The translations under genes and the position numbers were made by a program. A stretch of 64,000 nt of DNA from Nanobdellati archaeon (GTDB lineage: Archaea; EX4484-52; GLR71). Location: NCBI GenBank assembly GCA_019429005.1, contig JAHYJR010000001.1, forward strand, positions 40,663-104,662. The letters run 5' to 3'. Shown piece by piece: positions 1 through 64,000 of the stretch (position 1 is the first letter of the stretch; each line of letters opens with the position of its first letter). Below the pieces are notes generated by a model that had not been told where the DNA came from, did not search any database, and was given only the letters and a program-made list of their open reading frames with translations.

Positions 1-36
1 TTAAATAAAAGATTTCAAAAATAAATGTGATTAATA

Positions 37-204
37 ATGGCCGTAAAAATAGAACTTGAAAATTGTATGCAATGTTATGCTTGTGAAAATGTATGTCCAA
101 ACAACACAATCTCTGAAAGTGATAAGGGTCCTGTTGTAGATGAAAAAAAATGCACAGATTGTGGTGCTTGTAAAGATATCTGTCCTGCAAGCTGTATAAT
201 ATAA
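37..204 (+). CDS. 2[4Fe-4S] ferredoxin (55 aa), absent from ORF track
   Basis: Manual translation MAVKIELENCMQCYACENVCPNNTISESDKGPVVDEKKCTDCGACKDICPASCII*; two CxxCxxCxxxCP motifs. Confidence 0.93.
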   Translation: MAVKIELENCMQCYACENVCPNNTISESDKGPVVDEKKCTDCGACKDICPASCII

Positions 205-309
205 AATAACAACTAACATAATATAATATCACAATAGAAACAAGCTTATTTTATTTCTAATTAAATATTAACAGTATCAGATATATACTAGTTTAACCTA
301 ATAATAAAT

Positions 310-639
310 ATGCTTAATAAAAAAATTGAAAAAATAACTTTAACAGAAAAAAAACTCGAGAAAGAACTTTCAGAGTTTGAATTAAGCCTTAAATCAAAAT
401 TGAAAAAAGAAGAAATGGCAAATATTAAAAAAATAGAAGAATTTGAGCAATTCCTTGAAACTGAATTAGAAGATATAGATAAAGAAACACAAATAAAAAT
501 TAATTCTGAGAAAACAAAAATAACAAATGAACTTGAAAAAGAACTTGAAACGATAAGATCAAAAAGCTCAAACAAAAATGATGAAGCCATAAATAAATTT
601 TCGGAGCTGATACTTGAATGCTTAAACCGTCAAGAATGA
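310..639 (+). CDS. atpH: A/V-type ATP synthase subunit H (peripheral stalk, G-like)
   Basis: 109-aa E/K-rich coiled coil immediately before and overlapping subunit I, the usual operon position. Confidence 0.7.
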   Translation: MLNKKIEKITLTEKKLEKELSEFELSLKSKLKKEEMANIKKIEEFEQFLETELEDIDKETQIKINSEKTKITNELEKELETIRSKSSNKNDEAINKFSELILECLNRQE

Positions 640-2459
640 AAAAGGTTGAAATTATCGGGCTTAAAAAATACAAGGAAGATATAATCACAAAAATACAACA
701 TCTTAATGTATTACACATAAAAACATCAAATATATCCGAAACTAATGAAAATCCTTCAATAATAATACATAAAGTATTATCAAATCTCGAAAAGATACAT
801 GAAATAAAACAATTATTAAAACTAAAACAAAATATGCTAAAAACCTTAATTGGAACTAAACACAAACAAATTGAACTTGATGGTTATACAGATAGTGCAT
901 TCACACATAAATCTGAATTATTTATTAACAACATCCATAAAAAAACAAAAGATATAATTAAATCAAAAACAGAAATAACAAAATTTGAAGAAAATATTAA
1001 AAATGAAATTAACTTATTAACATATTTTAAATCAATACACACAGACCAATTTCAAAAACAAGATACATCACAAATTATAAAGGGTTTTGGTATTGTAAAG
1101 GTCAGAGATCTTAGAGAAATTAAAAAACATATAGTTATCAAGATTACAAGAATGGATGAAGATAACATATATATTGCATTTAATGCTCTTAAATCCAATT
1201 GGGATAAATATAAAACAAAAATCAAAATAATAAAAACAACATATAATGTTATGCCACTTGTAGCAATAGAATACCTTAAACAAGATTTATTAGATATTGA
1301 CAACAAAAAAATAGAAAATAAAAATCTAATTGAAACAATAAGAAAAAAAGAAGATATGATCCTAGCTATAGAAGAAAGATGGCAAAACATAAAAACTCGT
1401 ATTCGTTCTGAAAGACACATGGGCTGCACAGATAAAACATTTATAATAGAAGGTTGGGCACCTCAAGATAAGATAAATCAAATACACAAAATACCAAACA
1501 TAGTCTTATCAATACAAGATACAGAGGATACTGAAACACCGATTAAACTAGAACATAATAAACTAATAAAACCCTTTGAAAAACTAACACAATGGTTTGC
1601 ACTCCCAAAATATAATGATATTGACCCAACATTATTTATTGCAATTGCATTCCCTTTATTTTTTGGTATAATTGTTGCAGACATCGCTTATGGCATCATC
1701 ATCCTTTTACTATCAACAGCACTTTTCATGAAAACATCAAAAGATACTATAAAAGACATATCAAAGATTATCATGACATCCTCTATAATCGCAATATTTT
1801 TTGGCATATTATTTGGTAGCTTTTTTGGAAACTTATTGAGCTTTAAATCCCTATTTAACGCAATGAAAAACCCAATACAAATCATGATTTTTTCACTCTT
1901 ATTAGGCTTTATTCACACAAATATGGGTTTAGTACTTGGCGTTATTTCAAGTTTCAAAAATAAAAATTATCCTAGACTTATAGATAGTATATCTTGGTTA
2001 TGTCTTGAAATTGGACTTATAATATATATATTAACAAAAACATCAACAATTCCAATTATATACACTTATATAAGTCTCACACTTATCACAATCACAATAC
2101 TAAATCAAACACGAAAAGGTATTAGTGGAATAATAGAAATTCCTGGATTTATTGCATCATGGATATCTTACATCAGACTTATGGCATTAACTGTTGCAAC
2201 TGCATGGCTTGCTTTTGTAGTAAACCTTGTTGCAATATCATTATCAGACATTTCAATCGTACTTGCCTCAATACCATTTATAATAGGTCACGCATTCATA
2301 ACAATTACAAATCTCATATCCGCATTTGTACATTCCTTAAGACTCAATTATGTTGAATTTTTCAACAGATTCTATGAAGGTGGTGGTAAAGAATATAAAC
2401 CGCTGAAACTAAATAATAAATATCATAAGATTAATGGTGAAAATAATGGTTGTAGCTGA
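618..2459 (+). CDS. atpI: A/V-type ATP synthase subunit I (a)
   Basis: MLKPSRMKK N-terminus, EGWAP, PKYNDIDPT, FFGIIVADIAYG, SYIRLMAL (essential Arg), HSLRLNYVEFFNRFYEGGG. Confidence 0.96.
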   Translation: MLKPSRMKKVEIIGLKKYKEDIITKIQHLNVLHIKTSNISETNENPSIIIHKVLSNLEKIHEIKQLLKLKQNMLKTLIGTKHKQIELDGYTDSAFTHKSELFINNIHKKTKDIIKSKTEITKFEENIKNEINLLTYFKSIHTDQFQKQDTSQIIKGFGIVKVRDLREIKKHIVIKITRMDEDNIYIAFNALKSNWDKYKTKIKIIKTTYNVMPLVAIEYLKQDLLDIDNKKIENKNLIETIRKKEDMILAIEERWQNIKTRIRSERHMGCTDKTFIIEGWAPQDKINQIHKIPNIVLSIQDTEDTETPIKLEHNKLIKPFEKLTQWFALPKYNDIDPTLFIAIAFPLFFGIIVADIAYGIIILLLSTALFMKTSKDTIKDISKIIMTSSIIAIFFGILFGSFFGNLLSFKSLFNAMKNPIQIMIFSLLLGFIHTNMGLVLGVISSFKNKNYPRLIDSISWLCLEIGLIIYILTKTSTIPIIYTYISLTLITITILNQTRKGISGIIEIPGFIASWISYIRLMALTVATAWLAFVVNLVAISLSDISIVLASIPFIIGHAFITITNLISAFVHSLRLNYVEFFNRFYEGGGKEYKPLKLNNKYHKINGENNGCS

Positions 2460-2688
2460 AATTGGCCTTATATCAATCGGTGCAGGTCTTGCCGTAGGTA
2501 TTGCGGCAGCAGGTTCTGGTATTGGGCAAGGTATGGCTGTTGCAGCTGCAATTGGTGCAACTGCTGAAAATGAAAACATGTTTGGTAAAGCATTAGCAAT
2601 GGCTGCCCTTACAGAAACACAAGCACTATATGGTTTCACTATTGCAATAATACTAATTGTGTTTGGTTTTGGTCTAGTTGTAGTATAA
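2446..2688 (+). CDS. atpK: A/V-type ATP synthase subunit K (c), single hairpin
   Basis: GSGIGQG...ALTETQALYG proteolipid; GGTGA SD before ATG 2446. Confidence 0.96.
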   Translation: MVVAEIGLISIGAGLAVGIAAAGSGIGQGMAVAAAIGATAENENMFGKALAMAALTETQALYGFTIAIILIVFGFGLVVV

Positions 2689-2719
2689 ACTAAAACAAAA
2701 TCTAAAGACTTAAACAGAT

Positions 2720-3271
2720 GTGATTCTATTGAATTTTGAACAACTAATAGATGATTTAAAAAAAGAAGATTCTTTTAAAAAAAATAATCTACATTTCAAA
2801 CACCTTAAAGATATGGATCAAATAAAAACAGAATTCATAAATAAAAAAAGAACACTTAGAGACAAACTAATTCTTGAAAAGACAAAAACAGCAGCTAAAA
2901 CAGAAAAAAGTGACATAAGTAGCGCAAAAATTGAATCAAAAAAAACAATCCTTAAAGAAAAGAAAACAATAATTAACAATATAATAGAAAACGGAATTAA
3001 ACAAACAATACAATCTCAAGAATACATTGATTTTATTAGATTCACTATAGACAATAATGGTTTTGACGACAATACACAAATACTAATAAATGATAATGAT
3101 AATGCACTTAAAAACATACTTTCAGAAAAAGGAATCACCACAATACCAACAAACATCAAAGGCGGATTAATTATTATGAAAGATAAAATCTCGTTAAACA
3201 AAAGCTTAGATGTAATTATTGAAAAAAACCGTGTACTTCTCGAAAAAGAACTAAGTCATATACTTTTCTAA
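2720..3271 (+). CDS. atpE: A/V-type ATP synthase subunit E
   Basis: N-terminal coiled coil, C-terminal IKGGLII...NKSLD...LF pattern, position after K; true start may be TTG 2729. Confidence 0.85.
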   Translation: MILLNFEQLIDDLKKEDSFKKNNLHFKHLKDMDQIKTEFINKKRTLRDKLILEKTKTAAKTEKSDISSAKIESKKTILKEKKTIINNIIENGIKQTIQSQEYIDFIRFTIDNNGFDDNTQILINDNDNALKNILSEKGITTIPTNIKGGLIIMKDKISLNKSLDVIIEKNRVLLEKELSHILF

Positions 3272-3372
3272 ATACACATTATAAAATTAGAAATAATAAT
3301 ATACAAGTCTTAAAGATTATTATAAAAAAGATATATTATAAGAGAGAAATGATTATATAAGATTAAAAACTA

Positions 3373-3530
3373 TTTAATAATTAGTGGTTAGGTGCTTGGA
3401 AAAAAGTCCTTAGAGATTATCTTTACTCATGATTGTTTGCTTTCCGTTCACCTAATCCAGGGTCTACAATATAATTAAATATTAAATCTGAATTCGTACT
3501 TACTTCTCAAATTAACCTTTAACTATTAAA
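3373..3530 (-). ncRNA. Candidate structured non-coding RNA inside the ATP synthase operon
   Basis: Ends pair 16/18 (3373-3390 with 3513-3530); long inner stem 3385-3394/3449-3459; two further hairpins whose G-U pairs favour the minus strand; no credible ORF. Confidence 0.4.
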
Positions 3531-3616
3531 TTAAATATTTTAAAAAAGATATACCTTACTATAAAAATAAGTAAAGATATTTATTGATGTGACTATAAAA
3601 TAATTAATAGATTACA

Positions 3617-3793
3617 ATGACAAACGAAGATTTCCACAAGGTACAACTTGAAACCATAATAATCAGTATTAAGAAAGAAATAAAACGCCTTGAAAAACAA
3701 CTTGAAGAACTTGAAACAAAAATGGATCTTTATTGTAAAAAAAATAAAACAGATAAAAAAAGTAATTTAAAAATAAATAAAAAAACGAACTAA
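3617..3793 (+). CDS. Small hypothetical coiled-coil protein (58 aa), absent from ORF track
   Basis: MTNEDFHKVQLETIIISIKKEIKRLEKQLEELETKMDLYCKKNKTDKKSNLKINKKTN*; heptad pattern; CTT-GAA codon usage like its neighbours. Confidence 0.55.
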   Translation: MTNEDFHKVQLETIIISIKKEIKRLEKQLEELETKMDLYCKKNKTDKKSNLKINKKTN

Positions 3794-3827
3794 TATCAAT
3801 ATATACTCTTCAATTCTAATATATATT

Positions 3828-4688
3828 ATGCTATTTCAGCTCCAATATGCATCTTCGAGAGTCCGTGCCCTTAGAGGTCAACTTTTTAAACAAGATGAAC
3901 TAAAAAAGATACAATCTGCAAAAACCAAAGAAGAGCTAATTTCTAACCTAAATCGTGAAATATACGAGAATATCTTTACAAAAACAGATATAATACAGAT
4001 TGAATCATATCTAGATTTAGAACTTGTAAACACAATAGAAAAAATAACGCAATTTTTACCTGAAAAGTTCAAAGAGGATTTCAATATATACATTTTACGT
4101 TGGGACTTATACAATATAAAACTCATGTTACGTGGTTTATATGCAAACATAGATTATAATATTATCAAAAAAGATTTTATTCAAACAGGTGCTATTTGGA
4201 ATTTGGTAGAACATAATTTTCCAAAAGACATAGACTCTATAAAAACAGCTATCATGGATAGTATATGGAAAACTTGTATAATTGACGCAATTACAAAATA
4301 TAACAATACAAAACAAATAAGAGATGCAGAACAAATTCTTGATACAACATATATATCGTTAATTAATAGAATAAAAACACAAACACTTAAAGAATATATG
4401 TTAGCTGAAATAATTATGAAAGATACACTTACAATTATTAGATCTCAAGATAAAAACATAAACATAGGAAATCAATTATTCATATTAAAACACAAAGAAA
4501 TACCAAAACACCTTGAACATATAAAAAACAATGACCCTGAAACAAATATAGAACTTGAACTTACAAAAATATCAAAAACAAAACTTATGATTGACCCTTT
4601 CGGAATTGGACTATACATCGATTATATCAGACAAAAAGAAATTGAAATAAAAACATTAAAACATGCCGCTCAAAAATTTTGGAACTGA
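3828..4688 (+). CDS. atpC: A/V-type ATP synthase subunit C (d)
   Basis: YASSRVRALRG N-terminus, RWDLYNIKLMLRG, DPFGIG...YI..KEIEIKTL. Confidence 0.88.
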   Translation: MLFQLQYASSRVRALRGQLFKQDELKKIQSAKTKEELISNLNREIYENIFTKTDIIQIESYLDLELVNTIEKITQFLPEKFKEDFNIYILRWDLYNIKLMLRGLYANIDYNIIKKDFIQTGAIWNLVEHNFPKDIDSIKTAIMDSIWKTCIIDAITKYNNTKQIRDAEQILDTTYISLINRIKTQTLKEYMLAEIIMKDTLTIIRSQDKNINIGNQLFILKHKEIPKHLEHIKNNDPETNIELELTKISKTKLMIDPFGIGLYIDYIRQKEIEIKTLKHAAQKFWN

Positions 4689-4696
4689 TGATAACT

Positions 4697-4903
4697 ATGA
4701 TTTGTATAATTGGAAACACAAAAATTGCAGCAGGATTTAATCTTGCAGGTATAAAAAATACATATAATTCAATTAATGAAATAAAAGACGAAACTATAAT
4801 CATTATCGAAGAAGATATAGCCGAAAACGAAAAAGAATTAATAGGTCAACTTACATCAGACAAAATTATAATTACACTCCCAAAAAAACAAATAATTAAC
4901 TAG
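4697..4903 (+). CDS. atpF: A/V-type ATP synthase subunit F (short, 68 aa)
   Basis: ICIIG...GFNLAGI motif and IIIIEE; lies between C and A. Confidence 0.85.
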   Translation: MICIIGNTKIAAGFNLAGIKNTYNSINEIKDETIIIIEEDIAENEKELIGQLTSDKIIITLPKKQIIN

Positions 4904-4914
4904 AATAATTAAAA

Positions 4915-5043
4915 AATAACACAAATACAATAATCAATACAATAACACAAATACAATAATCAATACAATAACACAAATACAATAATCAATACAATAACAC
5001 AAATACAATAATCAATACAATAACACAAATACAATAATCAATA
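4915..5043. repeat. Tandem repeat, 5 x 26 bp (AATAACACAAATACAATAATCAATAC)
   Basis: Units start at 4915, 4941, 4967, 4993 and 5019; identical except the last base; no spacers. Confidence 0.97.
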
Positions 5044-5064
5044 TGTACATCCTAGGTAATATCT

Positions 5065-6783
5065 ATGTCAGGCAAAATAAAACGAATTGTTGGTCAAACA
5101 ATTGAAGCAAAGGACATGCGTGGATGTAGAATGTTGGACCAGGTCACAATTGGTGAAATTGGTCTTATTGGTGAAATAATAAAAATCCATGAAGATGTTG
5201 CATATATCCAGACATTTGAAGATACAACAGGACTTAAAATTGGTGATATTGTTGAAACAAAGAATGAACCACTTACAGCAGAACTAGGTCCGGGTCTTAT
5301 AGGATCAATCTTTGATGGAATACAAAGACCTTTAAACAAAATAGGTAATTTTATTGAACGTGGAGAACGACCTAACGCACTTAACAATAACCAAAAATGG
5401 ACAATTAAAAAAATAAAAGAAGGTCAAACCAAAACAGGAGAAATAATTGCAACCCTAAATGAAACAAGCCTCATCGAATACAGAATACTTGCACCAAAAG
5501 ACGGTATTGTTGAAATAAATGAAGGCGAATACACACTTGATGAAACCTTTGGAAAACTAATTACAAATGATGGAAATACAGAAGAATTAACACTCAGAAA
5601 AAGAATTCCAATAAATCATAGAACAAAAATTAAAAAACTTGTACCAACCGAACTTCTTATAACCGGACAAAGAGTACTTGACACACTTTTCCCACTAACC
5701 AAAGGTGGAAGTGCTGCATTGCCAGGAGGATTCGGTGCAGGAAAAACAATAACAACACAAGAAATTGCAAAATGGGCTGATGTTGATATAATTGTAATGG
5801 CTTTAATTGGGGAACGTGGCAATGAATGTGCAGATGTATTAAACACATTTCCAAAAATAAAGGACATCAAAACACAAAAAAGCATAATGGAAAAAAGCAT
5901 AATAATAGCAAACACATCAAATATGCCTGTAGCTGCACGAATATCCTCAATATACCTTGCAACAACAATATGTGAACACTACAGAAATATGGGTTATAAT
6001 ATCTTACTCATAACAGATTCAACCTCTCGTTGGGCTGAAGCAATGCGTGAAATTTCAGGAAAACTTGAAGAAATGCCAGGTGAAGAAGGTTACCCTGTAT
6101 ATCTGGCATCAAAAATTGCAGAATTCTATGAAAAAGCAGGTGTAATAGAAACCCAATTCAACACAACAGGATCCATAACAATTATTGGTGCAGTATCCCC
6201 ACCTGGCGGTGATTTCTCAGAACCCGTAACACAGGCAACAAAAAATGTAATCAAATGTTTGTGGGCTTTAAACACAGAACTTGCCTATAGACGACATTAC
6301 CCTTCAGTTGATTGGATGGTAAGTTATTCAAATTACAATGAAAATCTAAATATGGATTTAAAATTCAAAGGCTGGAATCGCCTTAGAAACAAAATAGTGA
6401 ATCTGTTGCAAGATGAAAAAGAGATTGAAACTGTTGTCCGCCTTGTAGGTTACGATTCGTTGCCAAATAACGAAAAATTTCTTCTTGAAGTCACAAAACT
6501 TTTCAGAGAAAACTTTTTACAGCAAGATGCATTCTCAAAAGTAGATGCATTCTGTCCACTTAAAAAACAATATGAAATGTTAAAAATATTTATAAATTAT
6601 TATGAGGCTGGAATTATAGCAATGAAACATGAAAAAGATATAGAATATGTACTAAATCCAAACATTGTAGATAAAATTGCACGAATGAAATTTGAAGAAC
6701 AAAATGAATTTCCAGAAATAAATAACTTAATCAAAAACACACTTTTTGAAGAAGAAACAAAAATTGAATGGCTTGGAAATTAA
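5065..6783 (+). CDS. atpA: A/V-type ATP synthase subunit A (catalytic)
   Basis: Walker A GGFGAGKT, GERGNE, NTSNMPVAAR, DSTSRWAEA, EEMPGEEGYP, SPPGGDFSEPVTQ. Confidence 0.98.
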   Translation: MSGKIKRIVGQTIEAKDMRGCRMLDQVTIGEIGLIGEIIKIHEDVAYIQTFEDTTGLKIGDIVETKNEPLTAELGPGLIGSIFDGIQRPLNKIGNFIERGERPNALNNNQKWTIKKIKEGQTKTGEIIATLNETSLIEYRILAPKDGIVEINEGEYTLDETFGKLITNDGNTEELTLRKRIPINHRTKIKKLVPTELLITGQRVLDTLFPLTKGGSAALPGGFGAGKTITTQEIAKWADVDIIVMALIGERGNECADVLNTFPKIKDIKTQKSIMEKSIIIANTSNMPVAARISSIYLATTICEHYRNMGYNILLITDSTSRWAEAMREISGKLEEMPGEEGYPVYLASKIAEFYEKAGVIETQFNTTGSITIIGAVSPPGGDFSEPVTQATKNVIKCLWALNTELAYRRHYPSVDWMVSYSNYNENLNMDLKFKGWNRLRNKIVNLLQDEKEIETVVRLVGYDSLPNNEKFLLEVTKLFRENFLQQDAFSKVDAFCPLKKQYEMLKIFINYYEAGIIAMKHEKDIEYVLNPNIVDKIARMKFEEQNEFPEINNLIKNTLFEEETKIEWLGN

Positions 6784-6818
6784 AAAATAAAGTTATAACT
6801 AAAAAAAAGATGATAACA

Positions 6819-8162
6819 ATGAAAGAATACAGCACAGTCTCAAAGGTTAAAGGACCACTTATAATACTAAAAAACACAGAAAATGTAGGTTATAATGAGA
6901 TTGTAAAAATCATAACGCCTGCGGGAGTTGAAAAACTAGGGCAGGTTCTTGAACTTAATGAAGATCTTACAATAATAGAAGTTTTCGAAGGTACAACAGG
7001 CATAGATACAGATAAAACAAAAGTTCGTTTTATTGGTGGTAATTTTAAACATCCTGTCTCTAAAGACATGGTTGGTGGTATTTTTGATGGTCTTGGACGA
7101 CCTATAGATTTTGAAATCATAGCAGAAAAAGAAATAGACATAAACGGTGCACCAATAAATCCAACAATACGAGATGTGCCTACAGAATTTATAGAAACCA
7201 AAATCTCAGCAATAGATGGACTTTTTAGTCTTGTAAAAGGTCAAAAACTCCCAATTTTTTCAGAAGAAGGTTTACCGCATAATAAACTAGCAACAAAAAT
7301 CGCTGAACAACTTGATGATGGCATATTAGTTATCTTTGGAGCAATTGGTATTACAAACGAAGAATTACATTATTTCACAAATGAATTTAAAAAAGCCGGA
7401 GCTCTTGAAAACATAATCGTTTTTGCAAATCTTGCAGATGACCCTGTAATAGAACGTGTCGTAACACCAAGAATCGCACTCGCAACTGCTGAATATTTCG
7501 CATGGGAACTTGGACGTGATGTAGTAGTTATTTTATCAGACATAACGGCATATGCAAACGGATTACGTGAACTTTCCGCAGCAAAAGAAGAAATACCTGG
7601 AAAACGTGGATACCCGCCATACCTTTATACAGACCTCGCAACAATATTTGAACGCGCTGGTATAATAAAAGGTAAAAAAGGAAGTATAACACAAATACCT
7701 ATCATAACAATGCCTGAAGGTGATATTACCCACCCTATACCAGATCTTACAGGATACATTACAGAAGGTCAAATTATACTAAGTAATGCACTTTCAAGAA
7801 AAGGAATATTTCCACCAATAAATATCATACCAAGCCTTTCAAGAATGATGCATAATGCAATTGGAACAGATAAAACGAGAGAAGACCACAAACAAGTATC
7901 TGATCAGATTTATGCCGCATATACTAGAGGAAAAAAACTTGAAGAACTTAAAAAAATAATAGGTGAAGACGCTTTATCTGAAACAGATAGAAAATATCTT
8001 GAATTTGTCAAAAAAATCGAAGAAACGTTCATAAACCAAAAAGATAAAAGAACAATAAAAGACACACTTGATATTTCGTGGAACATACTTAGAATATTAC
8101 CCAAAGAAGACCTTACAAAAATTGAAACGAAATATATAGACACATACTGGTACGCAAAATAA
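6819..8162 (+). CDS. atpB: A/V-type ATP synthase subunit B
   Basis: MKEYSTV start, GQKLPIFS, NLADDPVIER, PGKRGYPPYLYTDL, THPIPDLTGYITEGQI. Confidence 0.98.
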   Translation: MKEYSTVSKVKGPLIILKNTENVGYNEIVKIITPAGVEKLGQVLELNEDLTIIEVFEGTTGIDTDKTKVRFIGGNFKHPVSKDMVGGIFDGLGRPIDFEIIAEKEIDINGAPINPTIRDVPTEFIETKISAIDGLFSLVKGQKLPIFSEEGLPHNKLATKIAEQLDDGILVIFGAIGITNEELHYFTNEFKKAGALENIIVFANLADDPVIERVVTPRIALATAEYFAWELGRDVVVILSDITAYANGLRELSAAKEEIPGKRGYPPYLYTDLATIFERAGIIKGKKGSITQIPIITMPEGDITHPIPDLTGYITEGQIILSNALSRKGIFPPINIIPSLSRMMHNAIGTDKTREDHKQVSDQIYAAYTRGKKLEELKKIIGEDALSETDRKYLEFVKKIEETFINQKDKRTIKDTLDISWNILRILPKEDLTKIETKYIDTYWYAK

Positions 8163-8266
8163 AAAACAAGACACAATAACAAAGTTTACAAAACAATAAA
8201 TCAAAGTAATAAATTATACAAAATAAATATTAAAAACTAATTAATAACCTAAAACAAGATGATCTT

Positions 8267-8899
8267 ATGTCAATCCATGAAAACATAAAACCAACAAGAA
8301 TGGAACTCAAAAACATTAAAGAACACCTTGAACTCACAACAAATGGATTTGAACTACTTAAAAATAAAAATGATGCGTTAATAAATGAACTATCAAATAT
8401 TAGACGTGATATAAACTCAAAAAAAAAAGAACTTCAAAATCAAATGAATGAAGCATATAATAACATCGATATTGCAAGTTCAAAACTAGGCCTAACAAAC
8501 ATAAAATATCTTGCAGTATCAACAAATGATGCAAAAAACATAACACTCAAAGATAAAAAAATTATGGGTGTTAAAGTAAAACAAATCACTTTTGAAAAAT
8601 TTGAGCGGAATTTTGTAGAACGCGGATACAATATATACGATTCAAACATAAGCCTTGATAATGCCGCACTTTCTTTTGAAAAAGCATTACCGCATATCCT
8701 TGAAATTGGAGAGAAAAAACATAATATAATAACAATTTCTGATGAAGTTAAAAAAACAAACAGAAAAGTTAATTCGCTTGAAAGCATAATTCTTCCAGAA
8801 TTAAGAAAAACAATAAAAACAATAACTGGAAAAATTGCAGAAAGAGAACGTGAAGAATTCATTCGAATAAAAAAAGTAAAAAGTTGGATATCAAGATAA
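8267..8899 (+). CDS. atpD: A/V-type ATP synthase subunit D
   Basis: KPTRMEL, GFELLKNKNDAL, KTNRKVNSLE, EREREEFIRIK. Confidence 0.96.
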   Translation: MSIHENIKPTRMELKNIKEHLELTTNGFELLKNKNDALINELSNIRRDINSKKKELQNQMNEAYNNIDIASSKLGLTNIKYLAVSTNDAKNITLKDKKIMGVKVKQITFEKFERNFVERGYNIYDSNISLDNAALSFEKALPHILEIGEKKHNIITISDEVKKTNRKVNSLESIILPELRKTIKTITGKIAEREREEFIRIKKVKSWISR

Positions 8900-8913
8900 T
8901 CTTAATATCATTA

Positions 8914-9264
8914 TCACTCTTGAAGACTTGATATTGCTTGAGCAAGATCACCTTCAAATTTATCTAAAGCCTCTTTTGCAACAGCTTCAGAAACATCTAC
9001 AGTATCCATAACAAGTTTTACATCTTCATCAGTAAATTTAGGACCACTTTCAATTTCTTCAGAACTTCTCTCAAAAGATTCACCAACAATCTGATAGGAT
9101 TCCTGACCCATAGCTTTTACTTTAGAAACTTGAGGATCTTGTATAACTATCTCAGTACCACCCTTCAATTTAATTATTACTTCAGAAGCATCAAGATCTT
9201 TCATCTGCATACCCATCTGTTGCATTGCTTTTTTCATCATTTTAGGATTCATGCCTGGTATCAT
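8914..9264 (-). CDS. nac: Nascent polypeptide-associated complex protein
   Basis: MNPKMMKKAMQQMGM, EVII, YQIVG, C-terminal UBA-like EDVKLV...GDLAQAI. Confidence 0.95.
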   Translation of the reverse strand: MIPGMNPKMMKKAMQQMGMQMKDLDASEVIIKLKGGTEIVIQDPQVSKVKAMGQESYQIVGESFERSSEEIESGPKFTDEDVKLVMDTVDVSEAVAKEALDKFEGDLAQAISSLQE

Positions 9265-9373
9265 ATTATCACATATATACTTTATCTATAAATTTTATAA
9301 AAGTTCTCTAATCCGAATGACTAACCTTTGTGGTTCCTTTAACATATCACAAAATTAACACGATTTTAAAACT

Positions 9374-10603
9374 ATGTCAGATTTAATTATATACATAATA
9401 TATTGTATAATAGGATGTCTCACAGGCTGCATCACCGGCCTAATACCAGGAATACACACAAACACGATTGCATCAATACTTCTAGGATTATATTATACAA
9501 ACAATTTTAATCCACTCACAACTTCAGCATTTATCGTTGGTGCTGCAGTATCACACACATTTCTAGATTTTATACCAGCCATTTTTCTTGGTGCCCCCGA
9601 TAGTAACACAGCACTAATTGTACTCCCTACACACAGAATGCTACTTAAAGGCCGAGGCTATGAAGCAATACTATTGAGTGTTACAGGCGGATTAATGGGT
9701 ATCTTGATATTAACCTTATCTGCATACATCTTATTTACCTATATACCTCAAATATATATCGCAATAAGACCCTACATACATCTGATTCTCATACTGATAA
9801 TGATTATAATAATACACATATCAACAAATAGAAAAGCAACATTATTCATATTTATCTTATCAGGAATTCTCGGACTTGTATCCCTAAACACAAACCTTAT
9901 CAACAAAAATTTTGTCCTTCTCCCTATGTTTAGTGGACTTTTCGGATTAAGCAACCTAATACTAAGTTTTAATGAAACCTCAAACATACCAAAACAAACT
10001 ACAAAAACATCTATTATTCTAAAAGATAATATTTATGGTGCTACTATTGGTGTTTTTGGTGGAACCATATCGGGTTTACTTCCAGGTCTTGGAACATCAC
10101 AATGCAGTATGATACTAAAAGAATTAGGATTTATTAAAAAAACAAAGATTTTCATAACAGTCCTTGGTTGTATCGGTACTATTGATATAATATTATCATT
10201 CATTTCAATATATTTGATTGGAAATGCGAGAAGTGGTAGTGCAATAATAATCGAAAATATTATGAATACACTGACCTTTGACACTTTAGTTCTTTTTTGT
10301 GGGCTTGCACTCATATCTGCAGGATTATCCGCAATAATAACAATGTATATTGGTCAACATGCAGCAAAACTTGTTGAAAATATAAACTACCAAAAAATGA
10401 CAGCATCAGTCATAATACTAATAATATTAATAACAATACTTTTCAGCAGACTATATGGTTTAATACTCCTAATAAGTTCAACAGCCTTAGGTATTGCAAC
10501 AAAAAAAATGAAAGTCAAAGTCAGTATACTTATGGGGTGTCTAATAATACCAACAATATTATATTTCTCTGGATACTTATACATAATACTCAAAATATTC
10601 TAA
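9374..10603 (+). CDS. Tripartite tricarboxylate transporter TctA/DUF112-family membrane protein
   Basis: TGLIPGIHTN, HTFLDFIPAIFLGAP, LPTHRMLLKGRG, GLLPGLG, GNARSG. Confidence 0.88.
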   Translation: MSDLIIYIIYCIIGCLTGCITGLIPGIHTNTIASILLGLYYTNNFNPLTTSAFIVGAAVSHTFLDFIPAIFLGAPDSNTALIVLPTHRMLLKGRGYEAILLSVTGGLMGILILTLSAYILFTYIPQIYIAIRPYIHLILILIMIIIIHISTNRKATLFIFILSGILGLVSLNTNLINKNFVLLPMFSGLFGLSNLILSFNETSNIPKQTTKTSIILKDNIYGATIGVFGGTISGLLPGLGTSQCSMILKELGFIKKTKIFITVLGCIGTIDIILSFISIYLIGNARSGSAIIIENIMNTLTFDTLVLFCGLALISAGLSAIITMYIGQHAAKLVENINYQKMTASVIILIILITILFSRLYGLILLISSTALGIATKKMKVKVSILMGCLIIPTILYFSGYLYIILKIF

Positions 10604-10632
10604 ATAACTATACTACAATTGGTGTTAATCAA

Positions 10633-11799
10633 ATGCTTCATTTAAAACATAGAATCCAAAAAAACCAAATTGGAAAATATGCTATAATTGTTTTGATTTT
10701 TGCGTCAGCGGGTGCATTTATATCACCTATATATTCTCTTTTTATAAAACGCTTCGTTATCCAGGATAATCTAGTTGGAGTACTTATAAGTTGTGCAACA
10801 ATCTTTGCTATATTTGCAAGTATCTTTTCAAGCAAACTTATCAAAAAATATGGTAAAATAAAGACATTGAAAACAACAACAATATCAGCATCACTACTTT
10901 ATCTATCACTAACATTAGTAAAAACCACCTTCAGTTTAACAATTATAGAAATATTAAGAACAACATCAATAACAATCGCAGCAATATGTTTAGGTCTTCT
11001 TATAAAAGACATAAGTAAAAAATCAGAACTTGATAAAGCTGAAGGACTTACTTATGCATTCAGCAATATTGGCTGGTTTATCGCACCAATTCTAGGGGGG
11101 TTTCTAGCAAACATCTACGGTTTTGATGTGTTGTTCATAATAGCAAGCATGCTTATGCTAGTAACTGTAGTGGGTATAGATTCAAATCAATTTAAAGAAC
11201 ACAACTACACACATACAGAGATAAATCTCAAAGAAGATATAATTGCATATTTCACACATAATTCAGAATTAAAACATATCTATATAGTTAGTTTAGGACT
11301 TTCAATGTTTTACATCACAACTGTTACATACTTACCCCTAATACTTTCAGAATCAAACATAACAACAACGCAAATTGGTTTTATAATGAGTCTATTAATA
11401 GTACCCCTTCTTTTATTTGAATATCCAGTTGGACTATTCGCAAAAAAGCAGGGGGATCAAAAATTAATAACGCGTGGTTTTTTAATAATTACAATATCAA
11501 CACTTGCGATGTATGTATCATATAATAACACAACAATATTTATTATGTCAATGCTACTAGGTTATATTGGTGCAGCTATGATAGAACCATTAAAAGACGC
11601 ATATTTCATCAAAAGAACACCAAAAGAGCACACAACATCATTTTGGGGTGTATACAAAACATCACATCAGATAGGTTCTATAATAGGACCACTTATTGCA
11701 TCTATTGCCATAACATTCATGACTCTAAATGGTATGTTCCTCATTTTCATCCCTCTATTCGGATATATAACATACATATCCTCAAAACTAAAGAATTAG
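10633..11799 (+). CDS. MFS transporter
   Basis: About 12 hydrophobic segments, SKLIKKYGK motif-A-like loop, GWFIAPILGG, GSIIGPLIA; GGTG SD before ATG 10633. Confidence 0.88.
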   Translation: MLHLKHRIQKNQIGKYAIIVLIFASAGAFISPIYSLFIKRFVIQDNLVGVLISCATIFAIFASIFSSKLIKKYGKIKTLKTTTISASLLYLSLTLVKTTFSLTIIEILRTTSITIAAICLGLLIKDISKKSELDKAEGLTYAFSNIGWFIAPILGGFLANIYGFDVLFIIASMLMLVTVVGIDSNQFKEHNYTHTEINLKEDIIAYFTHNSELKHIYIVSLGLSMFYITTVTYLPLILSESNITTTQIGFIMSLLIVPLLLFEYPVGLFAKKQGDQKLITRGFLIITISTLAMYVSYNNTTIFIMSMLLGYIGAAMIEPLKDAYFIKRTPKEHTTSFWGVYKTSHQIGSIIGPLIASIAITFMTLNGMFLIFIPLFGYITYISSKLKN

Positions 11800-11811
11800 A
11801 AATAACCAAAG

Positions 11812-13062
11812 TTAAATCTTGATAAGACGAACCTTTAATATCTGCATCGTGTCAACAGCTTCTATAATTGCAGTAAAACCAAATTCAGGAATATCTATTT
11901 TCTCATTTAATATTGGTATCCGTCCAAGACGATGTAAAATAAATCCACCCAAAGTATCATATTTAGGATCAACAATATCAATACAGTTTATACCCAATTC
12001 AACTTCCAAATCTTCCATATATATGTCACCATCTACAATATATGTAGAACCCTTAAGTTTTCGTATTTTTTTAAGTTCGGTATCTGTTTCATCATAAATC
12101 TCACCCACAAGCTCTTCAAGTATATCTTCAAGAGTTACAATACCAGAAATACTTCCATACTCATCAACAACTAATGCAATATGAATTTGTTTTTTCTGAA
12201 ATAATTTCAACAAAACACCAATCTTTTTTGTTTCAGGTACAAATATTGGTTTATGTAACATTTTTTTAAGATTAAAATCAGACTTTTTCTTCCTCAAATA
12301 ATGAAGAAAATCGCGTACATACAATACACCTTTAATATTATCAATCGAATCTTCATAAACCGGTATTCTGGAATAATTAACAGTATCTATAAATTCTAAT
12401 AAAGCCCTCTTTGATGTATTAATATCAAGACCCACAACTTTCATACGTTGAATCATTATATCTTTAACAAGAAAGTCATCAAAATTAAGCACACGATGCA
12501 TAAACTCTTTTTCATCTTTTTTTATAGCACCTTGCTCAGCACTCATTGAAATAAATGATTTCAAATATTCCTCAGTAATCTTCTGTTTGTTTTCCATAGC
12601 ACCATTATTCACAAGAACCCCTGTTATCTTAAGTAACAACGCGCCTAAAGGATACATAAAAATTTCCAACAGAACAATTAACTTTGAAACGTGAAGAGAT
12701 ACATATTCTGAATGCTTAAGTGCATAAGATTTAGGAGATATTTCACAAAAGACTAAAATAATTAAAGTCATCACTCCTGTTGCAATACCAACACCAACTG
12801 AACCATATAAACTAATTGCTATTGATGTCGCAATAGCTGATGAGCCTATATTAACAAGATTATTTCCAACAAGAACTGTAACAAGAAAACGGTCCGGATT
12901 TTGCTTAAGTTTATATAAAGCCTTAGCCCCACGAACATTCGTACTTGCAAGAAATTGTGCTCGAATCTTACTAACTGACACAATTGCTGTTTCAACACCT
13001 GAAAAAAATGCAGATAATAATAAAAAAATAAACAGCAATACAAATGTAATTGCAAAACTCAT
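11812..13062 (-). CDS. CNNM/CorC-HlyC (DUF21-CBS-CorC) Mg2+ transporter
   Basis: SAFFSGVETA, LVGNNLVNI, EISPKSYA, YSRIPVYE, VVDEYG..GIVTLEDILEELVGEI.DE. Confidence 0.94.
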   Translation of the reverse strand: MSFAITFVLLFIFLLLSAFFSGVETAIVSVSKIRAQFLASTNVRGAKALYKLKQNPDRFLVTVLVGNNLVNIGSSAIATSIAISLYGSVGVGIATGVMTLIILVFCEISPKSYALKHSEYVSLHVSKLIVLLEIFMYPLGALLLKITGVLVNNGAMENKQKITEEYLKSFISMSAEQGAIKKDEKEFMHRVLNFDDFLVKDIMIQRMKVVGLDINTSKRALLEFIDTVNYSRIPVYEDSIDNIKGVLYVRDFLHYLRKKKSDFNLKKMLHKPIFVPETKKIGVLLKLFQKKQIHIALVVDEYGSISGIVTLEDILEELVGEIYDETDTELKKIRKLKGSTYIVDGDIYMEDLEVELGINCIDIVDPKYDTLGGFILHRLGRIPILNEKIDIPEFGFTAIIEAVDTMQILKVRLIKI

Positions 13063-13091
13063 AACAAATCAAACTCAAATATACTTCGGTA

Positions 13092-14102
13092 TTAATGTTT
13101 ATAAAATTTATCCTTGTTTTCCATTACACCTAACAAAATTATTTTTTTTACAGCTGCAATACCAATATCTTTTTCAGCAGAAACCTCAAAAACAGGTATT
13201 TTTGATACAGATAGGTTTAATTCTTTCTTTAAATTAACTATAGATTCTTTTGAAGCCATATCTATTTTATTAATACAAATAATAAAAGGCAAATCAAACG
13301 TTTTATTAATCTCACGATAAAGCTTTAATTGTACATTTAGAGGATACCCGCAAGTTTCTGACACATCAAACACAAAAAGTATTTTATTAGCAAGATATTT
13401 CAATGCTAAAACAGATCTCATTTCAATATCATTACGTTTTTCCATAAGCCTATCAAGAAGTCCTGGCGTATCAATAATTTGTATAGTCTTTTCCAAATTT
13501 CCAATCCTAATTGATCTTGTTGTAAATGGATATTTCTGTATATCTGGATTTGCACCTGTAATAGCCTTAAGAATTGAAGATTTTCCAACATTAGGTAATC
13601 CTGCTATAACAATCGTTGGCATATCCCTTATATCTGGAAGCACTTTAAATTGTATCCTACACATTTCAATATATTCCATATCTCTACGAATTTGCTTCAA
13701 AACTGAAGCTAAACGACCATAAAACTGCGTTCTTAAACGCATTAAGTCTTGTGGTCTTGAACCTTTTATTTTTTTCTTATACTCTAACAAAAATTTCTCA
13801 AGAAATTCAAATGCCCATCTAATAGCAGCCATTGATTTTTTAAACTGATTCTTATCAACAATTAAAGAGATTAATTCATTATAAAATGGTGAAAGCATGT
13901 TTACCCTTGGAACCTTATCATGAATATTTTTAAGATATGTTACAACAACCATTGTAGATGTTTCTAACCGAATTAACTCTTTTAATCTCTTTTTCATGAC
14001 AGGGTCTTGTGCGCTAACATTATCTGCAGCCTGCTTAGCCCTACGAAAAGCTTTATTCAATATTACATTATAATTTTCAACTTTAGGTATTTTAGGGATC
14101 AT
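13092..14102 (-). CDS. NOG1-family GTP-binding protein
   Basis: G1 GLPNVGKS, YPFTT, DTPGLLDR, NKID; N-terminal helical domain with PFYNEL. Confidence 0.93.
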   Translation of the reverse strand: MIPKIPKVENYNVILNKAFRRAKQAADNVSAQDPVMKKRLKELIRLETSTMVVVTYLKNIHDKVPRVNMLSPFYNELISLIVDKNQFKKSMAAIRWAFEFLEKFLLEYKKKIKGSRPQDLMRLRTQFYGRLASVLKQIRRDMEYIEMCRIQFKVLPDIRDMPTIVIAGLPNVGKSSILKAITGANPDIQKYPFTTRSIRIGNLEKTIQIIDTPGLLDRLMEKRNDIEMRSVLALKYLANKILFVFDVSETCGYPLNVQLKLYREINKTFDLPFIICINKIDMASKESIVNLKKELNLSVSKIPVFEVSAEKDIGIAAVKKIILLGVMENKDKFYKH

Positions 14103-14140
14103 AGACTCAACTTACACAGTTAATTTTAAAAGAGGATTTA

Positions 14141-14767
14141 TTATTTTTTATGGTTATACACATAATTTAAATTATTTTTAGAAACATAATCATTTGATAC
14201 AAAAGACTTTAAAGAACTATCTGATACAATTTCATCAATACGACTTGGTATCCTTTGAAGATATTTATCTTGAAGATTAATGTAAGTATCCTGCACTCTT
14301 TCCAAAATGGGTTTAATTGTATCTTTTCCAGAAAGATCTTCAATACGATTTTGAATATTTTGCTTCATCAAATAAATATGTTTTATAAAATCATTATCTG
14401 ACACGAGATTACAAGATGACTCGGGGTTTTCAATTACCATATTCAAATTAGCATTTAAAACTGAAATATCATTTACATCAACACATTTTTTATCCGAAAC
14501 AACAACATGACTTTTATGACTTGATAAAAAAACATCATCAAGACCCTGCAAATCAGCATCTGTTAAAACAATTGTGTTTTTAGAACCAATATCACCTAAA
14601 TCATCACAAACATTAGATATCTGTTCAAATTCATTCAAAAGTTCTTCTAATGTTCTTTCTTTATCAACCCTTCTTGAATTTTGACTAAATTTTTCAGAAA
14701 TAACTCCAAGAGAGAAAAAAACCGTAACAATTGACAATAAAGATATCAATAAAATAACACTAACCAT
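14141..14767 (-). CDS. Hypothetical protein with N-terminal membrane anchor
   Basis: Long ORF, hydrophobic N-terminus, GTGGT SD; no recognised family. Confidence 0.65.
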   Translation of the reverse strand: MVSVILLISLLSIVTVFFSLGVISEKFSQNSRRVDKERTLEELLNEFEQISNVCDDLGDIGSKNTIVLTDADLQGLDDVFLSSHKSHVVVSDKKCVDVNDISVLNANLNMVIENPESSCNLVSDNDFIKHIYLMKQNIQNRIEDLSGKDTIKPILERVQDTYINLQDKYLQRIPSRIDEIVSDSSLKSFVSNDYVSKNNLNYVYNHKK

Positions 14768-14778
14768 AAATACCACAA

Positions 14779-15264
14779 TTATTCATTTTTTGTATTATCA
14801 ATTAAAAGTGCATGCTTTTTAAAATCGATAAACATTTTTTTAAGATTCTCAAGTTCTTCATCATGCCCAATAGTTATTACTTGATCCTGTGTATTATTAA
14901 ACTTTAAATCAAACTCGGATATTTTAACTGTTAACGAATCTAATACAACCTTATGTTGTGCAACAACATCATCCAAAACATCAAGCTTCCCTAAATCAGA
15001 ATTTGTAACTTTAGCCATACTATCTATACTATTTTTAAATAAACCCAATTCTTTATGCATTGAATTAACTTCAATCTGAAGCTCACGTATATCTGATTGA
15101 ACTTTATTTATAATATCAATAAGTACAGTATTTCGTGCCGCAATAGTCTTGTCTTCAACAGCAATTGTCTCAAGATTATTAAGCCGCTCATCAATATTTG
15201 TAAATTCTTGCTTATGCTCCAACTTATCCTTTAAATGTTTTATATGTTTATCAATATATTCCAT
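14779..15264 (-). CDS. Hypothetical coiled-coil protein
   Basis: Heptad-rich ORF co-oriented with its neighbours; AGGATG SD-like site. Confidence 0.7.
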   Translation of the reverse strand: MEYIDKHIKHLKDKLEHKQEFTNIDERLNNLETIAVEDKTIAARNTVLIDIINKVQSDIRELQIEVNSMHKELGLFKNSIDSMAKVTNSDLGKLDVLDDVVAQHKVVLDSLTVKISEFDLKFNNTQDQVITIGHDEELENLKKMFIDFKKHALLIDNTKNE

Positions 15265-15363
15265 AACAATCATCCTAAAAACAAGTTATAATTATTTGTA
15301 TACTCAACTACATAAAGATTATATAATCCCTAACTATTATCACACCATAACAACCCTAATTAA

Positions 15364-17100
15364 TCAACTATCAAAATAACATTTGGCCGTATCTAATTTT
15401 TTAAGATGCCTCGATTTTATATTTTTTGCTTGATTAAAAAGACCCTCTTTTGAAGCAAATATTTCATCAATATGTTCATTTACTTTTTCTTTACCAAGGA
15501 ATTTAGGAATTATAACATAATCTGCACCCAACTCATACAATTTAAGTGAATCCTCAATTGTTATTGCCGTAAGAAAAACAACCGTTTCTTTAGATTTGGA
15601 TTTAACTGCAACCAAAATAAATTTATTGTCTTCAAAATATGGTGTTGTTGAAACTACAAATTTTGCAGAATCAAAATTAAGTTTTTCAATAACTTCTTTA
15701 TTCCGAACATCGCCATATAAAACATACATTTTGTGGTTTTTAAGAGTTTCATGATTTTCTTTTGAAAGATGTTGTACTATCTCAGGATTATAATCTAGAA
15801 CAATTATGTCCTTACCCAAACTCTTAAGTTTCTCAAGTATACCGCTACCAAATAAATGACAACCAATAAGTACTGTATGTCCTGAAATGTCTTTAGACTC
15901 TACGATGTCATTTGTTTTGATTTTAAAAAAATTATCAAAATAATCTGAAATCCCTATCTTTGATAATAAATCAAAAAGAAAATTTCCATAACGTATCATA
16001 TATGCACTTACAGAAATTGTGACAATTGCAACTATTGCTGTTATTGAAAAAAGTGTACTAGGTATAAGTCCTTGAACAACAGCAATCCCTGCAAGAATTA
16101 ATGAAAACTCACTAATCTGGCTCAAACTTACAGAAGTTATAAAAGCAGTCCTGAAACTATATCCAAATTTCATTGCAATTATAAAAATAATCAACGGTTT
16201 TACTATAAGTATAAACAATATAAGAGCTACAATTGGCCAAAACAAACCCATAATACCAGATGGCACAATTTGCATCCCAAGAGATACAAAGAAAAGTACA
16301 GCAAAGAAATCTCTCAAAGAAGACATTTTGCTTATAATCTCAAGGTCATAAGGGTATGCTGCAAGACTTAAACCACCAATAAATGCACCAATTGCCATTG
16401 GAAAACCAATCATCTCTGAAAGACCTATAAAAAAGAAACATGAAGATAATGCTGTTAAAAACAAAAGTTCTGTTGATTTATTTGCATAAGAAAATACTTT
16501 TGGAAAAATATGAAATTTAAAAAACAATGCAAGAAGAAGAAGTCCAAACCCATAAATAAAAGTATAAACAAATTGAAAAGAATTTGTTGAATTAAACCCT
16601 AATATTAAAGATGTGCCCAATATTGCAAAAATATCCTGAATCAATAATATACCTATCATTATTCGACTTTCAAGAGTTTCAAGCAACCTCATATCACTTA
16701 GAAGTTTAACTACAACCATTGTACTACTTAAAGACAGAATCATACCCAAAACAATAGATTCAATAATTGTAAACCCTATAAACTGTGAAAAGAAATAAGC
16801 AATAACAAAAGTTAAAATTACCTGAAGGGACCCACCATAAATCACAAAAGAACCTACATTCTTAAGTTTTTTAATATCAATTTCCATACCTACAATAAAA
16901 AGAAGAAATATAACACCCAGTTCACTCAAAACGGAAATAATATCCCCACTAGTTATAATCCCAAGACCTATTGGTCCAAGAAAAACTCCAGCAAGCATAT
17001 ATACAGGTATTGAAGGTTGTTTTAAAAAACGTGCAATAAAAGCAAAAAAAGTTGCAAAAATTATTATAACACCAATATCAAAAAGTAAAGCTCCTGCCAT
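15364..17100 (-). CDS. CPA2 cation:proton antiporter (Kef-like) with RCK/TrkA-N domain
   Basis: SELGVIFLLFIVGME, SSTMVVVKLL, GILLIQD, SQISEFS, YGDV...GADYVI. Confidence 0.93.
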   Translation of the reverse strand: MAGALLFDIGVIIIFATFFAFIARFLKQPSIPVYMLAGVFLGPIGLGIITSGDIISVLSELGVIFLLFIVGMEIDIKKLKNVGSFVIYGGSLQVILTFVIAYFFSQFIGFTIIESIVLGMILSLSSTMVVVKLLSDMRLLETLESRIMIGILLIQDIFAILGTSLILGFNSTNSFQFVYTFIYGFGLLLLALFFKFHIFPKVFSYANKSTELLFLTALSSCFFFIGLSEMIGFPMAIGAFIGGLSLAAYPYDLEIISKMSSLRDFFAVLFFVSLGMQIVPSGIMGLFWPIVALILFILIVKPLIIFIIAMKFGYSFRTAFITSVSLSQISEFSLILAGIAVVQGLIPSTLFSITAIVAIVTISVSAYMIRYGNFLFDLLSKIGISDYFDNFFKIKTNDIVESKDISGHTVLIGCHLFGSGILEKLKSLGKDIIVLDYNPEIVQHLSKENHETLKNHKMYVLYGDVRNKEVIEKLNFDSAKFVVSTTPYFEDNKFILVAVKSKSKETVVFLTAITIEDSLKLYELGADYVIIPKFLGKEKVNEHIDEIFASKEGLFNQAKNIKSRHLKKLDTAKCYFDS

Positions 17101-17558
17101 AATAACACATCAAAAATTAAAAATACAAATATACTATTTAACTATACTTTTTATTTAACTAAATTAATTTTGTGAGATTCTATTTATATCAATTTCTGTA
17201 AATTTTAAAAAAGATAAAGAGGTGAGAATATACACTTTTTTGATCATATGCATAAACATCACAAAAAAGTGCTTTGGTGGTTGAATGCCCAACTATTTTG
17301 GTGGTTAAAAAATAGTGTAATAAATATATTGTTTATTCTATTTATAATGTTTTCGGTTTTATCAACAGTAAACTATTTAAACACCAACCACTCAAATTGA
17401 AAATCAATATACCAAAACAAAATCAATTAAATAAAAATTAAAATAATAACACATAAAAATTCATAAAATTATAAAATTTATAATATAAATAAAAAGAAAC
17501 ATAATCATTCTTTTAGTATTAAAAAAATATGTAATTTATAATCAATTAGGTGTATACT

Positions 17559-19472
17559 TTGCTTGAAATAAAATATAGAGATGCTGCTGGAAGGGTCTGT
17601 GATTGGACTTTTGATAAATACAAAATAACAACACCAAATATAGCAATAGTTATAAACCCAAACAAAATGATAATACCTGCAAAAGAACTTAAAGAAAAAT
17701 TCGGTGTTGAAATTATAATAACAAATGCATATATCATAAAAAAATCTAAACATGCTAACGAAATTGAAAAAATGGGTATACATAAATTCTTAGACTGGGA
17801 TGGTCCAATATACACAGATAGTGGAACATTTCAAATGTATTCAAAGGGCAAAGTTGATATCACACCAGATGAAACAATAGAATATCAAAAAAAAATAGGG
17901 TCTAATATAATAACACCTCTGGATTTATTTACACTTCCTGAAGACAAAGAAGATATAGTCAAATCAAAACTTACTGAAACAATAGAGCGAATGAAAATTG
18001 CAAAAACCAAAATAACAGATAGTCTTTTTGTAGGACCAATCCAGGGTGGAGCCTATATGGATTTGCGAATCCTAGCAGCCCAAGAAACAAACAAAATAAA
18101 ACCGGACATATTTGCAATTGGTGGAATTGTACCACTGATGGAACAATATAGATACCGCGACCTTGTAAACACAATAATTAATGTAAGAGAAAACCTATCG
18201 CTTGACAGACCATTACATGCTTTTGGTGCGGGACATCCAATGATGTTTTCACTTCTTGCAGCGATTGGTATTGATCTTTTTGATTCTGCTGCATATGCTC
18301 TATATGCCAAAGGCGGAAGATATATGATGCCAGACGGTACTCGTAAATTAGCAGAAATGGAAGAACTCCCTTGCACATGTCCAATCTGTGCAACTACAAA
18401 ACTTAAAGATTTCACATTAGGAGATCTTACAAGACATAACCTTTATGTAACAATGGCTGAAATACGCGCAATCAGACAAGCTATGTTTGAAGGTCGACTT
18501 TTGGAATTTGCAGAACAGAGAGCAAGATCACACCCACATCTTCTCGATGGCTTTAAAGAAGCACTTAAATATAAAGAATATCTTGAAAAATTTGAACCTA
18601 TAACTAAAAAAAGCGCATTCTTTGTGACGGGTCCAGAAAGCCTAGAAAAACCATCCGTATACAGATACAAAAAACGTATCAAAGAACGTTATGTTGCACC
18701 TAAACGAAAAAATGGTATAATTATAAACACATTCAAAAAAAATATAATATCTACAACAGATACACATTTTGTACTTATTAAATCGCCATTTGGTGTTGTT
18801 CCCGCAGAACTGACAAATCTTTATCCAGCAGGCCAAACAGTTGCACTTAAAAATAATTATAAGATTATAGAAACTGCAAATAAAGAAAGTATCAAAGATT
18901 ATGTGAAATCAAATAAAGAGTCTTATTCAAAAATGACTATTATTGATAACAAATACGAAGAAGCTTGGAAAAAAGATGCGAAAGATGAAGAAAAAGATCA
19001 TTTTCTCGAAATACGAAGTGTTCTTATGTTCCAATATGGAAAGAAAGCAATAAATATATTCAAAAACATGGATCTCGAACACGAAATATCTCTTGAAATT
19101 TCAAAAAAAACAAAACGAATCAGACGCGTATTAAATAAAGATAAACTCCTTGGAACACTCAGAGCAAGCGATGGACTTTTTATTCCATCCATTTATTGTG
19201 CAGAATTAATCAAAAACTGTCTTGATTATCCAGATTATAGAGTTGTCATAACAGACGATGCCGTACCTTTTGTTAGAGATGGAAAAAGCGTTTTCTCAAA
19301 ATTTGTAAAAGCAGCAGATAAAAACATACGACCTTATGACGAAGTTTTTATTGTAGACTCCAAAGATAATCTAATTGCGACAGGAAAAACTCTGTTGAAC
19401 GGACAAGAACTACTTGATTTCAATCATGGACTTGGAGTAAAAACTAGAGAAAGTATTAAAGAACAAAAATAG
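17559..19472 (+). CDS. tgtA: Archaeosine tRNA-guanine(15) transglycosylase
   Basis: TDSGTFQ, GPIQGG, IGGIVPLME, HAFGAGHP, DLFDSAAY, CTCPIC...H Zn site, C-terminal PUA (GKSVFSKFV); AGGTG SD before TTG 17559. Confidence 0.96.
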   Translation: MLEIKYRDAAGRVCDWTFDKYKITTPNIAIVINPNKMIIPAKELKEKFGVEIIITNAYIIKKSKHANEIEKMGIHKFLDWDGPIYTDSGTFQMYSKGKVDITPDETIEYQKKIGSNIITPLDLFTLPEDKEDIVKSKLTETIERMKIAKTKITDSLFVGPIQGGAYMDLRILAAQETNKIKPDIFAIGGIVPLMEQYRYRDLVNTIINVRENLSLDRPLHAFGAGHPMMFSLLAAIGIDLFDSAAYALYAKGGRYMMPDGTRKLAEMEELPCTCPICATTKLKDFTLGDLTRHNLYVTMAEIRAIRQAMFEGRLLEFAEQRARSHPHLLDGFKEALKYKEYLEKFEPITKKSAFFVTGPESLEKPSVYRYKKRIKERYVAPKRKNGIIINTFKKNIISTTDTHFVLIKSPFGVVPAELTNLYPAGQTVALKNNYKIIETANKESIKDYVKSNKESYSKMTIIDNKYEEAWKKDAKDEEKDHFLEIRSVLMFQYGKKAINIFKNMDLEHEISLEISKKTKRIRRVLNKDKLLGTLRASDGLFIPSIYCAELIKNCLDYPDYRVVITDDAVPFVRDGKSVFSKFVKAADKNIRPYDEVFIVDSKDNLIATGKTLLNGQELLDFNHGLGVKTRESIKEQK

Positions 19473-19495
19473 ATATAAACAAAATATAAAAATAA

Positions 19496-20521
19496 TCACT
19501 TATGCTCTACAATATTCCGATATGCTGGAGAATATGTAACAATTCTTTGAGTTCCACTAATCAGATAATTATATGATGCGTTTACAACAAACTTATATGG
19601 TGTCAATATAGGTACTTCACTAATAGGGGGTGCAAGAAGAACACAAGGAAGGTCTGTTGATTTATCTCTAAATATCACTTTTTTAGTCTTAGATTTGTCA
19701 GTATCACTTAAACGCAATTCAACACCCACTTGATTAAATAATTCAGAATCGCAAAGCTCACTTTTAGTAATTACATCAGGCAAAGTTATTGTTAAATCGC
19801 CAATATTCACAAGACCAGTTCCAAAATTTCTAACAGTCACATACAACGTCCAATTTGAATCGGAAACTATAGGCTGTGGTTCTGCAGGTTTTAAATTTAT
19901 TGCAACCGGACCATATGTCGCAATATTGCTCCCTGTTAAGGGTAGTTCTTTATCAGAATATTGCCTTTCTGAAAGTTCTTGATTACTTGCAAAATAAATA
20001 TAATTTGTAGTGATTGCTTGAGCTGTATAATTCAGATAAAATGCAAAATCGCAAACATGTTCACCCACCATTATAGCTTTTTCAGATGGTGCTTTTAATT
20101 TCCATTGCAATTTTTGTACCTCACCCGGTTTGATATTCATCATACAAGACTTAGGAAAACCTACAACACATTGTTTTTTAGGTACAACACTAAATTCTGA
20201 AATTTTATAAAGATAATTACAGTAATCGGTAAGAACACCGTCACCATCAAATTTGGATACGCCAGGTGCACTATCAGAATCTAAAAGATATGTTACAGGT
20301 ACTTGACCAACATTTTCAATTTCCATCAATACTAAAAAAGGCCCATCAACAGGTATTTCACTAGAAGGCGTTACAACCAAACTATTTACTTTCAAAAGAT
20401 CAGTACTAACAATTTGTGTGTTTATATCTTGACCTCCACCTATACCAAAACAACCGCTAGTCATAAGTACAAAAAATAAGATTAAAAAAATAAAAAAAGA
20501 TTTAAAAAATTTAAATTTCAT
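19496..20521 (-). CDS. Secreted/lipo surface protein with Ig-like beta domains
   Basis: Basic N-terminus, hydrophobic stretch and TSGC lipobox-like motif; ENVG and RNFGTG beta motifs; paired Cys. Confidence 0.8.
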   Translation of the reverse strand: MKFKFFKSFFIFLILFFVLMTSGCFGIGGGQDINTQIVSTDLLKVNSLVVTPSSEIPVDGPFLVLMEIENVGQVPVTYLLDSDSAPGVSKFDGDGVLTDYCNYLYKISEFSVVPKKQCVVGFPKSCMMNIKPGEVQKLQWKLKAPSEKAIMVGEHVCDFAFYLNYTAQAITTNYIYFASNQELSERQYSDKELPLTGSNIATYGPVAINLKPAEPQPIVSDSNWTLYVTVRNFGTGLVNIGDLTITLPDVITKSELCDSELFNQVGVELRLSDTDKSKTKKVIFRDKSTDLPCVLLAPPISEVPILTPYKFVVNASYNYLISGTQRIVTYSPAYRNIVEHK

Positions 20522-20595
20522 ACACACACCAAATGGATAATTATTATAATAATACTATTATACACAGACATTAATAAAAATAACATAAGAGCTTA

Positions 20596-23500
20596 TCAAT
20601 AATCATATATCGTAAATGTCTGACCTTCGTATATTGCACTATTTCCAGAAAAATCTGTAGCATTTACAGAAATATAAACAATTCCTGGAACTGTTGTTAG
20701 TATTGGCACACCTGCAGTAACCAATGAACAGTTAAAACCATAATACTGTGATAACACAACACCAGAACTATCTTTTAATGCAACACAATTAACAACATCA
20801 GATTCAATCTCCTTTTGAATTACCTTTGCAGTCATACTTGAAAGATTTTCGGATGGAATAACAAACAACGATATTTTAGACATATCTGTACTTGTATAAA
20901 CTCTTGATGGGGACACAGATATAGATTTTATTGTTGGAGGTACTTTATCTGAAGGTGTAACTTTCCTCATTGCCACAGGACCAACATTTCCAGCTAAATC
21001 TACAGACATAACAGATACTTCATATTCTATACCATTTTTAAGATCCGTTAAATAATGTATTGTATTTCGTACATGATCCATATAGATAACACCATCTAAC
21101 GAAATTGTATAATAATTAATATCAGAATCATCTTCATTAGGTGTCCAATATAAATATACCTCACCACCTTTCTCAGTATTTTCAACATTTAAATTTTCAA
21201 CAACGTGTGGTGGTTTCATATCATATAAAATTGATACAGTATCTTTATGCTCAACACTCTCATTATCAAAACCAGATAATGTTATAGATATAGGACCTTC
21301 GATTTGTTCGGGCGCTTTATCAAATAATATCGCTAAATCAACAAGTTTCATTTTATTAGACTCAGCATCAACATCTGTAAGGATGATTTCCTCTTCAATT
21401 GCACCCGCAGCAGGTTTAATCAAAAGCCAATAATTACCATTAGTCAAATTTACCTTGAAAGAAGACGAATAATTGATTTCTATAACAGCCCCTGTAAGAT
21501 TATTAACAGAACTATTTTTTACTGAAGTAATTACTAAAGAATTACCCACACAAACACCCATACTACATTTATTTGAGATACATTGACAATCAGTTGTACA
21601 AGTATCATCTACAACCTTTTCAAACGTACAAGACTCATACATACAAATCTCTTTAGTTGACGCTTTTGGAGAAATGCATGTCAATTTTTCACCACCAAGA
21701 TAATTCCCACAAACCCCTACATCATCACATTTACCACATTGATTATCTTCAGTACAAGGCTCATTAAGTGACTTATAACAAGCATCATCAGGTTCAGAAT
21801 CAATCTTGACTCGCACAGCCCATTCACCTGCAAAACCAGCATCTAACAATGGCACAACATCACGCACCCAATCAACAATTGAAACATCTTCAGCATAATA
21901 TTCTACAGTTACAGTATAATCCATATCTTCATATAAAATATACGGCTCGCTACCAGATGTAAAATCGTCAGTATATTTATAAGTGTCATCAGAATCGCCA
22001 CCATCAAACCACTGTAAATGTCCTTCATCTACAAGACACGAACTGCTCCAAAAAGATTTACTATCTGAAGATATTTTAAACAAATCATCGTTCCCTACAA
22101 TACTTTTTGAATTGACATCAGACGCATTACAGCCATCAAGATCAATCTTAAAACTAGTACAAGGTAAATTTGTAGTTTTTGTATCAAATATACCAGTACC
22201 TTCTGGATTATCACCACCATATTCAGACTGACAAAGACATATTGCTTTTGAAACAGAATTTCGTATCGTCTCAATATCACCAATTACTTCAGTACCAACA
22301 TCTAACTCCCCTGATGCCAGACTTGAACATTTGGGTACACTATCTGTCTTAGTCGTCGTAAAGGATACGCTTTTTTTAGTATCATATTTATAAAACACGT
22401 TTGACCGCATAAATACAGTTTTCTGTGTTGTAACAGGAGCCTTAAGTGTATCATAAAAAAATGTGCAACCATACATCTTAAGCTGATTTGGGGCTAATAT
22501 TCGTTTCTCACTTTCAAAAGTGTATTCCGGTGTACCTATTAATTTTTTTACCGCGGCATCATAATCAATCTTATACACATACCAACCAGCTTCATCCTTT
22601 TCTGGTTGAGGTAACTGACAATCATCAGTCTCATAATAATTTGCACAACGAGAATCATCAGGTGAATAAAGTGTTTTTGTAACAGCATCATAACATCCCG
22701 CAGGAACAAGAACCTCTGGTAAATATATCTTCAATATCGCAAGTTCAGCTTCACCATCTTTCTGATTATAAATACCAAACGAAACTCTAAAACTATCTCT
22801 CGGTTCATATCTCGAAATAACTGGTATTGGCTGTTTTTTACTTGTCCATGTTGAAAGTGTAAACGGTCCTGCTGAGGTTAAAGACCGACCATCAAACCAT
22901 TTCATTTTACCTTGTTTTACTTGCTCATCATAAAGAGTTCCATCCATCACAGTAATATCATTTGTTCCACTCGTATCATAATGATAAATAACGTGTGCAT
23001 CAATATCAAATGCTTTTGAAGAACATTTTGGTGCAGTCACTAATAATGAATATAATCTAGGTTCTCCAGGTAACAAAGATCCAACGGATTCTTCGGCAGA
23101 AGCACTACTTGAACCACCAAGACCACCACCCCGACCTATACTACCCCCTAAAGTCACAAAATCCTCGCTACCTTTAGCATAGACCATAACTTCATTTGCA
23201 ATTGAAACACCATCATTTTTTACTTCAAACTGTATATCTACAAGACCTCCCGGATATACTGCAGAAGGGTATGCCGAAATACCTTTAAACTCAAGCGCAC
23301 TTGATGACCCTACCTGAATTACAGAATCTTTTTGTTGTTTTTCTAATTCTGCCTGTTCCGGATCTGAAAACCATAACAAAGAACTTGTAAAAGAATCAAT
23401 AAATGAATCAATCGCACTACCCCCTACTTGTTTAGCATCATGAGTTGCAAGTGTTGATTTATCTGAATCCATATTTGAACTCCAAAAATAACTTAATATA

Positions 23501-24948
23501 GGTAACAAGAAAATAACAATAAGTGCAACAATGCCAAGAATAAAAGACCATTTTAAAATAGATTTAATAATTTCCCATGAACTCTTCTTTGGAGACATAA
23601 CAGATCTTAATTTGTTTGTATAATCTGAATTTGAAACTTTTGCTTTCGCCGCACCTAAAGCACCACCCACAAAAAATGCAGAGTTTTGGGTATTTGATTC
23701 TGAAGAGTCATCTAAATCTGAAATTTCTTCGGAACCTATAGTTTCATCTGTTTCGGGAATACGGTTATCTTCAGGATATAACAATCCGGCCCCCGTATCA
23801 CCTGAAGAATTCAGTTTTTCTTTTTCTAATTTTTCGGCAGCATCCTTTTCAGCAGCATCCTTTTCAGCAGCATCCTTTTCAGCAGCATCCTTTTCAGCAG
23901 CATCCTTTTCACGTTCATTTTCAACCAATTCTTCAGCTTCTTTTTCACGCTCTTTTAATTGTTCTTCTGTAAGTTCAATTTTATCTTTTTCAGTTTCAAC
24001 CAATTCTTCAGCATCTTTTTCTACATGATCTTCATTTTCTTTTAAATCTTCATCATCATCATCTTCGCCTTCTGATTTACCAACTTCCTTCTCAGGTTCT
24101 TTTGGTTCTTCAGGTGTTTCTTCTTCATCTTCTTCTGCTTTCTGTTCTTCAACGGGTTCATCGCTTTCTGGAGCACCTGAAATCTTCTCATCTAACATTG
24201 AAACTTTCTCAAGTTCGGTTTCTTCAGCTTTAATTTCGGATTCATTCTCATGTATATCTTGAAAAGAACTTTCAACATCTTGTTCTGTGCTATCAACATT
24301 TTGACTAAGACCTGCTACAACAGAAGGATCAACATCAGAACCTGCATCTACAACTGCAGAATCAACATCTTCAGTTTTAGACACCTCTTGAGCATTTGCT
24401 TCTCCAGATTCAGCCGTTACTAGAGGATTACTCGAACGAGAATATGCTTGCGAAAACACTTCTGAACTACCTTGTGCAATGAAATTAATTGGATTCTCGG
24501 AACTACCCAACACCGGTCCTGTTGGCTCTTCAACAGCCTTCGGAATAGTTTCTTTTAAATTCTGAATATCCTCTTCAAACATTTTCAGATTATCAGCTTG
24601 ATTCGCTATAACCTCACGAGAGACCGTTTGTTCATTTAAAATATTTTCAAATAAATCATTATTTTCTACTTGAACGTTTTGTATTTCATTAACATTATCA
24701 TCAATAACGCCTACTTTTTCCTCCAATTTTGAGTGCGTTTCGTCAATATTTGGACTCTTTATATTATTATTAATATTCACATGTATCTCAGGTGAACCTC
24801 CAAAATCATTTTCAGCAGGCACTTCAGACGGCAAAAGACTTTCTTTTTTACGAGAAAAACGACCTAAAATACGTGATATTGCATTTTTTAAACGGACTTT
24901 ATTTGAGGGTTCAGAAACAACAGATTCTTCAGAATTTTCATCACCCAT
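20596..24948 (-). CDS. 1450-aa type II membrane protein: acidic disordered N-terminus, one TM helix, extracellular Ig-like/Cys-rich/FN3 domains
   Basis: E/D-rich first ~450 aa; TM WSFILGIVALIVIFLLPIL; CARDB-like VKNDG; Cys-rich block; FN3-like LYW...Y...LKNGIEYEVSVMSVDLAGN. Confidence 0.85.
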   Translation of the reverse strand: MGDENSEESVVSEPSNKVRLKNAISRILGRFSRKKESLLPSEVPAENDFGGSPEIHVNINNNIKSPNIDETHSKLEEKVGVIDDNVNEIQNVQVENNDLFENILNEQTVSREVIANQADNLKMFEEDIQNLKETIPKAVEEPTGPVLGSSENPINFIAQGSSEVFSQAYSRSSNPLVTAESGEANAQEVSKTEDVDSAVVDAGSDVDPSVVAGLSQNVDSTEQDVESSFQDIHENESEIKAEETELEKVSMLDEKISGAPESDEPVEEQKAEEDEEETPEEPKEPEKEVGKSEGEDDDDEDLKENEDHVEKDAEELVETEKDKIELTEEQLKEREKEAEELVENEREKDAAEKDAAEKDAAEKDAAEKDAAEKLEKEKLNSSGDTGAGLLYPEDNRIPETDETIGSEEISDLDDSSESNTQNSAFFVGGALGAAKAKVSNSDYTNKLRSVMSPKKSSWEIIKSILKWSFILGIVALIVIFLLPILSYFWSSNMDSDKSTLATHDAKQVGGSAIDSFIDSFTSSLLWFSDPEQAELEKQQKDSVIQVGSSSALEFKGISAYPSAVYPGGLVDIQFEVKNDGVSIANEVMVYAKGSEDFVTLGGSIGRGGGLGGSSSASAEESVGSLLPGEPRLYSLLVTAPKCSSKAFDIDAHVIYHYDTSGTNDITVMDGTLYDEQVKQGKMKWFDGRSLTSAGPFTLSTWTSKKQPIPVISRYEPRDSFRVSFGIYNQKDGEAELAILKIYLPEVLVPAGCYDAVTKTLYSPDDSRCANYYETDDCQLPQPEKDEAGWYVYKIDYDAAVKKLIGTPEYTFESEKRILAPNQLKMYGCTFFYDTLKAPVTTQKTVFMRSNVFYKYDTKKSVSFTTTKTDSVPKCSSLASGELDVGTEVIGDIETIRNSVSKAICLCQSEYGGDNPEGTGIFDTKTTNLPCTSFKIDLDGCNASDVNSKSIVGNDDLFKISSDSKSFWSSSCLVDEGHLQWFDGGDSDDTYKYTDDFTSGSEPYILYEDMDYTVTVEYYAEDVSIVDWVRDVVPLLDAGFAGEWAVRVKIDSEPDDACYKSLNEPCTEDNQCGKCDDVGVCGNYLGGEKLTCISPKASTKEICMYESCTFEKVVDDTCTTDCQCISNKCSMGVCVGNSLVITSVKNSSVNNLTGAVIEINYSSSFKVNLTNGNYWLLIKPAAGAIEEEIILTDVDAESNKMKLVDLAILFDKAPEQIEGPISITLSGFDNESVEHKDTVSILYDMKPPHVVENLNVENTEKGGEVYLYWTPNEDDSDINYYTISLDGVIYMDHVRNTIHYLTDLKNGIEYEVSVMSVDLAGNVGPVAMRKVTPSDKVPPTIKSISVSPSRVYTSTDMSKISLFVIPSENLSSMTAKVIQKEIESDVVNCVALKDSSGVVLSQYYGFNCSLVTAGVPILTTVPGIVYISVNATDFSGNSAIYEGQTFTIYDY
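23836..23910. repeat. Intragenic tandem repeat, 5 x 15 bp, encoding (EKDAA)5
   Basis: AGCAGCATCCTTTTC repeated on the + strand, one mismatch in the first unit. Confidence 0.96.
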
Positions 24949-24996
24949 AACAACACCATCTTTAAATTACAATTATCAAACAAAATATAAAAAAAC

Positions 24997-25305
24997 CTAA
25001 AGCAATAACCCTACACACAAATAAAACACAATATAAGACAAAGTATTAAGATGTGCAATCCTCATTATAAAACTAACAATACCGCTAACAATATTGACAA
25101 ACCCCCTAAAGAATATACCTACAAAACTTATAGTTTCAATAAAACTCAAAAGCGGAAAATTTACAATTGCATGAACCACATCAAGAACAGGTTTAATCCC
25201 ACTTATTACAAACAATATCCAAAACAAATCACCTTCAATTGGAAGAACACCAACACTACCAACAACAAAAGCTAAAATATATAATAAAAAACGTTTATGA
25301 CTCAT
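24997..25305 (-). CDS. Small hydrophobic membrane protein
   Basis: 102 aa, mostly hydrophobic, GGTG SD, co-oriented within the cluster. Confidence 0.65.
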   Translation of the reverse strand: MSHKRFLLYILAFVVGSVGVLPIEGDLFWILFVISGIKPVLDVVHAIVNFPLLSFIETISFVGIFFRGFVNIVSGIVSFIMRIAHLNTLSYIVFYLCVGLLL

Positions 25306-25316
25306 AAAAACACCAA

Positions 25317-26486
25317 TTAAATAACTTCATCCAAAATAGATATCTCAAGATTATCTATCTTATATGTTCCAAGGGTCTGGAAACGTAAAAGATTATCACC
25401 ATCTTCCAATATATCTGTATGTAAATAAAACTTATTTGTTCCTTCATAAACAGTTTCATCTATAAATTTATCATTCATATAGATCTTTAATCCTGCAATT
25501 GATACTACAGGTATATCAAAAGATAATACCGCCGTACCATTATCAATACGGTCATACTGATTCTCTGTTAATTTGAATTTAACTTCATGTATTGATGGAC
25601 TTATCGCACCATAATAAGAAATCTTTAATTGTGCATCTGATATTGTATATTCGCTATCTTGACCTGATGTAAACAAGATATGATTCTCACCAGGTAAAAG
25701 CAAAGTTTCAAATTTACCAAAATTAGCTTTATATACTTTTGCACGTGGCATAGGATCACCTGTATAGACAAGATAACCATTTACATATGCAGTCAAATTA
25801 TCATTTCGTCGAGCATTCAATACTTGAAATGAAAACTCAACATTGTCGAGCGAATTAAATTCATATGCCTCAACATTAAACGGAATTACTTTTTGAGTAT
25901 AAGAATAAGAATTTATAGAAAGATAAAAATCCTTCAAAATATATGCAGTCGGTGCCCAAAATTTCATAGAACTACCTTCTGCTTCAATAGATAAAGTATT
26001 CATCTCTAAAAGATTATCAAAATAAAATGAATAACGCGTTAAATTTGGTTTCATATCAAAAATAATTTCATCATTAAATGAAATTACAAGATTTCCATAT
26101 AAATTTGTATCAAAAACATCAAATTCAAAAATAGCTTCTGTTGCACCTTGTCGTTCAAAAGACACTGAAAATGCATTATCCTCAAAAATGCCGTGTTCAA
26201 TAATAATTTCATCTTGAGCTTTTATCAGGTGATTACTTTGAGTAAATCCAACAGACAACTCACCTAAATCAATAGTCCGATATGTCTGACCTTGTTTAGC
26301 ATCAATAAATATCGTATTAGCATAAGACATCACATCTGAACCCGGATTATAAGGTACATAATCATTATATCCACCATCATAATCTAAACATGGTGGAGAA
26401 TCACATAACTGTTCTTGACCTATAAGTAAAAATGCTACAAGAAATATTGTGATACCTGCAGCAAATACATAAACAAAATTATCCAT
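25317..26486 (-). CDS. Membrane-anchored beta-rich surface protein
   Basis: N-terminal TM; three repeated beta modules ending in N-x-(L/I) (LEMNTL, PGENHI, DGDNLL). Confidence 0.75.
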   Translation of the reverse strand: MDNFVYVFAAGITIFLVAFLLIGQEQLCDSPPCLDYDGGYNDYVPYNPGSDVMSYANTIFIDAKQGQTYRTIDLGELSVGFTQSNHLIKAQDEIIIEHGIFEDNAFSVSFERQGATEAIFEFDVFDTNLYGNLVISFNDEIIFDMKPNLTRYSFYFDNLLEMNTLSIEAEGSSMKFWAPTAYILKDFYLSINSYSYTQKVIPFNVEAYEFNSLDNVEFSFQVLNARRNDNLTAYVNGYLVYTGDPMPRAKVYKANFGKFETLLLPGENHILFTSGQDSEYTISDAQLKISYYGAISPSIHEVKFKLTENQYDRIDNGTAVLSFDIPVVSIAGLKIYMNDKFIDETVYEGTNKFYLHTDILEDGDNLLRFQTLGTYKIDNLEISILDEVI

Positions 26487-26584
26487 AATAGCTCACATTA
26501 TACTAAGATTTACAAATACTAATTATAATTATATCTTAGTGTTTATTATATTTAATTGTTTAAATTGTTAAATAAGTGAATTTT

Positions 26585-27598
26585 ATGAAAATAATCCATA
26601 AAGATCTCAAAAAAGAGACAAAAATCAAAATAGAAACTATTGATGATTTATGGGATCTTAAAAATATAATTACAAAAAATGACATAATTGGCTGTAAAAC
26701 AATAAGAACCTTACAAAATTTAGATAAAAAAGAAAAACGTACAGTATATCTAAATATTGAAGTTGAAAGCGTTGACTTTGATGAAAATACAGAATCTTTA
26801 AGAATCGGTGGAAATATAATTAATGGTCCTGATGATATATCTCATGGACACCACACAGCAAGACTTGTACCAAATGATATAATTGCAATTGAAAAAAAAT
26901 GGAAACAATATGAAATTGATCGCCTTACAAAAGCATCAAAAACCAAAAATTTCAATGTACTAATAACTGTATTAGATGAACATGATGTTGATTTTGCTAT
27001 TGCAAGCCAAAATACAATAAAATATCTTGGAAATATTCAAGGACCAAGCTCAGGTAAATTATATTCTGAAGGAAATAAAAAAGAATATTACACTAAAATC
27101 GTAGACCACATTGAAACCCAAGCAGACACAGTTGATAAAATAATCATTGCAGGTCCTGGTTTTACAAAAGAAAATATTCTAGAGCTTACAAAAAACAAAC
27201 CAAAATTAAACGGAAAGTGTATAGGTGGTACTTCAAGTGTCACTGGAAAACGAGGTATATATGAAGTTATACATCGAGGCGAACTAGATAAAATAATAAT
27301 TGAATCTAAAATCTATTCGGACATACAACTTATAAATAAAATACTTGAAGAAATTAAAAAAAATTCGGGTCGTATAACGTACGGTCAAAAACATATAGAA
27401 TTAAGTGCCGAATCGGGTGCAATTGAGCACTTACTTGTCTCAGACAAGATAATTAGAGATGAAGAAACCGAAAAAATAATTAATATTGTTGAAAAATATA
27501 AAGGAAAAATAAGTATAATAGATTCAAAACAAGAATCTGGAAAAATTCTTAAAGGTCTTGGTAATATTGCAGCATTACTCCGATTTAAAATGGAATAA
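26585..27598 (+). CDS. pelA: mRNA surveillance protein Pelota (aDom34)
   Basis: ETIDDLWDL, LRIGG...GHHT, IIIAGPGFTKE, YG...GAIEHLLVSD, LGNIAALLRF. Confidence 0.95.
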   Translation: MKIIHKDLKKETKIKIETIDDLWDLKNIITKNDIIGCKTIRTLQNLDKKEKRTVYLNIEVESVDFDENTESLRIGGNIINGPDDISHGHHTARLVPNDIIAIEKKWKQYEIDRLTKASKTKNFNVLITVLDEHDVDFAIASQNTIKYLGNIQGPSSGKLYSEGNKKEYYTKIVDHIETQADTVDKIIIAGPGFTKENILELTKNKPKLNGKCIGGTSSVTGKRGIYEVIHRGELDKIIIESKIYSDIQLINKILEEIKKNSGRITYGQKHIELSAESGAIEHLLVSDKIIRDEETEKIINIVEKYKGKISIIDSKQESGKILKGLGNIAALLRFKME

Positions 27599-27644
27599 TT
27601 AAACAAAAAAGAACATATGACCTATTTTTAATAAAAAAACAGAT

Positions 27645-27875
27645 TTACTTATCTAATTTCTTAGAAATCTCAGACATTCTATCTGTTAAACTATCTAATT
27701 TTTCAAAATTATCAAGATGTGTCTCAACAATGTCAAGCTTGCCTGATAATGTTTCAAGACGACCTATTATATCATTAATCCGCGTTTCAAGTGTATTTAA
27801 TTTTGCAATTTCAATCTCGTTTATTTCACCAAGTATCTTTCCTAGATTTTGTATAAGTCTTTCTTGTTTTGTCAT
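27645..27875 (-). CDS. Small coiled-coil hypothetical protein
   Basis: 76 aa with a regular L/I heptad; AGGGA SD; directly downstream of the tRNA. Confidence 0.7.
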   Translation of the reverse strand: MTKQERLIQNLGKILGEINEIEIAKLNTLETRINDIIGRLETLSGKLDIVETHLDNFEKLDSLTDRMSEISKKLDK

Positions 27876-27919
27876 AAGTATCCCTATTAATAATTATACA
27901 TAATAGATTATATAAAAAT

Positions 27920-28081
27920 TGGCGCGAGGGACGAGATTTGAACTCGTGCGGGCTAAAAGCCCAGTAGCTTACAGCCATCAAATGCTTATTTAAAGCATAT
28001 TCAGTTAGCAGGCTACCGCCATATCCTACGAATAGACCTTAATTCTAAACTCAAATTCGAACCAGGCTAGGCGACCCTCGC
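27920..28081 (-). tRNA. tRNA-Ser(GCT) with two introns (20/21: 28023-28060; 37/38: 27970-28005) and encoded CCA
   Basis: Acceptor GCGAGGG/CCCUCGC, G73, CCA; anticodon stem GUAGC/GCUAC with GCU; long variable arm GGGCU-UUU-AGCCC; T-arm ACGAG-UUCAAAU-CUCGU; removing 38 and 36 nt gives an 88-nt type II tRNA. Confidence 0.93.
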
Positions 28082-28230
28082 ATTTATTGAAAACATATAC
28101 AAAATACAAAAGTATTAAACTATTTATAATTCAAAACTTTAAATATTAAACAGTAAAAAGACTATTTTAAACAAAAGTTAATAAATATTAACAATGTATT
28201 ATAGTTTATTATAATATTTGGTGGTTTTAT

Positions 28231-28512
28231 ATGATTATAAATGAAATGGATATAAGTAAAATTATTGGAAAAGAAGTATTTACAGATAAAGGTGCATATT
28301 GTGGCCAAACATCTGACATTGAACTAGATCTTGCACGATTTAGAGTGAAATCAATAAGAGTTGATGCTGCAAAAGGAACATACCTTGCCGCAATTGTCGG
28401 TGGGAAAAAAGGTGTTAAAGTGCCATACCCCATGGTTCAAGCAATAAGTGATATTATTATAATAAAACATATTAAGCCTCAAGTTGACGAAGAAATGCCA
28501 CAAGATGCATAA
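28231..28512 (+). CDS. PRC-barrel domain protein
   Basis: IIGKEVFTDKGAYCG..SDI.LD, VPYPMVQAISDIIII. Confidence 0.9.
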   Translation: MIINEMDISKIIGKEVFTDKGAYCGQTSDIELDLARFRVKSIRVDAAKGTYLAAIVGGKKGVKVPYPMVQAISDIIIIKHIKPQVDEEMPQDA

Positions 28513-28578
28513 ATTACTACATAAACATAAAATAACCAAGTAATTTTTATTTTTTCTTTTAAAAACAATATTAAAAAT

Positions 28579-29166
28579 CTAGAACCGTGCAGGTTCTAAA
28601 TATTTAATTATATTAAAAATAGCATATAGACCAACAAAAAGCACAACGGGACTTATAGGTGAAATAGTATAAAAAAGTTCATTTGAAAAAACAAAAATTA
28701 GACTTAAAAAAGCTAAATAATATGTAATTAATACAGATGATATTGTCAATAAAATAGTTCCAGACAAAACATGGAAAAAACTAACAAATGTTATAATTAC
28801 ACCAATAAATAAAACACTTAAAGCAATCAAATGTGACATTTCAAGAAGATTACCAAAACTTGAAAAACCTAAATATTTAATTTCGTTTATGCCTGCCCAT
28901 ATAAGAAGAAGCCCATGTGTTGTTGAAGTATCACCCCCCATCCTCTCATTCTTGTACATACCAAAATAAAATTCAACAAAAATAACACTTGTAAACATAG
29001 GTAATATTACCCATAATATATCAGAACGCATCGCTACTGAAAACATCAAAGAAATATCAGTATAGATTTTTAATATAACTGGTATTAAAACTAACATAAA
29101 TGAAGATATAATTGAATATATCTCTGAAGAATAAATAAACTCTAATAATATTGACATATCAATCAA
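28579..29166 (-). CDS. Hypothetical multi-pass membrane protein
   Basis: 5-6 hydrophobic segments; LWVILP..EFYFG.YK.E motif. Confidence 0.75.
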   Translation of the reverse strand: MIDMSILLEFIYSSEIYSIISSFMLVLIPVILKIYTDISLMFSVAMRSDILWVILPMFTSVIFVEFYFGMYKNERMGGDTSTTHGLLLIWAGINEIKYLGFSSFGNLLEMSHLIALSVLFIGVIITFVSFFHVLSGTILLTISSVLITYYLAFLSLIFVFSNELFYTISPISPVVLFVGLYAIFNIIKYLEPARF

Positions 29167-29251
29167 ATTAACACCCGTTAATTAAACATAATATATATAT
29201 ATTAAAACTATATAATATATAAATACACAAGAACAAATAAAAGGGATTCAT

Positions 29252-29590
29252 ATGACAACGAAAAAAGAGTTTATTAAAAAAAGATCTACATTTGATAAAA
29301 ATCATATGATTTTATTTACAATAATTATACTCTTAGGACTTCTAGTATTAACACACCAAAATTACATTAACACACCGAAAATAAAAAGTGATATTTCAGC
29401 ATGTAAAACATTCTGTACTACACACCCACAAATAACTGGTGCTATTTATGGCGGTATTGATAACAACGGACATTGTCTTTGTAAAATATCGCAAACAATT
29501 AATAATATACAAGAAAACAAAAATATGGATGTAACTATTTTTGTAGATGTCGGTATTGTTGAAAAAGCAATATTAACAGACTCACCTTAA
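29252..29590 (+). CDS. Small membrane-anchored Cys-containing hypothetical protein
   Basis: N-terminal TM, then CKTFC...HCLC. Confidence 0.7.
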   Translation: MTTKKEFIKKRSTFDKNHMILFTIIILLGLLVLTHQNYINTPKIKSDISACKTFCTTHPQITGAIYGGIDNNGHCLCKISQTINNIQENKNMDVTIFVDVGIVEKAILTDSP

Positions 29591-30292
29591 ACGCATCTTT
29601 GTATTAACACTTTTAGATGCAACTAATACCATCTCAACTAGAACTGATTCATCATAAGGTTTAAGTTTTTTCAAACCAGACTCTAGTGTTTCTTTTGGAT
29701 TAAATTGTTGAAGAACATATAATTTTGCAGAAGTTATATATTTGGAGATTAATTCAATATCTTCAAGTGTAACATACCCAGGAACAACAGTTGTTCTGAA
29801 TTCATGATCAACACCAGATTTAATTATTAAATCAATCGTTTTTTTAATTATTTCAACAGAAATAGGAACATTAATTATATTTTGATATTTATCATCAACA
29901 AGTGCGGTTTTTATATCCATCGCAATATAATCAACAAGACCATCATCAATAAATTTATTAATTACATCAGGATGTGTGCCATTTGTGTCTAATTTTATAA
30001 AAAAACCTAAATTCTTAATTTGTTTCAAAAAAAGATATAAGGCCTCATTATGTATTGTCGGTTCGCCACCTGTAATAGTAACGCCATCAATCCACTCTTT
30101 ATTTTCCTTTAAAAAATCTAAAATCGCTTGCTTATCTACAAGCTCAAACTTTTTATCATTTAATACAAGTTCATGATTATGACAAAAATTACATCTAAAA
30201 TTACATTTGGGTAAAAAAACAACAGAGGTCACTTTACCTTCCCAATCAATAAAAGATGTTCCAATAAAACCCGCAATACGTAATTTGCTAAT
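29582..30292 (-). CDS. nrdG: Anaerobic ribonucleotide reductase activating enzyme (radical SAM)
   Basis: CNFRCNFCHN, GVTITGGEPT, KLDTNG, DYIAMDIK, EFRTTVVP; the conserved N-terminus RIAGFIGTSFIDWEGK extends upstream of the track start, to an ATT at 30292. Confidence 0.92.
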   Translation of the reverse strand: MSKLRIAGFIGTSFIDWEGKVTSVVFLPKCNFRCNFCHNHELVLNDKKFELVDKQAILDFLKENKEWIDGVTITGGEPTIHNEALYLFLKQIKNLGFFIKLDTNGTHPDVINKFIDDGLVDYIAMDIKTALVDDKYQNIINVPISVEIIKKTIDLIIKSGVDHEFRTTVVPGYVTLEDIELISKYITSAKLYVLQQFNPKETLESGLKKLKPYDESVLVEMVLVASKSVNTKMRLR

Positions 30293-30548
30293 TTTGTATT
30301 ACCTCTGACAATTGAGTTTTATCTGGTATCTGTGAACGCCAGGATATAATTTCAGAATCATCATCATCAACAACAATTGTTGTGGGTGTCCCCATAACAC
30401 CATAAAAAGTTGCTTCAGCCATACCATCAACATTGTTTATGTTATATTCTTTAACAGAAACTTCACTACCTGACATAACCAATCTAACTAAATCTTTTGC
30501 CGCTGGACAATTTGGACATTTGTCCTGCCAAAATATTTTTACTTCCAT
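30288..30548 (-). CDS. Thioredoxin/glutaredoxin-like redoxin (NrdH-like)
   Basis: CPNC motif, GVMGTPT cis-Pro loop; lies between nrdD and nrdG. Confidence 0.9.
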   Translation of the reverse strand: MEVKIFWQDKCPNCPAAKDLVRLVMSGSEVSVKEYNINNVDGMAEATFYGVMGTPTTIVVDDDDSEIISWRSQIPDKTQLSEVIQN

Positions 30549-30693
30549 ACCATAACCACCAAATCATAAAATAAAATATAAGAAAACCTAAAAATATTTA
30601 GATTCATTATATATTAACATTTGCTATCCTATAATGTATACATCCCATTACACATACTAAAATATACATGTAAAAGATACAAAGATATAACAC

Positions 30694-32811
30694 TTATGAT
30701 AAATTATAAGACCTATAACGATCCCTTAATTCTGCAAGTTTGCCTTTATTCCAATTACTTGTGGTTGACAAATATCCAGTCACTCTTGTTATACCATCAA
30801 CATTTACAGAACTACAAGATTGACAACGGTCAATAAGACCGCGTACTACTTTATGACAACTCTTACAAAATGTAAACTCTGGCGAAAAAGCAATCTGTGT
30901 ATTTTGTGTATTTGTAAATGTCTTCTTTACAAAACTGCCAAGTGCAGAGGGATCTGGTCTTGAATCTCCAAGCCATACATGAGTCAGTGCACCTGCATCA
31001 ATAAGTGGATGAAACATACCTTCTTGTGTAACTCTCTTTATCGGGGACATAGGAACACCAACATTAAGATATGTTGAATTTGTATAATACATCTCAGACG
31101 TTGTAAAATCACCTTTCACAACTTTTGCAACTTCATTAGGATATCTTTCACGATCAAGATGTGCAAGACGATATGCAGTTGATTCGGCGGGTGTCTGCTC
31201 AAGAGCAAAATGAAGTCCTGTCTTTTCAGAAAGTTCACGCTGTTTCTTACCCATATGTACAATAACCTTAAGACCAAATTTAATAGCTTTATTAGATTCA
31301 TGCAATTCTTCACCAAGATGAAACTGTACAAGTTCATTAAGTCCAAGCATACCCATCAAAAAAGACGCCCTTTCAAATCTATAATAAGGTTCACCATCAA
31401 GATCCATTGTAAGAATTGGAAGCGAACCTGCCGAACCTTGTGCTAATATTTTACGTATAAATTCTTTTTTCTCTATATGTGCTTGAGCCGCAAGTTCTAA
31501 ACTCTCATCAATATATTCAAATAATTTACTATCATCGCCCTTTGCAGCATAAGCTGCTCTTGGAAGATTTATTGTTACATTTTGCATTGCAGAATATCTC
31601 ATTTTCCATGGCTGTTTAGCATCTAACAAATCATTCTCATTAAGCTTAAATTGTAATCTACAACATTCACTAATTTTTGCTTCGTCACCACGATCAAAAA
31701 TAAAATAAGTATTCCCCATTTTTGAACCCACTTCACACGCAAGATCCATCATTTCCTCATGACCTTCAGTTTTGAAAAATTTATCAGTCACATGGAAATC
31801 CGGTTTTGGAAAAAAGAAAGGTCTTCCATAATTATCCCCTTTAAGATAAACTTCAAAAGCAGCTTTCATAAATGCTTGAGATTCACCAAGATACTCAGAA
31901 TAATTATTACCTGTATATTTACCACCTGGACCTATTGCTGGAACATCGCTAAAATGCTTTGGTATCTCCCAATAATAATTTGTATCTGTAAATGTAACCT
32001 GCCCCCCCCTTGATACTGCTTGCTGTGCAAACTCATAAATCATCATCTGTGCTAATTGTTTGATTCTAGATTCATCAAGACCAACAAGGAATGGTGCCAT
32101 AAATACGTTGACTGCATCCCACCCAATTGCACCTGCAAAATGTCCTTGTAACGCTGCAGCAAACTTCGTAAGATGTAATATTAAAACTTCGGGATGCTTA
32201 GCTGGACCCGCAACAGCATAATTACCACGCCCATCCATAACAAGACCAAACTTCTTCAAATACTCTACGGATTGACCAGAACAATAAGGCCTATCAATAA
32301 AATCAAGATCATGAAGATGTATCCTACCATTCTGATATGCTTTTCCAACATCCTCTGAAAAAACATTAAGAAGTGCATATTCTTTTTTAGCATGCCCTGC
32401 TAATGTCAAATTTATCGCTTCAGAATTATGATGAACATTAGAATTTTCTTTATTACTTAAAAAAAATAAATTTGTCATATCATATAAAGGCATACCCAAC
32501 CTTGTATGTAACTTACGATAATGTTCATACCCATGTTCAATTAATTTAGAATTAACTATTTCTCTAATAAGTGGTGCTGATATAAATTTAGCACCTGAAT
32601 TTTTAATAAATTTTTCTGCTTCAATTGCAATTACTTGAGCTTGATGTTTTGGCATACCCGTTTCCCGATTAAGTGCTTCTGTAATCTTTTCTTTATTCCA
32701 ATTTAAGATATCGTCACCACTTGTCCTTACAAAAAGAATATTGTCGGTAGTGTCACCAGAGCTTCCATTATTATTATTATTATTATTGTTATTTTTATTT
32801 TTGTTTACCAT
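30694..32811 (-). CDS. nrdD: Class III (anaerobic) ribonucleoside-triphosphate reductase with ATP cone
   Basis: ATP-cone (IREIVNSKL), IHLHDL, YC, ISECCRL, TINLPR, TPAES, YYTNS, CxxC...CxxC, glycyl radical loop TRVTGYL, WNKGK.AE..DR. Confidence 0.97.
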   Translation of the reverse strand: MVNKNKNNNNNNNNNGSSGDTTDNILFVRTSGDDILNWNKEKITEALNRETGMPKHQAQVIAIEAEKFIKNSGAKFISAPLIREIVNSKLIEHGYEHYRKLHTRLGMPLYDMTNLFFLSNKENSNVHHNSEAINLTLAGHAKKEYALLNVFSEDVGKAYQNGRIHLHDLDFIDRPYCSGQSVEYLKKFGLVMDGRGNYAVAGPAKHPEVLILHLTKFAAALQGHFAGAIGWDAVNVFMAPFLVGLDESRIKQLAQMMIYEFAQQAVSRGGQVTFTDTNYYWEIPKHFSDVPAIGPGGKYTGNNYSEYLGESQAFMKAAFEVYLKGDNYGRPFFFPKPDFHVTDKFFKTEGHEEMMDLACEVGSKMGNTYFIFDRGDEAKISECCRLQFKLNENDLLDAKQPWKMRYSAMQNVTINLPRAAYAAKGDDSKLFEYIDESLELAAQAHIEKKEFIRKILAQGSAGSLPILTMDLDGEPYYRFERASFLMGMLGLNELVQFHLGEELHESNKAIKFGLKVIVHMGKKQRELSEKTGLHFALEQTPAESTAYRLAHLDRERYPNEVAKVVKGDFTTSEMYYTNSTYLNVGVPMSPIKRVTQEGMFHPLIDAGALTHVWLGDSRPDPSALGSFVKKTFTNTQNTQIAFSPEFTFCKSCHKVVRGLIDRCQSCSSVNVDGITRVTGYLSTTSNWNKGKLAELRDRYRSYNLS

Positions 32812-33164
32812 CAAACCACCTTGAAAAAGAATAAGCATAATTATACAGAAACATTAAAAAGTCTGTTTGTTTAAACGCAATTATAAAACAGTAGTATATC
32901 CAACACATACTATTAATTAACAGTCACTGAAACACAATAAGATCATTATTTATAAACAAATTAAAAAAAATTATTTATTTTTTAAAAAAACTATTTTTGA
33001 AAATATTTTAAAAAGAATTCAATAAGAACTTTTCAAAAAATACAACAATCTATAAACAAAATAAAATTAAAACCAAAATACATATATACGCCTAAAAACT
33101 AATACAATTTAGAACAAAGCTAAAACAGCCAATACAATCAACAAAAAATAAAGAGGGAGTTTAC

Positions 33165-33539
33165 ATGGTAAGAAAAACAATTAAAAACAATATTAAAAAA
33201 CAACATGCAGATATGATTGGAAGCACAAGTTTTATACTTGGTGTACTTATTGCAATTATCGCGGGTTTACCATTAGGTAATGTTATACCGTCTGATGCAG
33301 CAGCAATAATCCTTGTTGTATTCGGTTTAATTGTAGGAACACTAAATATAAATGATTCTGAAATCACAAAATTTTTGATAGCATCAATGGCATTCATCGT
33401 TGTTGGAACATCCCCAATAACATTATTGCCAATAATTGGTCCAACAATAGGACAAATTTTGATATATATCACATATTTTGTTGCACCTGCAACATTAATT
33501 GTTGCTCTTGAAGCAATACATGAAGTAGTAAGGTCTTAA
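33165..33539 (+). CDS. Small 4-TM membrane protein
   Basis: FILGVLIAIIAG, GLIVGTLNI...E..KFLIAS, FVAPATLIVAL; GAGGGAG SD. Confidence 0.8.
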   Translation: MVRKTIKNNIKKQHADMIGSTSFILGVLIAIIAGLPLGNVIPSDAAAIILVVFGLIVGTLNINDSEITKFLIASMAFIVVGTSPITLLPIIGPTIGQILIYITYFVAPATLIVALEAIHEVVRS

Positions 33540-33562
33540 AGACCTTACATTTTTTATTTTTT
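33528..33562 (+). terminator. Hairpin plus T-tract terminator between convergent genes
   Basis: GTAAGGTC-ttaaa-GACCTTAC perfect 8-bp stem followed by ATTTTTTATTTTTT. Confidence 0.6.
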
Positions 33563-33593
33563 AAAAAAAACTAAAAACAAATTAAAACAAAAA

Positions 33594-33983
33594 TTAATTC
33601 TCAAAAAACCAAATATCATCTGAAATTATTTCGAAAACACTATTATAGATATCAACACTGCCACTAATACACACAATATCAGAAGTGTCTAAAAATAATG
33701 AAACTTCTTTTGATTTTGCAATATCTTTGAAAAAAACAACAAGAATTTTATTACTTATATTATTTATATCTGAAAAAACCGCAAAAAAATGACCATCTTT
33801 AGTTAAACTATAAGAATCAACAAAACCACAAACAGATACAAAATCACCAATAAAATCATAATCAATATCTTGTATTTCAACAAGATCTGGTTTAAATGAA
33901 GAAGAAATAAAAACGAAAATAATACCAAATGAAAAAACAAGTAGACTTAAAAAAATAACATCTTTATCTTCTAATTTATACAT
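33594..33983 (-). CDS. Membrane-anchored OB-fold protein
   Basis: N-terminal TM, then IGDFVSVCG.V...GH.F...D...VVFF...G.V.IY...EII pattern. Confidence 0.72.
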   Translation of the reverse strand: MYKLEDKDVIFLSLLVFSFGIIFVFISSSFKPDLVEIQDIDYDFIGDFVSVCGFVDSYSLTKDGHFFAVFSDINNISNKILVVFFKDIAKSKEVSLFLDTSDIVCISGSVDIYNSVFEIISDDIWFFEN

Positions 33984-34542
33984 AAGAATCACTTAAAAAA
34001 GAAAAACGGTTCTTTATAGAATATACTATACCAAGCGGTGTAAGTGTGCTATCTTTAAGTAAAACCTCATTCAATTTAAAGGGTTTTGATACAAAAGTAT
34101 TATAATCAGATAATGCTGTTTCTAACTTTTTAACATCACAAGATTTTTTAAAACGACCCAATGTTACATGAGGAATAAAACGAATTTCATGTGTAAATCC
34201 AAATTTTTCAAGAACAGTGCCTATAGTATTATAAATTTCTAAAAGTTTTTTATTCTCTTTTACACCAACCCATAAAACTCGCGCATCTTCAACATTAGGA
34301 AAAACGCCAACATTTTCAAGATCTAATTCTAAATCCATATATCTTTCTAATTTTGGAGTTAAAACAGAATTAATCTTTTGAATAAGGTGTTCATCTACAT
34401 TTCCAAGATATTTGAGAGTAATATGCATATTATCCGATTTTATATAATTAAAATTATCTAATCTTTCAGCCAAATCAACTTGCATATTTACAAGCCCTCT
34501 TCTAATAGCATAAGGTATATCAAAACAGAAGAAACATCTCAT
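33976..34542 (-). CDS. thpR: RNA 2',3'-cyclic phosphodiesterase (2H family)
   Basis: HITLKYLG and FIPHVTLGR motifs, GVFP..ARVLWVG, STLTP.G..Y. Confidence 0.93.
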   Translation of the reverse strand: MRCFFCFDIPYAIRRGLVNMQVDLAERLDNFNYIKSDNMHITLKYLGNVDEHLIQKINSVLTPKLERYMDLELDLENVGVFPNVEDARVLWVGVKENKKLLEIYNTIGTVLEKFGFTHEIRFIPHVTLGRFKKSCDVKKLETALSDYNTFVSKPFKLNEVLLKDSTLTPLGIVYSIKNRFSFLSDSYV

Positions 34543-34633
34543 AATAAGATATATCTATACATAGATTTATATTTATTCGTCATATAGAATATTAATATAA
34601 CACTTAAATTCACATGAAACACACGTGAACCTT

Positions 34634-35812
34634 ATGAAATCAATACAAAACTATGATTGGTATACTGAAATGGGATGGACCCGAAACCCCTTCTCTCTAG
34701 ATATATACCCTGAATTATTTGTTGGACACGAAAATGAAATAAAAACTATTAAAAATAGCATTAAAAACAATCAAAAATTCATATTAATCACAGGCCCAAC
34801 AGGTATTGGAAAAACAACATTTCTCAAATGGATTACCACACAATATGATACAGTCTATATTCCTAAACCACCAATAGATGAAAAAGAACTCGTTACGATA
34901 TTCAAAAATACTATATTAAAAAAAACAATAATTGAAAAAATCATAGCAAAACTAACAGGAGAACAAGATGTAAACATATACAATCTTGCAGAAATGATTA
35001 ACAAACATAAAAAGAATAAACAATTGATATTTATCGTTGATGAGGCACATGAAACTAGTTTACATGTACTTGAATGGTTACGAACCTTAACAGATCATAT
35101 TGAAAATTCAATACTTATATTATCAGGCCTTAGAAAACTTAAAACAGACAAATTAAACAATATCGAAACATTAGATACTAGGATTAACGTGAACGTGCAA
35201 TTAAGTACGTTAACTAAAAATGAAAGTGTAAAATTAGTTAAAAAACGTATCGAATCTGTGGGGGGTCAAAACATTAACCCATTCACACTCGACACAATCT
35301 CGGAAATATACACAATATGTGGTGGGTTTCCAAGAGAAACAATAAAAATCTGTAACAAATTAATATTAAATGCAATTAACACTAAATCTATGATAATAGA
35401 CAATATAGATGAAGAAAACGAAAACACACAAGAAGACAAAAAACAACTAACAGAACATACTGATAAGAATAATACAATACAAATGGTAAACAAAGAACAA
35501 CGTGAACAAAAAAGTGTATTGTACCATAAATATATGACAGATACAAATCAAATAACACGAAACAGTATAGATATGCTTACAAAAAAACAAAGGGATATTA
35601 TAAATATATTATCAAATAAACCAGCAACACCAACTAACATTATTAATATAATCAGCTTAAAGGAATATAAAACGAAAAATCATGCATTACGATCAATAAA
35701 TAATATATTACGACGTTTAGTCGATTCAGGATATATTACACGTGAACGTCAAGGTAAAGCCTATATATACAAATTGACCCCTAAAGTAAAAGTGTTTTTG
35801 ATAGATAATTAA
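34634..35812 (+). CDS. ExeA-like AAA+ ATPase with C-terminal winged-helix domain
   Basis: GWTRNPF, GPTGIGKTT, FIVDEAH, GGFPRE; C-terminal LTKKQRDII...ILRRLVDSGYITRERQGKAYIYKLT. Confidence 0.85.
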   Translation: MKSIQNYDWYTEMGWTRNPFSLDIYPELFVGHENEIKTIKNSIKNNQKFILITGPTGIGKTTFLKWITTQYDTVYIPKPPIDEKELVTIFKNTILKKTIIEKIIAKLTGEQDVNIYNLAEMINKHKKNKQLIFIVDEAHETSLHVLEWLRTLTDHIENSILILSGLRKLKTDKLNNIETLDTRINVNVQLSTLTKNESVKLVKKRIESVGGQNINPFTLDTISEIYTICGGFPRETIKICNKLILNAINTKSMIIDNIDEENENTQEDKKQLTEHTDKNNTIQMVNKEQREQKSVLYHKYMTDTNQITRNSIDMLTKKQRDIINILSNKPATPTNIINIISLKEYKTKNHALRSINNILRRLVDSGYITRERQGKAYIYKLTPKVKVFLIDN

Positions 35813-35860
35813 GATACAGAAATAATAGATAGTTAAAAACATAACATATAGATGTTTATT

Positions 35861-36556
35861 ATGGAATTAAACACAATAATATTAATAATTTTAACAATTT
35901 TAATGGTTGTAAGTATCTTATTTAATCAAAAATATTTTAATAAAACAGCAATAATTATCGCGTTATTATTTGGAATAATTATAACACAAACAAAGGGCTT
36001 GCGTTGGTTTTTAATATTATTCACATTCTTAATTATAAGTATACTCGCAACACATATCAATTCAAAAATAAAGGGTGTACACCATAGTTCACGTGAAACT
36101 GATAATGTATTATCAAATGGTTTAGTACCATTAATGAGTGCAATTTATTCTATTAAAAACAATGACCCTATATTTTTCTTAATATACCTTGGAAGTATAT
36201 CTGCAGCATTAGCAGACACAATTAGTTCGGAAATCGGTATGTTGTCAAAAAAAGACCCAATAATGATAACAACGCTTAAAAAAACAAAAAGTGGTGAAAA
36301 TGGAGGTATTTCTATATTAGGATTTATAGCCGCAATCACAAGTTGCACAATTTTAGCAATTATAACATACATACTATTTGATATAAATTATACAATATTT
36401 ATTGCAATAATTATCTCAGGTCTTATTGGTACGATTATTGATAGTATACTTGGAGCAACACTTGAAAATAAAAATAAAATAACAAATGGCTCTGTAAATT
36501 TCATAACAACATTATTTGGAGGTATAATACTCGTAGTAATAACATTATTACTTTAA
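35861..36556 (+). CDS. DUF92/TMEM19-family membrane protein
   Basis: R..NVLSNG, ALADTISSEIG, G.NGGIS.LG, GTIIDSILGATLE, VNFITT. Confidence 0.92.
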   Translation: MELNTIILIILTILMVVSILFNQKYFNKTAIIIALLFGIIITQTKGLRWFLILFTFLIISILATHINSKIKGVHHSSRETDNVLSNGLVPLMSAIYSIKNNDPIFFLIYLGSISAALADTISSEIGMLSKKDPIMITTLKKTKSGENGGISILGFIAAITSCTILAIITYILFDINYTIFIAIIISGLIGTIIDSILGATLENKNKITNGSVNFITTLFGGIILVVITLLL

Positions 36557-36685
36557 ACAACCAATAAAACACCAAATAAAAAGAATATTTATAAACTTTT
36601 ACGACAAATAATTATTTAAAAAAGTATAGCCTCATTTAAAAAAATAAAAAACACAAAATTACATAATCAAATTGGTGAAATAAAA

Positions 36686-36946
36686 ATGGATACATTTGTA
36701 AAAGGTAGGGAACTTATAGGAAAAACGGTTGTTTGTGAAGAAAACGGACGGAAATTTGGAATCGTTGGAGATCTTAGTTTTATAACAGACACAGGCGAAC
36801 TTTTAAATTTGTTAATTACAGAACCAACAAAACACGCATTAGAATTACAATTACAACAAGATGAAAAGGGTCGATTTTTAATCCCGTTCTCATCAGTTAA
36901 ATCAGTTAGTGATTTTGTTATAGTTACAGAAAAAGAGATATTCTAA
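36686..36946 (+). CDS. PRC-barrel domain protein
   Basis: ELIGKTVV...[30 protein letters not shown]. Confidence 0.9.
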
Positions 36947-37941
36947 TCAGAGATATCTCCTTCTTCTTTTTTTTCTTTGAAAACACGTGGTTTTCGAGCA
37001 GCCCCAACAGCATCCCCAATACCCTCTTCAGTAATAGTATATATCGCTTCACCGTCCGGAAGATATGGACTATCTACAAGTTTTGCAACCCGCAAATTCT
37101 GTTTACTTTTTCTAAGATACAGCCTAAATGTTGATGTATGACCAACAATATGTCCCCCAATAGCCTCAGTCGGATCACCAAATAACACATTAGGTCTTGA
37201 CATAACTTGATTTGTAACAAAAATTGCCGCATTATAATTATCAGATAATTTTTGAAGATCATGCATATGCCTATTTAATTTTTGTTGACGTGCAGACAAA
37301 GTACCACGACCAACATAATCAGTTCTAAATTGAGCAGTAAGCGAATCAACTATAACAAGCCGTATATCTTTTTCTTTCATAATTGATTGTGCTTTTTCAA
37401 CCAAAATCATTTGATGATCTGAATTATATGCCCTTGCAATAAAAATATTTTCCAAAATCTTTTTTGGATCTAAACCTTTAGCAATAGCCATCTGTTCAAT
37501 TCGCTCAGGCCTAAATGTGTTTTCAGTATCAATATATAACACACGACCCTTAAGACCCCCGTCTTTAACAGGCATCTGGACATTTACAGCAAGCTGATGT
37601 GCAATCTGTGTTTTGGACGAACCAAAAGCACCATAACATTCAGTTATTGCCTGTGTTTCTAGACCTCCATTCATAAGCTCATTAAGAGTTTCAGAACCAA
37701 ATGTAATTTTACCAATCAATTTTCGTTTTTCAAGAGCTTTAAGACCTGTTTCAAAACCCATATCAAGTGCATCTCGTGCTGAATTAATTATCTTTGCCGC
37801 AACACCTTCACCAATATCCGCAATAACTGCAACATCTGACGCATTTGCTGTTGCAAGACACATAAGATCTGAATACCCTGCGTCTTCTAATTTTTCTGAA
37901 GTCTTTGGACCAATACCCGGTAAATCTTTAAGCGATTTCAT
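36943..37941 (-). CDS. radA: DNA repair and recombination protein RadA
   Basis: N-terminal HhH DLPGIG, MGF polymerisation motif, [45 protein letters not shown]. Confidence 0.97.
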
Positions 37942-37963
37942 AACACATAACACCCTATATATT

Positions 37964-38953
37964 TTATAATAATTTTTTTATTTCGTTTTCAATATTAAGC
38001 TCATCTACCCCTTTAACGAGTAACTCTAAAGTACCAGTAAATGAATTATTTTTTATTGTTCCATCTATAACAAATTCTTTCCCAATAATATCTAAAGAAG
38101 ATATAAATGTATCATAACCTTGAGATAATTTTGATTCTAACGTCAAAACATCTTGACCTATAATAAATTCTGCATCCGTCCCAAAAAAAGTTGTGTCAAT
38201 TACATTATAACCATCATCAACTACACACGAGATAATAACCTGTTTTTCAGGAACGATCATGCCATGAACATCACAAGAATCCCCAACAAGCTTTTTTCTG
38301 CATTCAGGACACATATCATACACTTGTGGTTTTTTATTAATCTCAAGAATAATGGCTTTGATATTTACTATATCATTTTCAGAAAAATTTGAAAGTGTTC
38401 CTTTCAAAGACGAAAAAGAATGAGATACTACTGAAGATAATAATGAATTTTGTTCAATTATTTTTTTATTTGTTGTTTTTTTTAAAACACCGCTACGACC
38501 GAGATTTACAGTCAATACACCCATATAATTCTCTTTAGAATATGCTTTTTTAATATCTACAATATCACCAACAACAACACCCTCTAATTTATCAATATCA
38601 TCATTCCATAAAGTCAACTCAATAACACCACTAATATCACCAACTTTTATAGTCTGTAAACGACCATTAAAACGTGCAGTATTAATAACTTTAACAGGAT
38701 ATAACTCAAAAACCTTTGCAGAAAAATTTAAAGAACTCATACCATCAAAAATATCCGAAATGTTTGTTGAAAGATCCATAGGTTTTATTAAATCACAACC
38801 CAATTCTCGACCAACAAGATGTATTGCGCCAATTCTAGACACAAGACCTGAAAATTCAGATTCGGTTTCCAAAACTTTTTTTAGAATTTCATCAATTTTT
38901 ATACCAGATACTTTTGATATTTGTGATAAAACTTTATCATTTTCTACATCCAT
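37964..38953 (-). CDS. Replication protein A-type ssDNA-binding protein (OB folds plus Zn finger)
   Basis: GLVS..GA...V N-terminal motif, GDISG.I.LTLW, CPECRKK...CDVHG, VVDDG; adjacent to radA. Confidence 0.85.
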
Positions 38954-39046
38954 AAATATGATTACAATTCAAACCTTTATAAATACTTATAATACATAAA
39001 ATACCGCTTAGGCCTATAGCTTTAAAAAAACAAAAAATGAAAAGAG

Positions 39047-41389
39047 TTAACCAAAGTAACTCAAATCATCTTCTTTACTAATTTTTGATGCTTTTACTTT
39101 TTTATCGTAATTCTCAATATCTTTAGCAGTCGCAGTTGCTTTAACCCTTTCAAAAGCTTTTTCAAAATCAACCATTTTTATCTCTTTAGCTTTAAGATTG
39201 CTTGACCTTAATGCGTTTATTGCAGCCTCCCTACAAATTGCTTCTATATCAGCACCAACATAATTCTCAGACAGTTCAACAAGCTTATTGATATCAACAT
39301 CTTTAGTAAGCGGCATTTTCTTCAAATAAATATTAAATATTGATTTTCTTGCGTCCGTATCTGGAACCGGCACATAAAGATGTCTATCAAACCGTCCAGG
39401 CCTAAGTAAACCCATATCTAATAATTCTGGTCGATTTGTTGCAGCCACAACAACAACACCCTCTAAACTTTCAAGACCATCCATCTCAGTCAAAAGCTGG
39501 TTCACCACACGATCCGCCACACCCGAATCCATGCCATGACCTCTCTTTGGTGCAATTGAATCGATTTCGTCAATAAATATTATTGATGGTGCAACTTGTT
39601 TTGCTCGCTTGAATAAATCACGTATAGCTTTTTCACTCTCACCAACATATTTATCAAAAATTTCGGGACCCTTAATTGAAATAAAATTACTCTTACTTTT
39701 TGATGCTACAGCACGAGCAAGAAGTGTCTTTCCAGTCCCAGGCAAACCATAAAGCAATATCCCTCTTGGTGGTTTTATACCCATATTCTTAAATACTTCT
39801 GGTGTTTTTAAAGGCCATTCAATCATTTCAATCAATGACTGTTTTGCATCTTTTAAACCACCCACATCATCCCACTTGACGCGGGGAATCTCAACCATAA
39901 TCTCACGCATAGCTGAAGGTTCAACAAAACGAAGTGCATTCTGAAAATCTTTCTTAATAACAGTTATCTTCTCAATTATTTTTGGATCAATCATATCATC
40001 CTTAAGATTTATATTTGGTAGATTCCGCCTAAGCGAACTCATAGCAGCCTCTTTACAAAGAGCATTCAGATCAGCCCCAACATAACCATAAGTTTCATCT
40101 GCAATTTTCTCTAAATCAACAGCATTATTTGAAACACTTTTTTGCTTATCCTCTGAAACCTCTTTTAGCTTATCTTCTGAAACACCTTTTAAAGTATCCC
40201 TTTTTGAAAGAGGCATATTCCTTGTATGTATTTGAAGAACTTCAAGTCGTCCATCTCGTGTTGGTACACCAACTTCAATCTCTCGATCAAATCTGCCACC
40301 ACGACGTAATGCAGGATCAATTGAATTTATAAGATTAGTCGCAGCAATCACAACAACTTGTCCTCTACCTTTAAGGCCATCCATTAAAGATAAAAGTTGT
40401 GCCACAACACGACGCTCAACTTCACCACTTTTTTCCCGTTTGGGTGCAAGTGCATCAATCTCATCTATAAAAATAATACTAGGTGCATTGTCTTCAGCTT
40501 CTTTAAAGATTTTTCTAACATTCTCTTCGCTTTCACCATAGAACTTACTCATAACTTCAGGTCCTGCAATTGAATAAAAACTTGCACCTGTTTCAGCGGC
40601 AACAGCTCTTGCAAGAAGTGTTTTTCCCGTTCCAGGGGGACCATATAAAAGAACACCTTTAGGTGGGTCAATACCAAGTTTTGTAAAAAGTTCAGGATGT
40701 TTAAGTGGTAATTCAATCATTTCACGAACTTTTGTAACAACCTCTTTAAGCCCACCAACATCTTCATACGTAACTGCACCAATACCCCCTTGCTCCTCAG
40801 GAAGATCAACCGGAGTACTCAATACTTTAATATCGGTCAAATCTGTAATCTTACTTATACCGGGAAAATCTGAAGAAACAACAACAAAACGAAGTTCACC
40901 AAAACCAAAACCGCCTAACATTTCATCAACATCAATACCTATAAAATCACCTAATTGTGATTTAGTACGACGTATACGATTTATTGGTACAATTATGTCA
41001 CCTTTAATAACAATACGCCCCATAAAAAGACGTTTTATATGTTCAATAGGAACTTGTGGTATATTATGTTCAGCAGGAGCAATTGTAATCTTTTTTGCTT
41101 CTTTAAGAACAAGTGGTTTTACTGTAACTTGCTCACCAATACCCGTACCTGCATTACGTCGTGTATACCCATCCATCCTGATGATATTACTAAGTCCAAC
41201 ATCTGAAGGATACGCACGAACAGCAATAGCACCTGTTAATTTTTTACCTTCAATACTAACAGGATCACCTTCACGAATATTTAATTCGCGCAATATTTTA
41301 GTATCAAACCGAACTATACCTATACCAATATCTGCTTGTGCATTTGATGGTATTTCGCCAACCCTTAATTGAACTTCTTTATCTATCAT
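39047..41389 (-). CDS. cdc48: CDC48/VCP-family AAA+ ATPase
   Basis: N-domain; two AAA modules (GPPGTGKT and [24 protein letters not shown] and RPGRFDR); C-terminal YFG. Confidence 0.97.
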
Positions 41390-41594
41390 AAAATACCACG
41401 TATTAAATATAATTAATTACATAATTTTTAAAATAATTTTTAATATAAAACACTTAATTTTTAATGTTAAATATTAATTCAAACTAGTATATCTATTTTT
41501 ATTCGCCAATATATAAAAATATTGTTTATTGAAACAAAAACAGAACCGGATATAAAAAATAAATTATATATGGATAGATATACAAAAGTATATA

Positions 41595-44500
41595 ATGTCA
41601 CAAAAAAAAATTAAAAAAAACAAAAAAACGACATTCATGTACTTAAAAATAATATCCTTAATAATATTTATATTTCTTTTAATCCTCCCAAATACCTATG
41701 CTCAATCACCCGGACCAAAAATCCTTTTAGTTGATGATGATCATAACTTATATGATTATGACTTTAAAGAATATTATATAACAGCCTTAAGTTCTTATAA
41801 TTATGAAAACTTTACTGTAGATTCTCTAAATAATGGACCAACATATAACCAAATGAAAGATTATGATATAGTTATCTGGTTTACTGGAAAAACATCACAA
41901 CTATCTGAAATAATAACCTTGACTACTAAAGATGAAACAAATTTGATAGAGTATCTTGATAATGGAGGTAACCTTTTTATTAGCAGTTCTTTATTAGGTT
42001 TTGACCTTAAAGATAACCTACCTGATTATACTAGTATATTTTATAATAACTATTTACAAACAACATATAATTCTGTTAATACATACATATCTCTAACAAA
42101 TACAAATGATTCTGTAAGTCACAATTTAGAATTAAATTTAACACAAATACCAATAAACAATCTTCAAACTAAAATAGAATATAATCCAATAAGATATCCC
42201 AATATTAGCACCGTATATAAATCCGGCAATATTAAAGCAGCAATAAAAACAAATACAGAAACCTATAAAGTCGTGTATTTCGCATTTGGATTCGAAGCAG
42301 TTACAACATTTACAGGTGATTCAAAAACACCATCCAAATTAAGATCTGAATTAATGGTAAACATAATAAACTACTTATACACACCTGAAACAAATTCAAT
42401 CGTAATTGACCCACCAATAACTAGTGGAAATATCACAATCACTGCAAACTGTTATGATTCTGAGATATATTCAAACATAAAATCCGCAGAATATTATATT
42501 GATGATGATAAACAAAGTAATGGAAATAATATCCAATTATTCGCATCAGACGGAACTTTCAATAATTATAATGAATCAATAAATGCTACAACAAACACAA
42601 GTTCTCTAACAGGTGGTGAACACACAATATATATCCATTGTCAAGACAAAGACGGATTCTGGGGTAAATATGATAATAAAACATTCACAGTCAGTACAGA
42701 TCAACCAATAACACCACAAATAACTGTCTTAGATAATGCGAATGGATATATTAAAAGCGAAATAACACAAATAAATATTAGCAAGATAAACAATACAAAC
42801 ACATATACCGTATCATTTTCTTGTGATAATCTATTATTTAGTGATGAAAATAATTTATATAGCTCTGACAACGTTAAGGGGGGAGTTTTACAACCAATAG
42901 AAATAGATTTTCATACATTTATCATAGACACAACAGACTCTTCTATGGGTTGTAACCAAACAGATGGTTTAAAAACAATATATCTTCGTGCAAAAAGCTA
43001 TGCTGGTATAGAAAACACAACACATACAAGTGACACAACAATACTTGACCGAGTTACACCCGAATTCGTATATGTTAATGTAACAGACCCAGATACCTAT
43101 TATATGGCAGGAGATAATGTAACAATACAAACAAATCTGAGTGAACCAAATCTAATAGTAGTAGCAGACCTCTCAAAAATAAATACTAACTTTTCGTTCA
43201 CACAACAATTAAATTATATTGAAAATGGTCTATATAAATATACGACAGAAAATCTTGACGCAAACGAAATGATAGAAGGCTTAAAAATCATAAAGCTAAC
43301 AGCAACAGACCTTGCAGGAAATGTGAAAACAAATGAATCGCTTCAAATCACTATAGATAAAACAGAACCAGACACACCCACTATGACTATACTAAATTAT
43401 TTAGGATATACACTATATGAAAAACCAGAAATAACAATATCAACAATATATTCAGAAAATCCTGCAGATTATATGGCATTCTCATGTGATAATAATTACT
43501 TTACACCATGGTACCCAATCTCAACAAGTTTCAATCAATTTAATACAACAAATACAACCTATGGTTGTTCTGAAACTGATGGAAACAAAACAATCTTTAT
43601 TAAAGTAAAGGATTATGCAGGAAATATTAACGCAGAACAGAATTCAAAATCCGTCATACTTGATAGAGAAAAACCATCAATTGATTCGCAATTACCTACA
43701 AACAATTCAAATATACAAGATATAATTGAATTCAATACAAACATATCAGAGGATAATGTAATCAATATATTTACATACAATACAACAGAAAGTAACCACA
43801 TTTCTCCGCCTGCAATATACAAAAACAATACATTCGCATCATATCTATTCACACCCTCTTGGCTTGAAGAAGGTATAAATAATATAATGTTATTTATGAA
43901 TGATTTTGCAGGAAACATAAAAGAATATATTTATTCCTATAGAATCGATAACACAAACCCAATAACCACTAACAATTATACATTTACAGACTGGCGTGGC
44001 ACAAATCAAGACATCAATCTAACCTGTAATGATATTGAGGGTAGTGGTTGTAACACAACAAAATATTGTATAATAAATAACACAGACCCTCCATGCACTC
44101 CTAATACTATTGGTATGTACATTACAATAAATTGCAATCAAAATGAAGCATGCAATAAAAAGATTTATTATTATTCAACAGATCTTGCAAAAAATTATGA
44201 AACATTTAAATCAACAAACGAAATAAAAATAGATAAAAAACCACCAGTTATAACAATAAATACTCCTGAGAATGGACAAACCTATGCAGCTACAATAAAT
44301 ATACTTACCGAAATAAACGATTATGAAATTGGAGATATTTCCTATGTCAGTTATAATATAAACAATACAATAGCAAACGGAACATTAAACGAATCCTTAT
44401 CTTGGGACACAACATGGAACAGTAGTATTTACACTAATGGTACATTCAATTTAACAGTATTTGCAAACGATACATTAGGAAATAATATAACAAAATCAAT

Positions 44501-47500
44501 CATATTTTATATAGACAATAATCTACCTTCCGCAAATATTTACACACCAAATAAAATTTATACAAACAATAATAACATAACACTAAATCTTATGGCACAA
44601 AAAGAAAATGGTAATCTGAGCAATTGTTCATATTATATATATAATTTTACAGAAACTACAAACAGTTCTGAAAAAATAAATATTGAAAAAACAGAATGTA
44701 ATTTTACAGATAATATATTCATGTCATCATGGTATGATGGAAATTATACAATCAATTTTACAGCAATCGATATTTTATCAAATATTGCAACAGACAAATC
44801 TTGGTTCTATTTGGATAGAATATCACCAATTGTGGAACTTGACAATTCAATAAACAATACTTGGACAAAAAATACAATTCCAATTAATTACAATGCAACA
44901 GACTTAGTAAATATATTTGAATGTAAAATAAGATATAAAAATAATACAAATCCTTGGAGTGTATATAAAACAATAGATTGTGGTAATTATAAAACACATC
45001 ATTTTGAAACATCACAATGTCATGACAATGCTATTGCAAATTGTCAAATTGAACTTTATGTAAAAGATTTTTCAGGAAACATTGAAAATCAAAGTATTTA
45101 TATTAAAGTAGATAACAGTCCGCCAAATATCACAATTATTTCCCCTCCTGCAAACACATGGAACAATTCAAACTTTACTGTAACACACACAGAAACAGAT
45201 CCTCAAGGACAAATATGTTCATATAAAATATACGGTACTACAGCATCTAATTGGATGCCCCTAACATGTAATCAAAACATACTTGTTGATGCTGACACTT
45301 ATTGTGCTGGAACAACAAGCCTTTGTACAATATACATAAACTCTACAAATAATGCTGGTACAAGTTTATATGTAGCACGAACATATCAAATAGAAAGACA
45401 ACCTCCTGAAATTACAGAAATAACATTAGGAAAATCAATTGTAAAGGACAATAATATCCTTGAAATAAATATCAGTGGAACAGACACACATAATAATATA
45501 GATACTATATATGCAGATATCTTAAATACTACAGGACATATCGTAAATACAATACAATTCACACAAATTGATACAAATAAATATGGTGGAACTTACACAG
45601 TCTCAGGAAATGAAAACGGACTTTTTACAATAAACATAACTACGAATGATACACTTGGAAACTCAATTTATAATGATAGTAAAACATTCCTTGTTAAAAA
45701 TATAGCACCAATATCATCTAATTATTCATTTGATATTACTACAGATACAATTTACAATGACACAAGAATCATCTATAATAACACAATATTGTTCTTATTA
45801 AACCTAACAGACGCAGTTGGTGTAAATACAGCAACCATCACCTTAAAAACAGACCAATTTGAAACCAACCATACGCTCACACCACAAAATAATAATTATA
45901 TTAATGATATTTGGACAACACAAATCACAACAACACAGATTCAAGGTAAATATACTATATCTAAATTATATATTAACGACACTCTTGGAAATTCAAAAAT
46001 ATTAAATGAAACAGAAATCAACAAAAGTTTCCTTGTAGTTGTACCAAAAACAAATGTACAATTTAATACAAATGAAAAAAATGCGACAAGAAGTGGAACC
46101 ACAAACCAATTAAATCTAACAATTAATTTCAATAAAACCTTATCAAACTCAACAATAACACTTTATATACCACCAAATAACGCATCATACAATAATACAA
46201 ATCCAACATACCTAAACAATTCAAATTTTGTCTGCACCACACAATTCGGAACTTGTAACATTTATAATATTAGCACAAATGAAAACCAAACATATTACTT
46301 AATATTTAATTTCACAGGACCAATTCAAGAAATTACAATTTTAAATACAAACATTTTCTCATCAAATAAACTTCAAGATACTAATTATACTTGGTACATC
46401 AAACATAATGAAAATGAATATAATCAAATAACAAAAATAACTGCACCAAAAATAAACATAACTAATTTAACTTGCAATGATTTAGAATCCTGTCAAATTA
46501 ACCAAAATACAAACTTCAGCATTCAAACATACATCAAAAATGAATATATTTCTGAAAATTATACAGGTGATGCATATAACGTATCAGTTACATATATTCG
46601 TGACAATACCAACATAACAAAAAATATAGGCGATATAAACTCAACAATTCAAAAAAACATCAGCTTTGATGATTTTATTGAAACCCCCGGAAATTATATA
46701 ATAAATATAATTGCAAAAGATAACATAACACAAGAATACATAGATCAAAAATCATATACAATTACAATTAAAGATAAAAATGCACCAAATTGGATTTCAA
46801 CATCAATAAATAAAAATAAAGATTATATAAATAACACATTAACAATCACAACACGATTTTCAGATAATATAGGAGTTACAAATGCATTAATCACAATAAA
46901 AAAACCAGACGGAAATGAAACAAATTACACTATGATTTTATCTGGTTCTGGTTCAATACAGACCGGATATGTTTATAATAATGCTACAGCACAAATAGGT
47001 CTATACAATATTACAAGAATATATGCTAATGATGCTGAAAACAATAAAATGTCAAAAAGTGACTTAAATTTAACATTTGAGATTAAACAACTTGAAATTT
47101 ATTTAAACCTTAATGAAACAATCCTAAATGTAACAAATTCATTAAATATTGAAGCAATAATTAAAAATAACATAACAAATATTGAAACCGTATATGCTGA
47201 TATACTTAAACCGCGAGGACAAAAAGAAACAATAATATTATCACAAACATCAAGTTCGGAAAATAGTACAATTTATACAACAGATTATACAAATATCACT
47301 CAATCTGGAGATTATACAATCAATATAACTGTCAATGCTAATGGCTATGCGACAAACACAAGTGACTTCTTTGTAAATTATGGTTTTTTAAACATTATAT
47401 TCGCAGATGGTGTTGATGACACATTAATGGTACCTGTAAATAGAACATATAATCACAGTATTTATATAATACCACAAAACGGAGATCTTATTGATATTAA

Positions 47501-50066
47501 TTCAATATTATCAATTACAAATCAAAGTGTTATAAATATTACACAAAATGACATATTAAATAAATATATCGGAAACATATCCTATGAAGATTATAAAAAC
47601 GGATATCTTATTCAATGGGACTTAAATACAACAACAATTGATTTTACAAACATTTCAATAAATATAACATCGGTTTACAGCAATAAAACACAAATAATGC
47701 TTATAAATATAACAGAAGAAGATTATGAAAAACCAACAATAAACTCATTTAACTCAATAAACATAACAAATCTTTATGAAATTTTAACAATCACAGTTAA
47801 TGTAACAGATAATACAATTATAAAACAAGTTAAATCTGAAATTACCTATCCTGATAATACAACATATAATTTTACAGGTAATAAAATTAGTCCAAATCTT
47901 TATGAAATATCTTTCTCAAACACAAATCAAACTGGTAACTATTCATATAAAATATATGCAAAAGATATTGCAGACAATGAAAACGAATCTACAATTAACA
48001 AATATTTCAATGTAACAAATGAATACCATATTGATATTATAACAGATTTTGATGCTTACAATAAAGGCGAAGATGTAAATATAACAATTATAACATATAA
48101 CATAAATAATGAAAGTATATCTAATTTTAATACAACATTAAATCTCACCAAACCAGGTAACATAAATGTATCTTTAATAGATAATAAACTAGAAAAAGAA
48201 TCCGTATATTCAATTAAAACAACAGATGCACCTTTAACACTTAATCCTACATTTTTAGCATACACATTAGATGCAAATGTTTCAAAAAATGGAAATATAG
48301 GATATAATACAAAAACATTCAACGTAACAAAAAATCTTGTTACGGAATTTATATCTTTATCAGAAGGCCAATATTTTGCAACAAATTCACAAATACCAGT
48401 TAGTATGAAAATTACAAACATTAACGGTAACGAAATTTATGACGTTATTGTGTCTGCAAAATGCACTAAATGTCTCTACCCTAATATATTACTCACAAAA
48501 GTAACCTCAACTACATACTCTAATCTAGAGCAAATTATTTCGCCTGAAACATATGAAAGTTTTAGTATACTAATACGAGCAACTGATTTTTATGATAATG
48601 GATATGGTGATGAAGATACTGTCGTACTCACAACAATACCACAAACTATAATACAAAACAATAATCAGGGTGGTAGTAGTAGTAGTACAAATAATCCTGG
48701 TCTTTTAGACACATTATTTAATATGTTCTTTGATAATAAAACAGAAGAAAATTATGCAGATTTCACATTTAATCTTAAAAGAGATGAAATTAGCTTGATA
48801 CGAGGTACAGATACAACAATTATAACAACACTTGAAAACACAGGAACAATAGATCTTGAGATTACAAGTTATATCAAAAAAGATTGTTGTGAGGTCACAC
48901 TCGAAAAAACATTCAATATATCTAAAAAAAATTCAATTGATATACCAATTCAAATAGACACGACACTTAATACAACACCGGGAAATTATCTTATAACAAT
49001 TTACATGAAATCTGTAGAACTCGCTAAATCAAAAACAATTAAACTTCAAATTAATGCAAATCCAAATATTGAAAAAATATATGACATTGAATATGCTCTA
49101 CAAAATATTGAAAAAGCAATTGAATTATATAAACGTTCTGGACTTAACACTAAAACAGTAGAAACTAAATTTGAAGAAATTAAAAAAATACTTGATGACG
49201 GAAAAAATGCAATAATAACGGATGATAATGACAAATTACAATTATCTGCAAATAATGCACAAATTGAAATAATGAAACTTCGAATAGAAATTGCAAAACT
49301 TGAAACAAAATGGTTCCTTATTAAAAACAAATGGAATATCTTAGCACTAATATTTTTCATCACAATGTTATATTTGGCATCAACAAGATTTATTATACCT
49401 TATATACTTATCACAAAAGATATACATAACTTAAAATCAAAAGAATTAAGTCTTGCACGTGAACAAAAATCAACAGAAATTGAATATTTCAAAAGAGTCA
49501 TAGATAAAATAACATTTACAAGAATCATGACAACAAAACATGGTGCACTTACAGATGTAAGAACAAAAATAAAATATTTAAACGGATGTATAACAAAACT
49601 TCAACATTTTGAAACATTATCAACTGAAGAACTTGGTGAAAAATATGATTATAAAAAAATGATAAAAGAACAAAAAGAAAAAATTAATAATAAAATTAAA
49701 GAGCTAAAACAGAATATAATTGAAAACATAAATGAAAAAAGAAAACAAATAATAGAAAAAATAAACATCCTTTTGAAAAAGAAATCTTTTGATGACCCTA
49801 ATTATAATAACAATAAACAAACCAAAAAAACAGAACTTAAAACTGATACACAAACAACACAGGCACAAAAAACCGAAAATATAAAACACAATGAAACTGG
49901 TAAAAACACATCAACAAATACATTGAAAACACTCCAATTTGATATGTCTGCTACAAATTCAAAAGACGAAAATAAAAATAATGAAACCACAAAAAACGAA
50001 AATGATCTGGATTCTAAAATGAAAAATCTTGATGATATTTTCAAAAAATTTAAAAAAAATCAATAA
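41595..50066 (+). CDS. Giant (2823 aa) type I membrane cell-surface glycoprotein with many Ig-like repeats
   Basis: Signal peptide; ILLVDDD N-terminal domain; repeated D(x)AGN/DTLGN and D..(P)P.I modules; many NxT/S sequons; GGSSSS linker; coiled coil; TM ILALIFFITMLYL; cytoplasmic tail. Confidence 0.88.
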   Translation: MSQKKIKKNKKTTFMYLKIISLIIFIFLLILPNTYAQSPGPKILLVDDDHNLYDYDFKEYYITALSSYNYENFTVDSLNNGPTYNQMKDYDIVIWFTGKTSQLSEIITLTTKDETNLIEYLDNGGNLFISSSLLGFDLKDNLPDYTSIFYNNYLQTTYNSVNTYISLTNTNDSVSHNLELNLTQIPINNLQTKIEYNPIRYPNISTVYKSGNIKAAIKTNTETYKVVYFAFGFEAVTTFTGDSKTPSKLRSELMVNIINYLYTPETNSIVIDPPITSGNITITANCYDSEIYSNIKSAEYYIDDDKQSNGNNIQLFASDGTFNNYNESINATTNTSSLTGGEHTIYIHCQDKDGFWGKYDNKTFTVSTDQPITPQITVLDNANGYIKSEITQINISKINNTNTYTVSFSCDNLLFSDENNLYSSDNVKGGVLQPIEIDFHTFIIDTTDSSMGCNQTDGLKTIYLRAKSYAGIENTTHTSDTTILDRVTPEFVYVNVTDPDTYYMAGDNVTIQTNLSEPNLIVVADLSKINTNFSFTQQLNYIENGLYKYTTENLDANEMIEGLKIIKLTATDLAGNVKTNESLQITIDKTEPDTPTMTILNYLGYTLYEKPEITISTIYSENPADYMAFSCDNNYFTPWYPISTSFNQFNTTNTTYGCSETDGNKTIFIKVKDYAGNINAEQNSKSVILDREKPSIDSQLPTNNSNIQDIIEFNTNISEDNVINIFTYNTTESNHISPPAIYKNNTFASYLFTPSWLEEGINNIMLFMNDFAGNIKEYIYSYRIDNTNPITTNNYTFTDWRGTNQDINLTCNDIEGSGCNTTKYCIINNTDPPCTPNTIGMYITINCNQNEACNKKIYYYSTDLAKNYETFKSTNEIKIDKKPPVITINTPENGQTYAATINILTEINDYEIGDISYVSYNINNTIANGTLNESLSWDTTWNSSIYTNGTFNLTVFANDTLGNNITKSIIFYIDNNLPSANIYTPNKIYTNNNNITLNLMAQKENGNLSNCSYYIYNFTETTNSSEKINIEKTECNFTDNIFMSSWYDGNYTINFTAIDILSNIATDKSWFYLDRISPIVELDNSINNTWTKNTIPINYNATDLVNIFECKIRYKNNTNPWSVYKTIDCGNYKTHHFETSQCHDNAIANCQIELYVKDFSGNIENQSIYIKVDNSPPNITIISPPANTWNNSNFTVTHTETDPQGQICSYKIYGTTASNWMPLTCNQNILVDADTYCAGTTSLCTIYINSTNNAGTSLYVARTYQIERQPPEITEITLGKSIVKDNNILEINISGTDTHNNIDTIYADILNTTGHIVNTIQFTQIDTNKYGGTYTVSGNENGLFTINITTNDTLGNSIYNDSKTFLVKNIAPISSNYSFDITTDTIYNDTRIIYNNTILFLLNLTDAVGVNTATITLKTDQFETNHTLTPQNNNYINDIWTTQITTTQIQGKYTISKLYINDTLGNSKILNETEINKSFLVVVPKTNVQFNTNEKNATRSGTTNQLNLTINFNKTLSNSTITLYIPPNNASYNNTNPTYLNNSNFVCTTQFGTCNIYNISTNENQTYYLIFNFTGPIQEITILNTNIFSSNKLQDTNYTWYIKHNENEYNQITKITAPKINITNLTCNDLESCQINQNTNFSIQTYIKNEYISENYTGDAYNVSVTYIRDNTNITKNIGDINSTIQKNISFDDFIETPGNYIINIIAKDNITQEYIDQKSYTITIKDKNAPNWISTSINKNKDYINNTLTITTRFSDNIGVTNALITIKKPDGNETNYTMILSGSGSIQTGYVYNNATAQIGLYNITRIYANDAENNKMSKSDLNLTFEIKQLEIYLNLNETILNVTNSLNIEAIIKNNITNIETVYADILKPRGQKETIILSQTSSSENSTIYTTDYTNITQSGDYTINITVNANGYATNTSDFFVNYGFLNIIFADGVDDTLMVPVNRTYNHSIYIIPQNGDLIDINSILSITNQSVINITQNDILNKYIGNISYEDYKNGYLIQWDLNTTTIDFTNISINITSVYSNKTQIMLINITEEDYEKPTINSFNSINITNLYEILTITVNVTDNTIIKQVKSEITYPDNTTYNFTGNKISPNLYEISFSNTNQTGNYSYKIYAKDIADNENESTINKYFNVTNEYHIDIITDFDAYNKGEDVNITIITYNINNESISNFNTTLNLTKPGNINVSLIDNKLEKESVYSIKTTDAPLTLNPTFLAYTLDANVSKNGNIGYNTKTFNVTKNLVTEFISLSEGQYFATNSQIPVSMKITNINGNEIYDVIVSAKCTKCLYPNILLTKVTSTTYSNLEQIISPETYESFSILIRATDFYDNGYGDEDTVVLTTIPQTIIQNNNQGGSSSSTNNPGLLDTLFNMFFDNKTEENYADFTFNLKRDEISLIRGTDTTIITTLENTGTIDLEITSYIKKDCCEVTLEKTFNISKKNSIDIPIQIDTTLNTTPGNYLITIYMKSVELAKSKTIKLQINANPNIEKIYDIEYALQNIEKAIELYKRSGLNTKTVETKFEEIKKILDDGKNAIITDDNDKLQLSANNAQIEIMKLRIEIAKLETKWFLIKNKWNILALIFFITMLYLASTRFIIPYILITKDIHNLKSKELSLAREQKSTEIEYFKRVIDKITFTRIMTTKHGALTDVRTKIKYLNGCITKLQHFETLSTEELGEKYDYKKMIKEQKEKINNKIKELKQNIIENINEKRKQIIEKINILLKKKSFDDPNYNNNKQTKKTELKTDTQTTQAQKTENIKHNETGKNTSTNTLKTLQFDMSATNSKDENKNNETTKNENDLDSKMKNLDDIFKKFKKNQ

Positions 50067-50187
50067 ATATATCACTTAACATAAACAAAAAAAATATGCA
50101 TAGACATATTAACAAGAAATAATAATAAATATTTTATATAGAACTTTATAAAACGGTAAATATCGAATATAATTCATAGGTCCTACA

Positions 50188-50907
50188 ATGAAACGAATAA
50201 CAACAGGTATACATGGTCTTGATGACAAAATGGAAGGTGGACTTGTTCCTGGTTCGGTCGTGCTAATTGCAGGAAAAGCTGGTACTTGTAAAACCTCATT
50301 TTGCTCTAATTATATATATGAAGGCGTTCAGCGTGGCGAAACATCTGTATATATAACAACTGAAGAAATGGAAGATGAAATTAAAAATGATCTTCTTGAA
50401 GTTTTCGGCTGGGATTTTAGAGAATTTGAAAAAACAGGTCTTGTTCATTTCCTTTCAATCAAACCAATCTTTCCTGAAAAAACACTTAATCCTGGAGATT
50501 ATGCAAAAATTACAAAATTCTATACTTATGATATAACAAAACGTATTGTAGAAGCAGTCAACACAACAAAAGCAACACGCCTTATAATTGATTCAATCTC
50601 CGTATTTGAACTATTTATTAAAGATAAATATATGGCAAAAATTGCATTAATTGGTCTTATGGAGGCTTTGAGAAAAACTGGTGTAACTACAATAGTTACA
50701 GGTGAAATACCAGAATCAAGTGAAGGTTTAAGTAAAAATGAAATTATTGAATTTCTTGCAGATGCCGTAATAAAACTTGAATTTGTTCCCGTATCTGAAG
50801 ATTACAAAAGAACCTTAACAATACGAAAAATGCGTCGTACAGATCATTCAAGTATGATACATCCATTTGAAATAACTAAAGATGGAATAAAAATAATACA
50901 AATATAA
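50188..50907 (+). CDS. KaiC/RAD55-like RecA-superfamily ATPase (single domain)
   Basis: RITTGIHGLD..MEGG, GKAGTCKT, YITTEE, RLIIDS, EFLADAVI, IRKMRRTDH...PFEIT..GI. Confidence 0.9.
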   Translation: MKRITTGIHGLDDKMEGGLVPGSVVLIAGKAGTCKTSFCSNYIYEGVQRGETSVYITTEEMEDEIKNDLLEVFGWDFREFEKTGLVHFLSIKPIFPEKTLNPGDYAKITKFYTYDITKRIVEAVNTTKATRLIIDSISVFELFIKDKYMAKIALIGLMEALRKTGVTTIVTGEIPESSEGLSKNEIIEFLADAVIKLEFVPVSEDYKRTLTIRKMRRTDHSSMIHPFEITKDGIKIIQI

Positions 50908-50950
50908 TCAAATACATTAAAATAAAAGATTTGAAGGATAAATATTCTTT

Positions 50951-51658
50951 ATGGAAAAAACCATAAAAGAAACACAAAAATTACCTTTAAGAGCAAAAGG
51001 TATCACCTTATTTTTTAACGGTGGAATTGAAAGCGGTGTTGTAACAAACATTTATGGTGTCGCAGGTTCTGCAAAAACCTCATTTTCTCTTGAAGCTGCA
51101 GTTTCATGTATACAAAATGGGAAAAAAGTTATATTTATGGATACTGAAGGTGGCTTTTCTGTTGAAAGATTTATGCAGATGACAGATAAAAAAAATCTTG
51201 AAAATATCTTACTTTTCAGACCAAAAGATTTCAAAGAACAAACAACACAAATTGAATCATTTAACTTATTATGTGATAAACAAGACATAGGTCTTATTAT
51301 TATAGATTCACTTGTTAGTTTATACAGACTTAAAAAAAATAATAAAGATTTCTCAGAAACTAATCAAGAATTAAGTAGACAACTTGCAAAATTATCTGAA
51401 ATCTCGCGAGATAAAAATATACCCATTCTTGTTACAAACCAAGTATATACCGATTTTGATACGGGTGAACTAGAGCTTGTAGGTCGTGACATTCCAAAAT
51501 ACGCAAGCAAATGCCTAGTATATCTTGAAAAAATTGGTACGGGTAAAAGAAAAATGACAATGACAAAACATAGATCTATTGCAGAAGGCGTAACATGTTC
51601 TTTTGAGATAAAAAATGAAGGACTTGTAGACATTGAAAAAAGATTCAAAATATTTTAA
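50951..51658 (+). CDS. radB: DNA repair protein RadB
   Basis: GGIESG..TNIYG.AGSAKT, DTEGGFSVERF, TNQVY, RadB-specific KHR motif. Confidence 0.92.
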   Translation: MEKTIKETQKLPLRAKGITLFFNGGIESGVVTNIYGVAGSAKTSFSLEAAVSCIQNGKKVIFMDTEGGFSVERFMQMTDKKNLENILLFRPKDFKEQTTQIESFNLLCDKQDIGLIIIDSLVSLYRLKKNNKDFSETNQELSRQLAKLSEISRDKNIPILVTNQVYTDFDTGELELVGRDIPKYASKCLVYLEKIGTGKRKMTMTKHRSIAEGVTCSFEIKNEGLVDIEKRFKIF

Positions 51659-51667
51659 GGTGTACTT

Positions 51668-52453
51668 ATGCGAAAACTAATAATGCTAAAATTAGGAGGA
51701 TCTCTTATTACAGATAAGAACAAAGCCTATACAGTACGTATGGATGTCATAAAACGAATTGTAAAAGAAATACATAATGCAAGAAAAAAAGGTGACTTTG
51801 ATCTTATTGTTGGTCATGGAGCTGGTTCATTTGCACATCAATCTGCATCAAAATATAAAACACAACACGGTATAATCAATAACGAAAGCTATATTGGTCT
51901 TGCAAAAGTCCAGGATGATGCAGTGAAACTTAATCGAATCCTTATAACTGAATTAATTTCTGCAGGTGAAAATGCAATATCAATACAAGCCTCAAGCTGT
52001 GCAATTTGTAATAATTCAAAAATACTAAAATGGGATACTGAACCAATAAAAGCTATGCTTGACATGAAACAGATTCTTCCGGTTCCTTATGGTGATATAG
52101 GTTTAGACAAATCACAAGGCTGCTGTATTATATCAACAGAAGAAATATTAACATATCTTGCAAAACAACTAGGTTCAAACAGAATCATTCTTGCCGGAAA
52201 AGTTGATGGTGTCCTTGATGAAAAAAATAATGTAATACCTCTGATAAACAAAGAAAATATTTTAGAAATAAAACATAATATTACAGGTTCTGATGCTGTT
52301 GATGTAACAGGCGGTATGTTACAAAAAGTTGAAATTATGTTAGATGTTGCAAAAGAAGGTATTGATTCAGAAATTATAAATGGCAACAAAGAAGGTTTTA
52401 TTGAACGTGCACTTCTTGGAGAAACAAATCTTGGAACTAGAATAACAAAATAA
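51668..52453 (+). CDS. ipk: Isopentenyl phosphate kinase (amino acid kinase family)
   Basis: KLGGSLITDK, GHGAGSFAH (IPK His), PVPYGD, DVTGGMLQKV. Confidence 0.88.
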   Translation: MRKLIMLKLGGSLITDKNKAYTVRMDVIKRIVKEIHNARKKGDFDLIVGHGAGSFAHQSASKYKTQHGIINNESYIGLAKVQDDAVKLNRILITELISAGENAISIQASSCAICNNSKILKWDTEPIKAMLDMKQILPVPYGDIGLDKSQGCCIISTEEILTYLAKQLGSNRIILAGKVDGVLDEKNNVIPLINKENILEIKHNITGSDAVDVTGGMLQKVEIMLDVAKEGIDSEIINGNKEGFIERALLGETNLGTRITK

Positions 52454-52468
52454 AAATGATTAAAAACA

Positions 52469-54601
52469 TCATTTTTTGACTGTTTTTGATTTAATTACTG
52501 TTGCTTTTGTTGACATTTTTGGTTTTATAGCCGTTTTTGATTTAGTTACAGTCTTTGCAGTCGTTATTCTTTTACCCCAATTTGCTTTAGTTTCACATTT
52601 TGTATCAAGACACATTTTCCAAGGCTTTTTACCTTTACTTATTATCTGAACAATAGGTGTCTGACATTTCTCACAAACAGTTCCAGTCTTTTTAATCATG
52701 CCAAAACCAGGAAGTGGAAAAATATTATCACATTTTGGATAGTTACTACACCCTACAAAAGGCTTTCCTATTCTAGATTTCATCATTGTAAGATTTCCTA
52801 CTTTACACTTTGGACATTCACCCAAAATATTATCATTAATTCGTTCTTTTCGTACAGAATCAATCAAACTGTTTCCGATATCAAACTCATTTTTCTTAAA
52901 CTGTTCAAGTATTATTGTAAGTTCAGTTCTTGCAGTATCAAGAACTTTTTCGCTTTCAAGTTTATTATCACCTATAAGTTCCATATCTTTTTCAAAATGG
53001 CGTGTTAAATCTTCAGAGATTATTTTCGGACAATATTTATCAAGAGTTTCAATTACTTTTAATCCAAGATCAGTTACTTCTATTCTTTTTTCTACAAGAT
53101 ATCCTCGCTTATATAAATTATTCACAATTTCAGCTCTTGTCGCTTTTGTGCCAAGATCACGTTTTTCTAAAGCTCTTATTATTGATGCTTGATTATATCT
53201 ATTTGGTGGTTTTGTTTTATTTTCAATAAAATTAAATTTAGTAACATCAACCATATCACCAATTTTCATATCAGGAAGTGTAACTTCTTCAAGTTTCACA
53301 TAAGGTGCATATAACTCAAACCAATTAGGTTCAATTGTCCGTTTTCCAAGTACATTAAATTTATGTGTTTTTACATCAAGTACTATTGTCATTGATTCAC
53401 GTATTGCATCAATACCGAAAACAGCAAAAAATCTCTTAACAATCAAATCATAAATTTTGTGTTCACGCCCAACAAGGGATGAAGGTAATTCGCCAGTTGG
53501 ATGTATTGCTGGATGTGCCTCATCTGTCTTTGGACCCTCATTAGGTTTAAGTTTTGTTTTGAGAAGTATGTCCACAATATTAATGTAATCTTTATTTTTT
53601 GACAATTTTGAAAGTATGGATCTGAAATCAAGCTTTTCTGGTAATTTTTGTGAACTTGTTCTAGGATACGATATAACAGCCATTTCATATAATTTTTGTG
53701 CTATAGCTTGTGTGTCTTTTGGAGTTATAGCAAAAAGTTTATGTGCCTCTACCTGAAGATCTGTAAGATTAAATGGTGTTGGTACTTTTTGCTTATATTT
53801 ATTCTTCTCAATTTTTGATACTGTAGCATTATTGCCTATACAATCATTATAGATTTCTTCAGCCTTTGATTTATCCCATATTTTTTCAACCTCATACATT
53901 GCAGTAAATAATTTAGATAAAAATTCAATCTGCCAATAAGGATCTGGTATAAACGCTTTTATTTCTAATTCACGTGCAGCTAGAAATGCTAATGCAGGAC
54001 CTTGAACTCTACCAGAACTCAAAACCTTATAATTGCCTGTACTTTTTATAGCAAGCATAAGTGCTCTTGAAACATTAATACCAAAATAAAAATCTAACAT
54101 ATGCCTTGTTACTCCAGCTTCAGCACGTCCCCTATTAATATGTGGTTTTGCATTATCGTATGCATTTACAAGATCTCCTGAAGTCATTGTTGAAAATTCC
54201 ATACGTTTTGCATCTTCAACACCACAAATATATCTCAATATGTTAAAAGCTATTGTTTCGCCTTCAACATCTAAATCTGTCGCTATAACAAATTCATCTG
54301 CATCTTTTACTAATTTTTTAATTACGTTATAATACTCTTTTGTATATGCTGTTGTTTTGTTAACTTCAAACATAGGTCTCCATTCAACATCAAAAATTGG
54401 GTATGTCCAATTTGTTCCTTTTTGCTTTAATGTAAACAAATGACCAACTGCAGAAACCACAACAATTTTCTTTTTATTACGCTCAAGCTCCATATAACTA
54501 ACAGTACCTACTTTTTGAGTTTTAACAGGACCTTCAGCTATAGATACTGCAATTTTCCTAGCAGCACTTGGTTTCTCTGCAATGATTAATGTATATGACA
54601 T
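52469..54601 (-). CDS. topA: DNA topoisomerase IA
   Basis: IAEKPSAA, AVGHL, ATDLDVEG, SSGRVQ, ISYPRT (catalytic Tyr), EAHPAIHPT, LGTKATR, C-terminal Zn ribbons and K/T-rich tail. Confidence 0.97.
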   Translation of the reverse strand: MSYTLIIAEKPSAARKIAVSIAEGPVKTQKVGTVSYMELERNKKKIVVVSAVGHLFTLKQKGTNWTYPIFDVEWRPMFEVNKTTAYTKEYYNVIKKLVKDADEFVIATDLDVEGETIAFNILRYICGVEDAKRMEFSTMTSGDLVNAYDNAKPHINRGRAEAGVTRHMLDFYFGINVSRALMLAIKSTGNYKVLSSGRVQGPALAFLAARELEIKAFIPDPYWQIEFLSKLFTAMYEVEKIWDKSKAEEIYNDCIGNNATVSKIEKNKYKQKVPTPFNLTDLQVEAHKLFAITPKDTQAIAQKLYEMAVISYPRTSSQKLPEKLDFRSILSKLSKNKDYINIVDILLKTKLKPNEGPKTDEAHPAIHPTGELPSSLVGREHKIYDLIVKRFFAVFGIDAIRESMTIVLDVKTHKFNVLGKRTIEPNWFELYAPYVKLEEVTLPDMKIGDMVDVTKFNFIENKTKPPNRYNQASIIRALEKRDLGTKATRAEIVNNLYKRGYLVEKRIEVTDLGLKVIETLDKYCPKIISEDLTRHFEKDMELIGDNKLESEKVLDTARTELTIILEQFKKNEFDIGNSLIDSVRKERINDNILGECPKCKVGNLTMMKSRIGKPFVGCSNYPKCDNIFPLPGFGMIKKTGTVCEKCQTPIVQIISKGKKPWKMCLDTKCETKANWGKRITTAKTVTKSKTAIKPKMSTKATVIKSKTVKK

Positions 54602-54721
54602 AATATAGAAATTGTGATGTATATTATTTAAATATGCCTTAAATCTTAGAGTGTTATAATTTAAACAAAACGTTTAGATATGCATTTTAATATATAAGGA
54701 TTACTTAATAAATAAAATATT

Positions 54722-55249
54722 ATGCACCCTCTTTTAGAAAAAATAGAACATTTTGTAGATAAAATAATACCATACTTACTTCTTATGTTGATAACAATAA
54801 CACTTTCAGAAATCTTTATCCATGAAACCGTTGTACATTATGAACATACTATACATTTGATAGACAATTTTATAATTTATACATTTATTCTAGACTTAAT
54901 ATTCAAATACAACCGTGTACGAAATATACCTAAATTCATACGAAGTTATTGGATTGATATACTTGCAGTATTTCCATTTTACCTAACTTTTAGATTTATA
55001 GAAGTCGTAACTACATCACAATTAATTGAAGAAAGTCAAAAAGCTTTACATATCGCAACTGAAAGCGAGAAAGAACTTTCAAGAACGATAAAAGAAGTAA
55101 AAGAAGTTAAACTTGCAAGTAGAGTAAGCAAAATGACAAAAGAAATTAGAATTTTAAATAGGCTGCCTAGATTAATAAAAGCTTTACATTTTTATGAAAA
55201 ACCAAACATAAAAAAGAAGGACCTTGAAATCTGGCTTTCAGTTGATTGA
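54722..55249 (+). CDS. Stand-alone voltage-sensor-like (S1-S4) membrane protein with no pore domain
   Basis: S2-like D..I...F..DL, S3-like W.DILAVFPF, S4-like RVSKMTKEIRILNRLPRLIK; the ORF ends about 20 aa after S4. Confidence 0.65.
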   Translation: MHPLLEKIEHFVDKIIPYLLLMLITITLSEIFIHETVVHYEHTIHLIDNFIIYTFILDLIFKYNRVRNIPKFIRSYWIDILAVFPFYLTFRFIEVVTTSQLIEESQKALHIATESEKELSRTIKEVKEVKLASRVSKMTKEIRILNRLPRLIKALHFYEKPNIKKKDLEIWLSVD

Positions 55250-56536
55250 TTTTTTCAAAGACTCAATCTTCTTAATACCAAACATATATGGTCTTAAAAC
55301 TTTTGGAACTTTTATAGAACCATCTTTCTGCTGAAAATTCTCAATTATTGCGACAAGTGCTCTTGTTGTTGCAATCGCTGTACTATTTAAAGTATGAATT
55401 GGTTTTGTTTCTGCCCCAGGATTATCCCATGAACGGATATTCAATCGCCTAGCCTGATATTCTGTACAATTACTACAAGATACAACCTCACGATATGTAT
55501 TTTGTACAGGCATCCACACTTCGATATCATATTTTTTTGCAGCAACCGTACCAAGATCCCCTGTACAGATATTAACAACACGATATGGTAACTCTAATTT
55601 TTTAAAAAGTTCTTCAGCATTCAAAAGTAATTCTTCATGTATTTTCCAAGAATCTTTAGGCTCGCATAAAACAACCTGTTCTACCTTATTAAATTGGTGG
55701 ACTCTAAATATCCCTTTGGTATCTTTACCGTGTGAACCTACTTCTTTTCTAAAATTTGTAGTAAACCCTGCATATTTTATTGGAAGTTCATTATTTTGAA
55801 GAATTTCATCCTTGTGCTGAGCTGTTAATGTGTGTTCTGAAGTCGCAATAAGATAAAGGTCTTCATCTTCAATCTTGTATAATACATCCTCAAAATCAGC
55901 AAGATCCGTAACACCTTCATAAGGTTCTCTCTTCATCATGAATGGGGTCTCAACCAACATAAAACCTTTATTTATCAAAGTGTCAATAGCAAAACGTGAT
56001 AATGCCATCTCCATAAGTGCTAATGGTCCTTTTAAAAAATAAAATCTAGCCCCTGAAATCTTTGAAGCACGTTCAATATCAGCAATACCTAAATCAAATA
56101 TAATATCTACATGACTTTTAGGTGTAAAATCAAATTCTCTTTTTTTCCCAACAAACTTAATAGGAACATTTTTTGAATCATCAACACCAACAGGAACTGA
56201 TTCATGCATTATATTTGGCAATCGCCTCATTATATAATCTATACGTTCTTTATATCCTGTTACAGCCTCATCAAGATTCTTTATCTTTAATGCTATATCT
56301 TTTGTTTTTTTAATATTTGAAGATACGTCTTTCTTTTCTTTTTTCAAAGATGAAATTTCAAGTGCAATAATATTTCTATCATGTTTTAATGATTCTAACT
56401 GTTTTAAAGAATCTCTCCAAGACTTATCACAAATAATTACTTCATCAAGAAGCTTTATTTTGTCTTTTGATTTTCTTTTATTAAGATCATTTCTTATGAT
56501 TTCGGGATTATTTCTTACAAGAGCTATATCAAGCAT
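55238..56536 (-). CDS. serS: Serine--tRNA ligase (type 1)
   Basis: MLDI..VR, coiled-coil arm, LIATSE, FRKEVGSHGKDTKGIFRVHQFNKVEQ, KYDIEVW, EVVSCSNCTEYQARRL. Confidence 0.98.
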   Translation of the reverse strand: MLDIALVRNNPEIIRNDLNKRKSKDKIKLLDEVIICDKSWRDSLKQLESLKHDRNIIALEISSLKKEKKDVSSNIKKTKDIALKIKNLDEAVTGYKERIDYIMRRLPNIMHESVPVGVDDSKNVPIKFVGKKREFDFTPKSHVDIIFDLGIADIERASKISGARFYFLKGPLALMEMALSRFAIDTLINKGFMLVETPFMMKREPYEGVTDLADFEDVLYKIEDEDLYLIATSEHTLTAQHKDEILQNNELPIKYAGFTTNFRKEVGSHGKDTKGIFRVHQFNKVEQVVLCEPKDSWKIHEELLLNAEELFKKLELPYRVVNICTGDLGTVAAKKYDIEVWMPVQNTYREVVSCSNCTEYQARRLNIRSWDNPGAETKPIHTLNSTAIATTRALVAIIENFQQKDGSIKVPKVLRPYMFGIKKIESLKKSIN

Positions 56537-56599
56537 AAATCTCTACCTTATAACATATTTGTATAATAATTTTTTATAGTTATAAGTTAAAAAATAATT

Positions 56600-57055
56600 A
56601 TGAAAGTTACAATCGAAATCACAAAAGGATCTTTCATAAAATCTAGTATTACTCCAACAAAAACAAAACTTGAATTTATATCGCCAATACCAATACCTTT
56701 CAATTATGGTTTTATTAATGATACACAATCTGGAGATTCAGAAGCTCTTGATATTATTATTTTCGGGGAAAAACTTAAAAGAGGTTCAAAACTAGATATA
56801 TCCGCATCAGGTATAATCTTATTTAAAGATAATAATGTTAAAGATTACAAAATAATTGCATCAACAGACAAAAAAAACAAAACTTATAGAAAAATTATAA
56901 CATACCTATTTTTCAAATTATATGCTACAATAAAACCTTTAATATACCTTATATTTGAACACAAACTTGCAAAAAGCAAATTCAAAGGTATTATATGGTT
57001 TAAAAATGAAATTAAAGAGGTAAAAAACTTAGAAAAAATCACATCTACCTTGTAA
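56600..57055 (+). CDS. ppa: Family I inorganic pyrophosphatase-like protein (divergent)
   Basis: IEITKGS..K, PFNYGFI..T.SGDSEALD, D....DYKII. Confidence 0.72.
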   Translation: MKVTIEITKGSFIKSSITPTKTKLEFISPIPIPFNYGFINDTQSGDSEALDIIIFGEKLKRGSKLDISASGIILFKDNNVKDYKIIASTDKKNKTYRKIITYLFFKLYATIKPLIYLIFEHKLAKSKFKGIIWFKNEIKEVKNLEKITSTL

Positions 57056-58130
57056 TTTTCTGAGTTTTTACAATCTCATATAATTCAGCAGCTTTCTTAT
57101 TTTTTTCAAAATGTTCGCGTGCTGGACTGATTAATTCATTTAAATAAAATGCAACTGAATTTTTAAGATCTAGTGGATGTATCTTTCCATAAACAAACAA
57201 CTTTTCAAGTTCATCATAACTTAAAACTTCAAGATCACCACCAAACTTATCAGGTCTTTCAATCTTAAAAACATCATATTTTTTAAATATAATTCCTTTA
57301 GCATAATCAAGCATAGGATTATTTTCAACAACCTTTTCGGGACAATATGCATTCTTTATTTTTTTTACAATGTCTTCTTTTGAATCGTGAATATATATGC
57401 AAGTCTCAGGTTTGCTTTTACTCATTTTCATTTGAATTTGACTATCGATTACTGAATTCTCATCAAATTGTAAATTATCTATTGTTGTTGGTTTTAAACC
57501 CATAAGCATCGGATGTGATATAACAACAGGTTTCCACCAACCCAATTTAGGTCCAACTTCACGTGCAAGCATATTAATCCTTCTCTGATCTAAACCAAGC
57601 TGACAAATATCAACATCAAGCTTGAATATATCTGCACATTGCATAGCCGGATAAATTAATTGTCCTGTACTCAATGAATCTTTTTCAGTCCTACCCATTA
57701 TAGTTGTGCATCGAAGCATTCTATTGATACTTGTTTCTTTTGATATCTTCAATACACGTTCCATGTAATCCTGATCCATTATATCTTTTGCCCAAATAAG
57801 TTCAACCTTATTAAAATCAACACCGAGTGCTTTATAAACTTCTGTAAAATACAATCCAACTTTACGGATATTTTCAATATCACCACCCATCTTATTATTA
57901 AGATATGCGTGCCAATCTGCAAGAAATAGCTTAAATTTTACTCCCGCTTTCAAAAGATCTGAAATATTAAGAGCTCTTACAACAAAAGGAAGATGTGCAA
58001 CACCGGAGGGTTCAAAACCATCATAAGCTACTGGATGTTTTTTGGTTTCAAGAAGCGTTCTGAGATCGTCTTGTGTAACCGTTTCCTGTCCAATATTTTC
58101 TATAAGCTTAATTCGTGTTTCAATATCCAT
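57045..58130 (-). CDS. tyrS: Tyrosine--tRNA ligase (archaeal/eukaryal type)
   Basis: AYDGFEPSG, LADWHA, YPAMQCADIF, QLGLDQR, KMSKS, AYCP, HPLDLK. Confidence 0.97.
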   Translation of the reverse strand: MDIETRIKLIENIGQETVTQDDLRTLLETKKHPVAYDGFEPSGVAHLPFVVRALNISDLLKAGVKFKLFLADWHAYLNNKMGGDIENIRKVGLYFTEVYKALGVDFNKVELIWAKDIMDQDYMERVLKISKETSINRMLRCTTIMGRTEKDSLSTGQLIYPAMQCADIFKLDVDICQLGLDQRRINMLAREVGPKLGWWKPVVISHPMLMGLKPTTIDNLQFDENSVIDSQIQMKMSKSKPETCIYIHDSKEDIVKKIKNAYCPEKVVENNPMLDYAKGIIFKKYDVFKIERPDKFGGDLEVLSYDELEKLFVYGKIHPLDLKNSVAFYLNELISPAREHFEKNKKAAELYEIVKTQKITR

Positions 58131-58336
58131 AAAAGCACCGTTAATAGAAAATTATTCAAATAAATATATAAATTGTATTATTATAAACCACTCATAATAT
58201 ACAATATTATTTCAATTACAAAATTAAAAATCATATAAACAAAAACAAGTGCATCTTAAACATATTCAAATTTGACCCTATTTAAACAACATCTAAAAAC
58301 CAAAAACATTATATATGTATGAAATAAATTATCTTT

Positions 58337-58786
58337 ATGAATATAAATGTAATTTGCAAAAAATGCGATCATATGTTCAGATGGGATATTGACAAAACAG
58401 AAGAAAAATGTCCCTACTGTTATTCAATTCTTACTATGAAAGATATTAGAATGACACCTTTAGAGTATAAAAAATATTTACAATACATAAAAACACATAG
58501 AACTGCCTATAAAGAAACTAACAATGAACAGCTAGAAAACTCTATGCATATAACAGAAACCGCAACAAATTCAATAAATGAAACAGAAACAACTGAACCA
58601 TTAAAAGGTAAATTTATAATTAAAAAAGGTCGAACAAAATATGGTACAATCGAAATGACTGATCCCGATTACATGATACTCAAACTAAGTATATGGGCTA
58701 TGGGACCACAACAAAAATATATAATAAAACAACTTAACAAAAAGATTCATGATTTCTTAAAAGATGCTGGCTTTGATATTGATTAA
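58337..58786 (+). CDS. Zn-ribbon-containing hypothetical protein
   Basis: CKKC...CPYC at the N-terminus; 149-aa ORF. Confidence 0.7.
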   Translation: MNINVICKKCDHMFRWDIDKTEEKCPYCYSILTMKDIRMTPLEYKKYLQYIKTHRTAYKETNNEQLENSMHITETATNSINETETTEPLKGKFIIKKGRTKYGTIEMTDPDYMILKLSIWAMGPQQKYIIKQLNKKIHDFLKDAGFDID

Positions 58787-58827
58787 TTAATTTCTAAAAA
58801 GATTAAAAACAAATAAGTGTATTCAAA

Positions 58828-59702
58828 ATTAAATGGTATATTTTTGCATTAGGATGTGCTTTTTTAACTTCACTTGCTGCAATTGTAGAGAAAAAAACAT
58901 TAATAAATGAGCACGCAATGGAATTTTCAACCGTTCTCGCAATATTTAATTTTATAATTGCCTTACTCTTACTAAAATTTGCAGATTTTAACATATTAAC
59001 CAATTCACTAAATTTAATCCTATTAATTTATACTGCTTCACTTCTTGGAAGTATCGCCTTTTAATGGTCGCAAAAAGCCTAAGACATATGAACATATCAG
59101 TTGTTTCGCCGTTATTAAATTTTAATCCGGCTATAGTTGCAATACTTGCATTTCTGATCCTTGGAGATAAATTGACAACAATCCAAATTAGTGGTATGGT
59201 TATACTTATGTTTGGTGCATATTTACTTGAAACAAAAAAAGGAAATAATAATTTTATACAGACTATGAAAAAACTAATAGCCTTAAAATATATACATTAT
59301 CTTGGTATTTCCTTTGTGTTTTATGGGTTCAGTTCTATTATTGATAAGTTTGTATTGGGTTTTATAACACCTATTACCTATATTGTTGTTATCCAATTTT
59401 TTATAGCGATAAATTTTGTAATAATGATATATCTTTTCCATAATCGTATGATCGGAATCAAAAAGGGTATAATGCGCGCAGGTAAATGGATTTTTATAGT
59501 TGCAATATTTACAACATCATATAGACTTCTTCAGTCACAAGCAATCTCTATGGCTTATATCAGTCTAGTTATTCCAATTAAAAAATTAAGCACCATATTT
59601 TCAACAATAATTGGTGGTGAAATGTTCCATGAAAAACATCTTCTTAAAAAAACGATTGCATGTGTTGTTATGCTCGTTGGAGTTTATCTTATAATAATTT
59701 AA
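58828..59702 (+). pseudogene. EamA/DMT-family transporter, split by a frameshift (58828-59064 and 59064-59702)
   Basis: Upstream frame KWYIFALGCAFLTSLAAIVEKK...LLGSIAF* continues as (L)MVAKSLRHMNISVVSPL...LAFLILGD in another frame; one extra T in the T4 run at 59059-59062 would restore a single ORF. Confidence 0.75.
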
Positions 59703-59775
59703 TAACAAATTGAAAATTAATTTATACCTAAAAAATACAGCTAAAACATATAAAATTATAAAATGGAAGATACTT

Positions 59776-61092
59776 ATGGATAAAACAGCAACATTTATAG
59801 TTAAATCGGGACAATGTTCTTGGGGTAAATGCATATATTGTGGTTACGGAAAAATTGTTGGCTTAGATGCAAATATAAATAAAATAAATTCAGATATTGA
59901 TTATTTTTTTGAAAAAAATAAAGATATAACTACACTTAAAATTTTTGGCTCAGGAAGTTTTGTTGATGAAAAGCAATTTCCAAAAGAATCACAAAAATAT
60001 CTTGTAGATAAATGTCTAAAAAATAACATAAAAAACCTATTTTTTGAAAGTCGTCCGGAATTTATAACCGAAAAAAATCTAAAAATTTTCAAAAACTTAA
60101 ATTTCACTGTTGCAATAGGTCTTGAAATTGCAGACAATACAATTCTTGAAAAACTAAACAAAGGTTTCAAAATAGAAGATTACATTAAAGCAACAGAAAT
60201 TATCAAAAAATCAGGTGGTAATTCAAGAACATATCTTCTTGTAAACCCTCCCTATATTAATAATGTAGAATCTGAACTTAACAAATCTGTTGAATTTGTG
60301 CTTAAACACTCAGACACAATTGTTTTAATAAACCTATATCCTCACGCAAATGCAGATATGCTTAATTTGTATCTGGATTTAAAATGGAAACCTCTTAATA
60401 AGACCGAATTTGATAAAGTTACAAAAAAATGGAAAGATACAAATAATATTGAATTTGACTTTGAAACATTCATTTTTTCACCAAGAATACCTGAACATCT
60501 GCGAGCCGACCTTTATGGTGTAGGAGAAAAATGTCTTATGCATCCCCATTATGAAATTTGGCAAGATTATTTTAATAGATTCTATAATATACCAACTATA
60601 AAAGAATTTATTTTGTTCTTACCTTGTGCATTCAGAAAACCCTATTCAAACTCAAAAACACATAAAGATATATTAAAACAACTTATTAGACTTCCACAAT
60701 ATCCAAAAATACATCAAGTCATGGTTTCAAGTCCAGGTGTAATCCCTAGGGAATTTGAAAACAAATACCCTTTTAAATCCTATGATTGGCCAGAATGGCA
60801 GGAAACTGCTGATATTAAAAAACAATATATTGAGATTACTGCAAAACGTATTGAAGAATATCTTAAAACACACAAAGATACATACAAAAAAGTTTTCGTA
60901 TATCTTAAACCTACATCAGAAAGTTACAAAGCGGTTGAAATCGCTTGTTCAAACCTAAAAATACGACTTATAAGCTGTATAGATAAAAATACATATCAAA
61001 AAATATTGGATAAAGGAAAAGAAAAACAAATCCTTACGGATCGACTTGCTCTTGATTCGCTTTTAAAAACATTAAAAAAGGAAGCTAAATAA
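59776..61092 (+). CDS. RaSEA-like radical SAM protein fused to an ArcS/DUF5591-like domain (candidate archaeosine synthase)
   Basis: GQCSWGKCIYCGY, KIFGSGSFVD, ESRPEFI, VAIGLE, NKGF, YLLVNPP; C-terminal FLPCAFRKPYSNSKTH, SSPGVIPRE.E..YP...YD. Confidence 0.85.
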   Translation: MDKTATFIVKSGQCSWGKCIYCGYGKIVGLDANINKINSDIDYFFEKNKDITTLKIFGSGSFVDEKQFPKESQKYLVDKCLKNNIKNLFFESRPEFITEKNLKIFKNLNFTVAIGLEIADNTILEKLNKGFKIEDYIKATEIIKKSGGNSRTYLLVNPPYINNVESELNKSVEFVLKHSDTIVLINLYPHANADMLNLYLDLKWKPLNKTEFDKVTKKWKDTNNIEFDFETFIFSPRIPEHLRADLYGVGEKCLMHPHYEIWQDYFNRFYNIPTIKEFILFLPCAFRKPYSNSKTHKDILKQLIRLPQYPKIHQVMVSSPGVIPREFENKYPFKSYDWPEWQETADIKKQYIEITAKRIEEYLKTHKDTYKKVFVYLKPTSESYKAVEIACSNLKIRLISCIDKNTYQKILDKGKEKQILTDRLALDSLLKTLKKEAK

Positions 61093-61095
61093 AAA

Positions 61096-62403
61096 TTAGC
61101 CTACAATTTTCTGATCTTTAACTGATATATATGGTGTTACAACACCATCAACCTGTTTTATTACATCTGATGTTCCTACAATCTTCTTAAGAACATCATA
61201 AACATTTCCAACATACATCCCACCCTTTGTAGCTTTTCTAATTACACCTTTCTCAATTATAAAAGCATTAAGTAAAGTTAAACTAAAATCACCTGTAACT
61301 GAATTTGACATGTGTGACCCCATTACAGAATATATTATAATACCCGAATCAACACTAGCTATTAACTTATCTAAAGATTTATTTGAACTGTTAATACAAA
61401 AATTAGTTGTATTAATTGAAGGTTGTACTGTAAAATCACCTACAGCATTCCCTGTAGATTTAACATTATCTTTTTGTCCCCTGATACAATCATATAAAAA
61501 TCCTTTAAATACACCTTTTTCAATTATTTTTGTTTTTTGTCTTGGCATCCCTTCACGATCAAAAGCATATGAACCAATACCACCTGACATAAGCCCATCA
61601 TCTATAATTGAAACAGATTCAGATGCTATCATCTGACCAATTTTACCTTCTAAATAAGACCTTCCAGACTGCAAATTTTCTGCATTTATTGCGGAAATAA
61701 ATGTATTATTTAATATATCTGACACAACGGACGGATGTAATATTACAGTCTGTAATTTTGATACAACTTGCTTTTTATTCTGTGCCAATACAACTTTACT
61801 TGAAATATCTTTTACAAGATCGATTGTATCTAAACTTTTTAATTTTGTAGATTCGCTTGAACCATAAAAGACAGAATCTTTAAATGATATTTCAAAATCA
61901 GTACTACAAACAGTTTTTTTTCCTGAATGTTTTAAACCAGCTGTATTCTGTATTTTACTTAAATATGATACTAACCCTATTGAATTATTTGTAAGATAAA
62001 TCTCCTTATTATAATTTTTAATTGTATTCAACATTTCCTGAACCATATCAATAAGTGCATCATCTTCAATATCTAACACATTTTTATCAAATAAATTTTT
62101 AGGTTTAGACACAGATATTTGTTCTGGAAATGACAAAAGTTCTTGATTTGCATAAGCTGCATTTTTTATGGCATAATCAAAATATTTATTCAACTGCGAA
62201 ACATCTGTAGTGTATGCATAACCAATCTTTTGACCTACAATCACACGCATACCATACCCTGAAATAATCTTTTTTGAAATTGATGTAACTTTATCATTTT
62301 CAACTGTTAATGTCGTAGAATCTTGACTATTTGAAAATATTTCTGCTTCAACATTTAGTTTTTTTGCCGCACTTAATATTTTATCAATATTATAATCATC
62401 CAT
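61096..62403 (-). CDS. pmbA: TldD/PmbA family protein, PmbA (TldE)-like
   Basis: G.GMRV...GYAY, FDREG, TGNA, N.VTGDFSL; lacks HExxxH; follows tldD. Confidence 0.88.
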   Translation of the reverse strand: MDDYNIDKILSAAKKLNVEAEIFSNSQDSTTLTVENDKVTSISKKIISGYGMRVIVGQKIGYAYTTDVSQLNKYFDYAIKNAAYANQELLSFPEQISVSKPKNLFDKNVLDIEDDALIDMVQEMLNTIKNYNKEIYLTNNSIGLVSYLSKIQNTAGLKHSGKKTVCSTDFEISFKDSVFYGSSESTKLKSLDTIDLVKDISSKVVLAQNKKQVVSKLQTVILHPSVVSDILNNTFISAINAENLQSGRSYLEGKIGQMIASESVSIIDDGLMSGGIGSYAFDREGMPRQKTKIIEKGVFKGFLYDCIRGQKDNVKSTGNAVGDFTVQPSINTTNFCINSSNKSLDKLIASVDSGIIIYSVMGSHMSNSVTGDFSLTLLNAFIIEKGVIRKATKGGMYVGNVYDVLKKIVGTSDVIKQVDGVVTPYISVKDQKIVG

Positions 62404-62416
62404 AAATAATCACCAC

Positions 62417-63826
62417 TTAATCTCCGCGTCCACCTACAAGCATACTTTTTATCCTAAGATGTGGTCCTCCATTATCAACGGGAACTGATTGTCCATCTTT
62501 CCCACACATTCCTCCCATATCAACTGAACAATCATTTCCAACAGCATCAATATTTTTTAAAACTTCTAAAATATTTCCAGAAAGTGAACAATCCCGTATC
62601 ATCTTTGTCTTTTGTCCATTTTTAATTATAAACCCCCTCTCTATACCAAAAGTAAAATCTCCTGTAGACGGACTTACCTGACCACCCGTAAAACCTTGCA
62701 AATACAAACCATCCTTAACTGTAGATAACATATCATCCAAAGAATAATCACCTTTATCAAAATAAGTATTACTCATTCTTGGTATTGGCCTATAAGCAAA
62801 CGATTGTGCTCGTGCATTCCCCGTAGATTTACATCCAAATTTAGATGCAGTCTGCCTTGTATGAAGATATGAATTAAGCACACCATTTTTAATTATTTCT
62901 GTTTTTTGTGATTTTACACCTTCATCATCATATGAATAATAACCATTTTTATTTTTCAAACTGCCATTATCTATTACAGATACAAAATCAGATGCTATTT
63001 TTTTACCTAAAAATCCTTTTAAAACAGATGCATTACTTAATACTGTATCTGCTTCAGATGCATGTCCAACCGCTTCATGAGCAAAAAGTCCAGTTATATT
63101 TGGATGTAATATTACAGTCATATTTCCTGATGGTGGTAATTCTGCATCAAGAAGACTTAATGCAATTTTAGTTGTTTTTATTGCAACTGATACCGGATCT
63201 TTTAAAATTAATTTGTCAAAACCACCTAAACTTAATATTTTACCATATGATTGCTGTATATTATTTTCTTTTTTAACTATAGGTACTACTACATAATTAA
63301 CTGAAACACCATTATTTGTTATGGATGTGCCTTCAGAATTAATATATATATTTTTTGATGATTGATCCGAATATATTGATTTGACTGTCCTGACAAAAGG
63401 TGATACTTCTTTTGCAGACGAATTTGCTGTTTTAATAATATCTATTTTCTCTTTTATATCAACATCATCTGGATAAATATTTACTTTTGTTGTTAATGTA
63501 TCTTTTATAACTTTTGATTCGCTCAAAACAGATTTATCTTCAACATTTCCACGGCATCTTATTGATTTTGCAATCTTTACTGCATTCTCTGCAACAGATA
63601 AAATATCACTAATATTGTTTGATGATGCAAAACCAAAAAAACCGTTATGCAAAACACGCACAGAAAAACCCGATATTTGGCCACTATTAACTTCTTCAAT
63701 ATTTGCGTCTTTTAATCTAATTATATTTGTTCTTTTATTTTGAAACCTAAAATCTGTAAAATCCACACCTAATTTAACGCAATATTTAATAGCTTTATCT
63801 GCCAGATCATATATATTTTCATCCAT
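62417..63826 (-). CDS. tldD: TldD metalloprotease
   Basis: HEAVGHASEAD, YDDEG, TGNARAQ, PRMSNTY, GGQV, CGKDGQ.VPV..GGP. Confidence 0.95.
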   Translation of the reverse strand: MDENIYDLADKAIKYCVKLGVDFTDFRFQNKRTNIIRLKDANIEEVNSGQISGFSVRVLHNGFFGFASSNNISDILSVAENAVKIAKSIRCRGNVEDKSVLSESKVIKDTLTTKVNIYPDDVDIKEKIDIIKTANSSAKEVSPFVRTVKSIYSDQSSKNIYINSEGTSITNNGVSVNYVVVPIVKKENNIQQSYGKILSLGGFDKLILKDPVSVAIKTTKIALSLLDAELPPSGNMTVILHPNITGLFAHEAVGHASEADTVLSNASVLKGFLGKKIASDFVSVIDNGSLKNKNGYYSYDDEGVKSQKTEIIKNGVLNSYLHTRQTASKFGCKSTGNARAQSFAYRPIPRMSNTYFDKGDYSLDDMLSTVKDGLYLQGFTGGQVSPSTGDFTFGIERGFIIKNGQKTKMIRDCSLSGNILEVLKNIDAVGNDCSVDMGGMCGKDGQSVPVDNGGPHLRIKSMLVGGRGD

Positions 63827-63893
63827 AAGAATACACAAAATGATTAATGGATAATATATAATATATAGTTAACTATTTTTAAAAAATAAAAAA

Positions 63894-63913
63894 TGCAGTA
63901 ATTAATTACTGCA
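63894..63913. terminator. Perfect 20-bp palindrome over a stop codon, followed by a T-tract on the minus strand
   Basis: TGCAGTAATTAATTACTGCA; A-run at 63881-63893 on the + strand. Confidence 0.5.
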
Positions 63914-64000
63914 AATCTGCCATTTTAAGTATTGTTACTTTTCTACTTGATGTGCTTTTTTCAACATCCATACCTAAAAGATATTTTGTTTCCACATTTT
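63906..64000 (-). CDS. 3' end of an unidentified gene running off the window
   Basis: Open frame ...NVETKYLLGMDVEKSTSSRKVTILKMADLQ*. Confidence 0.55.
   Translation of the reverse strand, partial: NVETKYLLGMDVEKSTSSRKVTILKMADLQ

Follow-up and report, generated by a model that had tools for sequence, protein, structure and literature searches.

A RaSEA-ArcS C1 Fusion Protein of Uncultivated Archaea as a Candidate Single-Chain Archaeosine Synthase

Main Finding

We describe, from a Nanobdellati archaeon of the DPANN group with a small genome, a gene in which a RaSEA-like radical SAM domain and a minimal ArcS C1 domain lie on one chain, and we put at roughly 75% the probability that it encodes a single-chain archaeosine synthase, which would act after TgtA on salvaged preQ0. 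We observed the identities of the two domains, the conservation of their motifs, a link to tgtA and the absence of alternative enzymes among the families searched. Judged from its sequence, the fusion is genuine and occurs widely in uncultivated archaea, and the family would be a variant of the known ArcS-RaSEA system, with a predicted activity.

Nearly all archaea have archaeosine at position 15 of their tRNA; to our knowledge, only a few cultivated lineages have revealed how its synthesis ends (ArcS-RaSEA, QueF-like, and Gat-QueC). The fused family would explain how archaeosine is completed in many uncultivated lineages that are devoid of all three known systems.

Gene Prediction and Domain Organization

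The window is the whole stretch of DNA that we analysed (64,000 nucleotides). The ORF found there at 59710..61092 (+) opens with a TTG, and starting from the ATG at 59776 it gives 438 aa plus a stop. This ATG is the likely start because 31 aligned homologues agree with it in N-terminus and in length (417-447 aa), the in-frame TTG at 59710 being a possible start that the homologues do not favour. Counted from the ATG, the features are the following:

59776..61092, + strand: fused RaSEA-like radical SAM/ArcS-C1 gene (ORF, Pfam and NCBIfam profiles, homologue alignment)
59776..60450, + strand: radical SAM domain, aa 1 to about 225, with an approximate C-terminal limit (TIGR01210, PF04055, Cys triad, strand/helix pattern, Elp3-like fold)
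59815-59841, + strand: predicted cluster ligands C14, C19, and C22, CX4CX2C (Cys triad invariant in 32/32 sequences)
60451..61089, + strand: ArcS-derived part, aa about 226-438 (NF040592, PF17884, BLASTP to P0241, PDB 2q07)
60622..60663, + strand: PC-x3-KPY-x2-S-x2-H motif, P283 to H296 (ArcS C1 signature; bases by arithmetic from the start)

The Pfam and NCBIfam matches are far beyond chance. Radical_SAM (PF04055) scores 46.8 bits for a cut-off of 29.5 over aa 12-163, and the best N-terminal match is the RaSEA family TIGR01210 (NCBIfam), with an E value of 7.7e-34 over aa 2-182; on the C-terminal side, we found DUF5591 (PF17884; 71.7 bits for a cut-off of 26, E 7.7e-20, aa 264-409) and the ArcS family NF040592 (NCBIfam; E 6.3e-20, aa 226-400). 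The first-pass annotation had proposed this pairing of a RaSEA-like radical SAM domain with a minimal ArcS C1 domain, and TIGR01210 and DUF5591 do match on the same chain. Its assignment of the two domains to RaSEA and ArcS holds as regards the best matches; neither half, however, attains the equivalog cut-off (117.3 vs. 212.15 bits for TIGR01210, 71.3 vs. 440 bits for NF040592), and the matches cover only positions 13-205 of 313 and 245-411 of 575 of the respective profiles.

Every motif that had been named is present in the 438-aa ORF. The N-terminal half carries C14-x4-C19-x2-C22, FGSGSFVDEKQ (57-67), ESRPEFI (91-97), AIGLE (113-117), and NKG (128-130), and the C-terminal half carries P283-C-x3-KPY-x2-S-x2-H296 and SSPGVIPREFENKYPFKSYDW (317-338). 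In the ArcS-derived part, a pre-C1 helix, HPHYEIWQDY (aa 256-265), is followed by the C1/DUF5591 domain; this part aligns by BLASTP to the near-canonical ArcS P0241 across the C1 motif, and PDB 2q07 (AF0587), also a Foldseek match of the C-terminal half, aligns to aa 274-353, including the C1 motif. In line with the annotation, the Pfam and NCBIfam profiles find no TGT barrel, TGT_C2, or PUA in the fused protein.

Going by profile and motif, the DUF5591 domain is the ArcS C1 catalytic core. The available text of Cui 2023 (PMC10516641) names PC-x3-KPY-x2-S-x2-H as C1-specific and presents C1 as the catalytic core of ArcS, independently encoded in some archaea and phages; the proposal that this small domain alone is the transfer module thus stands as far as C1 being the catalytic core is concerned, but it is not new.

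The AF2 model of the fused protein is compact and confident (mean pLDDT 94.7, pTM 0.87), and its strand/helix pattern gives the radical SAM domain six beta-alpha units. In the model, the N-terminal half resembles Elp3 radical SAM domains (Foldseek, PDB search), Elp3-type enzymes (TIGR01211; PDB 6iad, 8pty) offering the closest solved fold. The CX4CX2C spacing is common to the fused protein and the aligned archaeal Elp3 chain; the GNAT/KAT domain of Elp3 is missing from the fused protein, which in sequence is much closer to RaSEA (117 bits) than to Elp3 (26 bits with TIGR01211). Such a compact chain, modelled with confidence, makes a structural target, which would reveal the arrangement of the two active sites; our PDB searches returned no ArcS-RaSEA structure, the need for which is stated in Fujita 2024 (PMC11298593), as far as its text was available.

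Comparison with Canonical RaSEA and Other Known Systems

As a reference, 20/21 stand-alone proteins with a length of 319-368 aa reach 267-381 bits with TIGR01210, well above the fused protein. The cluster motif had been called compact, and it is indeed shorter than the CX7-9CX2C found in 19/20 canonical RaSEAs; the first cluster Cys is at residue 14 vs. residues 34-79, and the fused type is without the N-terminal extension of canonical RaSEA. The C-terminal CxxC...CxC four-Cys module, present by its Cys positions in 18/20 canonical RaSEAs, sets them apart as well, HNCxxC occurring in 0/120 fused proteins. SGS, E91, GLE, and K129 are common to both and invariant. A quick IQ-TREE analysis, in which a single long Elp3 sequence served as outgroup, separates the fused-type radical SAM domains as a clade of their own (43 rows, SH-aLRT 99) from the neighbouring clade of canonical RaSEA (20 rows, SH-aLRT 95). 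With a partial profile match, no four-Cys module and a separate clade, the radical step could therefore differ from that of RaSEA.

The ArcS-RaSEA complex of Euryarchaeota, which Yokogawa et al. are said to have characterised in Thermococcus kodakarensis in 2019, has the same two modules, with the C1 motif and the FGSGSF/ESRPE/GLE/NKG blocks, and the same upstream enzyme, TgtA. Association of the modules is obligatory in both, through a complex in one case and a single chain in the other; at 438 aa, the fused protein compares with about 575 aa plus about 330 aa for ArcS-RaSEA, and it does without the N-terminal TGT-like domain, C2, and PUA of ArcS. The fused family would indicate which parts of ArcS and RaSEA are dispensable. 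According to the available text of Fujita 2024 (PMC11298593), T. kodakarensis ArcS is active only when complexed with RaSEA, and it accepts a preQ0 nucleoside 5'-phosphate without the tRNA body.

Stand-alone C1 proteins (phage or viral ArcS2, from Vibrio phage nt-1 and STSV-2; ArcS of archaea that is split or C1-only, for example AF0587, PDB 2q07) resemble the fused protein in having a minimal C1 without a TGT-like domain. AF0587 retains further C-terminal domains in its 306-aa chain, which the fused protein does not have, and the C1 of the fused protein shares its chain with a radical SAM domain and is associated with a TgtA of the tRNA type. Unlike the fused protein, ArcS2 acts on DNA with DpdA and, with its C1 only, gives dG+ in E. 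coli without any RaSEA or other radical SAM partner, as described in the portions of Cui 2023 (PMC10516641) available. The enzymes that form archaeosine instead in Crenarchaeota, QueF-like and Gat-QueC (Phillips et al. 2012, as cited in the accessible part of PMC7694415), have the same proposed role as the fused protein, from preQ0-15 to G+15, but belong to unrelated folds and families.

We found no description of a RaSEA-DUF5591 fusion in the literature covered, Yokogawa 2019, Phillips 2010, and Phillips 2012 falling outside that scope, and neither of the words "fusion" and "fused" occurs in Fujita 2024 (PMC11298593).

Conservation and Distribution of the Fused Family

The fused protein is not confined to its source genome. 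Public databases already contain the large family of which it is a member, annotated for instance as "DUF5591 domain-containing protein", "radical SAM protein", or "archaeosine synthase". At least 120 public clusters have the same architecture and, among the matches listed, the fused protein is 44-62% identical to the 119 other clusters over 89-100% of the query. It shares with the family (about 417-447 aa, PF04055 plus PF17884) the domain order, the length, CX4CX2C, the C1 motif, and a full-length alignment. Over the 32-sequence family alignment (57% mean column identity), C284, K288, P289, Y290, and S293 are as invariant as the Cys triad C14/C19/C22 (32/32); among the 120 listed members, the triad is kept in 119, C-x3-KPY-x2-S in all 120 and the strict PC-x3-KPY-x2-S-x2-H in 112.

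A strong match to the fused gene occurs in 31/42 genomes of the source phylum. Beyond it, we found the gene in Altiarchaeota, Aenigmatarchaeota, Micrarchaeota, Thermoproteota, and one Asgard MAG; the MAGs that carry it include some with the labels Thermofilaceae, Desulfurococcales, and Thermoproteales. The reverse domain order occurs as well, in P0156 (C1 then RaSEA) and P0170 (ArcS C1-C2-PUA then RaSEA).

Search for Other Archaeosine and preQ0 Enzymes

The source genome (93.55% complete, about 1.1 Mb) was searched for the known enzymes of the pathway. Neither a canonical ArcS nor a canonical RaSEA was found in it, and both are over cut-off in 0/42 genomes of the phylum; DUF5591 matches only the fused gene and, weakly, TgtA, and the best RaSEA-like match is again the fused gene. 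QueF-like was not found, none of QueC, QueD, or QueF is over cut-off and, since there is no QueC, there is no Gat-QueC either. The first-pass annotation had asked for exactly these absences (a separate arcS, RaSEA, QueF-like, or Gat-QueC), and the genome, at its level of completeness, bears it out. The known preQ0 transporters YhhQ/Vut_1 and QueT and a second, DpdA-like TGT gene were likewise not found in this genome.

The picture is similar in five genomes of other lineages, where the fused gene is the sole RaSEA-like match, with none over cut-off, and where the extra DUF5591 matches are TgtA or small C1-only proteins. A canonical ArcS was considered in the Thermofilaceae and Asgard genomes and rejected, the extra DUF5591 matches there being TgtA. 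Some genomes do encode stand-alone DUF5591 proteins beside the fused gene, namely G045:C143 (261 aa) and G043:C28 (222 aa).

Link between the Fused Gene and tgtA

The other archaeosine gene that had been reported from the window is there:

17550..19472, + strand: tgtA, archaeosine tRNA-guanine transglycosylase, 640 aa (TIGR00432; TGT, TGT_C2, and PUA domains)

With 494.6 bits for TIGR00432 (cut-off 350), it is the sole TGT-family gene of the genome. The two genes are not adjacent in the source genome, tgtA being located about 40.3 kb upstream; no tRNA gene was found within the 64-kb window. Neighbourhood and co-occurrence nevertheless tie the two genes together in related genomes. TgtA is present in 33/42 genomes of the phylum and, keeping in mind that these counts come from related, incomplete MAGs, both genes are found in 28, the fused gene only in 3, TgtA only in 5, and neither in 6, this last group including G017, which is 91% complete. 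Of the 28 genomes with both, 20 have the two genes at most 4 kb apart; in 13 of these 20, they are divergent and less than 1 kb apart. TgtA is also within 5 kb of the fused gene in 19/77 related loci, and in L064 and L065 (Thermoproteota) tgtA comes directly 3' of the fused gene on the same strand.

Proposed Function and Alternative Readings

In the reading we favour, TgtA would swap G15 of the tRNA for preQ0, and the C-terminal C1 domain of the fused enzyme would then couple the preQ0-15 nitrile to an amine donor. The analogy with T. kodakarensis ArcS suggests that lysine, through its epsilon-amino group, is probably this donor. In the N-terminal half, the radical SAM domain would hold a [4Fe-4S] cluster on C14, C19, and C22 and turn SAM into a 5'-deoxyadenosyl radical; the lysine moiety would be cut off, leaving the amidine of archaeosine. 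The fusion would turn an obligate partnership of two subunits into a covalent one. We infer the chemistry of the fused enzyme, its lysine donor, and its tRNA substrate, and lysine is not the sole possible donor, since phage ArcS2 works without RaSEA and glutamine, asparagine, or NH4+ have been reported as donors for M. jannaschii ArcS (cited in the available text of Fujita 2024, PMC11298593). With no QueC, QueD, or QueF in the genome, preQ0 must come from outside; that a genome of this size keeps TgtA and the fused enzyme without preQ0 synthesis genes implies its uptake.

A rather unlikely alternative is that the enzyme makes another 7-deazaguanine product or has another substrate: it would leave a preQ0 amino-acid adduct in place or act on a free base/nucleotide or on DNA (as phage DpdA/ArcS2), its diverged radical SAM domain using a chemistry other than the C-N cleavage of RaSEA. 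The position of the radical SAM domain outside the canonical RaSEA clade, its other Cys spacing, the lack of the four-Cys C-terminal module, and a score below the equivalog cut-off all speak for it, as do the action of C1-only ArcS2 on phage DNA (Cui 2023, PMC10516641) and the nucleoside-level substrates of ArcS (Fujita 2024, PMC11298593), both as given in the parts of these papers available. It has to be reconciled, however, with a sole TGT-family gene of the tRNA type with PUA, with no DpdA-like second TGT, and with the tight linkage to tgtA; moreover, none of the 42 genomes, most of which keep TgtA, has another G+ route among the families searched, which makes the fused enzyme the simplest way to finish G+.

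Since neither PUA nor C2 nor a TGT-like domain is part of the fused protein, TgtA would provide the position specificity by installing preQ0 at 15 only, and the archaeosine synthase would recognise the local nucleotide. The first-pass annotation went further and suggested that the fused protein borrows TgtA for tRNA binding; the minimal enzyme would dock on TgtA, with the tRNA held by its C2/PUA, in a transient archaeosine "modificosome". The missing RNA-binding domain and the arrangements of tgtA next to the fused gene described above (divergent at less than 1 kb in 13 phylum genomes, same-strand in L064 and L065) are consistent with such docking, but we consider it quite improbable: T. kodakarensis ArcTGT did not co-purify with ArcS-RaSEA in what is available of Fujita 2024 (PMC11298593), the 5'-phosphate substrate of ArcS dispenses with the tRNA body, neighbouring genes of one pathway need not bind each other, and in the source genome the genes are some 40 kb apart. 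A complex prediction with TgtA (aa 1-560, 16-row alignment) and the fused protein (32-row alignment) gave a score of 0.00, which carries no weight for or against binding.

That the fused protein is a RaSEA-equivalent (beta) subunit only, its C1-like domain being an inactive docking module and the transfer being done by another, unrecognised protein, is very improbable: canonical RaSEA does require an ArcS partner (Fujita 2024, PMC11298593, available text) and G045:C143 and G043:C28 accompany the fused gene in some genomes, but the full conservation of the C1 motif residues is a pattern unexpected for a dead domain, the source genome encodes no further DUF5591 protein apart from TgtA with its weak C1, and no phylum genome has an ArcS over cut-off.

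Beyond the single-chain archaeosine synthase itself, we tentatively raise a broader possibility, about which we are doubtful: the family may be a minimal, self-sufficient archaeosine synthase, whose 438-aa chain does both amine transfer and radical cleavage on preQ0-15 with neither an RNA-binding domain nor a second metal module, and which may be the main archaeosine route in DPANN and Altiarchaeota as well as in parts of Thermoproteota and Asgard, running in most of the source phylum on host-scavenged preQ0. If so, position specificity would rest entirely on TgtA, and the large euryarchaeal ArcS and RaSEA would be either elaborations of the same two modules or an independent solution made out of these.

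Upstream Neighbourhood

An EamA-type transporter gene (59064..59702) lies directly upstream of the fused gene. Its candidacy as a preQ0 importer was set aside, EamA being absent from the neighbour families annotated at 77 related loci; upstream, these loci most often have an HTH protein (26 loci) or TgtA (7 loci).

The fused gene and its domains

The first-pass annotation had proposed, from sequence motifs, a RaSEA-like and an ArcS-like module on one polypeptide. Its motifs are all present in P0001, the product of the fused gene, each at its reported position, and TIGR01210, NF040592 and DUF5591 all match this single chain, which bears out the two-module reading, although P0001 scores well under the equivalog cut-offs (212 bits for RaSEA, 440 bits for ArcS). 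The features of the window concerned are as follows.

59710..61092, + strand: open frame of the fused gene, with ATG at 59776 giving P0001 (438 aa)
59064..59702, + strand: EamA-type transporter ORF (212 aa), just upstream of the fused gene
61096..63838, − strand: PmbA/TldD metallopeptidase gene pair, convergent with the fused gene, stop codons 3 bases apart
17550..19472: tgtA, whose product has TGT, C2 and PUA domains and scores 494.6 bits on TIGR00432 (cut-off 350)
41595..50066, + strand: 2823-aa ORF, sole Pfam match one weak Big_7 Ig-domain
20596..24948, − strand: 1450-aa ORF, no Pfam match

The ATG start is backed by the N-termini of 31 homologues in the alignment; a 73-base AT-rich spacer separates it from the EamA gene. 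EamA-family transporters are typically longer than 212 aa, and EamA is absent from the annotated neighbour families of related loci. In Pfam, residues 12-163 of P0001 match Radical_SAM (46.8 bits against a cut-off of 29.5) and residues 264-409 match DUF5591 (71.7 bits against 26), the catalytic core C1 of ArcS. In NCBIfam, the N-terminal half matches RaSEA best (TIGR01210, E 7.7e-34, 117.3 bits), over residues 2-182 and profile positions 13-205 of 313, and the C-terminal half matches ArcS best (NF040592, E 6.3e-20, 71.3 bits), over residues 226-400 and profile positions 245-411 of 575.

In the AlphaFold2 model built from a 32-row alignment (pTM 0.87, mean pLDDT 94.7), six beta-alpha units extend to about residue 190 and are followed by a helical connector; the alpha/beta C1 domain starts at about residue 270. 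When the PDB was searched with Foldseek, the N-terminal half was nearest to Elp3 radical SAM domains (8pty_C, E 2.9e-8; 6iad, 5.9e-8) and the C-terminal half matched 2q07 (E 1.6e-7, 163 columns), with no ArcS-RaSEA complex among the matches; AF0587, the protein solved as 2q07, aligns to residues 274-353 of P0001 (E 4.7e-10).

Archaeosine pathway genes in the genome

The assembly is archaeal (1.08 Mb, 15 contigs, 93.55% complete); archaeal genes in the window include A-type ATPase, RadA and Cdc48, and in public data the fused gene has its nearest relatives in MAGs labelled Nanohaloarchaea or Nanobdellati, i.e., DPANN. The tgtA gene, which the earlier annotation had placed in the same window, is indeed there with a score over the TIGR00432 cut-off; it lies about 40 kb from the fused gene and is the only TGT-family gene of the genome. 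DUF5591 passes its cut-off in P0001 and, weakly, in the C1 domain of TgtA, a third match (20.7 bits) being under it. P0001 is also the best RaSEA-like match, the other two being weak radical SAM proteins. As a pathway of TgtA plus one enzyme would have it, no separate arcS, QueF-like or Gat-QueC gene was found within the 93.55% completeness of this genome, where no QueC, QueF or QueD/PTPS scores over cut-off and the preQ0 transporters YhhQ and QueT were not found. The genome therefore pairs TgtA with the fused protein, with neither a known archaeosine-forming alternative nor an evident preQ0 source at this level of completeness. The 2823-aa and 1450-aa ORFs may be large surface proteins, a kind common among small-genome archaea.

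The fused family across archaea

A word-indexed protein search with P0001 gave 347 matches, and the figures that follow are from the 120 listed. These relatives are 400-469 aa long and 44-62% identical to P0001; PF04055 and PF17884 occur together in 114, five are shown with PF17884 only and one with an extra PF02186. They are named in the databases “DUF5591 domain-containing protein”, “radical SAM protein”, “archaeosine synthase” or “radical SAM enzyme (TIGR01210 family)”. The C1 signature is found as C-x3-KPY-x2-S in 120/120 and in its strict form, PC-x3-KPY-x2-S-x2-H, in 112/120. In species genomes, 160 relatives were confirmed by a pattern scan, and when sequences were clustered at 50%, about 12 full-length representatives of the fused family topped the list.

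Table. Taxonomic labels of fused-gene loci, covering 80 of the 160 confirmed relatives.
Altiarchaeota: 24
Aenigmatarchaeota: 10
Wide-sense Thermoproteota (Korarchaeia-type, Thermofilaceae, Desulfurococcales, Thermoproteales, Culexmicrobium, Bathyarchaeota): 10
Micrarchaeota: 3
Woesearchaeota: 2
Nanoarchaeota: 2
Iainarchaeum: 1
Asgardarchaeum: 1
Nanohalo- labels, Nanobdellati, Euryarchaeota-type labels, unclassified archaea: remainder

In an alignment of 32 fused proteins, mean column identity is 57%, and the invariant residues include, as a selection, C14, C19, C22, S59-G60-S61, E91, G115-L116-E117 and K129-G130 in the radical SAM part, and C284, K288-P289-Y290, S293, H313, S318, G321, P324 and Y336-D337-W338 in the C1 part.

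Comparison with canonical RaSEA and ArcS

The canonical set comprised 20 stand-alone RaSEA proteins (319-368 aa) over the RaSEA cut-off at 267-381 bits; all were checked for motif and Cys position, and 10 of them were aligned with 8 fused proteins and 3 of other architecture. Canonical and fused proteins have the SGSF, ES(R)PE, GLE and NKG blocks in common, but the former bear an N-terminal extension that places the first cluster Cys at residue 34-79, against 14 in P0001. Between the first two Cys, 19/20 canonical proteins have 7-9 residues, P0204 being readable as CX4, whereas the fused family has CX4CX2C in 119 of the 120 listed members, the lone exception being truncated N-terminally. Eighteen of the 20 canonical proteins (P0157-P0223) have a conserved C-terminal four-Cys module, (HN)CxxC...CxC, which could be a second metal site; the module is missing from the fused family, with HNCxxC in 0/120 listed proteins.

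Sixty-five radical SAM domains were placed in a quick maximum-likelihood tree, from which P0204, two further proteins (P0128, P0131) and fragmentary matches were left out. A single clade of 43 rows (SH-aLRT 99) holds the fused-type domains and lies beside the canonical RaSEA clade (20 rows, SH-aLRT 95); the position of the root, set by a single long Elp3 outgroup, is uncertain. On this tree the fused family is an old, distinct branch, rather than a recent joining of canonical genes.

On the ArcS side, the pre-C1 helix and C1 core of P0001 align by BLASTP to the near-canonical ArcS P0241 (425.8 bits on NF040592), with LLLPCSARKPYSRSKTHK opposite LFLPCAFRKPYSNSKTHK and ITSP-GVVPRELEQYFPANSYD opposite VSSP-GVIPREFENKYPFKSYD. 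The TGT-like N-terminal domain, C2 and PUA of ArcS have no counterpart in P0001, in agreement with the earlier description of a C-terminal part devoid of TGT-like or PUA domains.

Distribution and link to tgtA

We surveyed the 42 species genomes of the GTDB phylum; as these are related and mostly incomplete, the counts describe a pattern and should not be read as a statistical test. The fused gene is matched strongly in 31/42, either over its full length or as a copy cut by a contig end; four genomes have only weak radical SAM cross-matches and seven no match. TgtA is found in 33/42. Both genes occur together in 28, the fused gene without detected TgtA in three (G007, G020, G032), TgtA without the fused gene in five (G002, G005, G008, G022, G031), and neither in six, including G017 (91% complete). 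Restricted to the 10 genomes with a completeness of 90% or more, the count is nine with both genes and one, G017, with neither. The two genes share a contig, at most 4 kb apart, in 20 of the 28 genomes having both, and 13 of those 20 pairs are divergent and less than 1 kb apart. ArcS and RaSEA are each over cut-off in 0/42. Genuine QueC (>180 bits) is confined to 4/42, all of one genus, so most of the phylum, the present genome included, would need preQ0 from outside.

Genome G007, labelled “Methanosarcinales archaeon” in NCBI, has two fused-gene copies: one, 60% identical to the window's gene, lies on a 2.3-kb contig, and the other, 50% identical, is split. Mixed binning or a wrong label could account for this.

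Outside the phylum, five genomes were reached through their loci (labelled Korarchaeia-type Thermoproteota, Asgardarchaeum, Altiarchaeales, Desulfurococcales and Thermofilaceae). In each, the fused gene is the sole RaSEA-like match, with 0/5 over the RaSEA cut-off, and any further DUF5591 match is either TgtA or a small C1-only ORF (222-261 aa). Of 77 related loci, 19 have a TgtA-family gene no more than 5 kb from the fused gene; in two Thermoproteota loci it is downstream on the same strand.

Proposed function

According to Fujita 2024 (PMC11298593), ArcS of T. kodakarensis puts lysine on preQ0-15 and RaSEA turns preQ0-Lys into archaeosine (G+); ArcS is active only when complexed with RaSEA, ArcTGT does not co-purify with ArcS-RaSEA, and the minimal ArcS substrate is the preQ0 nucleoside, a 5'-phosphate speeding the reaction. 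Cui 2023 (PMC10516641) describes C1 as the catalytic core of ArcS, standing alone in some archaea and phages. Because of these findings, we read P0001 as a putative covalent ArcS(C1)-RaSEA unit: C1 would add an amine donor to the preQ0 nitrile, the radical SAM domain would cleave the adduct to the amidine, and position specificity would be inherited from TgtA. Chemistry, amine donor and substrate are those we infer from the known system; since the four-Cys module is missing and the clade is separate, the sequences leave room for a radical step different from that of RaSEA. The fused protein is a real, conserved variant of the known ArcS-RaSEA system, and we put the probability that P0001 is a single-chain archaeosine synthase at about three in four. 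The literature already covers stand-alone C1 proteins as well as the two-enzyme system and the C1 core; for the fused RaSEA-C1 architecture, no published description was found among the papers that the search covered.

Other fusions and loose modules

In two proteins the modules stand the other way round, the ArcS part coming first. In P0156 (680 aa), a C1-like domain whose PF17884 score (23.9 bits) is slightly under the cut-off of 26 precedes a RaSEA-like domain that retains the four-Cys module. In P0170 (497 aa), a canonical-type RaSEA comes directly after ArcS C1-C2-PUA; this protein probably represents a fragment or the read-through of neighbouring genes. That the two modules have been fused repeatedly, and in more than one order, is consistent with their being physical and functional partners.

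Stand-alone DUF5591-like ORFs accompany a fused gene in the same MAG in Desulfurococcales (G045; 261 aa, locus L094:1496-2278) and Asgardarchaeum (G043; 222 aa, locus L095:1075-1740). Within the phylum, the ArcS-model search listed no match at two loci encoding RaSEA-like radical SAM proteins, both under the TIGR01210 cut-off: G022:C58:7011-7823 (578-aa frame, 146 bits) and L097 (G004:C103:375-2099, minus strand; 574-aa frame, 139 bits), the latter with a long N-terminal extension.
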